Part shown: positions 1 to 64,000 of the stretch, in pieces
How the letters are laid out: every line of letters begins with the position of its first letter
How positions within the stretch are numbered: position 1 is the stretch's first letter
DNA from: Vicinamibacteria bacterium
Lineage (GTDB): Bacteria; Acidobacteriota; Vicinamibacteria; Marinacidobacterales; Marinacidobacteraceae
Length of the DNA: 64,000 nt
NCBI GenBank assembly: GCA_963555995.3
Contig: OY821641.1
Location: 3,296,001 to 3,360,000, forward strand
Reading direction: 5' to 3'
Translations under genes and position numbers: made by a program
Notes under the pieces: model-generated
Database searches by the model: none
The model's input: only the letters and a program-made list of their open reading frames with translations
Told to the model about the DNA's origin: nothing

Positions 1-921
1 ATGGCGCAGCAACTCGGGGGAATCGCTGACCGAGCTGAAATCCACGCCTTGCGTTACGGCTCGGCCATTGTAGATGATGGCTTGGTCAGCGAGAGACTCG
101 CAGCGGCGGACGACGACCTACGGCCTGAACTCAGTAAGCTTGAGCCGTGGCACGAAATCGATCTGACGTTAGATGGAGGAGCCGGCGGTGCCCGTGACAG
201 TGTCAATCGGCGTTCCGAGCTTCTTGGAAGGCGATACCCTTTTGTCTTGCCGTCGCTACAGTACAAACCTAGCGACTCACTTGTGTACGAATTCTGTTTG
301 GCCGTCTGCAATGCCCCCAATCTCACCAAAGGGAAGTACAAACATCTTCCGAGGGTTTTCGAGCGTCTCTCCTGCGTTCTGGCCAAAGCCTACATCGGCC
401 TCGGTGCCGGTTCACACCACCTGGGCTGGCCTCGTGACAACAACAAACGGACGGGGACGTTTCAAGACGCCATCGCACCGGTCAACCAGGAGACTCAGGA
501 ATGGTTCTGGGCGCCGGAGCCTGAGCTTCCGCAGAGTCCGACCGTCAAGGAGGTTAAGGATGACGGACTAGACCTACTCGCGTGGAAGGCGATCGACGAA
601 CGTGTTGGCAGTCTCTTTTTCCTTGGTCACTGCGCGTGCGGTCAAAACTGGCAGACGAAATTCCACGATGCGGACCCACGCAAGCTGTCGAAGTGGTTCA
701 ATCCCATGACGCTTGTCAGCCCCCCTGTAAGGCTCTTCTTTACTCCTTACCACGTAGCCGATGCTGTGATTCGCGAAGCGAGTAGGACCGCCGGTGTCGT
801 TCTTGACCGAATTCGCCTGACGCTACTTGCGGAGCAGTCAACCGAACTGCGTAAGCACAAGGCCCTGCGTCGTCGCCTCCGAGAACTCGTTGATTTGGTG
901 ACCGACGGGAGGACTGGATGA
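1..921 (+). CDS. Hypothetical protein, probable Mrr-like/PD-(D/E)xK restriction-endonuclease fold
   Basis: 306-aa ORF with KDDGLDLLAW...FLGHCACGQNW, resembling the DxGxD...QC core of Mrr-like nucleases. It looks less GC-rich than hsdM. It begins at base 1, so the upstream context is unseen. Confidence 0.55.
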   Translation: MAQQLGGIADRAEIHALRYGSAIVDDGLVSERLAAADDDLRPELSKLEPWHEIDLTLDGGAGGARDSVNRRSELLGRRYPFVLPSLQYKPSDSLVYEFCLAVCNAPNLTKGKYKHLPRVFERLSCVLAKAYIGLGAGSHHLGWPRDNNKRTGTFQDAIAPVNQETQEWFWAPEPELPQSPTVKEVKDDGLDLLAWKAIDERVGSLFFLGHCACGQNWQTKFHDADPRKLSKWFNPMTLVSPPVRLFFTPYHVADAVIREASRTAGVVLDRIRLTLLAEQSTELRKHKALRRRLRELVDLVTDGRTG

Positions 922-1155
922 CCACATCCAATACCCGTATCTGCGGCATCGTATGGAACTGGAGATAGTCTTCAAGCCCCGGCTGCGATCAGCCGCGCAT
1001 GGTCATCCAGGCGGAACGCCAGATTTGCCGACGGCATCTAGGCCGACGAATCTGAGACCGCGCCGCCACCGTTAGTTGGTTGACCGTGACAATCGGTCGT
1101 TGATTAGCCTTGGGGGCGTGGCCATGAGACGGGGTCGGGTAGCGTGCCCTCCGGC

Positions 1156-2646
1156 ATGAGCACTCGTGACCTGAAGGCGGAACTCTGGAACTGCGCCCAG
1201 GTCCTCCGTGGCAGCGCCGTGGCCCGCACGGACTGGAAGGCGTACATCCTGCCGCTCCTGTTCTTCAAGCGCATCAGCGACGTGTGGGACGAGGAAACCA
1301 CCGCCGCCATCGCGGCCTACGGCGAAGCGGACGCCGCCGCCTTCCCCGAGGAACACCGCTTCGTGGTGCCGGAGGGCTGCCACTGGCAGGATGTCCGCCA
1401 GACGCCAAAGGGAGTGGGCGCGGCGCTCGCGCGCGCCATGCGGGAGATCGAGCGGGCCAATCCCGACACCCTCTCCCGGGTGTTCGGCGCTGCCGACTGG
1501 GGGAACCGCGCGGTTCTCGGAGACGCGATCCTCAAGGACCTCGTGGAGGGGCTGTCGGCCGTGCCGCTCGGCAACTCGGCAGTCGGATCGGATGTGCTCG
1601 GCGACGCCTACGAGTACCTGATCGGCAAGTTCGCCGATGTCACCCGCCGGAAGAAAGCCGGCGAGTTCTACACGCCGCGCAGCGTGGTGCGGATGCTGGT
1701 GGAACTGCTGGACCCCGGCCCGGGGGAGACGATCTACGACCCGGCCTGCGGCACCGGCGGGATGTTGCTGGGGGCGATCGAACACGTGGAGCGGGCGGGA
1801 GGCGACCCCCGCACGTTCTTCGGCCGGATCTTCGGGCAGGAGAAGAACCTGACCACCTCGTCCATCGCGCGCATGAACCTGATGCTCCACGGGGTCGAGG
1901 ACTTCCGCATCGAGCAGGCGGACACCCTGCGCCGGCCGGCCTTCACCGACGCGGTCGGCGGCGTCACCGCTTTCGATTGCGTCATCGCGAACCCGCCGTT
2001 CTCCCTCCAGGATTGGGGACGCGAGGTCTGGGAGGCGGACCCCTGGGGACGGGCCGGCTTCGGCCTGCCGCCGACGAAGAGCGGGGACTACGCCTGGGTT
2101 TCGCACATGGTCGCCTCCATGAAGGAACCCGACGGGCGCATGGCGGTCGTGCTGCCGCAAGGGGCGCTCTTCCGCCGCGGGGCGGAGGGACGAATCCGGC
2201 AGGCCCTGCTGGAGCGCGATCTGGTGGAGGCGGTGATCGGACTGGCGCCCAACGTGTTCTACGGCACCGGTCTCGCCCCGGCGGTGGTGACACTCCGCCG
2301 GCGGAAGACCCGCGGACGCCGCCGGAAGGTGCTGCTGGTGGATGCTTCCCGGCTCTTCCGCAAGGGCCGGGCGCAGAGTTTCCTCGACCCGGAGCACGCC
2401 TCCCGTATCGTCGGCTGGGTTCGCGGATTTCGGGACGTGACCGATTGCGCGAAAGTCGTTCGGCTGGACGAGATCGAGAGCAAGGATTGGACGCTCAACA
2501 TCTCCCGTTATGTGGCGCCTCCGCTCGGCGAAGAGCCCCCGCCCCTGCCCCAGGCGGTGGCCGCCTTCAAGGAAGCGGTGGGGGAGGCGAAGGCCGCCGA
2601 GGACCGACTGCGGACGGTTCTCACCCGGGACGGCTGGCTCGACTGA
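1156..2646 (+). CDS. hsdM: Type I R-M methyltransferase subunit M1 (NPPF, predicted m6A)
   Basis: HsdM N-terminus (LWNCAQVLRG, YILPLLFFKRISD), GEFYTP, motif I DPACGTGG, motif IV NPPF. ATG at 1156; an in-frame GTG lies at 1144. Confidence 0.93.
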   Translation: MSTRDLKAELWNCAQVLRGSAVARTDWKAYILPLLFFKRISDVWDEETTAAIAAYGEADAAAFPEEHRFVVPEGCHWQDVRQTPKGVGAALARAMREIERANPDTLSRVFGAADWGNRAVLGDAILKDLVEGLSAVPLGNSAVGSDVLGDAYEYLIGKFADVTRRKKAGEFYTPRSVVRMLVELLDPGPGETIYDPACGTGGMLLGAIEHVERAGGDPRTFFGRIFGQEKNLTTSSIARMNLMLHGVEDFRIEQADTLRRPAFTDAVGGVTAFDCVIANPPFSLQDWGREVWEADPWGRAGFGLPPTKSGDYAWVSHMVASMKEPDGRMAVVLPQGALFRRGAEGRIRQALLERDLVEAVIGLAPNVFYGTGLAPAVVTLRRRKTRGRRRKVLLVDASRLFRKGRAQSFLDPEHASRIVGWVRGFRDVTDCAKVVRLDEIESKDWTLNISRYVAPPLGEEPPPLPQAVAAFKEAVGEAKAAEDRLRTVLTRDGWLD

Positions 2647-2726
2647 GAGCCCCCGACGGGACGACCGCTCGGGGCGGCCAACACCCGGAACCCGATGCTA
2701 CGATCCGGCGCGCTTTGGAGAGCCGA

Positions 2727-4295
2727 GTGACGCGGGCGGCCCGGAGTTCCCGGTCGCGGAGAAGCAAACCCGGACCGGTCGGCGGGACGGCGAAGCGGCT
2801 CGGTCAGAGGGAACTGGCGGCGCACCTCTGGGGCGCGGCCACACTGCTTCGGGGGTTGGTGGACGCCGCCGACTACAAGCAATACGTCTTCCCGCTCCTC
2901 TTCTTCAAGCGGCTCTCGGACGTATGGGACGAGGAGCACGCGGCAGCGCTCCGGGAGACCGGCGACCATGGCTATGCCCGGGACATCGCCAATGACCGTT
3001 TCGCCATCCCGGACCGCGCGCACTGGTCGGACGTCCGCGCCGCGTCCCGCGATGTCGGGCTGGCCCTTCGGCGAGCGTTCCGGGAGATCGAGAAGGCGAA
3101 CCCGGACCGGCTCTCCGGAGTCTTCGGCGCGGCGCCGTGGACCGACAAGGCGCTGCTTCCGGACGCAACCCTGAAGAACCTGATCGAGCACTTCTCCCGG
3201 CATCGCCTCGACCTGACGGGGGCGCCCGAGGACGAGCTGGGCAATGCCTACGAGTACCTCATCGGCCAGTTCGCCGACGACAGCGGCCACACCGCGCAGG
3301 AGTTCTATACGAACCGGACCCTCGTCCACCTGATGACCCGGATGCTGGCTCCGAAGCCCCGGGAGCGGATCTACGACCCGACCGCGGGCACCGGCGGAAT
3401 GCTGATCTCGGCGCTCGCGGAAGTGAAACGCCGGGGTGGGGAGGCGCGGACGCTCGGCCTCTGCGGGCAGGAACTCATCGGCTCGACGGCGGCCATTGCC
3501 CGCATGAACCTCGTGCTGCACGGGGTCGAGGACTTCCGCATCGAGGTGGGCAACGCGCTGAGCGCCCCGGCCTTCGCCGAGGGCGGTCGCCTGATGACCT
3601 TCGACATCGTGTTGGCCAACCCCCCGTACTCGATCAGGAACTGGGACCGGGATGCGTGGCGGAGTGACCCGTGGGGCCGCAATTTCCTCGGCGTTCCGCC
3701 GCAGGGCCGGGCCGACTACGCCTTCTTCCAGCACATCCTGAAGAGCCTCAACCCGAAGACCGGGCGTTGCGCCATCCTGTTCCCGCACGGGATCCTGTTC
3801 CGCAAGGAGGAAGCCCAGATGCGACGGGCGCTGGTGGAGAGCGACCTTCTCGAATGCGTACTGGGGCTCGGGCCGAACCTCTTCTACAACTCGCCGATGG
3901 AAGCGTGCGTCGTCGTCTGTCGCACACGGAAGCCGCCCGCCCGACGCGGCAAGGTGCTGTTCATCAACGCAGTGCGCGAGGTAGCGCGCGAGGGCGGCCA
4001 GAGTTTCCTGCAGCCGCCGCACCAGCGCCGGATTCTGAAGGCGTACCGCGCGTTTGCGGCGGAGCCGGGCTTCGCCGCCGTCGTGACGGCAGCGGAGATT
4101 CTGGAAAGCGGAGGAACCCTGTCCATCGCCCGCCATGTCGGCCAGCCCGCCCCTCTGGCGGGAGAATTGGGCCAACGGGACCTCAAGACGGCCTGGACCG
4201 AGTTCGAGGCGGGGGGTACGAAATTCTGGCGACGGATGGACGCCGCTGTCCGATCGCTCGAACCGATGGCAGCAGAGCCGCATGATGCGGCGTAG
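2727..4295 (+). CDS. hsdM: Type I R-M methyltransferase subunit M2 (NPPY, predicted m4C)
   Basis: LWGAATLLRG, YVFPLLFFKRLSD, QEFYTN, DPTAGTGG, motif IV NPPY. In-frame GTG at 2727 is preceded by GGAG at 2717-2720. The longer 1284 start overlaps hsdM1 and is not credible. Confidence 0.9.
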   Translation: MTRAARSSRSRRSKPGPVGGTAKRLGQRELAAHLWGAATLLRGLVDAADYKQYVFPLLFFKRLSDVWDEEHAAALRETGDHGYARDIANDRFAIPDRAHWSDVRAASRDVGLALRRAFREIEKANPDRLSGVFGAAPWTDKALLPDATLKNLIEHFSRHRLDLTGAPEDELGNAYEYLIGQFADDSGHTAQEFYTNRTLVHLMTRMLAPKPRERIYDPTAGTGGMLISALAEVKRRGGEARTLGLCGQELIGSTAAIARMNLVLHGVEDFRIEVGNALSAPAFAEGGRLMTFDIVLANPPYSIRNWDRDAWRSDPWGRNFLGVPPQGRADYAFFQHILKSLNPKTGRCAILFPHGILFRKEEAQMRRALVESDLLECVLGLGPNLFYNSPMEACVVVCRTRKPPARRGKVLFINAVREVAREGGQSFLQPPHQRRILKAYRAFAAEPGFAAVVTAAEILESGGTLSIARHVGQPAPLAGELGQRDLKTAWTEFEAGGTKFWRRMDAAVRSLEPMAAEPHDAA

Positions 4296-5454
4296 ACGGC
4301 GGAACCCCGTTGCGTTCGGGGAAATTGCGGACAATGTGACCGAGCGCGTGGACCGTCCCGCCGAATCGGGCGTTGACCGGTATGTGGGTCTCGAACATCT
4401 GGAACCGGGCTCGCTGAAGATCCAGCGATGGGGATCTCCCACCGATGTTTTCGGGACGAAGTTGCGGTTTCGCGAGGGCGACATCGTGTTCGGACGCCGC
4501 CGGGCCTATCAGCGGAAGCTGGCGGTCGCACATTTCGACGGCATCTGCTCGGCTCATGCACTGGTCCTGCGCGCTCGGCCGCGAGTGGTTCTGCCCGAAT
4601 TCCTGCCGTTCTTCATGCAGAGCGACGGATTCATGGAACGGGCGCAACGAATCTCCGTCGGCTCCCTGTCTCCGACCATCAACTGGAAGACGCTGGAACA
4701 GGAGGAGTTCGTCTTGCCCCCGCGCTCCGAGCAGCGCCGTATCGCGTCTGCCCTGAACGGGTTAGCGACAGCCGCGGATTCGGTGAAGAAACTGGAAGCT
4801 GCTGCGGATGCCCTGCTCTTCTCGATCTATCGGGTCGTGTTCGAGGCTCCGGAGAACCCGACCCGGCCACTACGAGAAATCGCGGAAGTGCGCATGGGAC
4901 GGCAGCGCTCCCCACGGCACGCCCACGGCGACCACATGGTGCCTTACGTCAGGGCCGCGAACATCAAGCAGGACACTCTCGATCTGTCCAGCGTCTTGAA
5001 GATGAACTTCGATCCGGGTGAGCAAAAGAGGTACGGACTCCGAGCCGGGGATATCCTGGTCACGGAAGGGTGCGGCAGCCTCGCTGGAATCGGCGCGAAC
5101 GCCGTGTGGAACGATGAGCTGACCGGAAAGGTGTGCTTTCAGAATCACGTGATCCGGCTCCGAGCAATGGAGAATCTGGTTTCGCAGCGCCTTTTGCGGC
5201 ATTGGGCGCGATACGCCTATCTGTCGGGGAAATTCGCCAAGACAGCCCAAGGTACAACGATCCTCTCCATCGGCCAGAAGCGCTGCGAGCAGATGACGGT
5301 CCGGTTGCCCCCTACGGGAATACCGAGGAAGTCAGCCGAACGGCGAATGAACGAGGTCGAAGAGGCCAAGCGTCGCGCCGAGACGAGGGCGGAGTCGTTG
5401 CAACGGATGCGTGCGGCGCTGCTCGAACAAGAAATCGGAAGCGCGACCGCGTAG
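4282..5454 (+). CDS. hsdS: Type I R-M specificity subunit S
   Basis: Two TRD-like halves (GDIVFGRRRAY..., GDILVTEG...) joined by LPPRSEQRRIA and a C-terminal helix. Its start overlaps the end of hsdM2. Confidence 0.92.
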   Translation: MMRRRRRNPVAFGEIADNVTERVDRPAESGVDRYVGLEHLEPGSLKIQRWGSPTDVFGTKLRFREGDIVFGRRRAYQRKLAVAHFDGICSAHALVLRARPRVVLPEFLPFFMQSDGFMERAQRISVGSLSPTINWKTLEQEEFVLPPRSEQRRIASALNGLATAADSVKKLEAAADALLFSIYRVVFEAPENPTRPLREIAEVRMGRQRSPRHAHGDHMVPYVRAANIKQDTLDLSSVLKMNFDPGEQKRYGLRAGDILVTEGCGSLAGIGANAVWNDELTGKVCFQNHVIRLRAMENLVSQRLLRHWARYAYLSGKFAKTAQGTTILSIGQKRCEQMTVRLPPTGIPRKSAERRMNEVEEAKRRAETRAESLQRMRAALLEQEIGSATA

Positions 5455-5493
5455 CAATCCGCTGCTCGCGGCCTCGCCATTCGGGTACGCACA

Positions 5494-6687
5494 GTGACCG
5501 ACGCCAAGCCGCCAACTGCCGACACACCAACACCGGATCCGGGTTACGCCATCTTGCGAGCCCGCTTGAGCGACAGGGATCCGAACAGCGAAGACGTGCA
5601 GCCACGCGATTTGGCGAAGCACCTCAAGGAGCGATTCTGGATCGAGCGGTGGCTTGCGCTGGGCCGATGGAAGAACTCCGAGTTGATCGGGGCTCGAGGA
5701 CACACGGAATTGCGTCTCGCCGACTTGGGCAGACGACTCGACGAGCCGGGGGACGCATTCTTCGATTTTGTCCAGACCTGCCGGAAGGGCGTGGTGAGCG
5801 TTCGAACCTGGGTCGAAGTGACGGAGGCGGTGGGGCCGGACGACGCCCGACGCATCACCCAGGAGTTGCGAGCCCTTGGGCAACGGCCACGGGGATCAAG
5901 AGAAGAAGCACGGTCGCTCTGCGACTTGAAGGACCCGCACGTTCCGGACCGACTGGCACAGGCCCGCATGGCGGATCGCGTAGTCGAAGCCGTAGTCAAG
6001 AAGGCCCGGAAGGGACGTGACGGCGGCTCGTACGAGGCGCTTGTTCGCGACTATGGCCGTGGTGCGCTGGTCGTAGGCGTGCCGTTGTGGTTTCCAGTGC
6101 TGGCGTCAGACGCTACCGACCCGCGCAGGTTCGAGACCGATTTCAGTCCCCGGCTCGGTATTGGGCTGAGAGCGATACGTCGCACAGTTCTGAGTACCCG
6201 TTGGTGTCCATTCGATTCGGTGGTCGTTCTCTGGTGTCCGACACGGGTTGCGATACGCGAGTGGGCCGATACCGCCGCGGATCCCGAATCGTTCCTTCCG
6301 AGAACCTACGAGTGGCTGGAGGACTTGGGGCTGACCGAGACCACGTCCGCCATGAACCTTCACTGGCGTTGGCACCGCTACCCGTCGCTCGACGCGGCGG
6401 TCGCGGCCCAGCAGAATCGCGTGCGCTGGCCGGGATTGCCCCGACCGTTCGGAACCAAGGCGCAATTCAAGATCTGCACCTCCGGGTCTGCCCGATGGAA
6501 AGACGGCTGGTACCGGCTGCTTGGCGTTGCTGTGCTGTTCACCGCGTTCCTGCGGATGGGCGGCGGGCGCGACCTCCGGCGCTGGGTCCAGGCGCTCACG
6601 CGGCCAGCGTGGCACTGGAAACGCTGGAGAATCCGCCGACGAGTCATGCGCTCCTACCGGGAGTCGGTCCGCAGCATCGAGGACTGA
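5494..6687 (+). CDS. Hypothetical protein, possible PD-(D/E)xK-like nuclease with a C-terminal hydrophobic helix
   Basis: 397-aa ORF (GTG start), co-oriented between hsdS and hsdR. Pattern EPGD...VEVT...KKxxK...Y; hydrophobic segment WYRLLGVAVLFTAFL. Confidence 0.55.
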   Translation: MTDAKPPTADTPTPDPGYAILRARLSDRDPNSEDVQPRDLAKHLKERFWIERWLALGRWKNSELIGARGHTELRLADLGRRLDEPGDAFFDFVQTCRKGVVSVRTWVEVTEAVGPDDARRITQELRALGQRPRGSREEARSLCDLKDPHVPDRLAQARMADRVVEAVVKKARKGRDGGSYEALVRDYGRGALVVGVPLWFPVLASDATDPRRFETDFSPRLGIGLRAIRRTVLSTRWCPFDSVVVLWCPTRVAIREWADTAADPESFLPRTYEWLEDLGLTETTSAMNLHWRWHRYPSLDAAVAAQQNRVRWPGLPRPFGTKAQFKICTSGSARWKDGWYRLLGVAVLFTAFLRMGGGRDLRRWVQALTRPAWHWKRWRIRRRVMRSYRESVRSIED

Positions 6688-6823
6688 TCGGCTCGAACGA
6701 CCAGACGCCTGTAGAGAGTCCCCGGATGGGGTGTGCGACCCAGCGGTAAACCGATCCGGGGGCCGCGCGAGTGACGGCGGTCCCTGCGGCGCCTCCGTCG
6801 GGCGAGTCGTCTATCATGGCCGC

Positions 6824-7051
6824 ATGCAGTCCGAATGGGACTCGGTCGTCCAGAGCGATCCCGAGATCTCGGGGGGAACGCCCGTCTTTCGCGGCACCAG
6901 AGTGCCGGTTCGGAGCCTGTTCGACTACCTGGAGGGCGGCGAGACACTCGACTGGTTCCTCGATCAGTTCCCCTCCGTTTCCCGCGCCCAAGCGCTCGCT
7001 GCGCTCGAAGTGGCCCGGGATTCCGTCCTGATCCGTGCGCGTTCTGCTTGA
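6824..7051 (+). CDS. DUF433-family antitoxin
   Basis: 75 aa with DPEISGGTPVFRGTRVPV...FLDQFPSVS, the DUF433 signature. Overlaps the downstream PIN gene. Confidence 0.9.
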   Translation: MQSEWDSVVQSDPEISGGTPVFRGTRVPVRSLFDYLEGGETLDWFLDQFPSVSRAQALAALEVARDSVLIRARSA

Positions 7052-7370
7052 CGAGAATCTGCCTCGCGGCCTCGCCAGCGAACTGACCGGACACGAGGTC
7101 ACTACGGTCCAGGCCGCCGGTTGGGCGGGGACGAAGAACGGCGAACTGCTCCGGCGCGCTGACACCCGTTTCGATGTCCTGATGACCATGGATCGCAACC
7201 TTCGATACCAGCAGAACCTGAGCGCGCTGCGATTGAGCATCCTGATCGTCCGTGCTCGTTCGAACCGCATGGTGCACCTGAGGCCACTCGTGGGCCGCAT
7301 CCTGGGGGCATTGGAGGAGCTGCGGCCCGGGCAGTACCGCGAGATCGGGACACCATCCGGCGCGGACTGA
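7035..7370 (+). CDS. DUF5615 (Mut7-C/VapC45-like) PIN-domain toxin
   Basis: VLLDENLP...GWAGTKNGELL...LMTMDRNL motif set, paired with DUF433. Confidence 0.88.
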   Translation: MRVLLDENLPRGLASELTGHEVTTVQAAGWAGTKNGELLRRADTRFDVLMTMDRNLRYQQNLSALRLSILIVRARSNRMVHLRPLVGRILGALEELRPGQYREIGTPSGAD

Positions 7371-7395
7371 AGGAGCGGCGCATCCGCGACCGCGC

Positions 7396-10371
7396 ATGAC
7401 TTTCAACGAAGCCAACACCGTCGAGGCGTTCCTCCGCGACCTCCTCTGCGGGGGAATCACCCACCACACCGCGGTCGGCCCGGGCCGGGCGCGCCGAGCC
7501 GGGAGGCTCTCCGGGCTCGGTTGGCACTACCTCGCGGCGCGAGACCTTCCTCGGTCTTCGCACCAGGTCCTCGTCGAACCCCACCTGCGCGAAGCCCTGA
7601 TCCGCCTGAACCCGGAGATCGCGGCGCAGCCCGATCGCGCCGACGAAGTCCTGTACCGGCTGCGGGCCATCCTGATGACGGTGGGGGCTGAGGGGCTGGT
7701 CGAGGCCAACAAGGAGTTCGCGGCGTGGCTGACCGGCGAACGATCCATGCCCTTCGGGCCGGAGGGGGAGCACGTGACTGTCCGGTTGCTCGACTTCGAG
7801 GACGTGGACCAGAACCAGTGGGTCGTCACCCAGCAGTACATCGCCCGGCGCGAGCAAGACACGACCAAACGTGCCGATCTGGTGCTGCTCGTCAATGGAA
7901 TTCCGCTGATCGTCATCGAGGCCAAGACCCCGGTGCGGCTCAGCGAGAGCTGGCTGGACGGAGCCATCCAGATCGAGGTGGACTACCAGAAGAACGTCCC
8001 CGAGCTGTTCGTGCCCAACTTGTCGTCCATCGCCACCGAAGGCAAGGAGTTTCGGTACGGAGGTGTCGGCCTGCCGGCGGGCGACTGGGGTCCCTGGCGG
8101 TCGCCCGAGCCGGGGCAGACGGAGGCTCCGGCACTCAAGCGCCTTGAAGGTCTCGTGGCTTCAATGCTCCACCCGGAGACCGTTCTCGATCTCGTTGCCA
8201 ACTTCACCGCCTTCGTGGCCGACCCACAGAAGGGGCGCATGAAACTCATCGCCCGCCACCAGCAGGTCGAAGCGACGAACCGGATCGTCGAGAGGGTCGT
8301 TGCCGGCCGGCCCAGGCAGGGCCTCATCTGGCACTTCCAGGGCTCCGGGAAGACGGAACTCATGCTCTTCGCCGCCCGCAAACTGCGGATGCACCCGGAG
8401 TTGCAGAACCCCGCAGTGCTTGTGGTGGTGGATCGGGTGGATCTGGACACCCAGCACTCCGCCGCCTTCCGGGCGGCGGAGTTGCCCAACATGGTCCGGG
8501 CGGAGAGGACGGAGGACTTGGTTCGCCTGCTGGCCCAGGACACGCGCAAGGTCATCCTCACGACCATCTTCAAGTTCGGGGAGGCGGAAGGGGTCCTCAA
8601 CGACAGCGACAACCTGATCGTGCTGGTGGACGAGGCGCACCGGACCCAGGAAGGCGACCTCGGCCGCCGGATGCGCCGGGCGCTGCCCAACGCCTTCCTG
8701 TTCGGCCTCACCGGCACGCCGATCAACCGGGCCGACAAGAACACCTTCCTCGCTTTCGGGGCCGAGGAAGACGCAAACCGCTACCTCAGCCGCTACGGTT
8801 TCGAGGAGTCGGTTGCGGACGGCGCGACCCTGCCGCTCCATTTCGAGCCTCGCCTGCTCGAACTCCACGTGGATCAGGACGCGATGGACGCCGAGTTCGG
8901 GCAACTGACCGGCAGCTTGACGGACACCGAACGCGAGCGGCTGGCCAAAACTGCCGCGCGGACGGCCGTGCTGCTCAAGACCCCCGAGCGGGTCGAAGCG
9001 ATCTGCGCCGACATCGCGGACCACTATCGCGGCAGGGTCGAGCCTCACGGTTTCGGCGCCCAGGTAGTGACCTACGACCGGGAGAGTTGCGTTCTCTACA
9101 AACGGGCGCTCGACCGGCACCTGCCTCCAGAAGCGTCCGCCGTCGTCATGACCGTTGAAGGCGGCGAGCAGGAGTTCGCGGCCTATCGCCGGGACCGCGA
9201 GGAAGAGGCGCGGCTACTCGACCGCTTCCGGGACCCTGGTGACCCGCTGAAGATCCTGATCGTGACCTCCAAGCTGCTGACCGGGTTCAACGCGCCGATC
9301 CTGCAGACGATGTATCTCGACAAGCCGATCCGCGACATCGCGCTGGTGCAGGCCATCTGTCGGGCGAATCGCCCCTACGGCGACGAAAAGAAGCACGCGC
9401 TGATCGTGGACTACCTCGGGGTGTTCGACGACGCGGCGCGCACACTGCGGTTCGACGAGAAGGGCATGGAAAGGCTCATCACCAACATCGCGGAACTGGT
9501 TGCTGAACTCCCGGAGGCGTTGCGGAAGTGTCTCGCCTACTTCAGCGGCGTGGACCGCTCCGTCTTTGGGTATGAGGGGTTGATCGCGGCGCAGGAGTGT
9601 CTGCCGGACAACGCGACCCGCGACCGCTTCGCCGCCGACTACGTGCGGCTGGCCCGGCTGTGGGAAATCGCCTCCCCGCGCCCTCCCACGGACACCTACG
9701 AGGCCGACTATCGCTGGTTGACGCAGGTGTACCGCTCACTGCAGCCCTCCACCGGCACCGGGCGGCTCCTGTGGCGTAGCTTCGGCGCCAAGACCATCCA
9801 GCTCATCCAGCGGAACGTCCATGTGGACGCGATTCAGGACGACCTCGACGAAGTCGTTCTCGACGCGGAGACGCTGGAAGCGGTGCTGGCGAATCCCGAC
9901 GCGGAACGGAAGGCCAGGGAAGTCGAGATCAGGCTCGGCTCACGGCTGCGGCGGCTCGCCCACGATCCGAAGTTCCGCCCGCTCGGCGAACGGCTTGAGG
10001 CGCTCAAGGAGAAACACCTGCAGGGAGCGCTCGGGAGCATCGCGTTCCTGAAGTCGCTGCTCGAGCTGGCCCGCGATGTCCTCGAAGCGGAGCGCACGGC
10101 GGCGGTGCCCCATGCGGAGGATCCCGGCAAGGCAGCGCTCACGGCTCTCTTCGAAGAAGTGCGCAACGAACGAACCCCCATCATCGTCGAGCGCGTCGTG
10201 AGCGACATTGACGAGATCGTGCGCCAGGTCCGTTTCGACGGTTGGCAGAGCACCCACGCCGGAGAGCGCATCGTCAAGAAGGAGCTTCGGAGGACCCTGC
10301 TGAAGTACCGCCTCCACAAGGAAAAGGACCTCTTCGACCGCGCCTACGGCTACATCACGCAGTACTACTGA
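7396..10371 (+). CDS. hsdR: Type I restriction endonuclease subunit R
   Basis: Nuclease motif ADLVLLVNGIPLIVIEAK, Walker A QGSGKT, DEAH box, LTGTP, LLTGFNAP, QAICRANR. Confidence 0.95.
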   Translation: MTFNEANTVEAFLRDLLCGGITHHTAVGPGRARRAGRLSGLGWHYLAARDLPRSSHQVLVEPHLREALIRLNPEIAAQPDRADEVLYRLRAILMTVGAEGLVEANKEFAAWLTGERSMPFGPEGEHVTVRLLDFEDVDQNQWVVTQQYIARREQDTTKRADLVLLVNGIPLIVIEAKTPVRLSESWLDGAIQIEVDYQKNVPELFVPNLSSIATEGKEFRYGGVGLPAGDWGPWRSPEPGQTEAPALKRLEGLVASMLHPETVLDLVANFTAFVADPQKGRMKLIARHQQVEATNRIVERVVAGRPRQGLIWHFQGSGKTELMLFAARKLRMHPELQNPAVLVVVDRVDLDTQHSAAFRAAELPNMVRAERTEDLVRLLAQDTRKVILTTIFKFGEAEGVLNDSDNLIVLVDEAHRTQEGDLGRRMRRALPNAFLFGLTGTPINRADKNTFLAFGAEEDANRYLSRYGFEESVADGATLPLHFEPRLLELHVDQDAMDAEFGQLTGSLTDTERERLAKTAARTAVLLKTPERVEAICADIADHYRGRVEPHGFGAQVVTYDRESCVLYKRALDRHLPPEASAVVMTVEGGEQEFAAYRRDREEEARLLDRFRDPGDPLKILIVTSKLLTGFNAPILQTMYLDKPIRDIALVQAICRANRPYGDEKKHALIVDYLGVFDDAARTLRFDEKGMERLITNIAELVAELPEALRKCLAYFSGVDRSVFGYEGLIAAQECLPDNATRDRFAADYVRLARLWEIASPRPPTDTYEADYRWLTQVYRSLQPSTGTGRLLWRSFGAKTIQLIQRNVHVDAIQDDLDEVVLDAETLEAVLANPDAERKAREVEIRLGSRLRRLAHDPKFRPLGERLEALKEKHLQGALGSIAFLKSLLELARDVLEAERTAAVPHAEDPGKAALTALFEEVRNERTPIIVERVVSDIDEIVRQVRFDGWQSTHAGERIVKKELRRTLLKYRLHKEKDLFDRAYGYITQYY

Positions 10372-10387
10372 CTCGGGTCGCGGGCGT

Positions 10388-10430
10388 TTGACATGATTTT
10401 CCCTAATTTCTATAGTTACGAGGATGTCAA
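10388..10430 (+). promoter_or_regulatory. Sigma70-type promoter of the RES TA operon with a flanking inverted repeat, probably leaderless
   Basis: TTGACA (10388-10393), 17-bp spacer, TATAGT (10411-10416), ATG 7 nt later. TTGACAT (10388) and ATGTCAA (10424) form an inverted repeat. Confidence 0.7.
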
Positions 10431-11122
10431 GTCACAAGACGCAGTCGGGGATGCCCTTGCCGGAGTCCCTGATCAGCGTTGGCCTCGACGCTGACGACCT
10501 TCGGGCGCTCCCGGAAACGCTTCGTGAGCAATGTGGCGTGCTCTGGGAAGGGCCTTCGGGGGACTGGACCCTGGTGGGCACCCGCGACACGGAACTGGCG
10601 CAGCTCCTCCGGAGGGTCCTTACCCGTCTGGAACCGATGGCGGCCATGCACCGCCGGAGACTCAGCGAGCGCAACATTGATCTCTTGTTGGAGAGCATTC
10701 TCGCCGACGCTCCGCGAGACGACGTTCACGCCGTGCTCGAGTTGGACAACGCCAAGCTGCGGGCCGACTACGTGGAGGAGACACGGTTGCTCACCGGGGC
10801 CGAGGTTCGCGCCGCGTCGGGCCTCAGCCCGAAAAACGCCAGCGAACCGGCCTCGCGCTGGAAGCGCGAGGGGCGAATCTTCGCGGTTCGCCACGGCGGG
10901 CGAGACCTCTACCCGGCGTTCCAGTTCGCCGATGGCCAACCGAGGTCCGTCATCAAGAGCATCCTTGCCGTGATGCCATCGTCGGCGACACCCTGGCAGA
11001 TTGCGCTGTGGTTCGCCTCCGGCAACGGCTGGCTGGACGGCGCCGAACCTCAAGAATGCCTCGATGCCGCGGAGCAGCTCGTTGAAGCGGCCCGCGACTT
11101 CGCCAATCCGGTCGAGGGCTAG
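10424..11122 (+). CDS. Xre/MbcA/ParS-like antitoxin
   Basis: HTH-like region with SRWKREGRIFAV...YPAFQF and C-terminal WFASGNGWLDGAEP, upstream of a RES gene. Confidence 0.75.
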   Translation: MSSHKTQSGMPLPESLISVGLDADDLRALPETLREQCGVLWEGPSGDWTLVGTRDTELAQLLRRVLTRLEPMAAMHRRRLSERNIDLLLESILADAPRDDVHAVLELDNAKLRADYVEETRLLTGAEVRAASGLSPKNASEPASRWKREGRIFAVRHGGRDLYPAFQFADGQPRSVIKSILAVMPSSATPWQIALWFASGNGWLDGAEPQECLDAAEQLVEAARDFANPVEG

Positions 11123-11301
11123 CAGCCTGTGGTGCAACTCACGCGGCTTTCGACGCCCGCTGAATCCCCGCTGAAACGCTCGCTTGCAGCTCGCTCATCG
11201 TTGCGCTTCGGTCGAAATACACCCGGTATTCCTCCCTTGCGCGCCTTGTCAGCGAGGCCCCGCGGGCGTCTCGGTCCTCACGCCAGTTCCACCACAGGCT
11301 G
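11123..11301. mobile_element. 179-bp MITE-like element (CAGCCTGTGG family, distant member)
   Basis: Terminal inverted repeat tagCAGCCTGTGGTGcAACT / AGTTcCACCACAGGCTGcta (19/20 match). Flanks are CTAG and CTAA. No transposase. Confidence 0.8.
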
Positions 11302-11319
11302 CTAACCGAGGCGCGGATC

Positions 11320-11955
11320 GTGACGATCCCGAAGCCTTCCGGACACCTGGCGCCCCCCAATCCCAGGATTCTGGAGTCCGGGACCGTGCTGCACCGGATC
11401 CATGATCGGAGCCGGTCGCCCAACGCCTTCAATCCGTGTCGGGGGAGGCCAACGCGCTTCGCGCCCATCGCGGACGCCAAAGGACGGTGCGTACCTTCCC
11501 TCTATGCGGGAAGCACCTTTGATTCCGCCGCCTACGAAACGCTGTTCCGCGGCATCCCCGTACACACGCAACGGAAGACCGCTCCTCTCTCCGCGGTGAT
11601 CAGCCGCGCTCACGGCACCTTCCAGACGCTGCGGGACCTCACGCTCGCTTCGCTGCGAGCTCCCGATCTCGCGAGATGGGGGGTGTCGCGGCACGCGCTG
11701 ATCGCGTCTTCGCCCCAGCACTACCAAGAGACCGCCGCTTGGGCGAAGGCGATCCATGACCAGTGTCCGCGCATCGAGGGCCTCGTATGGACCTCCAGCC
11801 AGTGCGATCCAGACGACGCCTATCTCTTCTTCGGGGACCGCGTTCGCCCCGAGGACCTGCGAATCGTCTCCGTCCGGGACGGCTCGAGTGATCCTGCGTT
11901 CCTCGCCGATGTGCGGCTGGCCGGACAGCGCGCCGGCATCACCATCGTGATTTGA
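11320..11955 (+). CDS. RES-domain toxin (NAD+-targeting family)
   Basis: Conserved R (PTRF), LY, E (AAYETLF) and S (GLVWTSSQ) residues of the RES domain. Confidence 0.88.
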   Translation: MTIPKPSGHLAPPNPRILESGTVLHRIHDRSRSPNAFNPCRGRPTRFAPIADAKGRCVPSLYAGSTFDSAAYETLFRGIPVHTQRKTAPLSAVISRAHGTFQTLRDLTLASLRAPDLARWGVSRHALIASSPQHYQETAAWAKAIHDQCPRIEGLVWTSSQCDPDDAYLFFGDRVRPEDLRIVSVRDGSSDPAFLADVRLAGQRAGITIVI

Positions 11956-12102
11956 TCAGGCGAGTTGCGAGAGCAGCGCCAGCGCCGGGGCGACCCGGAT
12001 CCCGTCGAGGGTTTGATCGTCCTTCTGTCCGGTGCCGGAAATCTGCAATACGGCAGTTTTCACCCCCGGTCCAAATTTGCCGCGGCAGATTTGGATCGCG
12101 GG

Positions 12103-13011
12103 TCAGATTTGCCGTGCTCCGTCCGCGATGTTGATTCCCGCGATGTCCTCGCAGTAGCGGGCGATGGCGGCGTGGTCCTCGCGGGCGTGGCCGTTCTCCA
12201 CCAGCGTCTTCACGAACTGGCGGACGACGGTGGTGACCGGGATCGGACTCCCGTTCTGGGCCGCCGCGGCCAGAGCGTTGTTGAGGTCCTTGAGATGGAG
12301 TTCGAGGCGGAAGCCCGGCTTCCAGTCGCCCGCGATCATCTTCCCGGCCTTGGCGTTCAGCACCGCGCTCCCCGCGAGGCCCCCCTCGATGGCGGACACC
12401 ACCACCCGCGGATCGAGACCGGAGCGAACGGCAAAGACGAGCGCCTCGCCCACGGCCTGGATGTTCGCGGCCACGATCATCTGGTTCGCGATCTTCACCG
12501 TGTTGCCGGCGCCCACCGGGCCGCAGAGGACCGCGCTCTTGCCGAGGACATCGAACACGGGACCCAGCGCCTCGAAGGCGGCCTCCTCGCCTCCCGCCAT
12601 GATCGCGAGCTCCCCGGCGATGGCGCCGGGCTCTCCGCCGCTCACCGGCGCATCCACGAACCCGACGCCGCGCTCGCCGGCGGCGGCGGCGATCTTTCGG
12701 GAAACCCCGGGCTCGATCGAGGACATGTCCGTCACCAGCGCCGGAAGTTCCGGGGCGGCGAGGACGCCCTTCGGGCCGAGCATCACGAGCTCCGAGTCGG
12801 GCGAATCCGGCAGCATCAGGATGACCGCATCCCGTCCGCTCGCGCATTCGGCGCCCGACCCGGCGCGCCGAGCGCCCGCGGCCACCAGTTCGTCCACCGG
12901 CCCCGGCGAGCGGCTGTGGACCGTGAGGTCATACCCGGCAGCCAGCAGATTCTTCGCCATGGGCTTGCCCATGACCCCGAGACCAATGAACCCGATGGAG
13001 TGGAGCGGCAT
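12103..13011 (-). CDS. 2-hydroxy-3-oxopropionate reductase / beta-hydroxyacid dehydrogenase (GarR/GlxR family)
   Basis: IGFIGLGVMGKPMA, DAPVSGG, VKIANQ, F..LHLKDL motifs. Confidence 0.9.
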   Translation of the reverse strand: MPLHSIGFIGLGVMGKPMAKNLLAAGYDLTVHSRSPGPVDELVAAGARRAGSGAECASGRDAVILMLPDSPDSELVMLGPKGVLAAPELPALVTDMSSIEPGVSRKIAAAAGERGVGFVDAPVSGGEPGAIAGELAIMAGGEEAAFEALGPVFDVLGKSAVLCGPVGAGNTVKIANQMIVAANIQAVGEALVFAVRSGLDPRVVVSAIEGGLAGSAVLNAKAGKMIAGDWKPGFRLELHLKDLNNALAAAAQNGSPIPVTTVVRQFVKTLVENGHAREDHAAIARYCEDIAGINIADGARQI

Positions 13012-13093
13012 GACGGGCGAGGCTACCAGCCCGCGGAAAACCCGCGCGGCGCAGTTGCTGTGAGAATGCAGTCTCGCTCGCCCGCCAAACCGC

Positions 13094-13492
13094 TGCACTC
13101 GCCGGGTCTTCGGACGGGAACTTCACGCACTACCGGGGCCTCCCCGCCGTGGACTCCATGCATTAGGTCACCCGGTTGGCCCGGACTCCATGCACTCGCC
13201 GGATCTTGGGACGGGAACTCCACGCACTACGAGGACCTGCCGGCCGCGAACTCCATGCATTCGCTGACCCGGTTGGCCCGAACTCCATGCACTTGCCGGG
13301 TCTTCGGACGGGAACTCCACGCACTACCGGGGCCTGCCCGCCGTGGACTCCATGCACTAGGTCACCCGGTTGGCCCGAACTCCATGCACTCGCCGAGTCC
13401 TCGGACGGGAACTCCACGCACTACCGGGGTCTTCCGGCCATGGACTCCATGCATTCGCTGACCCGGTTGGCCCGAACTCCATGCACTCGCCG
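13094..13492. repeat. Hierarchical tandem repeat: 13-bp core RACTCCAYGCAYT every 32-33 bp, 97-bp higher-order unit, about 4 copies
   Basis: TGCACTYGCC recurs at 13094, 13191, 13288, 13385 and 13482 (period 97). There are 12 full cores plus one partial, with three recurring linker types. Confidence 0.95.
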
Positions 13493-13529
13493 AACTCATC
13501 CTCCACCTCCGAATGGCGCCGTCGGGGGT

Positions 13530-13574
13530 GGCCCCGTTCTGGATGTCGCCATACGGCCCCGTTTTGGATGTCGC
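13530..13574. repeat. 20-bp direct repeat GGCCCCGTTYTGGATGTCGC, two copies
   Basis: Copies at 13530-13549 and 13555-13574, inside the same element. Confidence 0.8.
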
Positions 13575-13689
13575 TTGGCAGGTGGGGGGTAGCGACGCTC
13601 ACGGGGGTTTCACCGCAGACGGGTACAGCCGCCCGCCGGTCTCATTCGGGATAGCCTTCGGAGTCCGCCTCGCGGCAGAAGGAGACCAG

Positions 13690-14022
13690 GTGAGCCACTA
13701 CTACGAGGACCACGACCTGTCCCGCTTCGGCGAGATGGGCCGCAACGCTCCCGAACTCTGGGACAAGTTCAACGACTGGTACCAAGCCACGTTCAAGGAG
13801 GGATCGCTGACCGGGCGGGAGAAGGCGCTGATCGCCCTGGGCGTGGCGCACGCCCTCCAGTGTCCCTACTGCATTGACGCCTGGTCGCAGGAGTGCCTCG
13901 AGAAGGGGTCGAACCTCGACCAGATGACGGAAGCGGTCCACGTCGCGGCGGCCATCCGGGGCGGGGCGGCCCTGGTGCACGGGGTGCAGATGCGGAAACG
14001 GAACGACGAGCTGAGCATGTGA
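13690..14022 (+). CDS. AhpD/carboxymuconolactone-decarboxylase-family protein (arsenosugar-associated peroxidase-like)
   Basis: REKALIALGVAHALQCPYCID motif. AAGGAG RBS precedes the GTG; its stop overlaps the arsS start. Confidence 0.88.
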   Translation: MSHYYEDHDLSRFGEMGRNAPELWDKFNDWYQATFKEGSLTGREKALIALGVAHALQCPYCIDAWSQECLEKGSNLDQMTEAVHVAAAIRGGAALVHGVQMRKRNDELSM

Positions 14023-15044
14023 TGGAGGCTCTCCTCGAACTCCCGACCCGGAACGGGCGCCGGGCGCCCCGCCCGGTCAGCGAGCAGCGGTTTCCCTCCT
14101 TCGATTCCCGGCTCGCGCGCCACGGACTCCACCCCCTCCGCGCCACCGGCATCGAGGTCTTCCAGATCAACGTCGGCAAGCTCTGCAACCAGACGTGCCG
14201 GCACTGCCACGTGGACGCCGGACCGGACCGCAGCGAGCGCATGACCCGCGAGACGGCCGAGGCCTGCATCCGGGCGCTGGAGCGGACGGACGCCCACACC
14301 GTGGACATCACCGGCGGCGCCCCCGAGCTGAACGAGAACTTCCGCTACCTGGTGGACGCCTCCCGCGCCCTCGGACGCCACGTGATGGACCGGTCCAACC
14401 TGACCGTGCTGCTGCTCCGGTCCCAGGCGGACCTCGCCGGATTCCTCGCCGAGCACGAAGTGGAGGTCATCGCCAGCCTCCCCTACTTCCTGGCGGAGCG
14501 CACCGACGCCCAACGCGGGGAGGGCGTCTTCGACAGGTCCATCGAGGCGCTCCGCCTCCTGAACCGCCTGGGGTACGGCCAGGGCGGCAAGCTGCGGCTC
14601 AACCTGGTTTACAACCCGACGGGCGCGTTCCTGCCCGGCGACCAGGACGCACTCGAGCGGGAGTTCAAGCGCGAGCTCGACCGGCGGTACCGGATTCACT
14701 TCGACCGCCTCTACACGATCACGAACATGCCGATCAGCCGCTTCCTCGACTTCCTGCTCGAGAGCGGCAACTACGAGAGGTACATGGAGCGGCTGGTGAA
14801 CGCGTTCAATCCGGCGGCGGCCGAGGCCGTGATGTGCCGCAACACCCTCTCGGTGGGCTGGGACGGGCAGCTCTACGACTGCGACTTCAACCAGATGCTG
14901 GAGGACACCGTGGGGTTCGGGGCGCCCACGCACGTCCGCGACTTCTCGGCGGACCTGCTGGCGAAGCGGCGCATCGTGACCGGTCTTCACTGTTACGGCT
15001 GCACCGCCGGCGCCGGCTCCAGTTGCGGAGGGACCACCGCTTGA
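14022..15044 (+). CDS. arsS: Radical SAM protein, ArsS (arsenosugar biosynthesis)/DUF3641 family
   Basis: CNQTCRHCHV (CxxxCxxC), DITGGAPELN, MCRNTLSV...YDCDFNQM, and C-terminal HCYGCTAGAGSSCGG. Confidence 0.88.
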   Translation: MEALLELPTRNGRRAPRPVSEQRFPSFDSRLARHGLHPLRATGIEVFQINVGKLCNQTCRHCHVDAGPDRSERMTRETAEACIRALERTDAHTVDITGGAPELNENFRYLVDASRALGRHVMDRSNLTVLLLRSQADLAGFLAEHEVEVIASLPYFLAERTDAQRGEGVFDRSIEALRLLNRLGYGQGGKLRLNLVYNPTGAFLPGDQDALEREFKRELDRRYRIHFDRLYTITNMPISRFLDFLLESGNYERYMERLVNAFNPAAAEAVMCRNTLSVGWDGQLYDCDFNQMLEDTVGFGAPTHVRDFSADLLAKRRIVTGLHCYGCTAGAGSSCGGTTA

Positions 15045-16138
15045 ACCGAACGGCGCGGGCGGCGGTGCTGGCCGCGCCGGGACGCCCCGCCGAACTCCGG
15101 GAGTTTCCGCTCCCCGCACCGGAGCCCGGGGAAATCCTGCTGGAAACCCTCGCTTCCGAGGTGTGCGGAACGGACGTCCATCTCCGCGAGGGCCGGCTCG
15201 CCGGCGTTCCCTACCCGATCATCCCGGGACACGTGAGCGTCGGCCGGGTCGCGGAGACGAACGGCGTCACCCGGGACGCCGCCGGAAACCCGCTCGGCGC
15301 GGGCAGCGTGGTGTCCTTCTTCGACGTCCACGCCACCTGCCACGCCTGCTACCAGTGCCTGGTGGCGCGCCAGCCGAACCGGTGTCCGTCCCGCCGGGTC
15401 TATGGCATCACCTATTCCGCGGAAGAAGGGTTGCTCGGGGGCTGGGCCGAGAACATCCTGCTGCTCCCCGGAGTCCGGACGGTGGTGCTTCCCGGCGAGC
15501 TTTCGGTGGACGACCTGATCGGCGGCGGGTGCGGGCTCTTCACCGGGTTCGCCGCGGTGGACCGGGCCGACATCCGTCTCGGCGAGAGCGTGGTGGTGCA
15601 GGGCGTCGGCCCGGTGGGGCTCGCGGCCATCGCCTTCGCCCGGACGTCCGGCGCCGGCGCGGTGGTGGCGGTCGGGGAGCCGGCGGCGCGCCGCGAGCTC
15701 GCCCGCCGCATGGGCGCGGACGAGTCCCTGGCGCTGGCGGAGACCGATGCGGACGACCGGGTTCAGCAAGTGCGGGCCGCCACCGGGGGACGCGGCGCCG
15801 ATGTGGTCATCGAGGCGAGCGGGAATCCGCAGGCGGTACCGGAGGGTTTCGCCATGCTGCGCGACGGGGGCCGCTACGTCGTCGTGGGGCACTACACCGA
15901 CGCCGGCGCCGTGCCGGTGAACCCCCACGTGGACATCAACCGCAAGCACGCGGAGGTCCGCGGCCAGTGGGGCAGCGAGTTCCATCACTGGACCCGGGCG
16001 CTGGACACCCTGGTCCGCTACCGGGAGCGGATCCCGTTCGCCGAGGTGATCGGCCGCCGCTACCGGCTCGAGGAGGCCAACCAGGCGCTCGACGACGTGG
16101 AGGCGCTCCGGGTGACCAAGGCGATCATCGTCCCGTGA
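15041..16138 (+). CDS. Zinc-binding alcohol dehydrogenase (MDR family)
   Basis: CGTD, PGH, structural Zn site CHACYQC...C, GVGPVG. TTG start overlaps the arsS stop (TTGA). Confidence 0.88.
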   Translation: MNRTARAAVLAAPGRPAELREFPLPAPEPGEILLETLASEVCGTDVHLREGRLAGVPYPIIPGHVSVGRVAETNGVTRDAAGNPLGAGSVVSFFDVHATCHACYQCLVARQPNRCPSRRVYGITYSAEEGLLGGWAENILLLPGVRTVVLPGELSVDDLIGGGCGLFTGFAAVDRADIRLGESVVVQGVGPVGLAAIAFARTSGAGAVVAVGEPAARRELARRMGADESLALAETDADDRVQQVRAATGGRGADVVIEASGNPQAVPEGFAMLRDGGRYVVVGHYTDAGAVPVNPHVDINRKHAEVRGQWGSEFHHWTRALDTLVRYRERIPFAEVIGRRYRLEEANQALDDVEALRVTKAIIVP

Positions 16139-16191
16139 GGCGCGTACCATCGCCGCAACCGGCACTCGATGCCGGAGATGGGGGATCGCTG

Positions 16192-17100
16192 ATGGCCGAA
16201 CGGGAGCGCCGGGACGAACCGGAGAACCTCGCCCGGGTGCGCGGCAGCCGGACCGCCGAGATCACGGCCGCCACCCGCGCCGGACACTTCGCGCACGGGG
16301 AGCCGCCGCTGGTCGTCGAGGACCCCTACGCGATCCACCTCGCCGGGGACCGCTGGCGGCGGATCATCGGCTCGCGTTTCCGCCACTGGCTGGTCACCCG
16401 CGTCCTGCTGCGGAAGCTCATGGGGAACGCCACCTACGTTCTCATCCGCGCCCGGTTCACCGACGACCGGGTCCTGGCGGCGGCGGAACGCGGGATGCGG
16501 CAACTGGTCATCCTGGGCGCCGGGTTCGACACCTTCGCGCTCCGGTATCCGGACCTGGGGGTCGAGGTGTTTGAAGTGGACCTGCCGGCGAGCGGCGCCC
16601 TGAAGCGGGAGAGGATGGCCGCCGCCGACCTCCCCGTTCCGCCGCACCTGCATTTCGTGAACGTGGATTTCGAGCGGGACGACCTCGGCGAACGACTCGG
16701 CGCCGCGGGCTTCCGCCCCGCCGAACCGGCGTTCTTCGCGTGGATGGGAGTGACCTTCTACCTCGTCCGCGAGGCCGTGCCGGCCACGCTGGCCCAGGTC
16801 CAGGCGCTCGCCGCCCCCGGCTCGGAGCTGGCGTTCGACTACATGAACCCGCGGGAGTCCGTTGCGGCCGGGGACCTCGCGGCCTTCGACGAGATGCTCC
16901 GCTTCGTCCGGAAACACGGGGAGCCGATGATCACGAGCTTCGATCCCGCGACCGTCACGGAGGACCTGGGGCTGGACGACGGCTGGGAAGTACTGGAACA
17001 CGAGTCCCCCGCCGAGAATCCGGAACGCATCCTGGGAGACCGCACCGACCTGCACCGCGCACCACCCCTCTTCCGCCTGCTGCACGTGCGAAAACGGTGA
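16192..17100 (+). CDS. Class I SAM-dependent methyltransferase (LCM/YktD-like), paralog 1
   Basis: EDPYA, RARFTDD, QLVILGAGFDT, FEVD, WMGVTFYL. Confidence 0.88.
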   Translation: MAERERRDEPENLARVRGSRTAEITAATRAGHFAHGEPPLVVEDPYAIHLAGDRWRRIIGSRFRHWLVTRVLLRKLMGNATYVLIRARFTDDRVLAAAERGMRQLVILGAGFDTFALRYPDLGVEVFEVDLPASGALKRERMAAADLPVPPHLHFVNVDFERDDLGERLGAAGFRPAEPAFFAWMGVTFYLVREAVPATLAQVQALAAPGSELAFDYMNPRESVAAGDLAAFDEMLRFVRKHGEPMITSFDPATVTEDLGLDDGWEVLEHESPAENPERILGDRTDLHRAPPLFRLLHVRKR

Positions 17101-17219
17101 GCAACCATTGCGGGTCGGCCGAACGTGTACTGCGAACGCCGGGGCGATAGCACCGCGCCGGAGCCGGTTCCGGGCCGTCACCCCGACGTCCGACAGGCCG
17201 TACCGGTAGGAGGCTGACC

Positions 17220-18128
17220 ATGGCTCGATCGGGACGCCGGAGCCGATCCCGGAACCTCGCGAGCGAAAGCGGCAGCGCTACCGCCGATTGGGTGGCGGCG
17301 GTGCGGGCGCTCCATTTCGTCGCGGGAGACAGGCCCCTCATCGTCGAGGATCCCTATGCGGTCCACCTCATCTCCAGGCCGGCGCGGCGGATCGTCTCCT
17401 CCAGGGTCCTCCGTTGGCTGTTTTCCCGCATCCTCCTGCGCAAACTCGCGCCGGGCGTGGCTTTCCTGCTCGTCCGGGCGCGGTTCACGGACGATCGGGT
17501 GGTAGCGGCCGCGGAGCGGGGCGTGCGGCAACTCGTGATTCTGGGTGCGGGGCTGGACACGTTCGCCCTCCGGTACCCGGAACTGGGGATCGAGGTGTTC
17601 GAAGCGGACCTGCCGGCGAGCGGCGTTCTGAAACGAAGAGCCCTGGCGGACGCGGGCCTCGGGATTCCCGATCACCTCCACTTCGTCAGCGTGGACTTCG
17701 AGCGCGACGATCTGCAGCAGCGGCTGGTCGCCGCAGGTTTCGCCCCACAGGAACCCGCCTTCTTCACCTGGATGGGGGTCACCTATTACCTGACACGGGA
17801 GGCGGTGCGCGGCACCCTCGCCAAGCTCGGCGAACTGGCGGCCCCCGGGTCGGAACTGACGCTCGATTACATGAACACGCGGGAATCCCTGCGCGAGGAA
17901 GATCTTTCGCTCTTCGACGCCAATCTTCGCTTCGTGGGCAGGGTCGGCGAGCCGATGCAGACCTTCTACCTGGCGGAGACCGTGACGGGGGACACCGGAC
18001 TCGAGAACGAATGGAAGGTGCTGGCGCACGAGTATCCGGCTGCTCAGCGGGAGCGCTACTTGGGGGATCGCACCGATCTGGATCAGATGTCGCCGCTCTT
18101 CCGACTGTTGCATGTGCGCCGGAAGTAG
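17220..18128 (+). CDS. Class I SAM-dependent methyltransferase (LCM/YktD-like), paralog 2
   Basis: Same motifs (QLVILGAGLDT, WMGVTYYL), colinear with paralog 1 along its full length. Confidence 0.9.
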   Translation: MARSGRRSRSRNLASESGSATADWVAAVRALHFVAGDRPLIVEDPYAVHLISRPARRIVSSRVLRWLFSRILLRKLAPGVAFLLVRARFTDDRVVAAAERGVRQLVILGAGLDTFALRYPELGIEVFEADLPASGVLKRRALADAGLGIPDHLHFVSVDFERDDLQQRLVAAGFAPQEPAFFTWMGVTYYLTREAVRGTLAKLGELAAPGSELTLDYMNTRESLREEDLSLFDANLRFVGRVGEPMQTFYLAETVTGDTGLENEWKVLAHEYPAAQRERYLGDRTDLDQMSPLFRLLHVRRK

Positions 18129-18223
18129 CCGAACGCAAGCCGGGACGCGCGGAGGATGCGCCAACCCGCGCCCGACCACAGGAACCGATTCACGCTCATG
18201 GCCCCATCCGGAAACCGCTCGAC

Positions 18224-18298
18224 GGGGTGGATGAGGGGACTCGAACCCCCAACCACCGGAACCACAATCCGGTGCTCTGCCGTTGAGCTACATCCACC
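18224..18298 (-). tRNA. tRNA-His(GTG)
   Basis: Cloverleaf; anticodon arm CCGGA-TTGTGGT-TCCGG; GGTTCGAG T-arm; G-1/C73. Confidence 0.95.
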
Positions 18299-18322
18299 AC
18301 CGTAGGGAAAGGCGGGCGACAC

Positions 18323-18399
18323 TGGCGCGCCAGGGAGGATTCGAACCCCCGACCCGCGGCTTAGAAGGCCGCCGCTCTGTCCAACTGAGCTACTGGCGC
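18323..18399 (-). tRNA. tRNA-Arg(TCT)
   Basis: Anticodon arm GCGGC-CTTCTAA-GCCGC; GGTTCGAAT; encoded CCA. Confidence 0.96.
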
Positions 18400-18451
18400 T
18401 CCCAAGCTTCGTGATCGGACCGGCCCCGAGCGACCGCCGAGCGACCGCTCG

Positions 18452-18525
18452 TCGGGGCGAGAGGATTTGAACCTCCGGCTTCCTGCTCCCAAAGCAGGCG
18501 CGCTGCCAGACTGCGCCACGCCCCG
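18452..18525 (-). tRNA. tRNA-Pro(TGG)
   Basis: CGGGGCG acceptor stem; anticodon arm CCTGC-TTTGGGA-GCAGG; GGTTCAAAT. Confidence 0.95.
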
Positions 18526-18530
18526 AGAAA

Positions 18531-19181
18531 CTAGTTGATTATAGGTTCTGGCGATCCGAGCGCAGCCTGCAGGAACCGCCGCACCGCCCGCAGCGCCCGG
18601 CCGCGATGGCTGATCCTCTCCTTTTCCGCGAGGGTCAGTTCAGCCATCGTCCTGCCGAACTCCGGCACGAGGAACACCGGGTCATAGCCGAAACCCCCGC
18701 TTCCCCGCGGAGCGTCGGCGATGCGTCCTTCCACCGTGCCCGTGGATCGGAAGACGATCCGGCCGGCGACCGCGATCGCAACCGCCGACCGGTATCGCGC
18801 TGCCCGTCCCTTGACCGGGTTCCGGTTCACGATTTCCAGCAGCCGCCGGTTTTTCTCCGCGTAGGGAGTGTCGCGCCCCAGCCAGCGCGCGGAACGGACC
18901 CCGGGAGCGCCGTCGAGGGCGTCCACCTCGAGGCCCGAGTCCTCGGCCAGCGCCGAAACCCCGGTAGCGGCCTGGTAGTGGAGCGCCTTGATGCCGGCGT
19001 TCGCCAGGAATCCCTCTCCCGTCTCTTCGGGCTCCTCGGACGCGGATCCCGGAAGATCGTCCAGACCGAGCCATCGGAGTCCCGTCGAGGCCAGGGCGGC
19101 CCGCATCTCCCGGACCTTCCCGGCATTCCCGGTAGCGAGCAGGATCCGCGGCGAGCGCAGCGGCGGTGGACCCGCTGCCAT
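18531..19181 (-). CDS. rdgB: Non-canonical purine NTP pyrophosphatase (RdgB/HAM1)
   Basis: ATGNAGK, EDSGL, PGVRSAR, GFGYDPVF, SHRGRA motifs. Confidence 0.95.
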   Translation of the reverse strand: MAAGPPPLRSPRILLATGNAGKVREMRAALASTGLRWLGLDDLPGSASEEPEETGEGFLANAGIKALHYQAATGVSALAEDSGLEVDALDGAPGVRSARWLGRDTPYAEKNRRLLEIVNRNPVKGRAARYRSAVAIAVAGRIVFRSTGTVEGRIADAPRGSGGFGYDPVFLVPEFGRTMAELTLAEKERISHRGRALRAVRRFLQAALGSPEPIIN

Positions 19182-19186
19182 GAGGA

Positions 19187-19921
19187 TCAGCGTCCTTCCG
19201 GCAAGGGGATCCCGGCCAGCACCGCACGCTGCCGCGCGGCCAGGGTGGCGATGCCCCCGAGCGCCGCGTCGAGGAGGTCGTCCAGAACCTCGCGCCGGAA
19301 CGGCGCCCCCTCGGCGGCGCCCTGGACTTCGATCAGGTCGCCCGCCGCGGTCGCCACCACTGTCAGGTCCACGGACGCCCGCGAGTCCTCGGCGTAGTCC
19401 AGGTCGAGGAGAGTCTCTCCATCCACGATTCCGACGCTTACCGCCGCAACCTGGCGGCGCAGCGGGTTCTCCGGCAGCTCGCCACGCCGGGAGAGCTGGT
19501 GAAACGCCAGGGCCAGCGCCACGAAGGCGCCGGTGATGGAAGCGGTCCGCGTGCCGCCGTCGGCCTCGATGACGTCGCAGTCCACCCGCACGGTCCTTTC
19601 GCCCAACCGGGAGAGGTCCACGGCGGCCCGCAGCGAACGGCCGATGAGCCGCTGGATCTCCGCCGTCCGTCCGGGGACTCCACCCCGGTCGCGGCGGATT
19701 CGTTCTCCCGAAGAGAGAGGCAGCATGCCGTACTCGGCGGTCAGCCAGCCGCGGCCCCGGCCGCGGAGCCACCCGGGCACCCCCTCCTCGATGCTGACCG
19801 CCGCGAGCACGCGCGTGTCGCCCTGGCGGACCAGCACCGAGGCGGGGGAACGGCGCAGGAAACCGGCCTCCAGCCCGCATTCCCGGATCTCCCGCGCGCC
19901 GCGGCCGCCGCGACGTTTCAC
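19187..19921 (-). CDS. rph: Ribonuclease PH
   Basis: GWLTAEYGMLP, EIQRLIGRSLRA, ADGGTRTASITG, DLDYAEDS. GTG start overlaps the upstream stop. Confidence 0.95.
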   Translation of the reverse strand: MKRRGGRGAREIRECGLEAGFLRRSPASVLVRQGDTRVLAAVSIEEGVPGWLRGRGRGWLTAEYGMLPLSSGERIRRDRGGVPGRTAEIQRLIGRSLRAAVDLSRLGERTVRVDCDVIEADGGTRTASITGAFVALALAFHQLSRRGELPENPLRRQVAAVSVGIVDGETLLDLDYAEDSRASVDLTVVATAAGDLIEVQGAAEGAPFRREVLDDLLDAALGGIATLAARQRAVLAGIPLPEGR

Positions 19922-20616
19922 CGGCGCCCGCCTGTCTCGGCAACCAGGCGGTCGGGGGCCCGGGCGAATCCCGAACGAAGGTCGAGATGTCCGGCGAGAG
20001 TCTCGGTCTGTTGCCCCTCGACCAACAACCGCACCTCGGCGATGGCCGGGATGCTCTCCACCAGCGTGTGACTCAGGCTGTAAACGGTCAGCTCTTCCGC
20101 ATGGAGGCCCCCGGAGTGCCTCTCGAGCAGGTCCAGCGTGAAATTGATGACAGCCACCCCGCGACCGCTCACGAACACGTCCAGCACCCGCACCCCTTCG
20201 GGGAAGGTCCCGGATTCCGCCACAACCCGCTCGACCAGGGCCTCCGCGCGGACCCGGGTGTCGGCAAGGTCGGGGAGTTCCACCTCCCGGGCGTGCAGCA
20301 GGCCGTCCGCGCCGACCGTGAACAGCGTCGCGGCGGAAGCTGCCTCCCGCGCCCTGGCGGCGGACGCCTCCGAACTCGTCCGGCCCCCGGCGAAGGCAGC
20401 GGCATCCGCCAGCGACGCGGGTGAAGCCGCCGGATCTTCGGCGGGCGCACCGCCGCCGCAGGCTGCGATTCCTGCCGCCCCGACCACCGGCAGGAGCGAC
20501 GTCAGCAGCCTGTGGTGAAACCCATGTGAGCGCCGAGGCCCCCACCGGGAGAACTGGGCCGCGTGGGTTTTGCCACAGGCTGTCAACCGCCCTCCGCGGC
20601 CGAATCCGCGCGTCAC
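19918..20616 (-). CDS. GerMN-domain lipoprotein with an in-frame MITE-like insertion in its signal peptide
   Basis: Lipobox GIAAC; GerMN-like EELTVYSLSHTL...VRLLVEG..ETLAGHLDL. GTG start overlaps the amidase stop (GTGA). Confidence 0.82.
   Translation of the reverse strand: MTRGFGRGGRLTACGKTHAAQFSRWGPRRSHGFHHRLLTSLLPVVGAAGIAACGGGAPAEDPAASPASLADAAAFAGGRTSSEASAARAREAASAATLFTVGADGLLHAREVELPDLADTRVRAEALVERVVAESGTFPEGVRVLDVFVSGRGVAVINFTLDLLERHSGGLHAEELTVYSLSHTLVESIPAIAEVRLLVEGQQTETLAGHLDLRSGFARAPDRLVAETGGRR
20506..20582. mobile_element. 77-bp minimal MITE-like element (CAGCCTGTGG family)
   Basis: Perfect CAGCCTGTGG/CCACAGGCTG termini with extended imperfect IR. Flanks are TCAG and TCAA. It consists only of the two ends found in the longer copies. 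Confidence 0.85.
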
Positions 20617-22100
20617 CGGAGCCCTCCGGTCGCCCGGAAGCCGGCCAGCGACCGCTGATAACGGGCCACTCCGGCCGCGAGGGCGCGGGCCGCCCGGTCC
20701 GGAAACCCCGGATCCCGCAGGCGAGCGAGATCGCCGGTGGAGGTCACGAACCCGAGTTCCACCTGGACCGCCGCCATCTCGGCGCCGCGCAGCACCCGCA
20801 CCGGCGCATCCGCGGTCCCGCCCGACCGGATGTTCAGCGCCTCGAGTTCCGCCGCCAACGCCTCGGCCAGTGACCGCGACGCGGGGACGAGCGGCGCCTG
20901 CGCGCCGTTCCAGGGCACGAAGTGAACGGCGCCTTCACGCGAGGCGCGGTCCGAGGCCTGCGGGGTGAGGTGGTACACCCGGCTCCCGGAGGCGGCCGGA
21001 CTGGGAGAAGCGTTCAGGTGGATGCTGATCAGCAGGTCGGCGCGGGCCATGTTCGCGGCCGCCACCCGATCGTCGAGCGCTACTTCGCGGTCCTGCTCCC
21101 GCGTCAGCACGACCCGAAACCCGTGCTGTTGTTCCAGCACGTCCCGCAGCGCGAGGGCCACCGACAGCGCAACGTCCTTCTCCGTCACACCGCCCCGGCC
21201 CGCAGCGCCGCGATCCGTTCCTCCGTGACCCGGGTCAATGGCGATGGTCCGGATGTCGGTGGGTCCGACCGGATCCCACTGAACACGATTTTCGGGAGAC
21301 GGCGTCACCGCCAGGACGTCCGCTCCCGAGGCGGCGCGCACGCCGGCCCGGATCAGATCCAGGGTCAGCAGGCCCGGGCCGCGTTCCTCCCGGAGACGCC
21401 CGTAGTTCCGTCCGGTCGCGATCTCGAGGGCGTAGGTGCTGCCGCGCCGGATGAGCTCCACCTGTTCCACCACCCCATCACGCGGCGTCGCCCGGACGAA
21501 TGCGGTTTCGACGAACGAGGTCCGCAGCATGACGGAGATTCCACGCGGGTACTCCTCAATCTCCATCGGTACCGGCGGGTCGGTGCGCACGACAACCCGG
21601 GTCGTTCCCGGACGGCTGGAGACGTCCACCTCGAACCGCGGGTACTCCTCACCGCTCACCAGGGTGCGGGCCTCGTCGTCGTACCGGTTGCGACCCGGAA
21701 GCAGGTCGGGCAGCACGGTCGCGACGAAGCCGAGCGGCACGAACCACTCGCCGCCCCGTCGAACGCTCGGGGTCCGGAGCACCCTGGTCGTGTCGCCCAC
21801 CATCACGAAACTGCGCCCGGCATCGAAACGGACCGTGCGGTCCGGCAATCGCAGGAGGACCTGGCGCTCGTTCTCGCCCGGCCGCATCGTGCCGCCGACC
21901 GCGCGGGCAACTTCGGCAAGGCGCACCATTTCGACGCCGCCGAGGCGCCGCACCGCGAGCGTGGACGTCTCCCCGTGATGAATGATCCAGAGTTCCCGGG
22001 GCCGCTGCGCAGCCGAAGCGGTGGACGGGAACGCCGGGACGACGGCCAGGCATCCCACCCCGAGCAGGAAAGACAGGAGGCCGGAGGCGCCGCGACGCAT
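20613..22100 (-). CDS. N-acetylmuramoyl-L-alanine amidase (Amidase_3)
   Basis: Signal peptide; IAIDPGHGG, EK, SIHLNAS, VELGF motifs. Confidence 0.92.
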   Translation of the reverse strand: MRRGASGLLSFLLGVGCLAVVPAFPSTASAAQRPRELWIIHHGETSTLAVRRLGGVEMVRLAEVARAVGGTMRPGENERQVLLRLPDRTVRFDAGRSFVMVGDTTRVLRTPSVRRGGEWFVPLGFVATVLPDLLPGRNRYDDEARTLVSGEEYPRFEVDVSSRPGTTRVVVRTDPPVPMEIEEYPRGISVMLRTSFVETAFVRATPRDGVVEQVELIRRGSTYALEIATGRNYGRLREERGPGLLTLDLIRAGVRAASGADVLAVTPSPENRVQWDPVGPTDIRTIAIDPGHGGTDRGAAGRGGVTEKDVALSVALALRDVLEQQHGFRVVLTREQDREVALDDRVAAANMARADLLISIHLNASPSPAASGSRVYHLTPQASDRASREGAVHFVPWNGAQAPLVPASRSLAEALAAELEALNIRSGGTADAPVRVLRGAEMAAVQVELGFVTSTGDLARLRDPGFPDRAARALAAGVARYQRSLAGFRATGGLR

Positions 22101-22231
22101 GAAAGGCTGCCGGAAAATCAGGAATGGACAGAATAGCGTTTCGAGGCTGGCAGCCTGTGGATGAAGTGACGTGAGCGCGCTCCCGGCGGGCGGACCGGTC
22201 GTGCGCCGGTCGCCCCCCCGGCGGGACGTAA

Positions 22232-22590
22232 CGGCCTGTGGCAAAACCCACGCGGTCCAGTTGCTGTGAAAATGCAGCCTGGGCGAAAGGCAGACGAGCG
22301 AAGTTGCGCCGCCGGCTGGGAGCGCCGGTCTTCATTCAGACCGGCACGCGCTGCGCGACAGCGCAGCGCACGGCACCACGCTGCCCTGCACGATGGCGGT
22401 CGACTCTTGTTCCATCACGGCAAAGAGCGCTACGACGTCCGCGGGCCTTCGGCCCGGCGTGCCGCTCTGAAGAGCGGCGCTCCCAGCGTTTCCGCCGTCT
22501 TCATGCCTGGCGGGGTGTGCGGGAGGACCGCACATGACGGTTTCTCCCGGTGGGGGCCTCGGAGCTCACGGGGGTTTCACCACGGGCGTT
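22232..22590. mobile_element. About 360-bp MITE-like element (CAGCCTGTGG family) with a REP-like doublet inside
   Basis: Left end cggcctgtggcaaaacccacgcggtccagtt and right end ttctcccggtgggggcctcggagctcacgggggtttcaccacggg closely match the reverse complement of 20506-20582. Confidence 0.82.
22315..22487. repeat. Inverted pair of REP-like palindromes (REPIN-like)
   Basis: GCTGGGAGCGCCGGTCTTCA(TTCA)GACCGGCACGC at 22315-22349 and the inverted copy GCGTGCCGCTCTGAAGAGCGGCGCTCCCAGC at 22457-22487. Each is itself a hairpin. Confidence 0.78.
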
Positions 22591-22621
22591 TACACCCGTT
22601 GCCGTAGAATCCGCCGCCCCT

Positions 22622-23956
22622 ATGGCAAGAACGGGATTTGCGGTCCAGCCCGCGGACGGTGGCCTCGTGGTGTTGCTCCCCGGTCTGGGGGCGGTCAGCA
22701 CCACCTTCATCGCGGGAATCCACGCGATCCGCAAGGGACTCGCGGCGCCCATCGGCTCGGTCACCCAGATGGGAACGATCCGGTTGGGCAAACGCACCGA
22801 GGGCCGAACCCCCCTGATTCGCGACTTCGTTCCCATCGTTCCCATCGGGGACCTCTCCTTCGCCGGCTGGGACGTGTTCGAGGACGACGCCTACACGGCA
22901 GCGCAGAAGGCGGGCGTGCTGGAACCGGCGCTGCTGGACGCGGTCCGGGAGGAGCTGGCGGCGATCCGTCCGATGCCCGCGGTCTTCGACCGCGACTACG
23001 TGAAGAAGCTCGACGGTTCGTTCGTGAAGGCGGGCGCCACCAAGATGGACCTTGCCGAACAGCTCATCGAGGACATCGAAGGAGCCCGGGAGACGTCGGG
23101 CGCTGCCCGGGCGGTGATGATCTGGTGCGGCTCCACCGAGACCTTCCTGAAGGAGACCCCGGTGCACCGGGATCTCGAGAGCTTCGAGCGCGGGCTCCGG
23201 GAGAACTCGCCGGACATCGCGCCCAGCATGATCTACGCCTACGCCGCCCTGCGCTGCGGCGTCCCGTACGCCAACGGCGCCCCGAACCTGAGCGCGGACA
23301 TTCCGGCGCTCCTGGAACTAGCGTCCACCGAGGGTGTTCCGGTCGGCGGCAAGGACTTCAAGACCGGGCAGACGCTGATGAAGACGATCCTGGCGCCGGG
23401 GCTGAAGGCGAGGATGCTGGGGCTCCGCGGCTGGTTCTCGACGAACATCCTCGGCAACCGGGACGGGGAAGTGCTCGACGACCCCGGCTCGTTCCGCACC
23501 AAGGAAGAGAGCAAGCTGAGCGTGCTGGAGTACATCCTCCAGCCGGACATGTATCCCGACCTCTACCGCGATCTCTACCACAAGGTGCGGATCAACTATT
23601 ACCCACCCCGCCGCGACAACAAGGAGGGCTGGGACAACATAGACATCTTCGGCTGGCTCGGCTACGAGATGCAGATCAAGGTGGATTTCCTCTGCCGGGA
23701 TTCCATCCTCGCCGCCCCGCTGGTGCTCGACCTCGCCCTCTTCCTCGACCTGGCCTCCCGCGCCGGCCTCCGGGGCATCCAGGAGTGGCTGTCGTTCTTC
23801 TTCAAGAGCCCGATGAGCCCGCCGGGGGTGTACCCCGAACACGACCTGTTCATCCAGCGGAAGAAGCTGACGAACACCCTCCGCTACCTGATGGGAGAAG
23901 AGGTCATCAGCCACCTCGGGGAATACACTCTCGAAACGAGGGAGACGTCCGACTGA
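22622..23956 (+). CDS. ino1: Myo-inositol-1-phosphate synthase
   Basis: PGLGAVSTT, GKDFKTGQT, NILGNRDG, DNKEGWD, RDSILAAPLVLDL, SFFFKSP. Confidence 0.93.
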   Translation: MARTGFAVQPADGGLVVLLPGLGAVSTTFIAGIHAIRKGLAAPIGSVTQMGTIRLGKRTEGRTPLIRDFVPIVPIGDLSFAGWDVFEDDAYTAAQKAGVLEPALLDAVREELAAIRPMPAVFDRDYVKKLDGSFVKAGATKMDLAEQLIEDIEGARETSGAARAVMIWCGSTETFLKETPVHRDLESFERGLRENSPDIAPSMIYAYAALRCGVPYANGAPNLSADIPALLELASTEGVPVGGKDFKTGQTLMKTILAPGLKARMLGLRGWFSTNILGNRDGEVLDDPGSFRTKEESKLSVLEYILQPDMYPDLYRDLYHKVRINYYPPRRDNKEGWDNIDIFGWLGYEMQIKVDFLCRDSILAAPLVLDLALFLDLASRAGLRGIQEWLSFFFKSPMSPPGVYPEHDLFIQRKKLTNTLRYLMGEEVISHLGEYTLETRETSD

Positions 23957-23959
23957 TCC

Positions 23960-24760
23960 ATGCGGATCTCGAAGAGCCGCTGCGTCGGCTGCGGGAACTG
24001 CGTGGCGGTCTGCCCGGTCTCGGCGATCAGCATCGGCGACGACGGGCGCGCGGTGGTGAACAGCGACCAGTGCGTCGAGTGCTTCACCTGCTACCGGGGG
24101 CTCAGCACGGAGCGGCTGAACCCCACCCTGATCCGCACGATCCGGAAGGTGCTCGGCTGGTTCCGGCTCCGTTTCGACCCGGCGCCGGACATCTGCCCCA
24201 CCTCGGCCATCGAACCGGAGGAACTCACCTGGCCGCGCGTGGTGCGGCGCGCCTTCAGCGATCCGCTGGTGTCGCACGAGGCCACCGGGGTCCACGGACG
24301 CGGGACCGAGGAAGTCAAGACGAATGACGTGACCGGCAGGGTGTCGGTCGGCGAGTGCGGGATGACGGTGGAGTTCGGCCGGCCGGGGGTGACCGCGAGC
24401 TTCGCCGACATGGACCGGGTCACCCGGCGGCTGGCCGCGCTCGGCGTGCACTTCGAGAAGAAGAACCCGGTCACGAACCTGATGAGCGACGTGGCCACCG
24501 GCGCGATCCGGGAGGATCTGCTCGGGGAGCGGGTGCTCTCCGCGATCGTGGAGATCAAGGTCGGGATGGAGCAGGTGCCCGCGGTGATGCGGGAAGTGGA
24601 AGCCGCCGCCGCCGAATCGGAAACGATCATTTCGGTGGGAGCCGCCACCCGCTGCGACCCGCAAGGCGAGGACGAACTCGGAGCTCTGCTGCGCGAGCGC
24701 GGCTACACCGCCTTCCGGGGCAAGACGAACCTCGGGCTCGGCCGCCGGCCGAGCGCGTAG
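23960..24760 (+). CDS. 4Fe-4S dicluster (ferredoxin-like) domain protein
   Basis: CVGCGNCVAVCP, CVECFTC and a distal CP; C-terminal domain with GRGTEEVKTNDVTGR. Confidence 0.8.
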   Translation: MRISKSRCVGCGNCVAVCPVSAISIGDDGRAVVNSDQCVECFTCYRGLSTERLNPTLIRTIRKVLGWFRLRFDPAPDICPTSAIEPEELTWPRVVRRAFSDPLVSHEATGVHGRGTEEVKTNDVTGRVSVGECGMTVEFGRPGVTASFADMDRVTRRLAALGVHFEKKNPVTNLMSDVATGAIREDLLGERVLSAIVEIKVGMEQVPAVMREVEAAAAESETIISVGAATRCDPQGEDELGALLRERGYTAFRGKTNLGLGRRPSA

Positions 24761-24782
24761 CCCGCCGGCCGCGCCCGTCCGC

Positions 24783-27194
24783 CTATCCGGGCCAGTGCCG
24801 CTTGCGCTGGAACGGATACGTCGGGCTCCGGAGCCGCCGGCGGCGTTCCCCCGCGAACAGTCCCGGGAAGGAAACCCCGAAGCCGGCCTCGTACGCCGTC
24901 CCTACGGCGGCCACGAACGAAACGCTCTCGCTCGATGCCGAAGCGAACGGGCTCGGCACGACGGCCGGCCGCGTCTTGCCGAAGGCCTTCCCGATGTCCT
25001 CGTGCGCGAACCCGGCCGGTCCGATCTCCACCAGCGTCCGCGCGCCCGCAGCGGCGAGTCCCGCGAGCATGCTTGGCAGGGACGCCGGACGCCGCACCGC
25101 CCGGCTCCATACATCCGGTTCCGGAGCCCGCGCTTCCATCCATTCCGCCGTCGCCGGATCCAGCAACGGCAGAGCCGGCGCGGTGATCTCCAGTCCCGCC
25201 AGGTCCCTCTCCACGGATTCCGGCGACATCGCGTCCGCATGAGCCAAGCGGCGCGCCGCGAACCGCATCGCGGCCTCGGCGGGGAAGACACCCGCCGCCG
25301 CCGCCGCCGCGAGCGCGCCCGGACCGCAGCCGGCCACCACATCGGGCCGGATCCCCAGGCTCGCCCACAGCGCGGTGAGCGCCGCGCCGAGCGCAACGGA
25401 CGACGACGCCGCCCATTGCGGACCGGACCGCATTTCGCCTCCGGACTCCCCGAACAGGTTCTCCAGCAGCGAGACGCCGCGCTCCTCCCGGAAGATCCGC
25501 TCGCACCGGTCGAGCGCAGCGCGCGCCACGGGCTCGCCGGAGTACAGCTCGCGGCCCATCCCGGCCTGCGGAACGCCACCGAAGAGGAACGCCACCTTCC
25601 CCGGGCGTCGGGACCGGACACCGCGCTTGCCCTTCGAGACCAACGCGAGTTCCCGGTCCAGAGATTCCAGATCGGCCGCCACCAGCCCTGCACGCCACGC
25701 CAGGTGGCTGCGCCCGACGCCGGCGGTCCACGCGAGATCCGCCAGCAGCTCGCTGTCGGAAGCCAGGGCCCCGTTCCGGGCTGAGAGCCACGACCGGTAC
25801 CGGCCGGCCAGGTCCGCGAGAGCGGCCCGCGTCCTCCCGGACAGCGGGAACACCCGGGCCGGGCGTTCAGGCGGCGCCGCCGCAGCGGCGGGCGCCAGCT
25901 CGGGAGGGGCGGCCACCACGACTCCGCGGGCGTGCGCCGGCGCGCGGTATTCCTCCAGGACGAGGTGCGCGAGCGTCCCCGAGAAACCGAACGCGCTCAC
26001 CGCAGCGCGCCGCGGGCGATCCGGACGGTCCGGCCAGGCCGACCCCTCGGAGACGACCCGCAGCGGAAGCCCGTCCCAGTCCACCTGCGGGTTCGGTTCG
26101 TGGAAGTGCAGGTGCTTCGGAATCCAGCGGTGCGCCAGGGACTGGATCACCTTGATCACCGCCGCCGCGCCCCCGGCAGCCTCCAGGTTGGAGACGTTGG
26201 ACTTCACCGAACCCAGCAGCAGCGGCCGGTCCGGAGTCCGTCCCCGCCCGTACACGGCAGCCGCCGCTTCCAGTTCGATCGCGTCGCCGGCCAGGGAACC
26301 CCCACCATGCGCCTCGAGATAGTCCACCTCCGCGGGCGACACCCCGGAACGCGACAACGCCTCCAGCAGCACCCGTTGCTGGGCCGGCTGGTTCGGCACC
26401 GTCAAACCGGACGTCGCGCCGGCCTGGCGGAACGCGGAACCGGTGAGGACCGCCGCAATCGCATCGCCGGCCGCCTCCGCGTCCTCCAGGCGTTTCAGCA
26501 CCAGTACTCCGCAGCCCTCCCCGACCCCGAAGCCGTCGGCGGCCGCGTCGAACCCCCGGCACCGACCATCCGGAGACAGGAACCCCGCCTTGCGGAACCC
26601 CCGATAATGGGCGGGGTCCAGAACCGTGTTGACCCCGCCGGCCAACGCAAGGTCCACCTCCCGCCGCTCGAGCCCCACCACCGCGTGATGCATCGCGACC
26701 GCCGCGGAGGAACAGGCCGTTTCCACCGCCAGCGCGGGCCCGTCAAGACCCAGGAAGTAGGCCAACCGGTTCACCGTGCCGCTCGGGCTGTTGCCCAGAT
26801 ATTGGTAGATCGGAAGGACGTAGTCCTCCCGCCGGCCGAGCACGGAGCCGTACTCGTTGAGCCCAACCCCCGCATAGACCCCGGTCCGGCTGCCCCGCAG
26901 CGTGCGGGGATCCATCCCCGCGTGCTCCAGGGCGGTCCAGGCGACCTCGAGGAGCATCCGCTGCTGGGGATCCATGTATCGCGCTTCCGCCGCCGGGAGT
27001 CCGAAAAAGCCGGCATCGAGGCAATCCACCCCGGGCACGTAGGCAGCCGGGAAGCGCTCGTCCTCGATGCCGGGCAGGGGCTGGGGCCGTCCCTCCGTCA
27101 CCGCCTCGCGCCCCTCGCGCAACATGCGCCAGAAGGCCGCCAGGTCCGGCCCGCCGGGCAGCCAGGCCGCCATCCCGACCACCGCGATCCGGCC
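24783..27194 (-). other. Terminal PKS didomain G: atypical KS-AT0, no ACP or TE
   Basis: [19 protein letters not shown]; AT reads AGCGPGA; the stop follows the post-AT linker. Confidence 0.85.
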
Positions 27195-30100
27195 ACTGTC
27201 CGGCGCGACCTGCGGCGCCAGCGCCGCAGGCGTCGCGGCCGGCGCCTCGTCCGGGAACAGTTGCGTTTCGAGGTGCTCCGCAAGCCGGTTCACGTCGGGA
27301 AAGTCGAACACGGCCGTGTTCGAAACCGGCGTGCCGGGAAACGCCCGATTCAGCCGGTCGCGCAGTGCGACGGCCATGAGGGAATCCATTCCCAGCTCGT
27401 TGAAGCCGACGTCCGGCTCCGGCAGTGAAGAAAACCGCAGCACGGAGCGCACTTCGCCCTGCAGGAACTCCAGCAGGATTCCGGACCGTTCGGAGGGCAG
27501 GGCCTTTTCCAGGCGGGGGAAGGGGCTCGCCGCCGCGACGCTCTCGCCGCGCCGGGCCTCTTCCAGGATCTCGTCCAGCAGGGCCGGTCCGGACGGCAGC
27601 GCCGGCCAGTCCACCGAGACCACCACACTCGTCCCGATGTCCTCCCGCACGAGCCGCGAAAGCGCCGAGAGGCCCCGTTCGGGCGAAATCCAGCCTTCGC
27701 CGTACTCGTCGAGTCTGGTCCCGATCCGCGCCCGCGCCTCCTCCGCGAGCCCCGCGCCCGACCAGGCGCCCCACGCAATCGCCTGGCCAGGAAGTCCCAG
27801 CGCGCGACGGTGGCGCGCCAACTGATCCAGAAACGCGTTGGCGGCGGCGTAGTTGGCCTGCCCCGGGTTCCCGAGCACGCCCGCCGCGCTCGAAAACAGC
27901 ACGAACAGGTCCAGGTCGCGATCCCGAGTGGCCCGGTGCAGGCGCCACGCCCCCAGAACTTTCGGCCACAGCACCTCCTGAAAGCGTCCCCAGTCCTGGT
28001 TCGCCACCGCTCCATCCGACAACACGCCCACCGTGTGCATCACTCCGGCGAGTGGCGGCAACCCCGCCTCCACTCGAGCCAGCATCGCTTCCACCGCCGC
28101 CCCGTCCGTCACGTCCGCAAGCTCCACCCGCACGTCCACACCCTGCGCGCGCAACTTCGCAATCGACTCCGAGGCCCGCGCCGAGGGCGCCCGGCGGCCG
28201 TTCAGCACCACCGCGCCGGCGCCCCGTTCCCCGAGCCACCGGGCCACTTCCAGGCCGATCCCGCCGAGCCCCCCCGTCACCAGGTAGCTCCGGTCTTCAC
28301 GCAGACGGCCCGTCGCCATCGCCGAGGGCGACAGCACCAACTTCCCGACGTGCCGCCCGTCCCGCATGGTTTCCAGCGCGGAGCCCGCCTCCGACAGCGG
28401 CCACCGCGTGAACGGAAGCGGGGCCAACTCTCCCGACGCGATCCGCGCCAGGACCGAGCGAAGCACCTCGCGCACGCGCGCCCGATCCTCCTGAAGCAAC
28501 CGGTCCAGCGCCAGCACCCAATACGCCACGTCCGGCCGGGACGCCTCCATCTCCGCCGCGCTCCAGATCCCCCGCTTCCCGAGCTCGACGAAGCGCCCCC
28601 CCTCGGCAAGGCACGACAGGCTCGCCTCGATGAATCCCTCTCCCGTCAGGCTGTTCAGGACCATCGAGACCCCACGCCCCCCCGTCGCTTCCCGAACTTC
28701 CGCACCGAAGCCGGTCCCCCGACTGTCGAACACCCCACGAACTCCCAGCGAGCGCACGTACTCCTGCTTCGGTGCGCTTGCGGTCGCCAACACCCGAAGC
28801 CCCGCCGCCCGCGCCAACGCCGTCGCCGCGTGCCCCACTCCCCCGGCGCCCGCATGGATCAGAATCGAGTCTCCGGAATCCAGGCGCCCGAAATCCAACG
28901 CCAGCGCCGCCGTCACGAACGCCACGGGTACCGTCGCGAGGGCGAGCGGAGAAACCCCGGCCGGCGCCGGAACGACCAGGTCCGCGAGCGTCACCGCCTC
29001 CGGACCGAAAGCACCCGCCGCGAATCCCACCACCCGCTCGCCGATCGCCAGGTCCTCCACCTCCGGACCCACCGCGAGCACCCGGCCGCACAGCTCCCCT
29101 CCCAAGGTCGGCGCCGCATCCACGAGCCCCATCCCCAGCAGCACATCCAGGAAGTTGACCCCTGCCGCCTCCACGGCAACCCGGATCTGCCCCGGACCGA
29201 GTTCCGCCGCCGGCGCATCGTCCACCCGCAAGCGGTCCAGCCCTGCGCTCCCGTCCGGCGCGAAACGCCACACCCCCTCCTCCGGAAGATCCACCCGCCG
29301 CGGGACGCGCACGAGTCGCGCTACCCGTCGCGTTCCGCCGCGCCACGCCACGCGCGTCTCCCGGTCGGGGCGGAGCAGTTCGTCCGCCAGCGCGCCAACC
29401 GCCGGCGCACCAGCCGGATCCAGGTCCAGCAGCCGCGGCCGCAGGTCCTCATGCTCGAGTCCCGCGGCGGCCCCGAATCCCCACAGCGCGGCCCCGGCCA
29501 GCGCACCCGCCGTCTCCCGTTCCACCACCTGAGCGCCACGGGTCACGAACCAGACCCCGGACTCCGGCCAGGTCCCGGCATCCGACAGTCCCTGCACCAT
29601 CACGAGCGCTCCCGAACCGACCGCATCCAGTTCCCCCGCCAGCCCGGACACCGACAACTCCGACCCGTCCTCCCGAACCGCGTCCAGATGCACCACCCCG
29701 CGCAGCGGCAACTCGTCCGGGAGCGATTCGAAGAATTCCCGCCAAGCTTCGCGCCCCCCGGTCCGGGGGCCAACGACGACCTGCTGGTCGCGTCGCGACA
29801 GTTCCGCCGACAGGTCCGCCGCCACCGCGCCACCACCCGACAGCACGAACAATCCCGGCGCGGCGGCCTCCGGCACCGGACTCTCCGTCAGCGACGGCGC
29901 CTCCCGCCACTGCAGCTCGTACAGCAAACGGCCAACTCCCGATCCCAGCAGGGCCGCCCGGCTCGCCTGTTTCAGGGTGAAGCCGTCCACGCCGCCCAGC
30001 GCGGCACCCGCCGGCGAGTAGAACGCCAGGTCCGCCTTGCGTATCCGTCCGGCCCCTTCCCGGAAGCGCGCATGGCACCAGACCCGCTCCGGCAGCGGAC

Positions 30101-33100
30101 CGCGCAGCCAGAGCCGATCCCACCCGAACGGAAGCCAGACCCCGGCATCGGCCGTCAACTCCGACCCGCCGGCCAGCACCTGGAAACAGCCGTCCAGCAG
30201 CGCCGGAGGCGCCACCAGTTCCGCCCGTTCCGCCTCCTCCGGTAGCGCCACCTCGCCGACCGCCTCTCCGGCGCCGGCCCACAGTCCTTCCAGTACCTGG
30301 AATGCGGGACCGTAGCCGATCCCCATGGTTGCGAGACGCCGATACGTCTCCGCAGGTTCCAGCGGAGCGAACCGTGCCGTGAGCTCCGCCAGCGCGACCG
30401 CCGCCGCGTCCCCGAGCGTGGCGGCGGCCCCGCCTTCCGCGTGCAGTTCCCACGACGAGTGCGGGTCGGGCCTCCGGCTGACCACCTCGAAGCGGTCCTC
30501 GGGGGACAGCACCACCTGCACCGTCCGCAGCTCGTCTCCGGAAAAGACGAGCGGCTGGTGGATCTGCGTTTCGCCCAGCGATACGCCCGGACCCCGCCCG
30601 GCGGCCCGCAGCGCTTCGAACGCCTGCGACGCATAGAGCGCCGCCGGCGCCACGGCCTCGCCATACACCCGGTGGTCTCCCAGCCATGCCGGATCACCGG
30701 ACCGGAACTCGGTCTCGAAGGATGCCTCTCCACCACGGGAGTCGCGCCGTGTCCCGAGCAGCGGATGTCCCGCCTCGCGGAAGCGGCGCCCGGAACCCGG
30801 CAGCCAGTGCCGTTTTCGCTGGAACGGATAGGTCGGGAGCGAAAGCCGACGCCGATGCTCCCCGGTGAACAGACCCGCGAACGAAATCTCGAGCCCCGCC
30901 TCGTACGCGGCCGCCACCGCGGTCACGAAGTCGCCGCCCCCACCGCGGCCAATCCCCGGCACCACGGTCGGCCCCTCTTCCGTCGGCCACTCCCGCAACG
31001 CCATTTCTCCCAACAACCCGGTCGGACCCACTTCCACCAACACCCCCACTCCCAGCTCCGACAAACTCGCCACGGCCGTCTTGAAGCGCACTGCTTCCGT
31101 CGCCTGACGACGCCAGTACGCCCCCGCTGGAACCTCGGTCACGAGCCGCCCGCTCGCTCCACCAATGAACGGAACCGCCGGCGCGCGGACGTCTCCCAGC
31201 GACTCCTCCGCCGGCAGCGACCCCATCGGAGCGCCCCGACGCGCGGCGAACCGCAACCCGGCCTCCAGGTCGAACACCCCGGCGGCCCGCGCCGCCGCAA
31301 CCTCCCCCGCGCCGTACCCGAACACCGCGGCCGGACGCACCCCCACGCTCACCCACAGCGCGGTCAGCCCGCTCTCCAGCGCGTAGAGCGCCGGTTGGGC
31401 CCACTCGGTCCGCTCCGGACCTTCCGCCTCCCCGAGCAGTACGGCCCGCAGCGAACCTTCGCGCTCCCTCCGGAGAGCCGCGTCGCACCGATCCACGACC
31501 TCCCGGAACACCGGTTCGGAGGCATAGAGCTCGCGGCCCATCCCCGCCCACGCACTGCCTTCGCCGGGATACAGGAAGCCGACCTTTCGCGTTTCGGTCG
31601 CCGCCGTTCCTGCGGCGCTCCGCTCCACCTGCTCCAGACGTTCCCGGAGCGCCCGCAGATCGTGGAACACGACGCCCGCCCGATGGCTGAAATGGCTCCG
31701 GCCCGTTCCCGCCGTCCACGCCACGTCGGCGAGCGGCGACTCCTCCGAGAGCCAGCCTCGGTATCGCCCCGCCAACTCGGCCAGTGCCTCCGCCGACTTC
31801 GCGGAAAGGGGTAGCAGGCGCGTCGCGCGGGGCACGTCCGGCGGCGCAACTTCCGGCGGTTCGGCGTAACCCTCCGCGATGACGTGCGCGTTCGTTCCCG
31901 AGACGCCGAAAGAGCTCACCGCCGCCCGCGGGGGCCGATCGGCAGCCACCGGCCAATCCGCGGCCTCCGCAACGACCCGCACCGGAAGACGATCCCAGTC
32001 CAGTCGGGGATTCGGCTCGCGGAAGTGCAGGTGCCGCGGGATCGTTCCCGCGCGCATCGAGAGCAGGACCTTCACGAGACCGGCCACTCCCGCTGCCGCC
32101 TCCAGGTGGCCGATGTTCGTCTTCACCGAGCCGAGCAGCAACGGGCGCTCTGCCTCCCGCGCCGCCCCGTACGCGGCGGCCGCCGCCTGCACCTCGATGG
32201 GATCTCCCAACTCGGTCCCCGTCCCGTGCGCTTCCAGATAGTCCACCGAGGCGGGCTCGATGCCCGCCCTTGACAGCGCCTCCGCGATCACGAGTTCCTG
32301 CGCCGGGCCGTTCGGCACCGTCAACCCCGCACTCGCCCCGTCCTGATTCACCGCCGATCCCAGCAGCAGTCCGAGGATGCGGTCTCCCGCCGCCTCCGCG
32401 TCCGCGACGCGCTTCAACACCATGACGCCACAGCCCTCTCCCCGGACATACCCATCCGCGGCCGCATCGAACGTCTTGCAGCGGCCGTCCGGCGAAAGGA
32501 TTCCCGCCCCATCCAGCACTTCGTGGCCTCCGCCCAGCAGGATCGCATTCACTCCCCCAGCCAGCGCCAGATCGGCCTCCCGCCGCAACAGGCCGGCCAT
32601 CGCCTGGTGCGCCGCCACCAGCGACGAGGAACACGCCGTATCAATCGCCATCGCCGGTCCCTGAAGGCCGAGCGTGAACGCCACCCGGCCGATCGCCGTC
32701 GCGAAGCTCGTTCCGGTCACCGCGTGGAACGACGCCGCCCGCTCACCCAGGAGGTGCTGGTAGTCATTGGAACCGATCCCGACGTACACCCCCGTCCGAC
32801 TACCCCGCAGGGTTTCGGGATCCAACCCAGCGTCCTCCAGTGCTTCCCAGCTCACTTCCAGAAGGAGACGCTGCTGCGGGTCCAGCACCTCCGCCTCCAC
32901 AGGCGCGATCTGGAAGAACTCCGCGTCGAAACGATCCAGTCCCGGAAGGTACGCCCCGTACTGATCCGCGTCACCCGCACTGCTCAGCGCCCCACCCGGC
33001 CGGCCCCTGGTCACCGAATCCGTGCCGGCGGCGAGCTGCTTCCAGAAATCCACCGGACCGACGCCCCCGGGGAAACGGCACCCGATCCCGATCACCGCGA

Positions 33101-36100
33101 TCCGCTCGTCTTCGGACCGGACCGCGGGAGCGCGCGCGGGCGCAACCGACACGGGCGCACCGAACGCCTCCGCGAGCCGTTCGGAGAGGCGCTCGATGGT
33201 CGGGTAGTCGAACGCCATCGTGGCGGGGGCCACGAACACCCCGGCGAGCTTGCGGTTCACGCGATTCCTCAACTCCATCGCCATCAACGAGTCCATTCCC
33301 AGATCGAAGAACCCAACGGTCGGATCCGGCGCCGCCGCCAACCGGAGCACGCGACGAACCTCCGTTTGGAGGAATCCCGCGAGCAGGGCCCGGCGCTCTT
33401 CGGCGGGCGCGCGTCGAATCCGCTCCACCAGGTTCCCGGCTGGCTCCGGCGCCTCGGCGCCCGACACCGGAACCAGCTCACGAACCAACGGTGGGGCCGG
33501 CGCTCCGGATACGAACCGCGCCCAGTCCACCAACGCGACAACGCCGCTCACCGTCTGCGCCTCGACGAGTTGTTCCAACGTCCGCATCCCCATCGCCGGC
33601 GACAGCCAGGTGATTCCCAGGTCCTGCATCAGCCATTCGACCTGTTCCTGCTGGCGTCCTCCCATCCCCGCCGCCGCCCAGGGTCCCCACGCCACCGCCT
33701 GCCCCGCGAGGCCCAGCGCCCGCCGGCGCCGCGCCAACTGATCCACAAACGCGTTCGCCGCCGCATAGTTGGTCTGGCCCGGGCTGCCCAGGACGCCCAC
33801 CAGGCTCGAATACAACACGAAGAGATCGAGGTCCAGATCCCGCGTCGCGCGGTGCAGCCGCCATCCACCCAGCGCCTTCGCCCCCAGAACCTCCTCGAAG
33901 CGTGACCAGCTCTGGTTCGGCAGCGCCGCATCCCGGAGTGCACCCGCGCAGTGAAAGACCCCGGCGAGCGGCGGCAGGCCCCCGGCCGGTCCCGAACGCG
34001 ATACGAGCCGCTCCACCTCTCCTTCCTCCGTGAGGTCTCCCCGCTCCACCCGGATCTCCACCCCGCGCGCTCCCCACTCCTCGATCCGCCGCTCGGCTTC
34101 GGCGCCCGGGGCGCCCCGCCCATGGAGCACCAGGGCCCCCGCATCGTGCTCCGCCAGCCAGCCCGCCGTCAGCAGGCCCAGGCCGCCCAGGCCGCCCGTC
34201 ACCAGATACGTCCGATCCGCACGAATCGGAACGGCTCCCGTCGCGCTCCCGGGCTCTTCATCGGGGTCCGTTCGAGCCGGCTCCGTCGCGCCACGCCACC
34301 GCACGAGCCGTGGCGCCCGCCGCACGCCCGCCCGATACGCGATCTCGACCTCCCGGTCCGGACCCAGCAACTCCTCGACGACATCCTCGACGGGCTGCTC
34401 CGGCGCCGCAACGCCTGGGTCCAGGTCCAGAAGGCGCACCCCCAGATCCGGTGCCTCCCGCGAGAGCGATCGCCCGAAACCCCAGAGCGCCGCTCCCGAC
34501 GGCTCCCCACCTTGCTCCTCCGCGAGCACCTGCCCCCCCCGCGTCACGAACCAGAGCCCGGCCGGCACGGCCACTCCCGATTCGGACACCCCCTGCGTGA
34601 GCGCCAGCGCGCTCGCTCCCGCCTTCTCCAGGTCCTCGGACAGCGTTGCCGTGTCCGCCTCGCCGCCCCGGCCGGTCAGTCCTCCGAGGTGCACCACCCC
34701 CCGAAACGGGACGTCCCGCGGAAGCTCCGCGAGCGCCTCCCGCCATGAATCCCGAGCTCGGGAAGCGATCCGCAGTCCCTCATAGCCCTCTCCGTCCGGC
34801 GCGGTTTCGCCCGCGAGGATCACACGCTCGCCCCGTCGCACCAGACCCCGCGCCAATGCCTCGCCGAACTCGAGTCCCCAGCCCTCGAGCGGCGCCGCCA
34901 GCAGCCACAACCCCGCCACCGGCACGCCGTCCGGATCCGACGCCACAGTCGGCCCGTCGGCGGCGCCTGGCAGGCGGGGGGCCTCCCGCCAGTCCAGTTC
35001 ATACAGCGGCTCGATCGCGTCCGAAACCGCAGCCTGCGGCGCCGCCGGCTCTACCCGGGACAGGGATCGGTCCCCCTCCACCCAGTACCGCTCCCGCTGG
35101 AACGGATACGTCGGCAGCGACACCCGGCGAGGCTTCTCCCCGGTGAACAGACCCCCGAACGAAACGTCGAGCCCCGCCTCGTACGCCCCCGCTACCGCCC
35201 GAACCCAGCTCTCGCTCCCGCCTCCCGCCGGAACCGACACCACCCGCAGACCCGCGTCCCCCGGCCATGCCGACGACGCCCGCTCGCCCAGCCCCTCTGA
35301 CGGGCCCACCTCCACCAGCAGGCCCACTTCCAGGTCCGACAGCGTCTCCAGCGCACGCTCGAAACGAACCTCCCCTCCCGCCTCCGAACCCCAGGCGCCG
35401 GCCTCCGGAACCCCTTCCTCCAGACGACCACTCGCGCCCCGCACCAGCGGCACCCCCGGCGGCGACGGCGCCCCCTCCCCACCGCGGCCCAGCGCCAGCC
35501 GCAGCCCGTCCTCCAGCTCCACCACCCCCGACGCGCACGCCGCCGCCAACTCCCCCGCACCGCAACCCCAGACCACCCCCGGAACCACCCCCACACTCTC
35601 CCACAGCGCCGTCAGCCCCGCCTGCAGCGCATACCGCGCCGCCGCCGCCAACCCCGCGTCCTCCGCCGCCCCCGGCCAAGCCTCCGGCGGCGGACACTCG
35701 TCCCCCAGCACCGCCGCGCAGCGGTCCACCACCTCGCGGAACGCCGGCTCGATTCCGTACAGCTCCCGCCCCAGACCCAACCACCCCCCGTCCGCCCCCG
35801 CGTAGAGGAACGCGACCTTCCCGGCCGACGACTCCCGACCCTCACCCCCCACCGCTACCTGCCGCAGCCCCGCGCGCAACGTGTCCTCGTCCCGGAACAC
35901 CACCCCCGCACGCCAATCGAAATGGCTCCGCCCGACCCCCGCCGTCCACGCCGCGTCCGCCAGCGGCGCGTCCTCTCCCAGCCACTCCCCGTAACGGCCC
36001 GCCAACTCCCGCAGCGCTCCCTCGTTTTTCCCCGACAGCGGCAGCAGTCGCCAGCCGCGCTGCGCGAGCGGTGCTGCTTCCTCCACCCCCACCGAACCTG

Positions 36101-39100
36101 CCGCCCCTCCCTCGTAGCCCTCCACGATGACGTGCGCGTTCGTCCCCGAGAACCCGAACGAACTCACCCCCGCGCGCCGCGGACGATCCGCCGCCGGCCA
36201 ACCCGTCGCCTCCGACACCACCCGCACCGGTAGCTCCTCCCACGCGATCCGCGGGCTCGGACGCTCGAAGTGCAGGTGCCGCGGGATCTCCGCCGAGCCC
36301 AGCGCCAGCAGCACCTTGATCAGGCCCGCCACCCCCGCCGCCCCCTCCAGGTGACCCACGTTCGTCTTCACCGATCCCACCAGCAGCGGACGCTCCGGGT
36401 CCCGCCCCTCCCCGTACACCGCTCCCGCCGCCGCCACCTCCACCGGATCCCCCAGCTCCGTCCCCGTCCCGTGCGCCTCCAGGTAGTCCACTTCCCACGG
36501 CTCCAACCCCGCACGCAACAGCGCCTCCCCGATCACCCGCTCCTGCGCCGGCCCGTTCGGTACCGTCAAACCCGCGCTCGCCCCGTCCTGGTTCACCGCC
36601 GAGCCCAGCAGCACCCCCAGCACCCGGTCCCCGTCACGCTCCGCATCTGACAGGCGCTTCAGCACCACCATCCCGCATCCCTCTCCCTGCACGAACCCGT
36701 CCGCCGACGCGTCGAACGTCTTGCAGCGTCCGTCCCCCGCCAGCATCCCCGCGTCGGCGAACATCCCCGTCACTCCCGAGAGCAGGATCGCGTTCACTCC
36801 CCCCGCCAGCGCCAGGTCCGCCTCCCCCTGCAAAAGCCCCATCGCCGCCTGGTGCACCGCCACCAGCGACGACGAACACGCCGTGTCCACCGTGATCGCC
36901 GGGCCCGTGAGCCCCAGCGCGAACGAAACACGTCCCACCGCCGTCGAGGCCGTCACCCCCGTCGCCCGATACAGGTTCCGCGCCGGCTCCACCGCCGACG
37001 ACGCCACCAGCATCTGATACTCGCTCCCGCACACGCCCCCGTACACCCCCGTCCGGCTCCCCCGCAGACGCCCCGGCGGCAACCCCGCGTCTTCCAGCGC
37101 CGCCCAGCTCACCTCCAGCAGCAAGCGCTGCTGCGGGTCCAGCAACTCCGCCTCCGACGGCGCGATCCGGAAAAACTCCGCGTCAAACCGGTCCAGCCCC
37201 TCCACATACGCCCCATACGGACGCGCCGACTCCGTCTCCGCATCCACGTAGAGCCCATCCGGACGGCCTCGCGTCACCGCGCACCCCCCCGAACGCAGCA
37301 GCTCCCCGAATCCCCCCAGGTCCACGCCCCCCGGAAAACGGCACGCCATCCCCACCACCGCAACCCGCTCCGCTTCCGAAGGACGCAACGCCAACCCAAT
37401 CCGCCGCGCCGCCACCACCGGCTCGCCCCACCCCAACTCCCCCGCCAGGTGCCGCCCCAGACGCAACGCGTCCGGATGGTCGAACACCGCCGTGTTCGAC
37501 ATCGTCAACACCCCGCCCAACGCCCGGTTCACCCGGTTCCGCAACTCCACCGCCATCAGCGAGTCCATCCCCAGCTCGAAGAACCCCGCGTCCGCGGGCG
37601 GCAACGAGCGCAGACGCAACACCGAAGCCAGCTCCTCCCGCAGGAAGCCCACCAGCGCCGCCTCCCGCTCCGCCGCCGGCAACCCCCGCAGGCGCTCCCC
37701 CAGGTCCCCGCGCATCCCCTGCTCCTCTACCGCCTCCGCACGCACCAGCTCCTCCAGCAGCGGCGGCGGCGACGGCAGCGACGCCCAGTCCACCGACGCC
37801 GCCACGCTCCTCCCCACGTCCGCCCGCACCAGCCGCGTCAGCGCCTCCAACCCGCGCTCCGACGCCATCCACCCCTCCCCATACGCCGCGATCCGCTCCC
37901 CCTGCTCCTCCGCCTCCCCGACTCCCGGCCACGCCCCCCACGCGATCGCCTGGCCCGCCAAACCACGCGAGCGCCGGTGCGCCGCCAACTGGTCCAGGAA
38001 CGCATCCGCCGCCGCGTCGTTCGCACGCCCCGGAGCACCCAGAACCCCCGCCGCACCCGAAAACAGCACGAACAACTCCAGCTCCCGGTCCTCCGTCGCC
38101 CGGTGCAACCGCCACGCCCCCAGGACCTTCGGCCACAGCACCTCCTCGAAACGCCCCCAGTCCAGGTTCACCAGCGCCCCGTCCGACAGAACCCCCGCGC
38201 AGTGGATCACCCCTCCCAGCGGCGGCAGCTCCTCCTCCACTCGCCCCAGCATCGCCGTCACCGCATCCCCGTCCGTCACGTCCGCTATCTCCACCCGAAC
38301 CTCCACCCCCCGACCCCGCAGGCTCGCCACCGCCGCTTCCGCCGCCGCATCCGGCGACCGGCGACCGTTCAGCACCACCGCACCCGCACCCCGTTCGCCC
38401 AGCCAGCCCGCGACCGCCAGACCAACGTCCCCCAGGCCCCCCGTCACCAGGTAACTCCGGTCATTCCGCACCCGCGTCCCCGCCGACGCCGCCTCCGAAC
38501 CCGCCGGAAGCCGCACCAGCCGCGGCACCCGCCGCTCGCCTCCCCGCAACGCAACCCGTGGCTCCCCGTCCGGCCACACCAACTCGTCCGCCAACCGCTC
38601 CGCCGCGAACGGCCCCGCCGGATCCAGGTCCACCAGCCGGACGTTCAGGTCCCGGTGCTCCAGACCCGCCGCCGCTCCCAGCCCCCACAGCGACGCGCCC
38701 GACAGCCCGCCCCCCCGCTCCCCGCCCAACACCTGCCCCCCACGCGTCACCAGCCACAAACCCGATGCCGGCGACGCCCCCGCGTCCGACATCCCCTGCA
38801 ACAGACCCAATACCCCCGAACCCAACTCGCGCAGCCGCCGCTCCAACTCCTCCACCGTCGCCCCCGTCTCGTCGCCCCCGACTCCCGAAACGTCCACCAC
38901 CCCACGCAACCGCTCCTTCCCATCCATATCCCCGAAGAACGACTCCCACGCTTCCCGCTCCCCGCCCGCCGGTCCGCGCCGGACCTCCTGGCCCCGACGC
39001 GAAAGCTCCCCCGCCAACTCCGCAACCTCCGCCCCCTCGCCCGACAGCACGAACAGGCCCCGCTCCCCCGCAACCGCCGCCGGGCCCCGCGCCGCCAGCA

Positions 39101-42100
39101 CCACCTGACCGCCCGCCTCGCCCACCAACGCAACCTCCCCATACCCCGACGCCGACAGCGCCCGCCCCCACGCCTCACGCCCCACCAGCGCGTAGTCCGA
39201 CCGATATACGTCATCGAAACGCCACCAACCCGGCAGCAGTCCGAACGTCAGGTCCAGCCAACCCCGCCGCTCCGTACCCTCCAGCAGCAACAACAACCCC
39301 GACGGCGCCAGCAACCGACGGCAGTGCGCCAGCGACTCCTCCAGGTCCCGCGTCGCGTGCAGCACGTTCGCCGCCACCAACACGTCGAAACCGTGCTCCC
39401 CGAACCCCTGCGCCAACGGGTCCCGCTCGATGTCCAGGACCCGATACCGCACCTCCGCGCCCGCATCCCCGAAACGCCGCTCCGCCGACGACAGGAAACC
39501 CGCCGACACGTCGGTGAACTCGTACTCCGTCCGACCCGACGGCAACGCCGCCAGCACCGCTCCCGTCGTCGCCCCCGTCCCCGCTCCCACCTCCAGGACC
39601 CGAAGGCGCCGGCCCTCCGGCAGACTCGCGACCGCCGCTCCCGCCGCCGCCCCCACCAGGCGGTTCAAAGCCCGCGCCCCCGGCGAACGCCAGTACAGCT
39701 CCGCCGCGCCCGCGCCCCCCTCCCCGAACAGCAACTCCACCGCGTCCGCACGCCCCCGCAACACCTCCGACAGCGATCCACCGCAGCGCGCCAGAACCTC
39801 ACCCTCCACCGAATCCCCACCCGCCCCCGGCGCCGAAACCCCCGCCGGCAGCGGCTCCGCCGAGCCCACCGTCACCAGCCATTCCCCCGCTACGTCCCGC
39901 GCCAGCACACCCCCCTCCTCCAAAAGCGCCAGCAAACGATCGAACAGGCGCTCGTGCTCCCCCGTCACCTTCAACCCACGGCGCAACTCCTCCCCGGCGA
40001 ACCGATCCCCACCAACACGCTCCCAGCCCAGCTCCTCCAGCGCCCGGAGCGCATACCACCGCGACTCCCGCTCCAGCGCTTCTCCCGCCGAAGCCAGCGC
40101 CCCCGCCTCCAACCCCTCCGCCGACAAGTACGAATCCACCGAACCCACCGACGACGCAACCTCCGACGGACCCTCCAGGAACTCCGCCGAACGCAACCCC
40201 ACCGGCGAACCCGCCCGCCAATCCACCTCATACAGCAGCTCGTCCACACCCACCCCCAGCAGCGACGAACGGCTCGCCCGACGCAGCCGGAGACCCTCCA
40301 CCCCCCCCAGCGCCTCTCCCGCCGGACCGTGGATCCCCAGGTCCACCTTCCAGTCCTCCCCCGTAGCCGACCCGGACGCCGGACCCGAGCCCTCCCGCAA
40401 CCGGACCCGGCAGAACACCCGCGCCGGCAGCGGACCCCCCAGCCACAGCCGCTCCCAACCCACCGGAAAACGCGCCCCCTCCTCCCCCGACAGACCCGAC
40501 ACACCCGACAGCGCCTGGAAACACCCGTCCAGCAGCACCGGATGCGCCAGCAGACCCCCACCCGACAACTCCGCCGGCAGCGCAACCTCCCCCAGCGCCT
40601 CCCCCGCACCCGACCACAGACCCGAAAGGCCACGGAACGCCGGACCGAACGCGATCCCCGCCTCCGCCAGCCTCCCGTACACCCCCGCCGGATCCACCTC
40701 CACGAGCCCCGCCCGCACCCCTTCCAAGTCCAAACCCTCGGACGCCTCCGCAGCCCCGGACGCCACCCGACCCGCCGCGTGCTCCTCCCACTCCGAGCTC
40801 GAACCCCCACGGCTCACCACCTCGAAGCCGCCCTCCGACCCCAACACCACCTGCACCGTCCGAACCTCCCCCTCCGAAAACACCAACGGACGCTGGATCT
40901 CCACCTCCTCGAGCGCCCACGGAGAACCCGATCCCGTCTCCCGCAGCGCCTCCAGGACCTGCACCGCATAGAGCGCCCCGGGCGCCAACACCTCCCCGAA
41001 CACCCGGTGGTCCCCGAGCCAACCCGGCGCGCTCCCCGACAACTCCGTCTCGAACGAGACCTCCCCGTCCCGCGCGTCACGGCGCCAACCCAGCAGCGCA
41101 TGCCCCCCCGCCGGACGACGCCGCGGCGCCTCCACCCAGTACCGCTCCCGCTGGAACGGATACGTCGGCACCGACACCCGCCGGCGCGTCTCCCCGGTGA
41201 ACAGACCCCCGAACGAAACGTCGAGCCCCGCCTCGTACGCCTCCCCCACCGCCCGAACCCACCCCTCGCTCCCGTCTCCCGCCGGAACCGACACCACCCG
41301 CAGACCCCCGTCCCCCGGCCACGCCGACGACGCCCGTTCCCCCAGCCCTCCTGACGGGCCCACCTCCACCAGCAGGCCCACGCCCAGCCCCGACAGCGTC
41401 TCCAGCGCCCGCTCGAAGCGCACCTCTCCTTCCGAACCCCAGGCGCCGGCCTCCAGAACCCCTTCCTCCACACGACCGCTCGCGCCGCGCACCAGCGGCA
41501 CCCCCGGCGGCGACGGCGCCCCCTCCCCACCACGGCCCAGCGCCAGCCGCAGCCCGTCCTCCAGATCCAACACCCCCGACGCGCACGCCGCCGCCGCCTC
41601 TCCCGCGCCGCAACCCCAGACCACCTCCGGAACCACCCCCACGCTCGCCCACAGCGCCGTCAGGCCCGCCTGCAGCGCATACCGCGCCGCCGCCGCCAAC
41701 GCCGCGTCCTCCGCCGCCCCCGGCCAGACATCCGGCGGCGGTCCCTCGTCCCCCAACGCCGCCGCGCAGCGGTCCACCACCTCACGGAACGCCGGCTCGA
41801 TCCCATACAGCTCCCGCCCCAGAGCGGACAACCCGCCACCCTCTCCCCCGTAGAGGAACGCGACCTTCCCGGCCGGCGGCTCCCCCGCCGCGCCCGCCGC
41901 GCCCGCCGCGCCCTCCGCCACCTGCCGCAGCCCCGCGCGCAGCGTGTCCTCGTCCCGGAACACCACCCCCGCGCGCCAACCGAAGTGGCTCCGACCCACC
42001 CCCGCCGTCCACGCCGCGTCCGACAGCGACGCGTCCTCGCCCAACCACTCCCCATACCGGCCCGCCAACTCCCGCAGCGCCCGCGCACTCCTCCCCGACA

Positions 42101-45100
42101 GCGGCAGCAACCGCACCTCCCGCTCCCGGAGCGCCGACGCCTCCGCCGGCACCGCCACCGCCGTCGGTTCCCCGGCCTGGCGCCGGAACTCCTCCACGAT
42201 GACGTGCGCGTTCGTCCCCGAATAGCCGAACGAACTCACCCCCGCGCGCCGCGGGCGGTCCGCCGCCGGCCAACCCGTCGCCTCCGACACCACCCGCACC
42301 GGAAGCTCCTCCCACGCGATCCGAGGGTTCGGACGCTCGAAGTGCAGGTGCCGCGGGATCTCCGCCGAACCCAGCGCCAGCAGCACCTTGATCAGACCCG
42401 CAACCCCCGCCGCCCCCTCCAGGTGACCCACGTTCGTCTTCACCGACCCCACCAGCAGCGGACGCTCCGGATCCCGGCCCTCCCCGTACGCCGCTCCCGC
42501 CGCCGCCACCTCCACCGGGTCCCCCAACTCCGTCCCCGTCCCGTGCGCCTCCAGGTAGTCCACCTCCCACGGCTCCAACCCCGCACGCAACAGCGCCTCC
42601 CCGATCACCCGCTCCTGCGCCGGTCCGTTCGGAACCGTCAAACCCGCGCTCGCCCCGTCCTGGTTCACCGCCGAGCCCAGCAGCACCCCCAGCACCCGGT
42701 CCCCGTCACGCTCCGCATCCGACAATCGCTTCAGCACCACCATCCCGCATCCCTCCCCCCGCACGTACCCGTCCGCCGACGCGTCGAACGTCTTGCAGCG
42801 CCCGTCCCCCGCCAGCATCCCACCGTCCGTGAACAGACCGGTCACCCCCGAAGTCAAGATCGCGTTCACCCCCCCCGCCAGCGCCAGGTCCGCCTCCCCC
42901 TGCAAAAGCCCCATCGCCGCCTGGTGCACCGCCACCAGCGACGACGAACACGCCGTGTCCACCGTGATCGCCGGGCCCGTGAGCCCCAGCGCGAACGAAA
43001 CACGTCCCACCGCCGTCGAGGCCGTCACCCCCGTCGCCCGATACAGGTTCCGCGCCGGCTCCACCGCCGACGACGCCACCAGCATCTGATACTCGCTCCC
43101 GCACACGCCCCCATACACCCCCGTCCGGCTCCCCCGCAGACGCCCCGGCGCCAGACCCGCGTCCTCCAGCGCCGCCCAGCTCACCTCCAGCAGCAAGCGC
43201 TGCTGCGGGTCCAGCAACTCCGCCTCCGACGGCGCGATCCGGAAAAACTCCGCGTCAAACCGGTCCAACCCCTCCACATACGCCCCATACGGACGCGCCG
43301 ACTCCGTCTCCCCGTCCACGAACAGCCCGTCCGGACGCCCCCGCGTCACCGCGCACCCCCCCGAACGCAGCAACTCCCCGAATCCTCCCAGGTCCGCACC
43401 CCCCGGAAAACGGCACGCCATCCCCACCACCGCAACCCGATCCGCTGCCGACGGACGCGCCACCACCCGCGGGACCCCCGACACGGGCTCGCCCCACCCC
43501 AACTCTCCCGCCAGGCGCCGCGCCAGACGCGTCGCGTCCGGGTGGTCGAACACCGCCGTGTTCGACATCGTCAACACTCCACCCAACGCCCGGTTCACCC
43601 GGTTCCGCAACTCCACCGCCATCAGCGAGTCCATCCCCAGCTCGAAGAACCCCGCGTCCGCGGGCGGCAACGACCGCAGCCGCAGCACCGACGCCAGCTC
43701 CTCCCGCAGGAAGCCCACCAGCGCCGCCTCCCGCTCCGGCTCCGGCAGCCCCCGCAGGCGCTCCCCCAGGTCCCCGCGCACCCCACGCTCCTCCACCGCC
43801 TCCGCACGCACCAGCTCCTCCAGCAACGGCGGCGGCGACGACAGCGACGTCCAGTCCACCGACGCCGCAACGCTCCTCCCCACGTCCGCCCGCACCAGCC
43901 GCGTCAGCGCCTCCAGCCCGCGCTCCGGCGCCATCCACCCCTCCCCATACGCCGCGACCCGGCCCGCGATCCGCTCCCGCTGCTCCTCCGCCTCCCCCAC
44001 GCCCGACCACGCCCCCCACGCGATCGCCTGGCCCGCCAAACCACGCGAGCGCCGGTGCGCCGCCAACTGGTCCAGGAACGCATTCGCCGCCGCGTGGTTC
44101 GCCTGACCCGCGCTCCCGAACACCCCCGCCGCGCTCGAAAACAGCACGAACAACTCCAGCTCCCGGTCCTCCGTCGCCCGGTGCAGCCGCCACGCCCCCA
44201 GGACCTTCGGCCACAGCACCTCCTCGAAGCGTCCCCAGTCCAGGTTCACCAGCGCCCCGTCCGACAGCACCCCCACGCAGTGCAGCACCCCTCCCAGCGG
44301 CGGCAGCTCCTCCTCCACCCGCCCCAGCATCGCCGCCACCGCAGCCCCGTCCGTCACGTCCGCAATCTCCACCCGAACCTCCACCCCCCGACCCCGCAGG
44401 CTCTCCACCGCCGCTTCCGCCGCCGCGTCCGGCGCCCGGCGACCGTTCAGCACCACCGCACCCGCACCCCGGTCACCCAGCCACCCGGCGACCGCCAGAC
44501 CAACGCCCCCCAGGCCCCCCGTCACCAGGTAACTCCGGTCTCCACGCAAACGCCCCCCCGCCAACGCCGACGGCAGCAGCACGTTCTTCCCCACGTGACG
44601 CGCCTCCCGCATCGTCTCCAACGCCCCTCCCGCTTCCAGCAGCGGCCACCGGCCGAACGGAAGCGGCTCCAGCTCTCCCGAACCCAGGCGGCCCACCACG
44701 TCCCGCAACACCGAACCCAAACGCCCCGGGTCCTCTCGACCCAAACGGTCCACCCCCAAGACCCAATACCGCACCTCCGGCCGCAGCTCCGCAACCTCCG
44801 CCGCACTCCAGATCCCACGCTTCCCCAACTCCACGAAACAACCCCCCTCCCGCAAACACCCCAGCCCCGCCTCCACGAACCCCGCTCCCGTCAGGCTGTT
44901 CAGAACCAGGTCCACCCCCTCACCCCCCGTCGCCGCCAGCACCCCCTCTCCGAATCCAACGTCCCGGCTGTCGAACACCCAGCGAACACCCAGCGAACGC
45001 AGGTACTCCTGCTTCGGCGCGCTCGCCGTCGAATACACCTCATGCCCCGCCGCCCGCGCCAGCCGGATCGCCGCCTGGCCCACGCCCCCCGTCCCCGCGT

Positions 45101-48100
45101 GGATCAATACCCGAGAACCCGACCGCAAACCCGCGAACCGATACGCCAACTCCGCCGTCACGTACGCCACCGGCACCGTCGCCAGCTCCCCCGCCGTATG
45201 CCCCGCCGGCGCCAACGCCAACAACTCCGCCCGCGTCACCACCTCCGGTCCGAACGCGCCCGCCGCGAACCCCAGCACCCGCTCCCCGACCGACAAACCC
45301 GAAACCCCCGACCCCAACTCCACGACCCGACCGCACACCTCTCCGCCCAGCAGAAGCTCCTCCTCCAGAAGCCCCATCCCGAGCATCACGTCCAGGAAGT
45401 TCACCCCCGCCGCCTCCACCGCAACCCGGACCTCCCCCGCTCCCAGAGGAACCTCCGGAACCGACTCCGCCCGCAGCCCCGACAACGATCCATCCGCATC
45501 CGGCGACAACCGCCAGCCGCCAGCCTCCGGCAACTCCACTCCCGGTCCCGAGCGCACCAGCCGGGGCACCAGCCGCCCGCCTCCCCGCAACGCAACCCGC
45601 GGCTCCCCGTCCGGCCACACCAACTCGTCCGCCAACCGCTCCGCCGTGAACGGACCCCCCGGGTCCACGTCCACCAGCCGGACGTTCAGGTCCCGGTGCT
45701 CCAGGCCCGCCACCGCACCAAGACCCCACAGCGACGCACCCGACAGCGCGCCCCCCCGCTCCCCGCCCAACACCTGCCCCCCCCGCGTCACCAGCCACAG
45801 ACCCGAGGCCGGCGCCGTCCCCGCGTCCGACATCCCCTGCAACAGACTCAGGGCGCTCCCCCCGATCTCCTCCAACTCCAGCGAAAGCTCCGAAACCGTC
45901 GCCCCCGCACTGTCTCCCCGAACCGCCGCCAGGTGCGCCACCCCACGCAACGGAGCGTCTCCCGCGAGCGACGCGAAGAACCGGCGCCAACCCTCCCGGT
46001 CCGCCGACCCCGAGGGACCGAACGACACTTCCTGGCCCCGACGCGAAAGCTCCCCCGCCAACTCCGCCGCCACCGCCCCTTCCCCCGACACCACGAACAG
46101 GCCCCGCTCCCCCGCAACCGCCGCCGGGCCCCGCGCCGCCAGCACCACCTGACCGCCCGCCTCGCCCACCAACGCAACCTCCCCATACCCCGACGCCGAC
46201 AGCGCCCGCCCCCAATCCTCACGCCCCACCAGCGCGTAGTCCGACCGATACCCGTCCGCGAAACGCCACCAACCCGGCAGCAGTCCGAACGTCAGGTCCA
46301 GCCAACCCCGCCGCTCCGTCCCCTCCAGCAGCAACAACAACCCCGACGGCGCCAGCAACCGACGGCAGTGCGCCAGCGACTCCTCCAGGTCCCGCGTCGC
46401 GTGCAGCACGTTCGCCGCCACCACCACGTCGAAACCGTGCTCCCCGAACCCCTGCGCCAACGGGTCCCGCTCGATGTCCAGGACCCGATACCGCACCTCC
46501 GCGCCCGCATCCCCGAAACGCCGCTCCGCCGACGACAGGAAACCCGCCGACACGTCCGTGAACTCGTACTCCGTCCGACCCGACGGCAACGCCGCCAGCA
46601 CCGCTCCCGTCGTCGCCCCCGTCCCCGCTCCCACCTCCAGGACCCGAAGGCGCCGGCCCTCCGGCAGACCCGCGACCGCCGCTCCCGCCGCCGCCCCCAC
46701 CAGGCGGTTCAAAGCCCGCGCCCCCGGCGAACGCCAGTACAGCTCCGCCGCGCCCGCGCCCCCCTCCCCGAACAGCAACTCCACCGCGTCCGCACGCCCC
46801 CGCAACACCTCCGACAGCGATCCACCGCAGCGCGCCAGAACCTCACCCTCCACCGAATCCCCACCCGCCCCCGGCGCCGAAACCCCCGCCGGCAGCGGCT
46901 CCGCCGAGCCCACCGTCACCAGCCATTCCCCCGCAACGTCCCGCGCCAGCACACCCCCCTCCTCCAGCAGCGCCAGCAACCGACCGAACAGCTTCCGGTG
47001 CTCCCCCGTCACTTTCAACCCACGACGCAACCCCTCCCCCGATACCCGGTCCCCCGACGACCGCTCCCAACCCAGCTCCTCGAGCGCCCGCAACGCATAC
47101 CACCGCGACTCCCGCTCCAACGCCTCCCCACCCGAAGCCAGCGCCGACGCATCCACACCCTCCGCCGACAAGTACCCATCCACCGAACCCACCGACGACG
47201 CAACCTCCGACGGACCCTCCAGGAACTCCGCCGAACGCAACCCCACCGGCGGCCCCGAACGCCACGCGACCTCATACAGCAGCTCGTCCACCCCCACCCC
47301 CAGCAGCGACGCACGGCTCGCCCGACGCAGCCGGAGACCCTCCACCCCTCCCAGCGCCTCCCCCGCCGGACCGTAGATCCCCAGGTCCACCTTCCGGTCC
47401 TCCCCCGTAGCGGACCCCGCGCCCTCCCGCAGCCGCGCCCGGCAGATCACCCGCTCCGGCAGCGGACCCCCCAGCCACAGCCGCTCCCAGCCCACCGGAA
47501 GGCGCGCCCCCTCCTCCCCCGACAGACCCGACACACCCGACAGCGCCTGGAAACACCCGTCCAGCAGCACCGGATGCGCCAGCAGTCCCCCGCCCGCCAA
47601 CGCCGCCGGCAGCGCAACCTCCCCCAGCGCCTCCCCTACACCCGACCACAGGCCCGAGAGAACCCGGAACCCGGGACCGAACGCGATCCCCGCCTCCGCC
47701 AGCCTCCCGTACACCCCCGCCGGATCCACCTCCACGAGCCCCGTCCGCACCCCCTCCAAGTCCAAACCCTCGGACGCCTCCGCAGCACCGGACCCCACCC
47801 GACCCGCCGCGTGCACCTCCCACTCCGAGCCCGAACCCCCACGGCTCACCACCTCGAAGCCGCCCTCCGACCCCAACACCACCTGCACCGTCCGGAACTC
47901 CCCCTCCGAAAACACCAACGGACGCTGGATCTCCACCTCCTCGAGCGCCCACGGAGAACCCGATCCCGTCTCCCGCAGCGCCTCCAGGACCTGCACCGCA
48001 TAGAGCGCCCCCGGCGCCAACACCTCCCCGAACACCCGATGGTCCCCGAGCCAACCCGGCGCGCTCCCCGACAACTCCGTCTCGAACGAGACCTCCCCGT

Positions 48101-51100
48101 CCCGCGCGTCCCGGCGCAGCCCCAGCAGCGCGTGCCCTCCCGCCCCACGACCGCGCGGCGCCTCCACCCAGTACCGCTCCCGCTGGAACGGATACGTCGG
48201 CAGCGATACCCGCCGGCGCTTCTCCCCGGTGAACAGACCCTCGAACGAAACGTCGAGCCCCGCCTCGTACGCCGCTCCCACCGCCCGAACCCAGCCCTCG
48301 CTCCCGCCTCCCGCCGGAACCGACACCACCCGCAGACCCCCGTCTCCCGGCCACGCCGACGACGCCCGTTCGCCCAGCCCTCCCGACGGGCCAACCTCCA
48401 CCAGCAGTCCCACTCCCAGACCCGACAGCGTCTCCAGCGCCCGCTCGAAGCGCACCTCTCCTTCCGAACCCCAGGCGCCGGCCTCCGGAACCCCTTCCTC
48501 CAGCCGACCGCTCACGCCGCGCACCAGCGGCACCTCCGGCGGCGACGGCTTCCCCTTCCAACCGCGGCCCGTCGCCAGCCGCAGCCCCCCCTCCAGATCC
48601 ACTACCCCCGACGCACGCGCCGCCGCCAACTCCCCCGCGCCGCAACCCCAGACCACCCCCGGAACCACCCCCACGCTCGCCCACAGCGCCGTCAGCCCCG
48701 CCTGCAACGCATACCGCGCCGCCCCCTCCTCCTCCGGGCCCTCCCCTCCCAGCGCCGCCGCGCAGCGGTCCACCACCTCGCGGAACGCCGGCTCGATCCC
48801 ATACAGCTCCCGCCCCACCGCGGACCACTCGCCACCCTCTCCCCCATAGAGGAACGCGACCTTCCCGACCGACGACTCCCGACCCTCAACCCCCTCCGCC
48901 ACCTGCCGTAGCCCCGCGCGCAGCGTGTCCTCGTCCCGGAACACCACCCCCGCTCGCCAACCGAAGTGGCTCCGGCCCACCCCCGCCGTCCACGCCACAT
49001 CGGAAAGGCGCTCCGCCAGCGGCGACTCTTCCGTCAGGAAGCCCAGATAGCGGCCCGCCAACTCCGAAAGCGCCCCCGGCGTCCGACCCGACAGCGGCAG
49101 CACCCGGTGAGCCCGTTCGGCGTGGCGCGGTTCGTCCGACGCCGAGGGACGCTCCCCGTAGCCCTCCACGATGACGTGCGCGTTCGTCCCCGAATAGCCG
49201 AACGAGCTCACCCCCGCGCGCCGCGGGCGGTCCGCCACCGGCCAACCCGTCGCCTCCGACACCACCCGCACCGGAAGCTCCTCCCACGCGATCCGAGGGT
49301 TCGGACGCTCGAAGTGCAGGTGCCGCGGGATCTCCGCCGAACCCAGCGCCAGCAGCACCTTGATCAGACCCGCAACCCCCGCCGCCCCCTCCAGGTGACC
49401 CACGTTCGTCTTCACCGACCCCACCAGCAGCGGACGCTCCGGATCCCGGCCCTCCCCGTACGCCGCTCCCGCCGCCGCCACCTCCACCGGGTCCCCCAAC
49501 TCCGTCCCCGTCCCGTGCGCCTCCAGGTAGTCCACCTCCCACGGCTCCAACCCCGCACGCAACAGCGCCTCCCCGATCACCCGCTCCTGCGCCGGTCCGT
49601 TCGGAACCGTCAAACCCGCGCTCGCCCCGTCCTGGTTCACCGCCGAGCCCAGCAATACCCCCAGCACCCGGTCCCCGTCACGCTCCGCATCCGACAATCG
49701 CTTCAGCACCACCATCCCGCATCCCTCCCCCCGCACGTACCCGTCCGCCGACGCGTCGAACGTCTTGCAGCGCCCGTCCCCCGCCAGCATCCCACCGTCC
49801 GTGAACAGACCGGTCACCCCCGAAGTCAAGATCGCGTTCACCCCCCCCGCCAGCGCCAGGTCCGCCTCCCCCTGCAAAAGCCCCATCGCCGCCTGGTGCA
49901 CCGCCACCAGCGACGACGAACACGCCGTGTCCACCGTGATCGCCGGGCCCGTGAGCCCCAGCGCGAACGAAACACGTCCCACCGCCGTCGAGGCCGTCAC
50001 CCCCGTCGCCCGATACAGGTTCCGCGCCGGCTCCACCGCCGACGACGCCACCAGCATCTGATACTCGCTCCCGCACACGCCCCCATACACCCCCGTCCGG
50101 CTCCCCCGCAGACGCCCCGGCGCCAGACCCGCGTCCTCCAGCGCCGCCCAGCTCACCTCCAGCAGCAAGCGCTGCTGCGGGTCCAGCAACTCCGCCTCCG
50201 ACGGCGCGATCCGGAAAAACTCCGCGTCAAACCGGTCCAACCCCTCCACATACGCCCCATACGGACGCGCCGACTCCGTCTCCCCGTCCACGAACAGCCC
50301 GTCCGGACGCCCCCGCGTCACCGCGCACCCCCCCGAACGCAGCAACTCCCCGAATCCTCCCAGGTCCGCACCCCCCGGAAAACGGCACGCCATCCCCACC
50401 ACCGCAACCCGATCCGCTGCCGACGGACGCGCCACCACCCGCGGGACCCCCGACACGGGCTCGCCCCACCCCAACTCTCCCGCCAGGCGCCGCGCCAGAC
50501 GCGTCGCGTCCGGGTGGTCGAACACCGCCGTGTTCGACATCGTCAACACTCCACCCAACGCCCGGTTCACCCGGTTCCGCAACTCCACCGCCATCAGCGA
50601 GTCCATCCCCAGCTCGAAGAACCCCGCGTCCGCGGGCGGCAACGACCGCAGCCGCAGCACCGACGCCAGCTCCTCCCGCAGGAAGCCCACCAGCGCCGCC
50701 TCCCGCTCCGGCTCCGGCAGCCCCCGCAGGCGCTCCCCCAGGTCCCCGCGCACCCCACGCTCCTCCACCGCCTCCGCACGCACCAGCTCCTCCAGCAACG
50801 GCGGCGGCGACGACAGCGACGTCCAGTCCACCGACGCCGCAACGCTCCTCCCCACGTCCGCCCGCACCAGCCGCGTCAGCGCCTCCAGCCCGCGCTCCGG
50901 CGCCATCCACCCCTCCCCATACGCCGCGACCCGGCCCGCGATCCGCTCCCGCTGCTCCTCCGCCTCCCCCACGCCCGACCACGCCCCCCACGCGATCGCC
51001 TGGCCCGCCAAACCACGCGAGCGCCGGTGCGCCGCCAACTGGTCCAGGAACGCATTCGCCGCCGCGTGGTTCGCCTGACCCGCGCTCCCGAACACCCCCG

Positions 51101-54100
51101 CCGCGCTCGAAAACAGCACGAACAACTCCAGCTCCCGGTCCTCCGTCGCCCGGTGCAGCCGCCACGCCCCCAGGACCTTCGGCCACAGCACCTCCTCGAA
51201 GCGTCCCCAGTCCAGGTTCACCAGCGCCCCGTCCGACAGCACCCCCACGCAGTGCAGCACCCCTCCCAGCGGCGGCAGCTCCTCCTCCACCCGCCCCAGC
51301 ATCGCCGCCACCGCAGCCCCGTCCGTCACGTCCGCAATCTCCACCCGAACCTCCACCCCCCGACCCCGCAGGCTCTCCACCGCCGCTTCCGCCGCCGCGT
51401 CCGGCGCCCGGCGACCGTTCAGCACCACCGCACCCGCACCCCGGTCACCCAGCCACCCGGCGACCGCCAGACCAACGCCCCCCAGGCCCCCCGTCACCAG
51501 GTAACTCCGGTCTCCACGCAAACGCCCCCCCGCCAACGCCGACGGCAGCAGCACGTTCTTCCCCACGTGACGCGCCTCCCGCATCGTCTCCAACGCCCCT
51601 CCCGCTTCCAGCAGCGGCCACCGGCCGAACGGAAGCGGCTCCAGCTCTCCCGAACCCAGGCGGCCCACCACGTCCCGCAACACCGAACCCAAACGCCCCG
51701 GGTCCTCTCGACCCAAACGGTCCACCCCCAAGACCCAATACCGCACCTCCGGCCGCAGCTCCGCAACCTCCGCCGCACTCCAGATCCCACGCTTCCCCAA
51801 CTCCACGAAACAACCCCCCTCCCGCAAACACCCCAGCCCCGCCTCCACGAACCCCGCTCCCGTCAGGCTGTTCAGAACCAGGTCCACCCCCTCACCCCCC
51901 GTCGCCGCCAGCACCCCCTCTCCGAATCCAACGTCCCGGCTGTCGAACACCCAGCGAACACCCAGCGAACGCAGGTACTCCTGCTTCGGCGCACTCGCCG
52001 TCGAATACACCTCATACCCCGCCGCCCGCGCCAGCCGGATCGCCGCCTGGCCCACTCCACCCGTCCCCGCGTGGATCAATACCCGAGAACCCGACCGCAA
52101 ACCCGCGAACCGATACGCCAACTCCGCCGTCACGTACGCCACCGGCACCGTCGCCAGCTCCCCCGCCGTATGCCCCGCCGGCGCCAACGCCAACAACTCC
52201 GCCCGCGTCACCACCTCCGGTCCGAACGCGCCCGCCGCGAACCCCAGCACCCGCTCCCCGACCGACAAACCCGAAACCCCCGATCCCAACTCCACGACCC
52301 GACCGCACACCTCTCCGCCCAGCGGCTGCTCCTCGTCCACCAGCCTCATCCCCACCAGCACGTCGTGGAAGTTCACCCCCGCCGCCTCCACCGCAACCCG
52401 GACCTCCCCCGCTCCCAGAGGAACCTCCGGAACCGACTCCGCCCGCAACCCCGACAACGATCCATCCGCACCCGGCGACAACCGCCAGTCCCCGCCCTCC
52501 GGCAACTCCACTCCCGGTCCCGAGCGCACCAGCCGCGGCACCAGCCGCCCGCCTCCCCGCAACGCAACCCGTGGCTCCCCGTCCGGCCACACCAACTCGT
52601 CCGCCAACCGCTCCGCCGCGAACGGCCCCGCCGGATCCACATCCACCAGCCGGACGTTCAGGTCCCGGTGCTCCAGACCCGCCGCCGCTCCCAGCCCCCA
52701 CAGCGACGCGCCCGACAGCCCGCCCCCCCGCTCCCCGCCCAACACCTGCCCCCCCCGCGTCACCAGCCACAGACCCGAGGCCGGCGACGCCCCCGCGTCC
52801 GACATCCCCTGCAACAGACCCAATACCCCCGAACCCAACTCGCGCAGCCGCCGCTCCAACTCCTCCACCGTCGCCCCCGTCTCGTCGCCCCCGACTCCCG
52901 AAACGTCCACCACCCCACGCAACCGCTCCTTCCCATCCATATCCCCGAAGAACGACTCCCACGCTTCCCGCTCCCCCCCCGCCGGTCCGCGCCGGACCTC
53001 CTGGCCCCGACGCGAAAGCTCCCCCGCCAACTCCGCAACCTCCGCCCCCTCGCCCGACAGCACGAACAGGCCCCGCTCCCCCGCAACCGCCGCCGGGCCC
53101 CGCGCCGCCAGCACCACCTGACCGCCCGCCTCGCCCACCAACGCAACCTCCCCATACCCCGACGCCGACAGCGCCCGCCCCCACGCCTCACGCCCCACCA
53201 GCGCGTAGTCCGACCGATATACGTCATCGAAACGCCACCAACCCGGCAGCAGTCCGAACGTCAGGTCCAGCCAACCCCGCCGCTCCGTACCCTCCAGCAG
53301 CAACAACAACCCCGACGGCGCCAGCAACCGACGGCAGTGCGCCAGCGACTCCTCCAGGTCCCGCGTCGCGTGCAGCACGTTCGCCGCCACCAACACGTCG
53401 AAACCGTGCTCCCCGAACCCCTGCGCCAACGGGTCCCGCTCAATGTCCAGGACCCGATACCGCACCTCCGCGCCCGCATCCCCGAAACGCCGCTCCGCCG
53501 ACGACAGGAAACCCGCCGACACGTCGGTGAACTCGTACTCCGTCCGACCCGACGGCAACGCCGCCAGCACCGCTCCCGTCGTCGCCCCCGTCCCCGCTCC
53601 CACCTCCAGGACCCGAAGGCGCCGGCCCTCCGGCAGACCCGCGACCGCCGCTCCCGCCGCCGCTCCCACCAGGCGGTTCAGCGCCCGCGCCCCCGGCGAA
53701 CGCCAATACAGCTCCGCCGCGCCCAGCTCCTCGCCGAACATCAACTCGAGCGGATCCCGACGGCCACGCAACACCTCCGACAACGACTCGCCGCAACGCC
53801 GCAGCAAACCCTCCTCCGCCGACCCTCCCGCCTCCTCCGAAACCCCGAATGACTCCGGCAGCGGCTCCTCCGAGCCCGCCGTCACCAGCCATTCCCCCGC
53901 AACGTCCCGCGCCAGCACGCCCCCCTCCTCCAGCAACGCCAGCAACCGGCCGAACAGACGCCCGTGCTCCCCCGTCACCCGCAACCCGCGACGCAACCCT
54001 TCCTCCGATACCCGCTCGCCCGAGGACCGCTCCCAACCCAACTCCTCCAGCGCCCGAAGCGCATATCCCCGCGACAGACGCTCCAGCGCCTCCCCCGCCG

Positions 54101-57100
54101 AAGCCAGCGCCGACACCTCCACACCCTCCGCCGACAAGTACGCATCCACCGAACCCACCGACGACGCCACCTCCGACGGACCCTCCAGGAACTCCGCCGA
54201 ACGCAACCCCACCGGCGGCCCCGAGCGCCAATCCACCTCATACAGCAACTCCCCGACCCCCACCCCCAGCAGCGACGCACGGCTCGCCCGACGCAGCCGG
54301 AGACCCTCCACCCCTCCCAGCGCCTCCCCCGCCGGACCGTAGATCCCCAGGTCCACCTTCCGGTCCTCCCCCGTAGCGGACCCCGCGCCCTCCCGCAGCC
54401 GCGCCCGGCAGATCACCCGCTCCGGCAGCGGACCTCCCAGCCACAGCCGCTCCCAGCCCACCGGAAAACGCGCCCCCTCCTCCCCCGACAGACCCGACAC
54501 ACCCGACAGCGCCTGGAAACACCCGTCCAGCAGCACCGGATGCGCCAGCAGTCCCCCGCCCGCCAACGCCGCCGGCAGCGCAACCTCCCCCAGCGCCTCC
54601 CCTACACCCGACCACAGGCCCGAGAGAACCCGGAACCCGGGACCGAACGCGATCCCCGCCTCCGCCAGCCTCCCGTACACCCCCGCCGGATCCACCTCCA
54701 CGAGCCCCGCCCGCACCACTTCCACGTCCAGCCCCTCCGACGCCACCGCGGCACCGGACCCCACCCGACCCGCCGCGTGCACCTCCCACTCCGAGCCCGA
54801 ACCCCCACGGCTCACCACCTCGAAGCCACCCTCCCCTCCCAACACCACCTGCACCGTCCGGAACTCCCCCTCCGAAAACACCAACGGACGCTGGATCTCC
54901 ACCTCCTCGAGCGCCCAGGGAGAACCCGATCCCGTCTCCCGCAGCGCCTCCAGGACCTGCACCGCATAGAGCGCCCCCGGCGCCAACACCTCCCCGAACA
55001 CCCGGTGGTCCCCGAGCCAACCCGGCGCGCTCCCCGACAACTCCCTCTCGAACGAGACCTCCCCGTCCCGCGCGTCCCGGCGCAGCCCCAGCAGCGCGTG
55101 CTCTCCCGCACCACGACCGCGCGCCGCCTCCACCCAGTACCGCTCCCGCTGGAACGGATACGTCGGCACCGACACCCGACGGCGCTTCTCTCCCCCATAC
55201 AGCCCCTCGAACGCCACCGGCAGCCCCGCCTCGTACGCCTCCCCCACCGCCCGAACCCACCCCTCGCTCCCGTCTCCCGCCGGAACCGACACCACCCGCA
55301 GACCCGCGTCCCCCGGCCACGCCGACGACGCCCGTTCGCCCAGCCCCCCCGACGGGCCCACCTCCACCAGCAGGCCCACGCCCAGCCCCGACAACGTCTC
55401 CAGCGCCCGCTCGAAGCGCACCTCTCCTTCCGAACCCCAGGCGCCGGCCTCCGGAACCCCTTCCTCCACACGGCCGCTCGCGCCCCGCACCAGCGGCACG
55501 TCCGGCGGCGACGGCGCCCCCTCCCCACCACGGCCCAGCGCCAGCCGCAGCCCCCCCTCCAGCTCCAACACCCCCGACGCGCACGCCGCCGCCGGCTCTC
55601 CCGCGCCGCAACCCCAGACCACCTCCGGAACCACCCCCACGCTCGCCCACAGCGCCGTCAGACCCGCCTGCAGCGCATACCGCGCCGCCGCCTCCGACCA
55701 GTCCTCCGGCGACCGTCCCGCACCCCCCAGCGACGCCGCGCAGCGGTCCACCACTTCGCGGAACGCCGGCTCGCTCCCATACAGCTCCCGCCCCACCGCG
55801 GACCACCCGCCACCCTCTCCCCCGTAGAGGAACGCGACCTTCCCGGCCGGCGGCTCCCCCGCCGCGCCCGCCGCGCCCGCCGCCACCTGCCGCAGCCCCG
55901 CGCGCAGCGTGTCCTCGTCCCGGAACACCACCCCCGCTCGCCAACCGAAGTGGCTCCGGCCCACCCCCGCCGTCCACGCCACATCGGAAAGGCGCTCCGC
56001 CAGCGGCGACTCTTCCGTCAGGAAGCCCAGATAGCGGCCCGCCAACTCCGAAAGCGCCCCCGGCGTCCGACCCGACAGCGGCAGCACCCGGTGAGCCCGT
56101 TCGGCGTGGCGCGGTTCGTCCGACGCCGAGGGACGCTCCCCGTAGCCCTCCACGATGACGTGCGCGTTCGTCCCCGAATAGCCGAACGAGCTCACCCCCG
56201 CGCGCCGCGGGCGGTCCGCCACCGGCCAACCCGTCGCCTCCGACACCACCCGCACCGGAAGCTCCTCCCACGCGATCCGAGGGTTCGGACGCTCGAAGTG
56301 CAGGTGCCGCGGGATCTCCGCCGAACCCAGCGCCAGCAGCACCTTGATCAGACCCGCAACCCCCGCCGCCCCCTCCAGGTGACCCACGTTCGTCTTCACC
56401 GACCCCACCAGCAGCGGACGCTCCGGATCCCGGCCCTCCCCGTACGCCGCTCCCGCCGCCGCCACCTCCACCGGGTCCCCCAACTCCGTCCCCGTCCCGT
56501 GCGCCTCCAGGTAGTCCACCTCCCACGGCTCCAACCCCGCACGCAACAGCGCCTCCCCGATCACCCGCTCCTGCGCCGGTCCGTTCGGAACCGTCAAACC
56601 CGCGCTCGCCCCGTCCTGGTTCACCGCCGAGCCCAGCAATACCCCCAGCACCCGGTCCCCGTCACGCTCCGCATCCGACAATCGCTTCAGCACCACCATC
56701 CCGCATCCCTCCCCCCGCACGTACCCGTCCGCCGACGCGTCGAACGTCTTGCAGCGCCCGTCCCCCGCCAGCATCCCACCGTCCGTGAACAGACCGGTCA
56801 CCCCCGAAGTCAAGATCGCGTTCACCCCCCCCGCCAGCGCCAGGTCCGCCTCCCCCTGCAAAAGCCCCATCGCCGCCTGGTGCACCGCCACCAGCGACGA
56901 CGAACACGCCGTGTCCACCGTGATCGCCGGGCCCGTGAGCCCCAGCGCGAACGAAACACGTCCCACCGCCGTCGAGGCCGTCACCCCCGTCGCCCGATAC
57001 AGGTTCCGCGCCGGCTCCACCGCCGACGACGCCACCAGCATCTGATACTCGCTCCCGCACACGCCCCCATACACCCCCGTCCGGCTCCCCCGCAGACGCC

Positions 57101-60100
57101 CCGGCGCCAGACCCGCGTCCTCCAGCGCCGCCCAGCTCACCTCCAGCAGCAAGCGCTGCTGCGGGTCCAGCAACTCCGCCTCCGACGGCGCGATCCGGAA
57201 AAACTCCGCGTCAAACCGGTCCAACCCCTCCACATACGCCCCATACGGACGCGCCGACTCCGTCTCCCCGTCCACGAACAGCCCGTCCGGACGCCCCCGC
57301 GTCACCGCGCACCCCCCCGAACGCAGCAACTCCCCGAATCCTCCCAGGTCCGCACCCCCCGGAAAACGGCACGCCATCCCCACCACCGCAACCCGATCCG
57401 CTGCCGACGGACGCGCCACCACCCGCGGGACCCCCGACACGGGCTCGCCCCACCCCAACTCTCCCGCCAGGCGCCGCGCCAGACGCGTCGCGTCCGGGTG
57501 GTCGAACACCGCCGTGTTCGACATCGTCAACACTCCACCCAACGCCCGGTTCACCCGGTTCCGCAACTCCACCGCCATCAGCGAGTCCATCCCCAGCTCG
57601 AAGAACCCCGCGTCCGCGGGCGGCAACGACCGCAGCCGCAGCACCGACGCCAGCTCCTCCCGCAGGAAGCCCACCAGCGCCGCCTCCCGCTCCGGCTCCG
57701 GCAGCCCCCGCAGGCGCTCCCCCAGGTCCCCGCGCACCCCACGCTCCTCCACCGCCTCCGCACGCACCAGCTCCTCCAGCAACGGCGGCGGCGACGACAG
57801 CGACGTCCAGTCCACCGACGCCGCAACGCTCCTCCCCACGTCCGCCCGCACCAGCCGCGTCAGCGCCTCCAGCCCGCGCTCCGGCGCCATCCACCCCTCC
57901 CCATACGCCGCGACCCGGCCCGCGATCCGCTCCCGCTGCTCCTCCGCCTCCCCCACGCCCGACCACGCCCCCCACGCGATCGCCTGGCCCGCCAAACCAC
58001 GCGAGCGCCGGTGCGCCGCCAACTGGTCCAGGAACGCATTCGCCGCCGCGTGGTTCGCCTGACCCGCGCTCCCGAACACCCCCGCCGCGCTCGAAAACAG
58101 CACGAACAACTCCAGCTCCCGGTCCTCCGTCGCCCGGTGCAGCCGCCACGCCCCCAGGACCTTCGGCCACAGCACCTCCTCGAAGCGTCCCCAGTCCAGG
58201 TTCACCAGCGCCCCGTCCGACAGCACCCCCACGCAGTGCAGCACCCCTCCCAGCGGCGGCAGCTCCTCCTCCACCCGCCCCAGCATCGCCGCCACCGCAG
58301 CCCCGTCCGTCACGTCCGCAATCTCCACCCGAACCTCCACCCCCCGACCCCGCAGGCTCTCCACCGCCGCTTCCGCCGCCGCGTCCGGCGCCCGGCGACC
58401 GTTCAGCACCACCGCACCCGCACCCCGGTCACCCAGCCACCCGGCGACCGCCAGACCAACGCCCCCCAGGCCCCCCGTCACCAGGTAACTCCGGTCTCCA
58501 CGCAAACGCCCCCCCGCCAACGCCGACGGCAGCAGCACGTTCTTCCCCACGTGACGCGCCTCCCGCATCGTCTCCAACGCCCCTCCCGCTTCCAGCAGCG
58601 GCCACCGGCCGAACGGAAGCGGCTCCAGCTCTCCCGAACCCAGGCGGCCCACCACGTCCCGCAACACCGAACCCAAACGCCCCGGGTCCTCTCGACCCAA
58701 ACGGTCCACCCCCAAGACCCAATACCGCACCTCCGGCCGCAGCTCCGCAACCTCCGCCGCACTCCAGATCCCACGCTTCCCCAACTCCACGAAACAACCC
58801 CCCTCCCGCAAACACCCCAGCCCCGCCTCCACGAACCCCGCTCCCGTCAGGCTGTTCAGAACCAGGTCCACCCCCTCACCCCCCGTCGCCGCCAGCACCC
58901 CCTCTCCGAATCCAACGTCCCGGCTGTCGAACACCCAGCGAACACCCAGCGAACGCAGGTACTCCTGCTTCGGCGCACTCGCCGTCGAATACACCTCATA
59001 CCCCGCCGCCCGCGCCAGCCGGATCGCCGCCTGGCCCACTCCACCCGTCCCCGCGTGGATCAATACCCGAGAACCCGACCGCAAACCCGCGAACCGATAC
59101 GCCAACTCCGCCGTCACGTACGCCACCGGCACCGTCGCCAGCTCCCCCGCCGTATGCCCCGCCGGCGCCAACGCCAACAACTCCGCCCGCGTCACCACCT
59201 CCGGTCCGAACGCGCCCGCCGCGAACCCCAGCACCCGCTCCCCGACCGACAAACCCGAAACCCCCGATCCCAACTCCACGACCCGACCGCACACCTCTCC
59301 GCCCAGCGGCTGCTCCTCGTCCACCAGCCTCATCCCCACCAGCACGTCGTGGAAGTTCACCCCCGCCGCCTCCACCGCAACCCGGACCTCCCCCGCTCCC
59401 AGAGGAACCTCCGGAACCGACTCCGCCCGCAACCCCGACAACGATCCATCCGCACCCGGCGACAACCGCCAGTCCCCGCCCTCCGGCAACTCCACTCCCG
59501 GTCCCGAGCGCACCAGCCGCGGCACCAGCCGCCCGCCTCCCCGCAACGCAACCCGTGGCTCCCCGTCCGGCCACACCAACTCGTCCGCCAACCGCTCCGC
59601 CGCGAACGGCCCCGCCGGATCCACATCCACCAGCCGGACGTTCAGGTCCCGGTGCTCCAGACCCGCCGCCGCTCCCAGCCCCCACAGCGACGCGCCCGAC
59701 AGCCCGCCCCCCCGCTCCCCGCCCAACACCTGCCCCCCCCGCGTCACCAGCCACAGACCCGAGGCCGGCGACGCCCCCGCGTCCGACATCCCCTGCAACA
59801 GACCCAATACCCCCGAACCCAACTCGCGCAGCCGCCGCTCCAACTCCTCCACCGTCGCCCCCGTCTCGTCGCCCCCGACTCCCGAAACGTCCACCACCCC
59901 ACGCAACCGCTCCTTCCCATCCATATCCCCGAAGAACGACTCCCACGCTTCCCGCTCCCCCCCCGCCGGTCCGCGCCGGACCTCCTGGCCCCGACGCGAA
60001 AGCTCCCCCGCCAACTCCGCAACCTCCGCCCCCTCGCCCGACAGCACGAACAGGCCCCGCTCCCCCGCAACCGCCGCCGGGCCCCGCGCCGCCAGCACCA

Positions 60101-63100
60101 CCTGACCGCCCGCCTCGCCCACCAACGCAACCTCCCCATACCCCGACGCCGACAGCGCCCGCCCCCACGCCTCACGCCCCACCAGCGCGTAGTCCGACCG
60201 ATATACGTCATCGAAACGCCACCAACCCGGCAGCAGTCCGAACGTCAGGTCCAGCCAACCCCGCCGCTCCGTACCCTCCAGCAGCAACAACAACCCCGAC
60301 GGCGCCAGCAACCGACGGCAGTGCGCCAGCGACTCCTCCAGGTCCCGCGTCGCGTGCAGCACGTTCGCCGCCACCAACACGTCGAAACCGTGCTCCCCGA
60401 ACCCCTGCGCCAACGGGTCCCGCTCGATGTCCAGGACCCGATACCGCACCTCCGCGCCCGCATCCCCGAAACGCCGCTCCGCCGACGACAGGAAACCCGC
60501 CGACACGTCGGTGAACTCGTACTCCGTCCGACCCGACGGCAACGCCGCCAGCACCGCTCCCGTCGTCGCCCCCGTCCCCGCTCCCACCTCCAGGACCCGA
60601 AGGCGCCGGCCCTCCGGCAGACTCGCGACCGCCGCTCCCGCCGCCGCCCCCACCAGGCGGTTCAAAGCCCGCGCCCCCGGCGAACGCCAGTACAGCTCCG
60701 CCGCGCCCGCGCCCCCCTCCCCGAACAGCAACTCCACCGCGTCCGCACGCCCCCGCAACACCTCCGACAGCGATCCACCGCAGCGCGCCAGAACCTCACC
60801 CTCCACCGAATCCCCACCCGCCCCCGGCGCCGAAACCCCCGCCGGCAGCGGCTCCGCCGAGCCCACCGTCACCAGCCATTCCCCCGCTACGTCCCGCGCC
60901 AGCACACCCCCCTCCTCCAAAAGCGCCAGCAAACGATCGAACAGGCGCTCGTGCTCCCCCGTCACCTTCAACCCACGACGCAACCCCTCCCCCGATACCC
61001 GGTCCCCCGACGACCGCTCCCAACCCAGCTCCTCGAGCGCCCGCAACGCATACCACCGCGACTCCCGCTCCAACGCCTCCCCACCCGAAGCCAGCGCCGA
61101 CGCATCCACACCCTCCGCCGACAAGTACCCATCCACCGAACCCACCGACGACGCAACCTCCGACGGACCCTCCAAAAACTCCGCCGAACGCAACCCCACC
61201 GGCGCCCCCGAACGCCAATCCACCTCATACAGCAACTCCCCGACCCCCACCCCCAGGACCGCCGAGCGGCCCGCCCGCTTCAACGTCAAACCCGATACCC
61301 CGCCCAACGCCTCCCCTCCCAAGCCATACAGCGCCAGGTCCCCCTTCCTCACCTCACCCGAGCCCCTCCCCTCACGCAGCCGCGCGTGGCACACCAGCCG
61401 TCCCGGAAGACGACCCCAAATCCACAGCCGCTCCCAGCCCCACGGTAGCCACACCTCCTCCCCCTCCAGATCCCCCCACGCCCCCGACAGCACCTGGAAA
61501 CACCCGTCCAGCAGCACCGGGTGCGCCAGCAGACCCTCGCCCGACAACTCCGCCGGCAGCGCAACCTCTCCCAGCGCCTCACCCTCCCCCCGCCACAGCG
61601 CCCCCAGCGTCCTGAACGCCGGGCCGTAGGCGATCCCCACCGACGCCAGCCGACCATACAGCTCCGGGACCGCAGCCGGGCTCAACTCCCCGCGCACCGC
61701 AGCGAGGTCCTCCGCCTCCCCAACGCCGCCGCCACCGGCCTCCCAGCGCCCCTCCGCGTGCAGCTCCCAAGCCTCCCCGACGCTTCCCCCCCGGCTCGCC
61801 ACCTCAAAGCCATCGTCTCGTCCCGAAACCACCTGCACCGTCCGGTACGCCTCGCCCCGGAACACCAGCGGCCGGCGGAGCTGCATCTCCGTCAGCGCCA
61901 CCCCGCCAGATTCCCCGTCCTCCCCGGCCCGCTCCCCGAACGCCTCCAGCGCCTGCGACGCATACAGCGCCCCCGGCGCCAGCGCCTCTCCATACACCCG
62001 GTGCTCCCCCAGCCAGCCCGGATCGCCCGCGCCCATCTCCCGCTCCCACGAAACCTCGCCCCCGCGGGAGTCCCGCCGCTCCCCCAGCAGCGGGTGCCCC
62101 GCCGGCCGCCGCGCCTTCGCCCCCTCCACCCAGTACCGCTCCCGCTGGAACGGATACGTCGGCACCGACACCCGGCGGCGACGCTCCCCCGCATACAGCC
62201 CCTCGAACGCCACCGGTAGACCCGCCTCGTACGCCGCCCCCACCGCCCGAACCCAGCCCTCGCTCCCGCCTCCCGCCGGAACCGACACCACCCGCAGACC
62301 CGCGTCCCCCGGCCATGCCGACGACGCCCGTTCGCCCAGCCCCTCCGACGGGCCCACCTCCACCAGCAGACCCACTTCCAACTCCGACAGCGTCTCCAGC
62401 GCACGCTCGAAACGAACCTCCCCTCCCGCCTCCGAAACCCAGGCGCCGGCCTCCGGAACCCCTTCCGCCAGACGACCGCTCGCGCCCCGCACCAGCGGCA
62501 CCCCCGGCGGCGACGGCGCCCCCTCCCCACCGCGGCCCAGCGCCAGCCGCAGCCCGTCCTCCAGCTCCACCACCCCCGACGCGCACGCCGCCGCCGCCTC
62601 CCCCGCACCGCAACCCCAGACCACCCCCGGGACCACCCCCACGCTCGCCCACAGCGCCGTCAGACCCGCCTGCAGCGCATACCGCGCCGCCATCTCCAAC
62701 GCCGCGTCCTCCTCCGCCTCCGACCAGGCATCCGGCGGCGGTCCCGCGTCTCCCAGCGCCGCCGCGCAGCGGTCCACCACCTCGCGGAACGTCGGCTCGC
62801 TCTCATACAACGCCCGCCCCAGATCCGACCAACCACCGCCCTCTCCCCCGTAGAGGAACGCGACCTTCCCCGCCGACGACTCCCGACCCCCACCCCCTTC
62901 CGCTACCTGCCGCAGCTCCGCGCGCAGCGTGTCCTCGTCCCGGAACACCACCCCCGCTCGCCAACCGAAGTGGCTCCGCCCCACCCCCGCCGTCCACGCC
63001 GCGTCCGCCAGCGGCGCCTCCGCCGTCAACCACTCCCCGTAGCGGCCCGCCAACTCCCGCAGCGCTCCCTCGTTCTTCCCCGACAGCGGCAGCACCCGGT

Positions 63101-64000
63101 GAACACGTTCCAGAGTACGCGTGTCGTCCGCCTCCGGCGGACGATGCCGACCGGAGGTCGGCGCTCCTACCGGGACCGATACCGCCGCGCCGGCATCCTT
63201 TCCATCCCCATATCCCTCGACCACCACATGCGCGTTCGTCCCCGAGAACCCGAACGAACTCACCCCCGCGCGTCGCGGACGATCCAACGCCGGCCAACCC
63301 GTCGCCTCCGACACCACCCGCACCGGTAGCTCCGCCCACGGGATCCGCGGGTTCGGACGCTCGAAGTGCAGGTGCCGCGGGATCTCCGCCGAGCCCAGCG
63401 CCAGCAGCACCTTGATCAGGCCCGCGACCCCCGCCGCACCCTCCAGGTGCCCCACGTTCGTCTTCACCGATCCCAACAGCAGCGGACACGCCGGATCCCG
63501 GCCCTCCCCGTACGCCGAACCCGCCGCCGCCACCTCCACCGGGTCCCCCAGCTCCGTCCCCGTCCCGTGCGCCTCCAGGTAGTCCACCTCCGAACCCGCG
63601 ATCCCCGCACGCACCAGCGCCTCCCCGATCACCCGCTCCTGCGCCGGGCCGTTCGGAACCGTCAAACCCGCGCTCGCCCCGTCCTGGTTCACCGCCGAGC
63701 CCAGCAGCACCCCCAGCACCCGGTCCCCGTCACGCTCCGCGTCCGACAAACGCTTCAGCACCACCATCCCGCATCCCTCCCCCTGCACGAACCCGTCCGC
63801 CGACGCGTCGAACGTCTTGCACCGACCGTCCGGCGACAGCATCCCTCCGTCGGCGAACATCCCGGTCACTTCCGAGAGCAGGATCGCGCTCACTCCCCCC
63901 GCCAACGCCAGGTCCGCCTCCCCCTGCAAAAGCCCCATCGCCGCCTGGTGCACCGCCACCAGCGACGACGAACACGCCGTGTCCACCGTGATCGCCGGAC
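24783..64000 (-). CDS. Giant multimodular type I polyketide synthase (sup-like, methyl-branched lipid type); 5' end lies beyond the window
   Basis: Uninterrupted >13,067-aa frame still open at base 64000 (mid-[13 protein letters not shown]). Contains 7 KS, 7 degenerate AT, 5 DH, 4 cMT, 4 ER, 6 KR and 6 ACP (GMDSLMA). Ends [13 protein letters not shown]. Confidence 0.97.
27195..33106 (-). other. PKS module F KS-AT0-DH-ER-KR-ACP
   Basis: [28 protein letters not shown]; no cMT; AT reads FGYGAGE. Confidence 0.88.
33107..37369 (-). other. PKS module E KS-AT0-KR-ACP
   Basis: No DH, cMT or ER motifs. Canonical KR ([12 protein letters not shown]). Confidence 0.87.
37370..43442 (-). other. PKS module D KS-AT0-DH-cMT-KR0-ACP (no ER, degenerate KR)
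   Basis: ER is absent between PRLVR and DRSYLVTGG. The KR reads FSGAAG...GRANDAAAD. Confidence 0.85.
43443..50414 (-). other. PKS module C KS-AT0-DH-cMT-ER-KR-ACP
   Basis: Same motif series, offset 6972 bp from module B. Confidence 0.9.
48910..60690. repeat. Near-identical ~4.7-kb direct repeat inside the PKS (about 48910-53700 vs 55894-60684)
   Basis: Stretches compared by eye match at offset 6984. Shadow ORFs of identical length and sequence recur at that offset (50227/57211, 52012/58996). Confidence 0.9.
50415..57399 (-). other. PKS module B KS-AT0-DH-cMT-ER-KR-ACP
   Basis: Same motif series, offset 6984 bp from module A. Confidence 0.9.
57400..64000 (-). other. PKS module A (partial KS)-AT0-DH-cMT-ER-KR-ACP; boundaries approximate
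   Basis: DTACSS/HGTGT/GHLE; WGCGAGE; [10 protein letters not shown]; LEVGAGTG; IHAGTGGVG; GQANHAAAN; DSL. Confidence 0.88.

Follow-up and report, generated by a model that had tools for sequence, protein, structure and literature searches.

Nested repeats in a Vicinamibacteria genome: a MITE family, an 18-nt inserted unit and a cassette with IS110-like ends

The window analysed here, a 64,000-nt stretch of a Vicinamibacteria genome, contains four short elements (E1–E4) which raise the question of how related ends came to enclose unrelated interiors. A preliminary description had proposed a non-autonomous carrier, which captures or nests other repeats and delivers them to regulatory regions. 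The reading preferred here, to which we assign a probability of about 0.72, is one of nested layers: a 179-bp MITE would have received an 18-nt insert (unit S), and a cassette (C) would have been put into S by an IS110 recombinase.

The four elements and their parent MITE family

All four elements were located where they had first been placed, E4 ending at 22589, together with a fifth piece that had been missed. Their parts are as follows, with the strand in brackets.

11123..11301 (+): E1, full-length 179-bp MITE A, with the stop codon of an Xre/MbcA-like gene immediately on one side and a RES-domain gene following
13027..13050 (+): E2, left end of MITE A, decayed
13051..13071 (+): E2, left part of S, then left terminus of cassette C
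13094..13492 (no strand): E2, 97-bp tandem array, 4.1 copies with ~32-bp subunits, 87% matches
13490..13581 (-): E2, 92-bp stub of a different element's end, 84% to C1:2068262-2068353, presumably IS21-like (label taken from the end pattern, not from a protein)
13581-13589 (+): E2, remnant of the right part of S
13590-13622 (+): E2, decayed right end of MITE A
20506..20537 (-): E3, right 32 nt of MITE A
20540-20557 (-): E3, 18-nt unit S, with the 2 nt usually following S at 20538-20539
20558..20582 (-): E3, left 25 nt of MITE A
~22151..22178 (+): the fifth piece, an isolated fragment of the right end of MITE A
22232-22256 (+): E4, left 25 nt of MITE A
22257-22262 (+): E4, left 6 nt of S, with two T's (22261-22262) as the putative crossover core
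22263..22543 (+): E4, cassette C, 281 bp, with ends resembling those of congener IS110 elements and an inverted REP doublet as interior
22319-22345 and 22461-22483: E4, REPs inside C
22544-22557 (+): E4, right part of S and 2-nt tail
22558-22589 (+): E4, right 32 nt of MITE A

The claim that three elements share both ends was borne out closely for E3 (reversed) and E4, but the ends of E2 were decayed, the right one scoring 16.8 bits and the left one falling below the 15-bit cut-off of the end profile. E1, thought to share only the terminal inverted repeat, is instead the full-length parent form of the family with these ends (MITE A, 179 bp). The end-profile search returned 239 ends in the genome and 0 in the reversed genome, and the expected pairing held for 90 copies, while 59 of the 239 ends were without a partner. 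The 178–180-bp size class comprised 71 of the 90 paired copies, E1 included; these were intergenic and without an ORF, and matched the consensus at a median of 93%. The term MITE is used in the general sense defined in PMC3852290. The 4-bp flanks were identical in 37 of the 71 copies (mean 14.1 and maximum 26 in 5000 shuffles) and read YTAR in 110 of 142 cases; for E1 as well as E3, three of the four flanking bases match. The family was present in 15 of 15 congeners. Among 14 congeners, orthologous sites were empty for E2 in 11, for E3 in 14 and for E4 in 11.

As had been stated, no transposase was found in the window among the ORFs scanned at 7.4–24.8 kb, the rest being mostly one giant PKS frame. 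The view of MITE A as non-autonomous, and the proposal to look for a transposase gene bounded by the same ends, found their counterpart elsewhere in the genome in three identical 1515-bp elements, which carry the MITE A terminal repeat (15 bp, perfect) and a 4-bp duplication each, and encode a 475-aa DUF772 and DDE protein. Exact matches of at least 16 nt to this IS were found for 36 of the 239 MITE ends, and the ends of its relatives match MITE subfamilies. Members of the IS1182 family combine DUF772 and DDE domains with short terminal repeats and a short duplication. The 475-aa protein scored above the cut-off for PF05598 and PF01609 and just below it for PF13751, and its best NCBIfam match was NF033551 (IS1182) with 146 bits against a cut-off of 270; judged by sequence, the element is IS5/IS1182-like and is not filed as an IS1182 family member. 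Only 3 of 15 congeners gave close homologues of the transposase (>60%), although all 15 have the MITE.

Three other origins were rejected. The MITE is not an internal deletion of the 1515-bp IS, as its interior has no homology to it; a two-base TA duplication of IS630-like type was ruled out by 4-bp duplications in the three IS copies and in 37 of the 49 MITE copies with YTAR on both sides; and an integron attC reading, an idea taken from the flanks, was set aside on account of ends common to an IS. Rfam 15 covariance models, a search that had also been proposed, gave over 10500-23500 only three tRNAs and one sub-threshold match, and no family for the repeats. In the first layer of the preferred reading, the IS5/IS1182-like DDE transposase would act in trans on MITE A and bring it into YTAR sites, many of them stop codons.

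Unit S, its sites and its spread

E3 had been regarded as empty, and it holds S. In the nested-layer reading E1–E4 would be copies of one 179-bp MITE, three of which lost the middle and carry S: E3 as MITE left end, S and MITE right end, E4 as the same with C in S, and E2 as a decayed E4-like copy in which the interior of C was replaced by a minisatellite and the end of another element. At both E3 breakpoints S occurs singly in intact MITEs, and a deletion running from one S unit to another is the likely origin of the short forms; because both breakpoints are hot spots for S in intact MITEs, a short form can arise repeatedly in place.

The unit was detected in 22 of 28 family genomes with up to 1444 copies, against 0 in the reversed control, and exact copies within the genus ranged from 5 to about 1300. 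It sits without target duplication at fixed sites in MITEs, in REPs and in S itself: about nine fixed sites in MITE A, REP stems and S-in-S, with 1–3 target bases replaced and a net gain of 18–19 nt (+18 or +19 in 105 of the 111 cases where both flanks of S could be placed in MITE A). Several REP sites and a few unique hairpins follow the same junction rule, and the bases differ between the two junctions of S. An orthologous MITE copy in genomes G008 and G001 was identical at 210 of 216 positions apart from four 18-nt S units. Followed through 1.25 Mb of loci, the right part of S led into either S or C and nothing else. Viral contigs gave 2 matches to S, in unrelated flanks, which are likely due to chance. 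The MITE and REP layers are ordinary in themselves; what is unusual is, first, a fixed 18-nt unit gained in place inside repeats, with a constant junction rule and at rates very unlike among congeners. A literature search, confined to main texts and mostly to papers outside subscription, returned no description of the MITE A family or of the 18-bp unit.

Because about nine MITE sites, several REP sites, S itself and unique hairpins all follow one junction rule, we infer that a de novo insertion reaction exists, by which an enzyme would put S into other repeats. Our preference, held tentatively and at rather less than even odds, is for IS110-type single-strand transfer with a 2-nt core. Searches for the mover among reverse transcriptases, GIY-YIG, DUF559, RAYT and other IS110 clades did not find it. 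Reverse transcriptase was not linked to S (0 of 1 in this genome, 1 of 5 S-rich genomes), nor were small GIY-YIG genes (mostly one long-frame match per genome, and four short-frame loci without S) or DUF559 (1 of 15 congeners), and among 15 loci of other IS110 elements no 5′ region had motifs for both outer ends of S. Also against an IS110-type mover are the unlike bases at the two junctions of S and genome G018, which has 225 S copies but neither exact C ends nor a C-type IS110. A transposase between the two outer ends of S was dismissed: of the two long candidates in G008, one was a host gene and the other an IS110 lying in a REP and without relation to S.

The best-surviving alternative, which would replace this second layer only, is that S inserted a few times and then spread by MITE amplification and short-tract gene conversion, possibly driven in a homing-like manner by nicking of S-free sites. 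It is rather unlikely. In its favour, 517 of 530 distinct S copies lie within 40 nt of a repeat motif, against 35% of random positions, sites and junction changes are repeated from species to species, and the REP position taken by S is also an insertion site of another IS110 clade. Many S copies may indeed have been merely amplified inside MITEs. Against it, one junction rule holds across MITEs, REPs, S and unique hairpins, and the G008/G001 pair keeps a locus-specific divergent flank right up to S.

On a further-reaching reading, S might be a self-propagating mobile DNA of 18–20 nt, enzymatically and repeatedly inserted into other repeats, which serves as a portable landing pad for RNA-guided IS110 elements and as a recombination joint turning MITEs into interchangeable cassette holders; we rate this as possible, somewhat short of an even chance. 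If true, S would be among the smallest mobile DNAs known, with IS, MITE, S and IS110 cassette as four stacked tiers of parasites, and an insertion reaction for DNA so short would mean either chemistry of a new kind or a known recombinase put to a new use.

Cassette C, its probable IS110 link and competing origins

The REP-like doublet reported in E4 was confirmed, lying inside C; its REP is the one found in inverted arrays on the flanks of the local RAYT gene. Around C all four junction types occurred: S-left to C (40), C to S-right (16), S-left to S-right (8) and C to C (8), the last, a circle-type junction, only in head-to-tail tandems. Two T's precede the left end of C in 69 of 89 cases, and the junction classes around them fit 2-nt-core recombination without target duplication, as both donor junction and empty target exist. 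For E4 itself, no joint removing C was found in contigs from the sequencing runs. Viral contigs gave 11 matches to the left end of C.

Congener IS110 elements of 1757–1767 bp have C-like ends. Two of them, L503 and L481, sit inside S, and L504 and L505 are located at an S–C junction. The L503 protein is a DEDD and Transposase_20 recombinase (NF033542 at 256 bits, where the cut-off is 140; PF01548 and PF02371 also exceed theirs). Taken together with 25 nt of flank, the L503 end aligns at 76–88% with 18 right ends of C in this genome. The end layout of C is that of L504 and L489, without a transposase. When the 5′ non-coding regions of three distinct IS110 elements were aligned, one motif varied with the target and another with the donor end, a covariation resting on three elements and motifs of 4–8 nt. 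The left-donor motif fails to follow the end of the element that carries it, the donor motif of L504 has one mismatch to that element's end, and a consensus fold of four non-coding regions had little covariation support, at 6 of 61 pairs. In this genome a search for an intact C-type IS110 gave only a 247-aa, 46% fragment, and in more distant homologues (37–58%, 16 genomes) C-like ends were not seen by pattern search. In the third layer of the preferred reading, an RNA-guided IS110 recombinase is the likely agent that brought C into S: with a putative bridge RNA, the recombinase would recognise S as target and the C ends as donor, and recombination at the two-T core would give the filled, empty and tandem forms.

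The carrier proposal, in which two MITE ends capture repeats and deliver them as units to regulatory regions, is improbable. In its favour, three 77-bp and at least two 350–358-bp forms stand at separate loci of this genome with both terminal repeats kept, two further 77-bp forms occur in metagenome contigs, the E3 flanks match at three of four bases, and a low-depth related strain lacks E3 in three sequencing runs. Against it, both breakpoints are S hot spots in intact MITEs, congeners have plain MITE copies at the E2 site, and most C copies are without MITE ends. The interiors are not private to these elements: C, the 97-bp array, confirmed at 4.1 copies, and the IS21-like stub all occur elsewhere without the ends, related arrays lying at C1:914426-914921 and 1141758-1142003 with matches in 8 of 15 congeners. 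Nesting as such is real, but it is the guests that do it, entering REPs and each other as well. E2 and E4 do lie between divergent genes, as had been observed, but delivery to regulatory regions was not upheld: divergent gaps, which make up 365 of all 1578 gaps, hold 4 of 24 composite copies (picked by hand) and 10 of 71 plain copies (Fisher p 0.63 and 0.08, with 2809 genes called crudely by a codon model of our own). A dedicated carrier is not needed for elements to come to have common ends and exchangeable cargo.

Slightly harder to credit is that the REP-associated Y1 transposase (RAYT) makes all junctions, cutting single strands at dinucleotides near REP hairpins, rejoining them, moving C and leaving S as a scar. 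The interior of C, the 1154 tetranucleotide-tagged REP hairpins of this type, spread genome-wide in doublets, and the presence of RAYT in 13 of 16 genus genomes speak for it, as do PMC8266576 and PMC3333891, where TnpA-REP cleaves at dinucleotides chosen by a tetranucleotide guide and shuffles BIMEs. But RAYT was not found in G013, G004 and G018, which are S-rich (1444, 675 and 225 copies), S was near only 1 of 18 RAYT loci, IS110 elements without REPs have the ends of C and sit in S, and high numbers of S occur in genomes with little C or none found. That S is an assembly or sequencing artefact at hairpins is hardly credible: the highest counts do come from near-complete assemblies, in hairpin-forming repeats, but S is also present in metagenome contigs and in assemblies that are fragmented, it shows fixed variants, natural insertions of IS110 and C split it, other complete genomes have few copies (G000 11, G014 67), and E3 is covered as assembled by contigs from four sequencing runs.

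Comparison with known systems

MITEs of IS5/IS1182-type IS, taken by the general definition in PMC3852290, resemble MITE A in having no ORF, terminal repeats common to an autonomous IS, high copy number, a likeness to the IS confined to fewer than 20 terminal bases and a short target duplication. They differ in that the partner of MITE A falls under the NCBIfam IS1182 and IS5 cut-offs, and in that the interior of MITE A gathers S at fixed sites and is trimmed between them. With REP, BIME and REPIN sequences and their RAYT (PMC3333891 and PMC8266576) the doublet in C has in common that it is made of the REP flanking the local RAYT gene; unlike them, it is enclosed by IS110-type ends, and S has no demonstrable RAYT link.

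The second unusual thing is that, on the preferred reading, C, S and the IS110 elements would make up a natural, testable system. Its core would be two T's, its target would come in three variants, each matched by guide-like motifs, and in high copy number, and its donor would be non-autonomous; such a system is relevant to the choice of safe targets by bridge-RNA elements and to minimal donor needs. A close likeness is MITEPpu9 with ISPpu9 of Pseudomonas putida (PMC12288879), a non-autonomous module that depends on an IS110, as C is proposed to do. Both have end boxes like those of the IS, a core of 2 nt, junctions in several combinations and copies in tandem, and both have a repeated sequence for a target. 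The target of MITEPpu9 is a REP and its cargo an sRNA gene, whereas C carries a REP doublet and would target an 18-nt insert that itself spreads. Bridge-RNA recombination of IS621 (PMC11208160) shares the DEDD recombinase, the longer left non-coding end, the absence of target duplication and, as putative motifs here, target and donor guides that include the core. In IS621 the core is CT and here two T's, an 8-bp inverted repeat lies here at unequal distances from the two ends, ~4 and ~40 nt, and the bridge RNA is here a prediction from sequence; the guide-like motifs fit the IS621 order only with the strand opposite to the transposase as top strand. Copy-out and single-strand circles are the subject of 10.64898/2026.08.31.748434 and 10.1101/2025.10.25.684509.

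MITE A copies and their probable partner insertion sequence

All four repeat elements claimed in the preliminary description are present in the window, which spans C1:3296001–3360000, and they form a real, layered mosaic:

11123–11301: E1, a plain copy of MITE A, the 179-bp family that owns the shared ends
13027–13622: E2, MITE A ends enclosing a 97-bp tandem array (4.1 copies, as claimed)
20506–20582: E3, the 77-bp form, with the 18-nt unit S at 20540–20557
22232–22589: E4, MITE A ends enclosing the ca. 280-bp REP-doublet cassette C

The chromosome of the genome carrying the window (G000; 3.8 Mb, 70% G+C) contains 239 MITE A ends as found by profiles of the two ends, with none in the reversed sequence; the claimed pairing applies to 180 of these, which form 90 inward pairs, and fails for the other 59. 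The paired copies comprise 71 of 178–180 bp, eight of 269–270 bp, three of 77 bp, and a remainder, each of its own size, between 51 and 1149 bp. E1, previously set apart as sharing the terminal inverted repeat only, has the commonest size and is therefore the parent form, with matches in 15/15 congeners and 20/24 family genomes examined. The window repeats are common to named records of Acidobacteriota, Vicinamibacteria and Candidatus Marinacidobacterium. The 269–270-bp subfamily (C1:1174907–1175175 and seven similar copies) carries a separate hairpin insert of ca. 90 bp at position 29, and C1:1754220–1754764, 1812857–1813401 and 2893989–2894350 each contain two or three full MITE copies arranged head to tail on shared single 4-bp target sites.

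YTAR was found at 110/142 MITE A flanks, identical 4-mers on both sides in 37/71 copies (shuffles: mean 14.1, maximum 26), and an adjoining stop codon in 25/71. Three identical 1515-bp elements, each with its own 4-bp duplication, share the terminal repeat of MITE A and encode a 475-aa protein with DUF772 and DDE domains; they are named IS5/IS1182-like, since the best NCBIfam match of the protein, IS1182, stays below cut-off. Exact matches to this IS over at least 16 nt occur in 36/239 MITE A ends, and the interiors are unrelated. Its relatives in three related genomes (G001, G004, G008; 64–83% identity) have ends resembling MITE subfamilies; no close relative turned up in the other 12 congeners. 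The same three genomes also contain many copies of a second DUF772-type IS family (about 1.65 kb; L136, L141, L143–L158), which is more distant, has a strict 4-bp palindromic target and at times sits at MITE ends.

Orthologous sites were empty in 11/14 (E2), 14/14 (E3) and 11/14 (E4) congeners. Three genomes have a full-length MITE in opposite orientation at the E2 site, and three have a MITE near the E4 position, not at it; a low-depth related strain in three sequencing runs is without E3. E2 and E4 do lie between divergent genes as described, but the proposed delivery to regulatory regions is not borne out: divergent gaps hold 4/24 composites and 10/71 plain copies, versus 365/1578 gaps overall, and targeted delivery is thus not indicated. 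The gene setting is as follows:

7396–11955: type I restriction R subunit, then an Xre/MbcA-like and RES-domain gene pair, likely toxin-antitoxin; E1 lies between these two, immediately 3′ of the first gene's stop codon
13690–15044: CMD-family gene, then an ArsS-type radical SAM gene (TIGR04167 above cut-off)
18226–18525, minus strand: three tRNA genes
24783–64000, minus strand: giant open frame continuing past the window edge (about C1:3320783–3379642), >13,000 aa (about 19,600 aa by our gene call), with near-identical repeats of ca. 7 kb; a modular type I polyketide synthase, as KS, AT and DH domains occur in a 999-aa piece

The 18-nt unit S and the cassette C

E3 had been described as empty, but its centre is S rather than a joint formed at random. 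Exact copies of this 18-mer, which lacks stop codons in all frames, number 5 to 1288 in 16/16 genus genomes; with one variant base allowed, S occurs in 22/28 family genomes (reversed control 0), at 1444 copies in G013, 675 in G004, 630 in G001, 588 in G008, 225 in G018 and 11 in this genome. In 789 kb from three genomes plus this chromosome, 105/111 S copies placeable on both sides represent a net gain of 18 or 19 nt at eight MITE A sites; four of the six copies of other sizes are deletions between two S sites. Further loci revealed a ninth MITE A site, and S lies also in REP stems and within S itself, tandem or nested. Insertion replaces 1–3 target bases without duplication. In a set of 530 distinct copies, which includes loci fetched because they bear S, the same two bases follow S in 417, and a repeat motif lies within 40 nt in 517, versus 35% of random positions. 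S-like matches within predicted genes were seen at C1:663436, 807649 and 1127895.

One orthologous MITE copy in G008 and G001 is identical at 210/216 positions apart from four 18-nt units, its locus-specific divergent flank being kept right up to S; S was therefore gained, or precisely lost, in place. Because S sits singly in intact MITEs at each of E3's two breakpoints, the 77-bp form would most simply have arisen by deletion between two S units.

C, which makes up the interior of E4, has 89 left ends in this genome, most of them lacking MITE ends. At its core is an inverted REP doublet; this REP also flanks the RAYT (REP-associated Y1 transposase) gene in inverted arrays. C enters after the sixth base of S, and all four junction types exist (S-left/C 40, C/S-right 16, S-left/S-right 8, C/C 8); a second target gave junction counts of 7, 15 and 13. 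In 69/89, 25/41 and 41/45 cases, two T's stand before the right-hand module.

E2 consists, in order, of the MITE left end, S-left, the C left end, the array, a 92-bp stub of another element's end, an S-right remnant and the MITE right end. The array family and the stub both occur elsewhere without MITE ends, and E2 may be a decayed E4-like copy remodelled through further insertion and deletion. Long minisatellites related to the array, with 15–35-bp subunits, were seen at L373, L374 and L381 (G013, G004), one adjoining an end which, from its pattern, we take to be IS21-like.

IS110 elements and candidate movers of S

Five S-rich genomes contain 30 IS110 loci. C-like ends are present at five of them, copies of three distinct elements (1757–1767 bp, protein identity 61–97%, NF033542 passed):

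L503, L481: inside S
L504, L505: within a MITE, where S meets C; the two positions are S hot spots
L489: in another target

The L503 end can be aligned with 18 C right ends of this genome. Intact homologues were found in 3/15 congeners and none in this genome. In the aligned 5′ non-coding regions, one short motif tracks the four core-adjacent target bases in all three elements, and a second motif tracks the donor end, equalling C's own end in L504 and L489; the left-donor motif shows no covariation among the three, and the fold is weakly supported. In covarying with target and donor, these putative guides of three elements follow the bridge-RNA pattern given in PMC11208160. A second IS110 clade lies in REP stems (C1:2025916–2029389, L609; L479 and L492 in G008; L482 and L486 in G018), and motifs in the L609 5′ region reproduce the REP target to either side of a 2-nt core.

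No enzyme moving S was found among the candidate genes. Transfer of the IS110 type is our tentative reading (probability about 0.4): IS110 genes are present in 5/5 S-rich genomes, and the 2-nt replacement without duplication is compatible with IS110 chemistry, for which two reports give single-strand circles and direct strand transfer (10.64898/2026.08.31.748434; 10.1101/2025.10.25.684509); however, 0/15 other IS110 5′ regions contain motifs matching S at each of its outer ends, and S is present in G018, where exact C ends are absent. Founder insertions of S spread by conversion would be a rather unlikely source, and another enzyme a distinctly improbable one; a reverse transcriptase was found in only 1/5 S-rich genomes, and no link to S emerged for GIY-YIG or DUF559 genes. 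RAYT, not found in three S-rich genomes, is a highly doubtful mover; one RAYT gene (L110, G008) is interrupted by another insertion sequence.

Comparison with known systems

What appears new here is an 18-nt unit, gained in place, that serves as a putative IS110 target; the literature searched yielded no description of such a unit, its in-place gain or its use by IS110. The MITE, the REP doublet and the putatively IS110-dependent cassette each add a member to a kind already known, and C resembles MITEPpu9, which PMC12288879 describes as a MITE that depends on IS110 and shows several kinds of junction.
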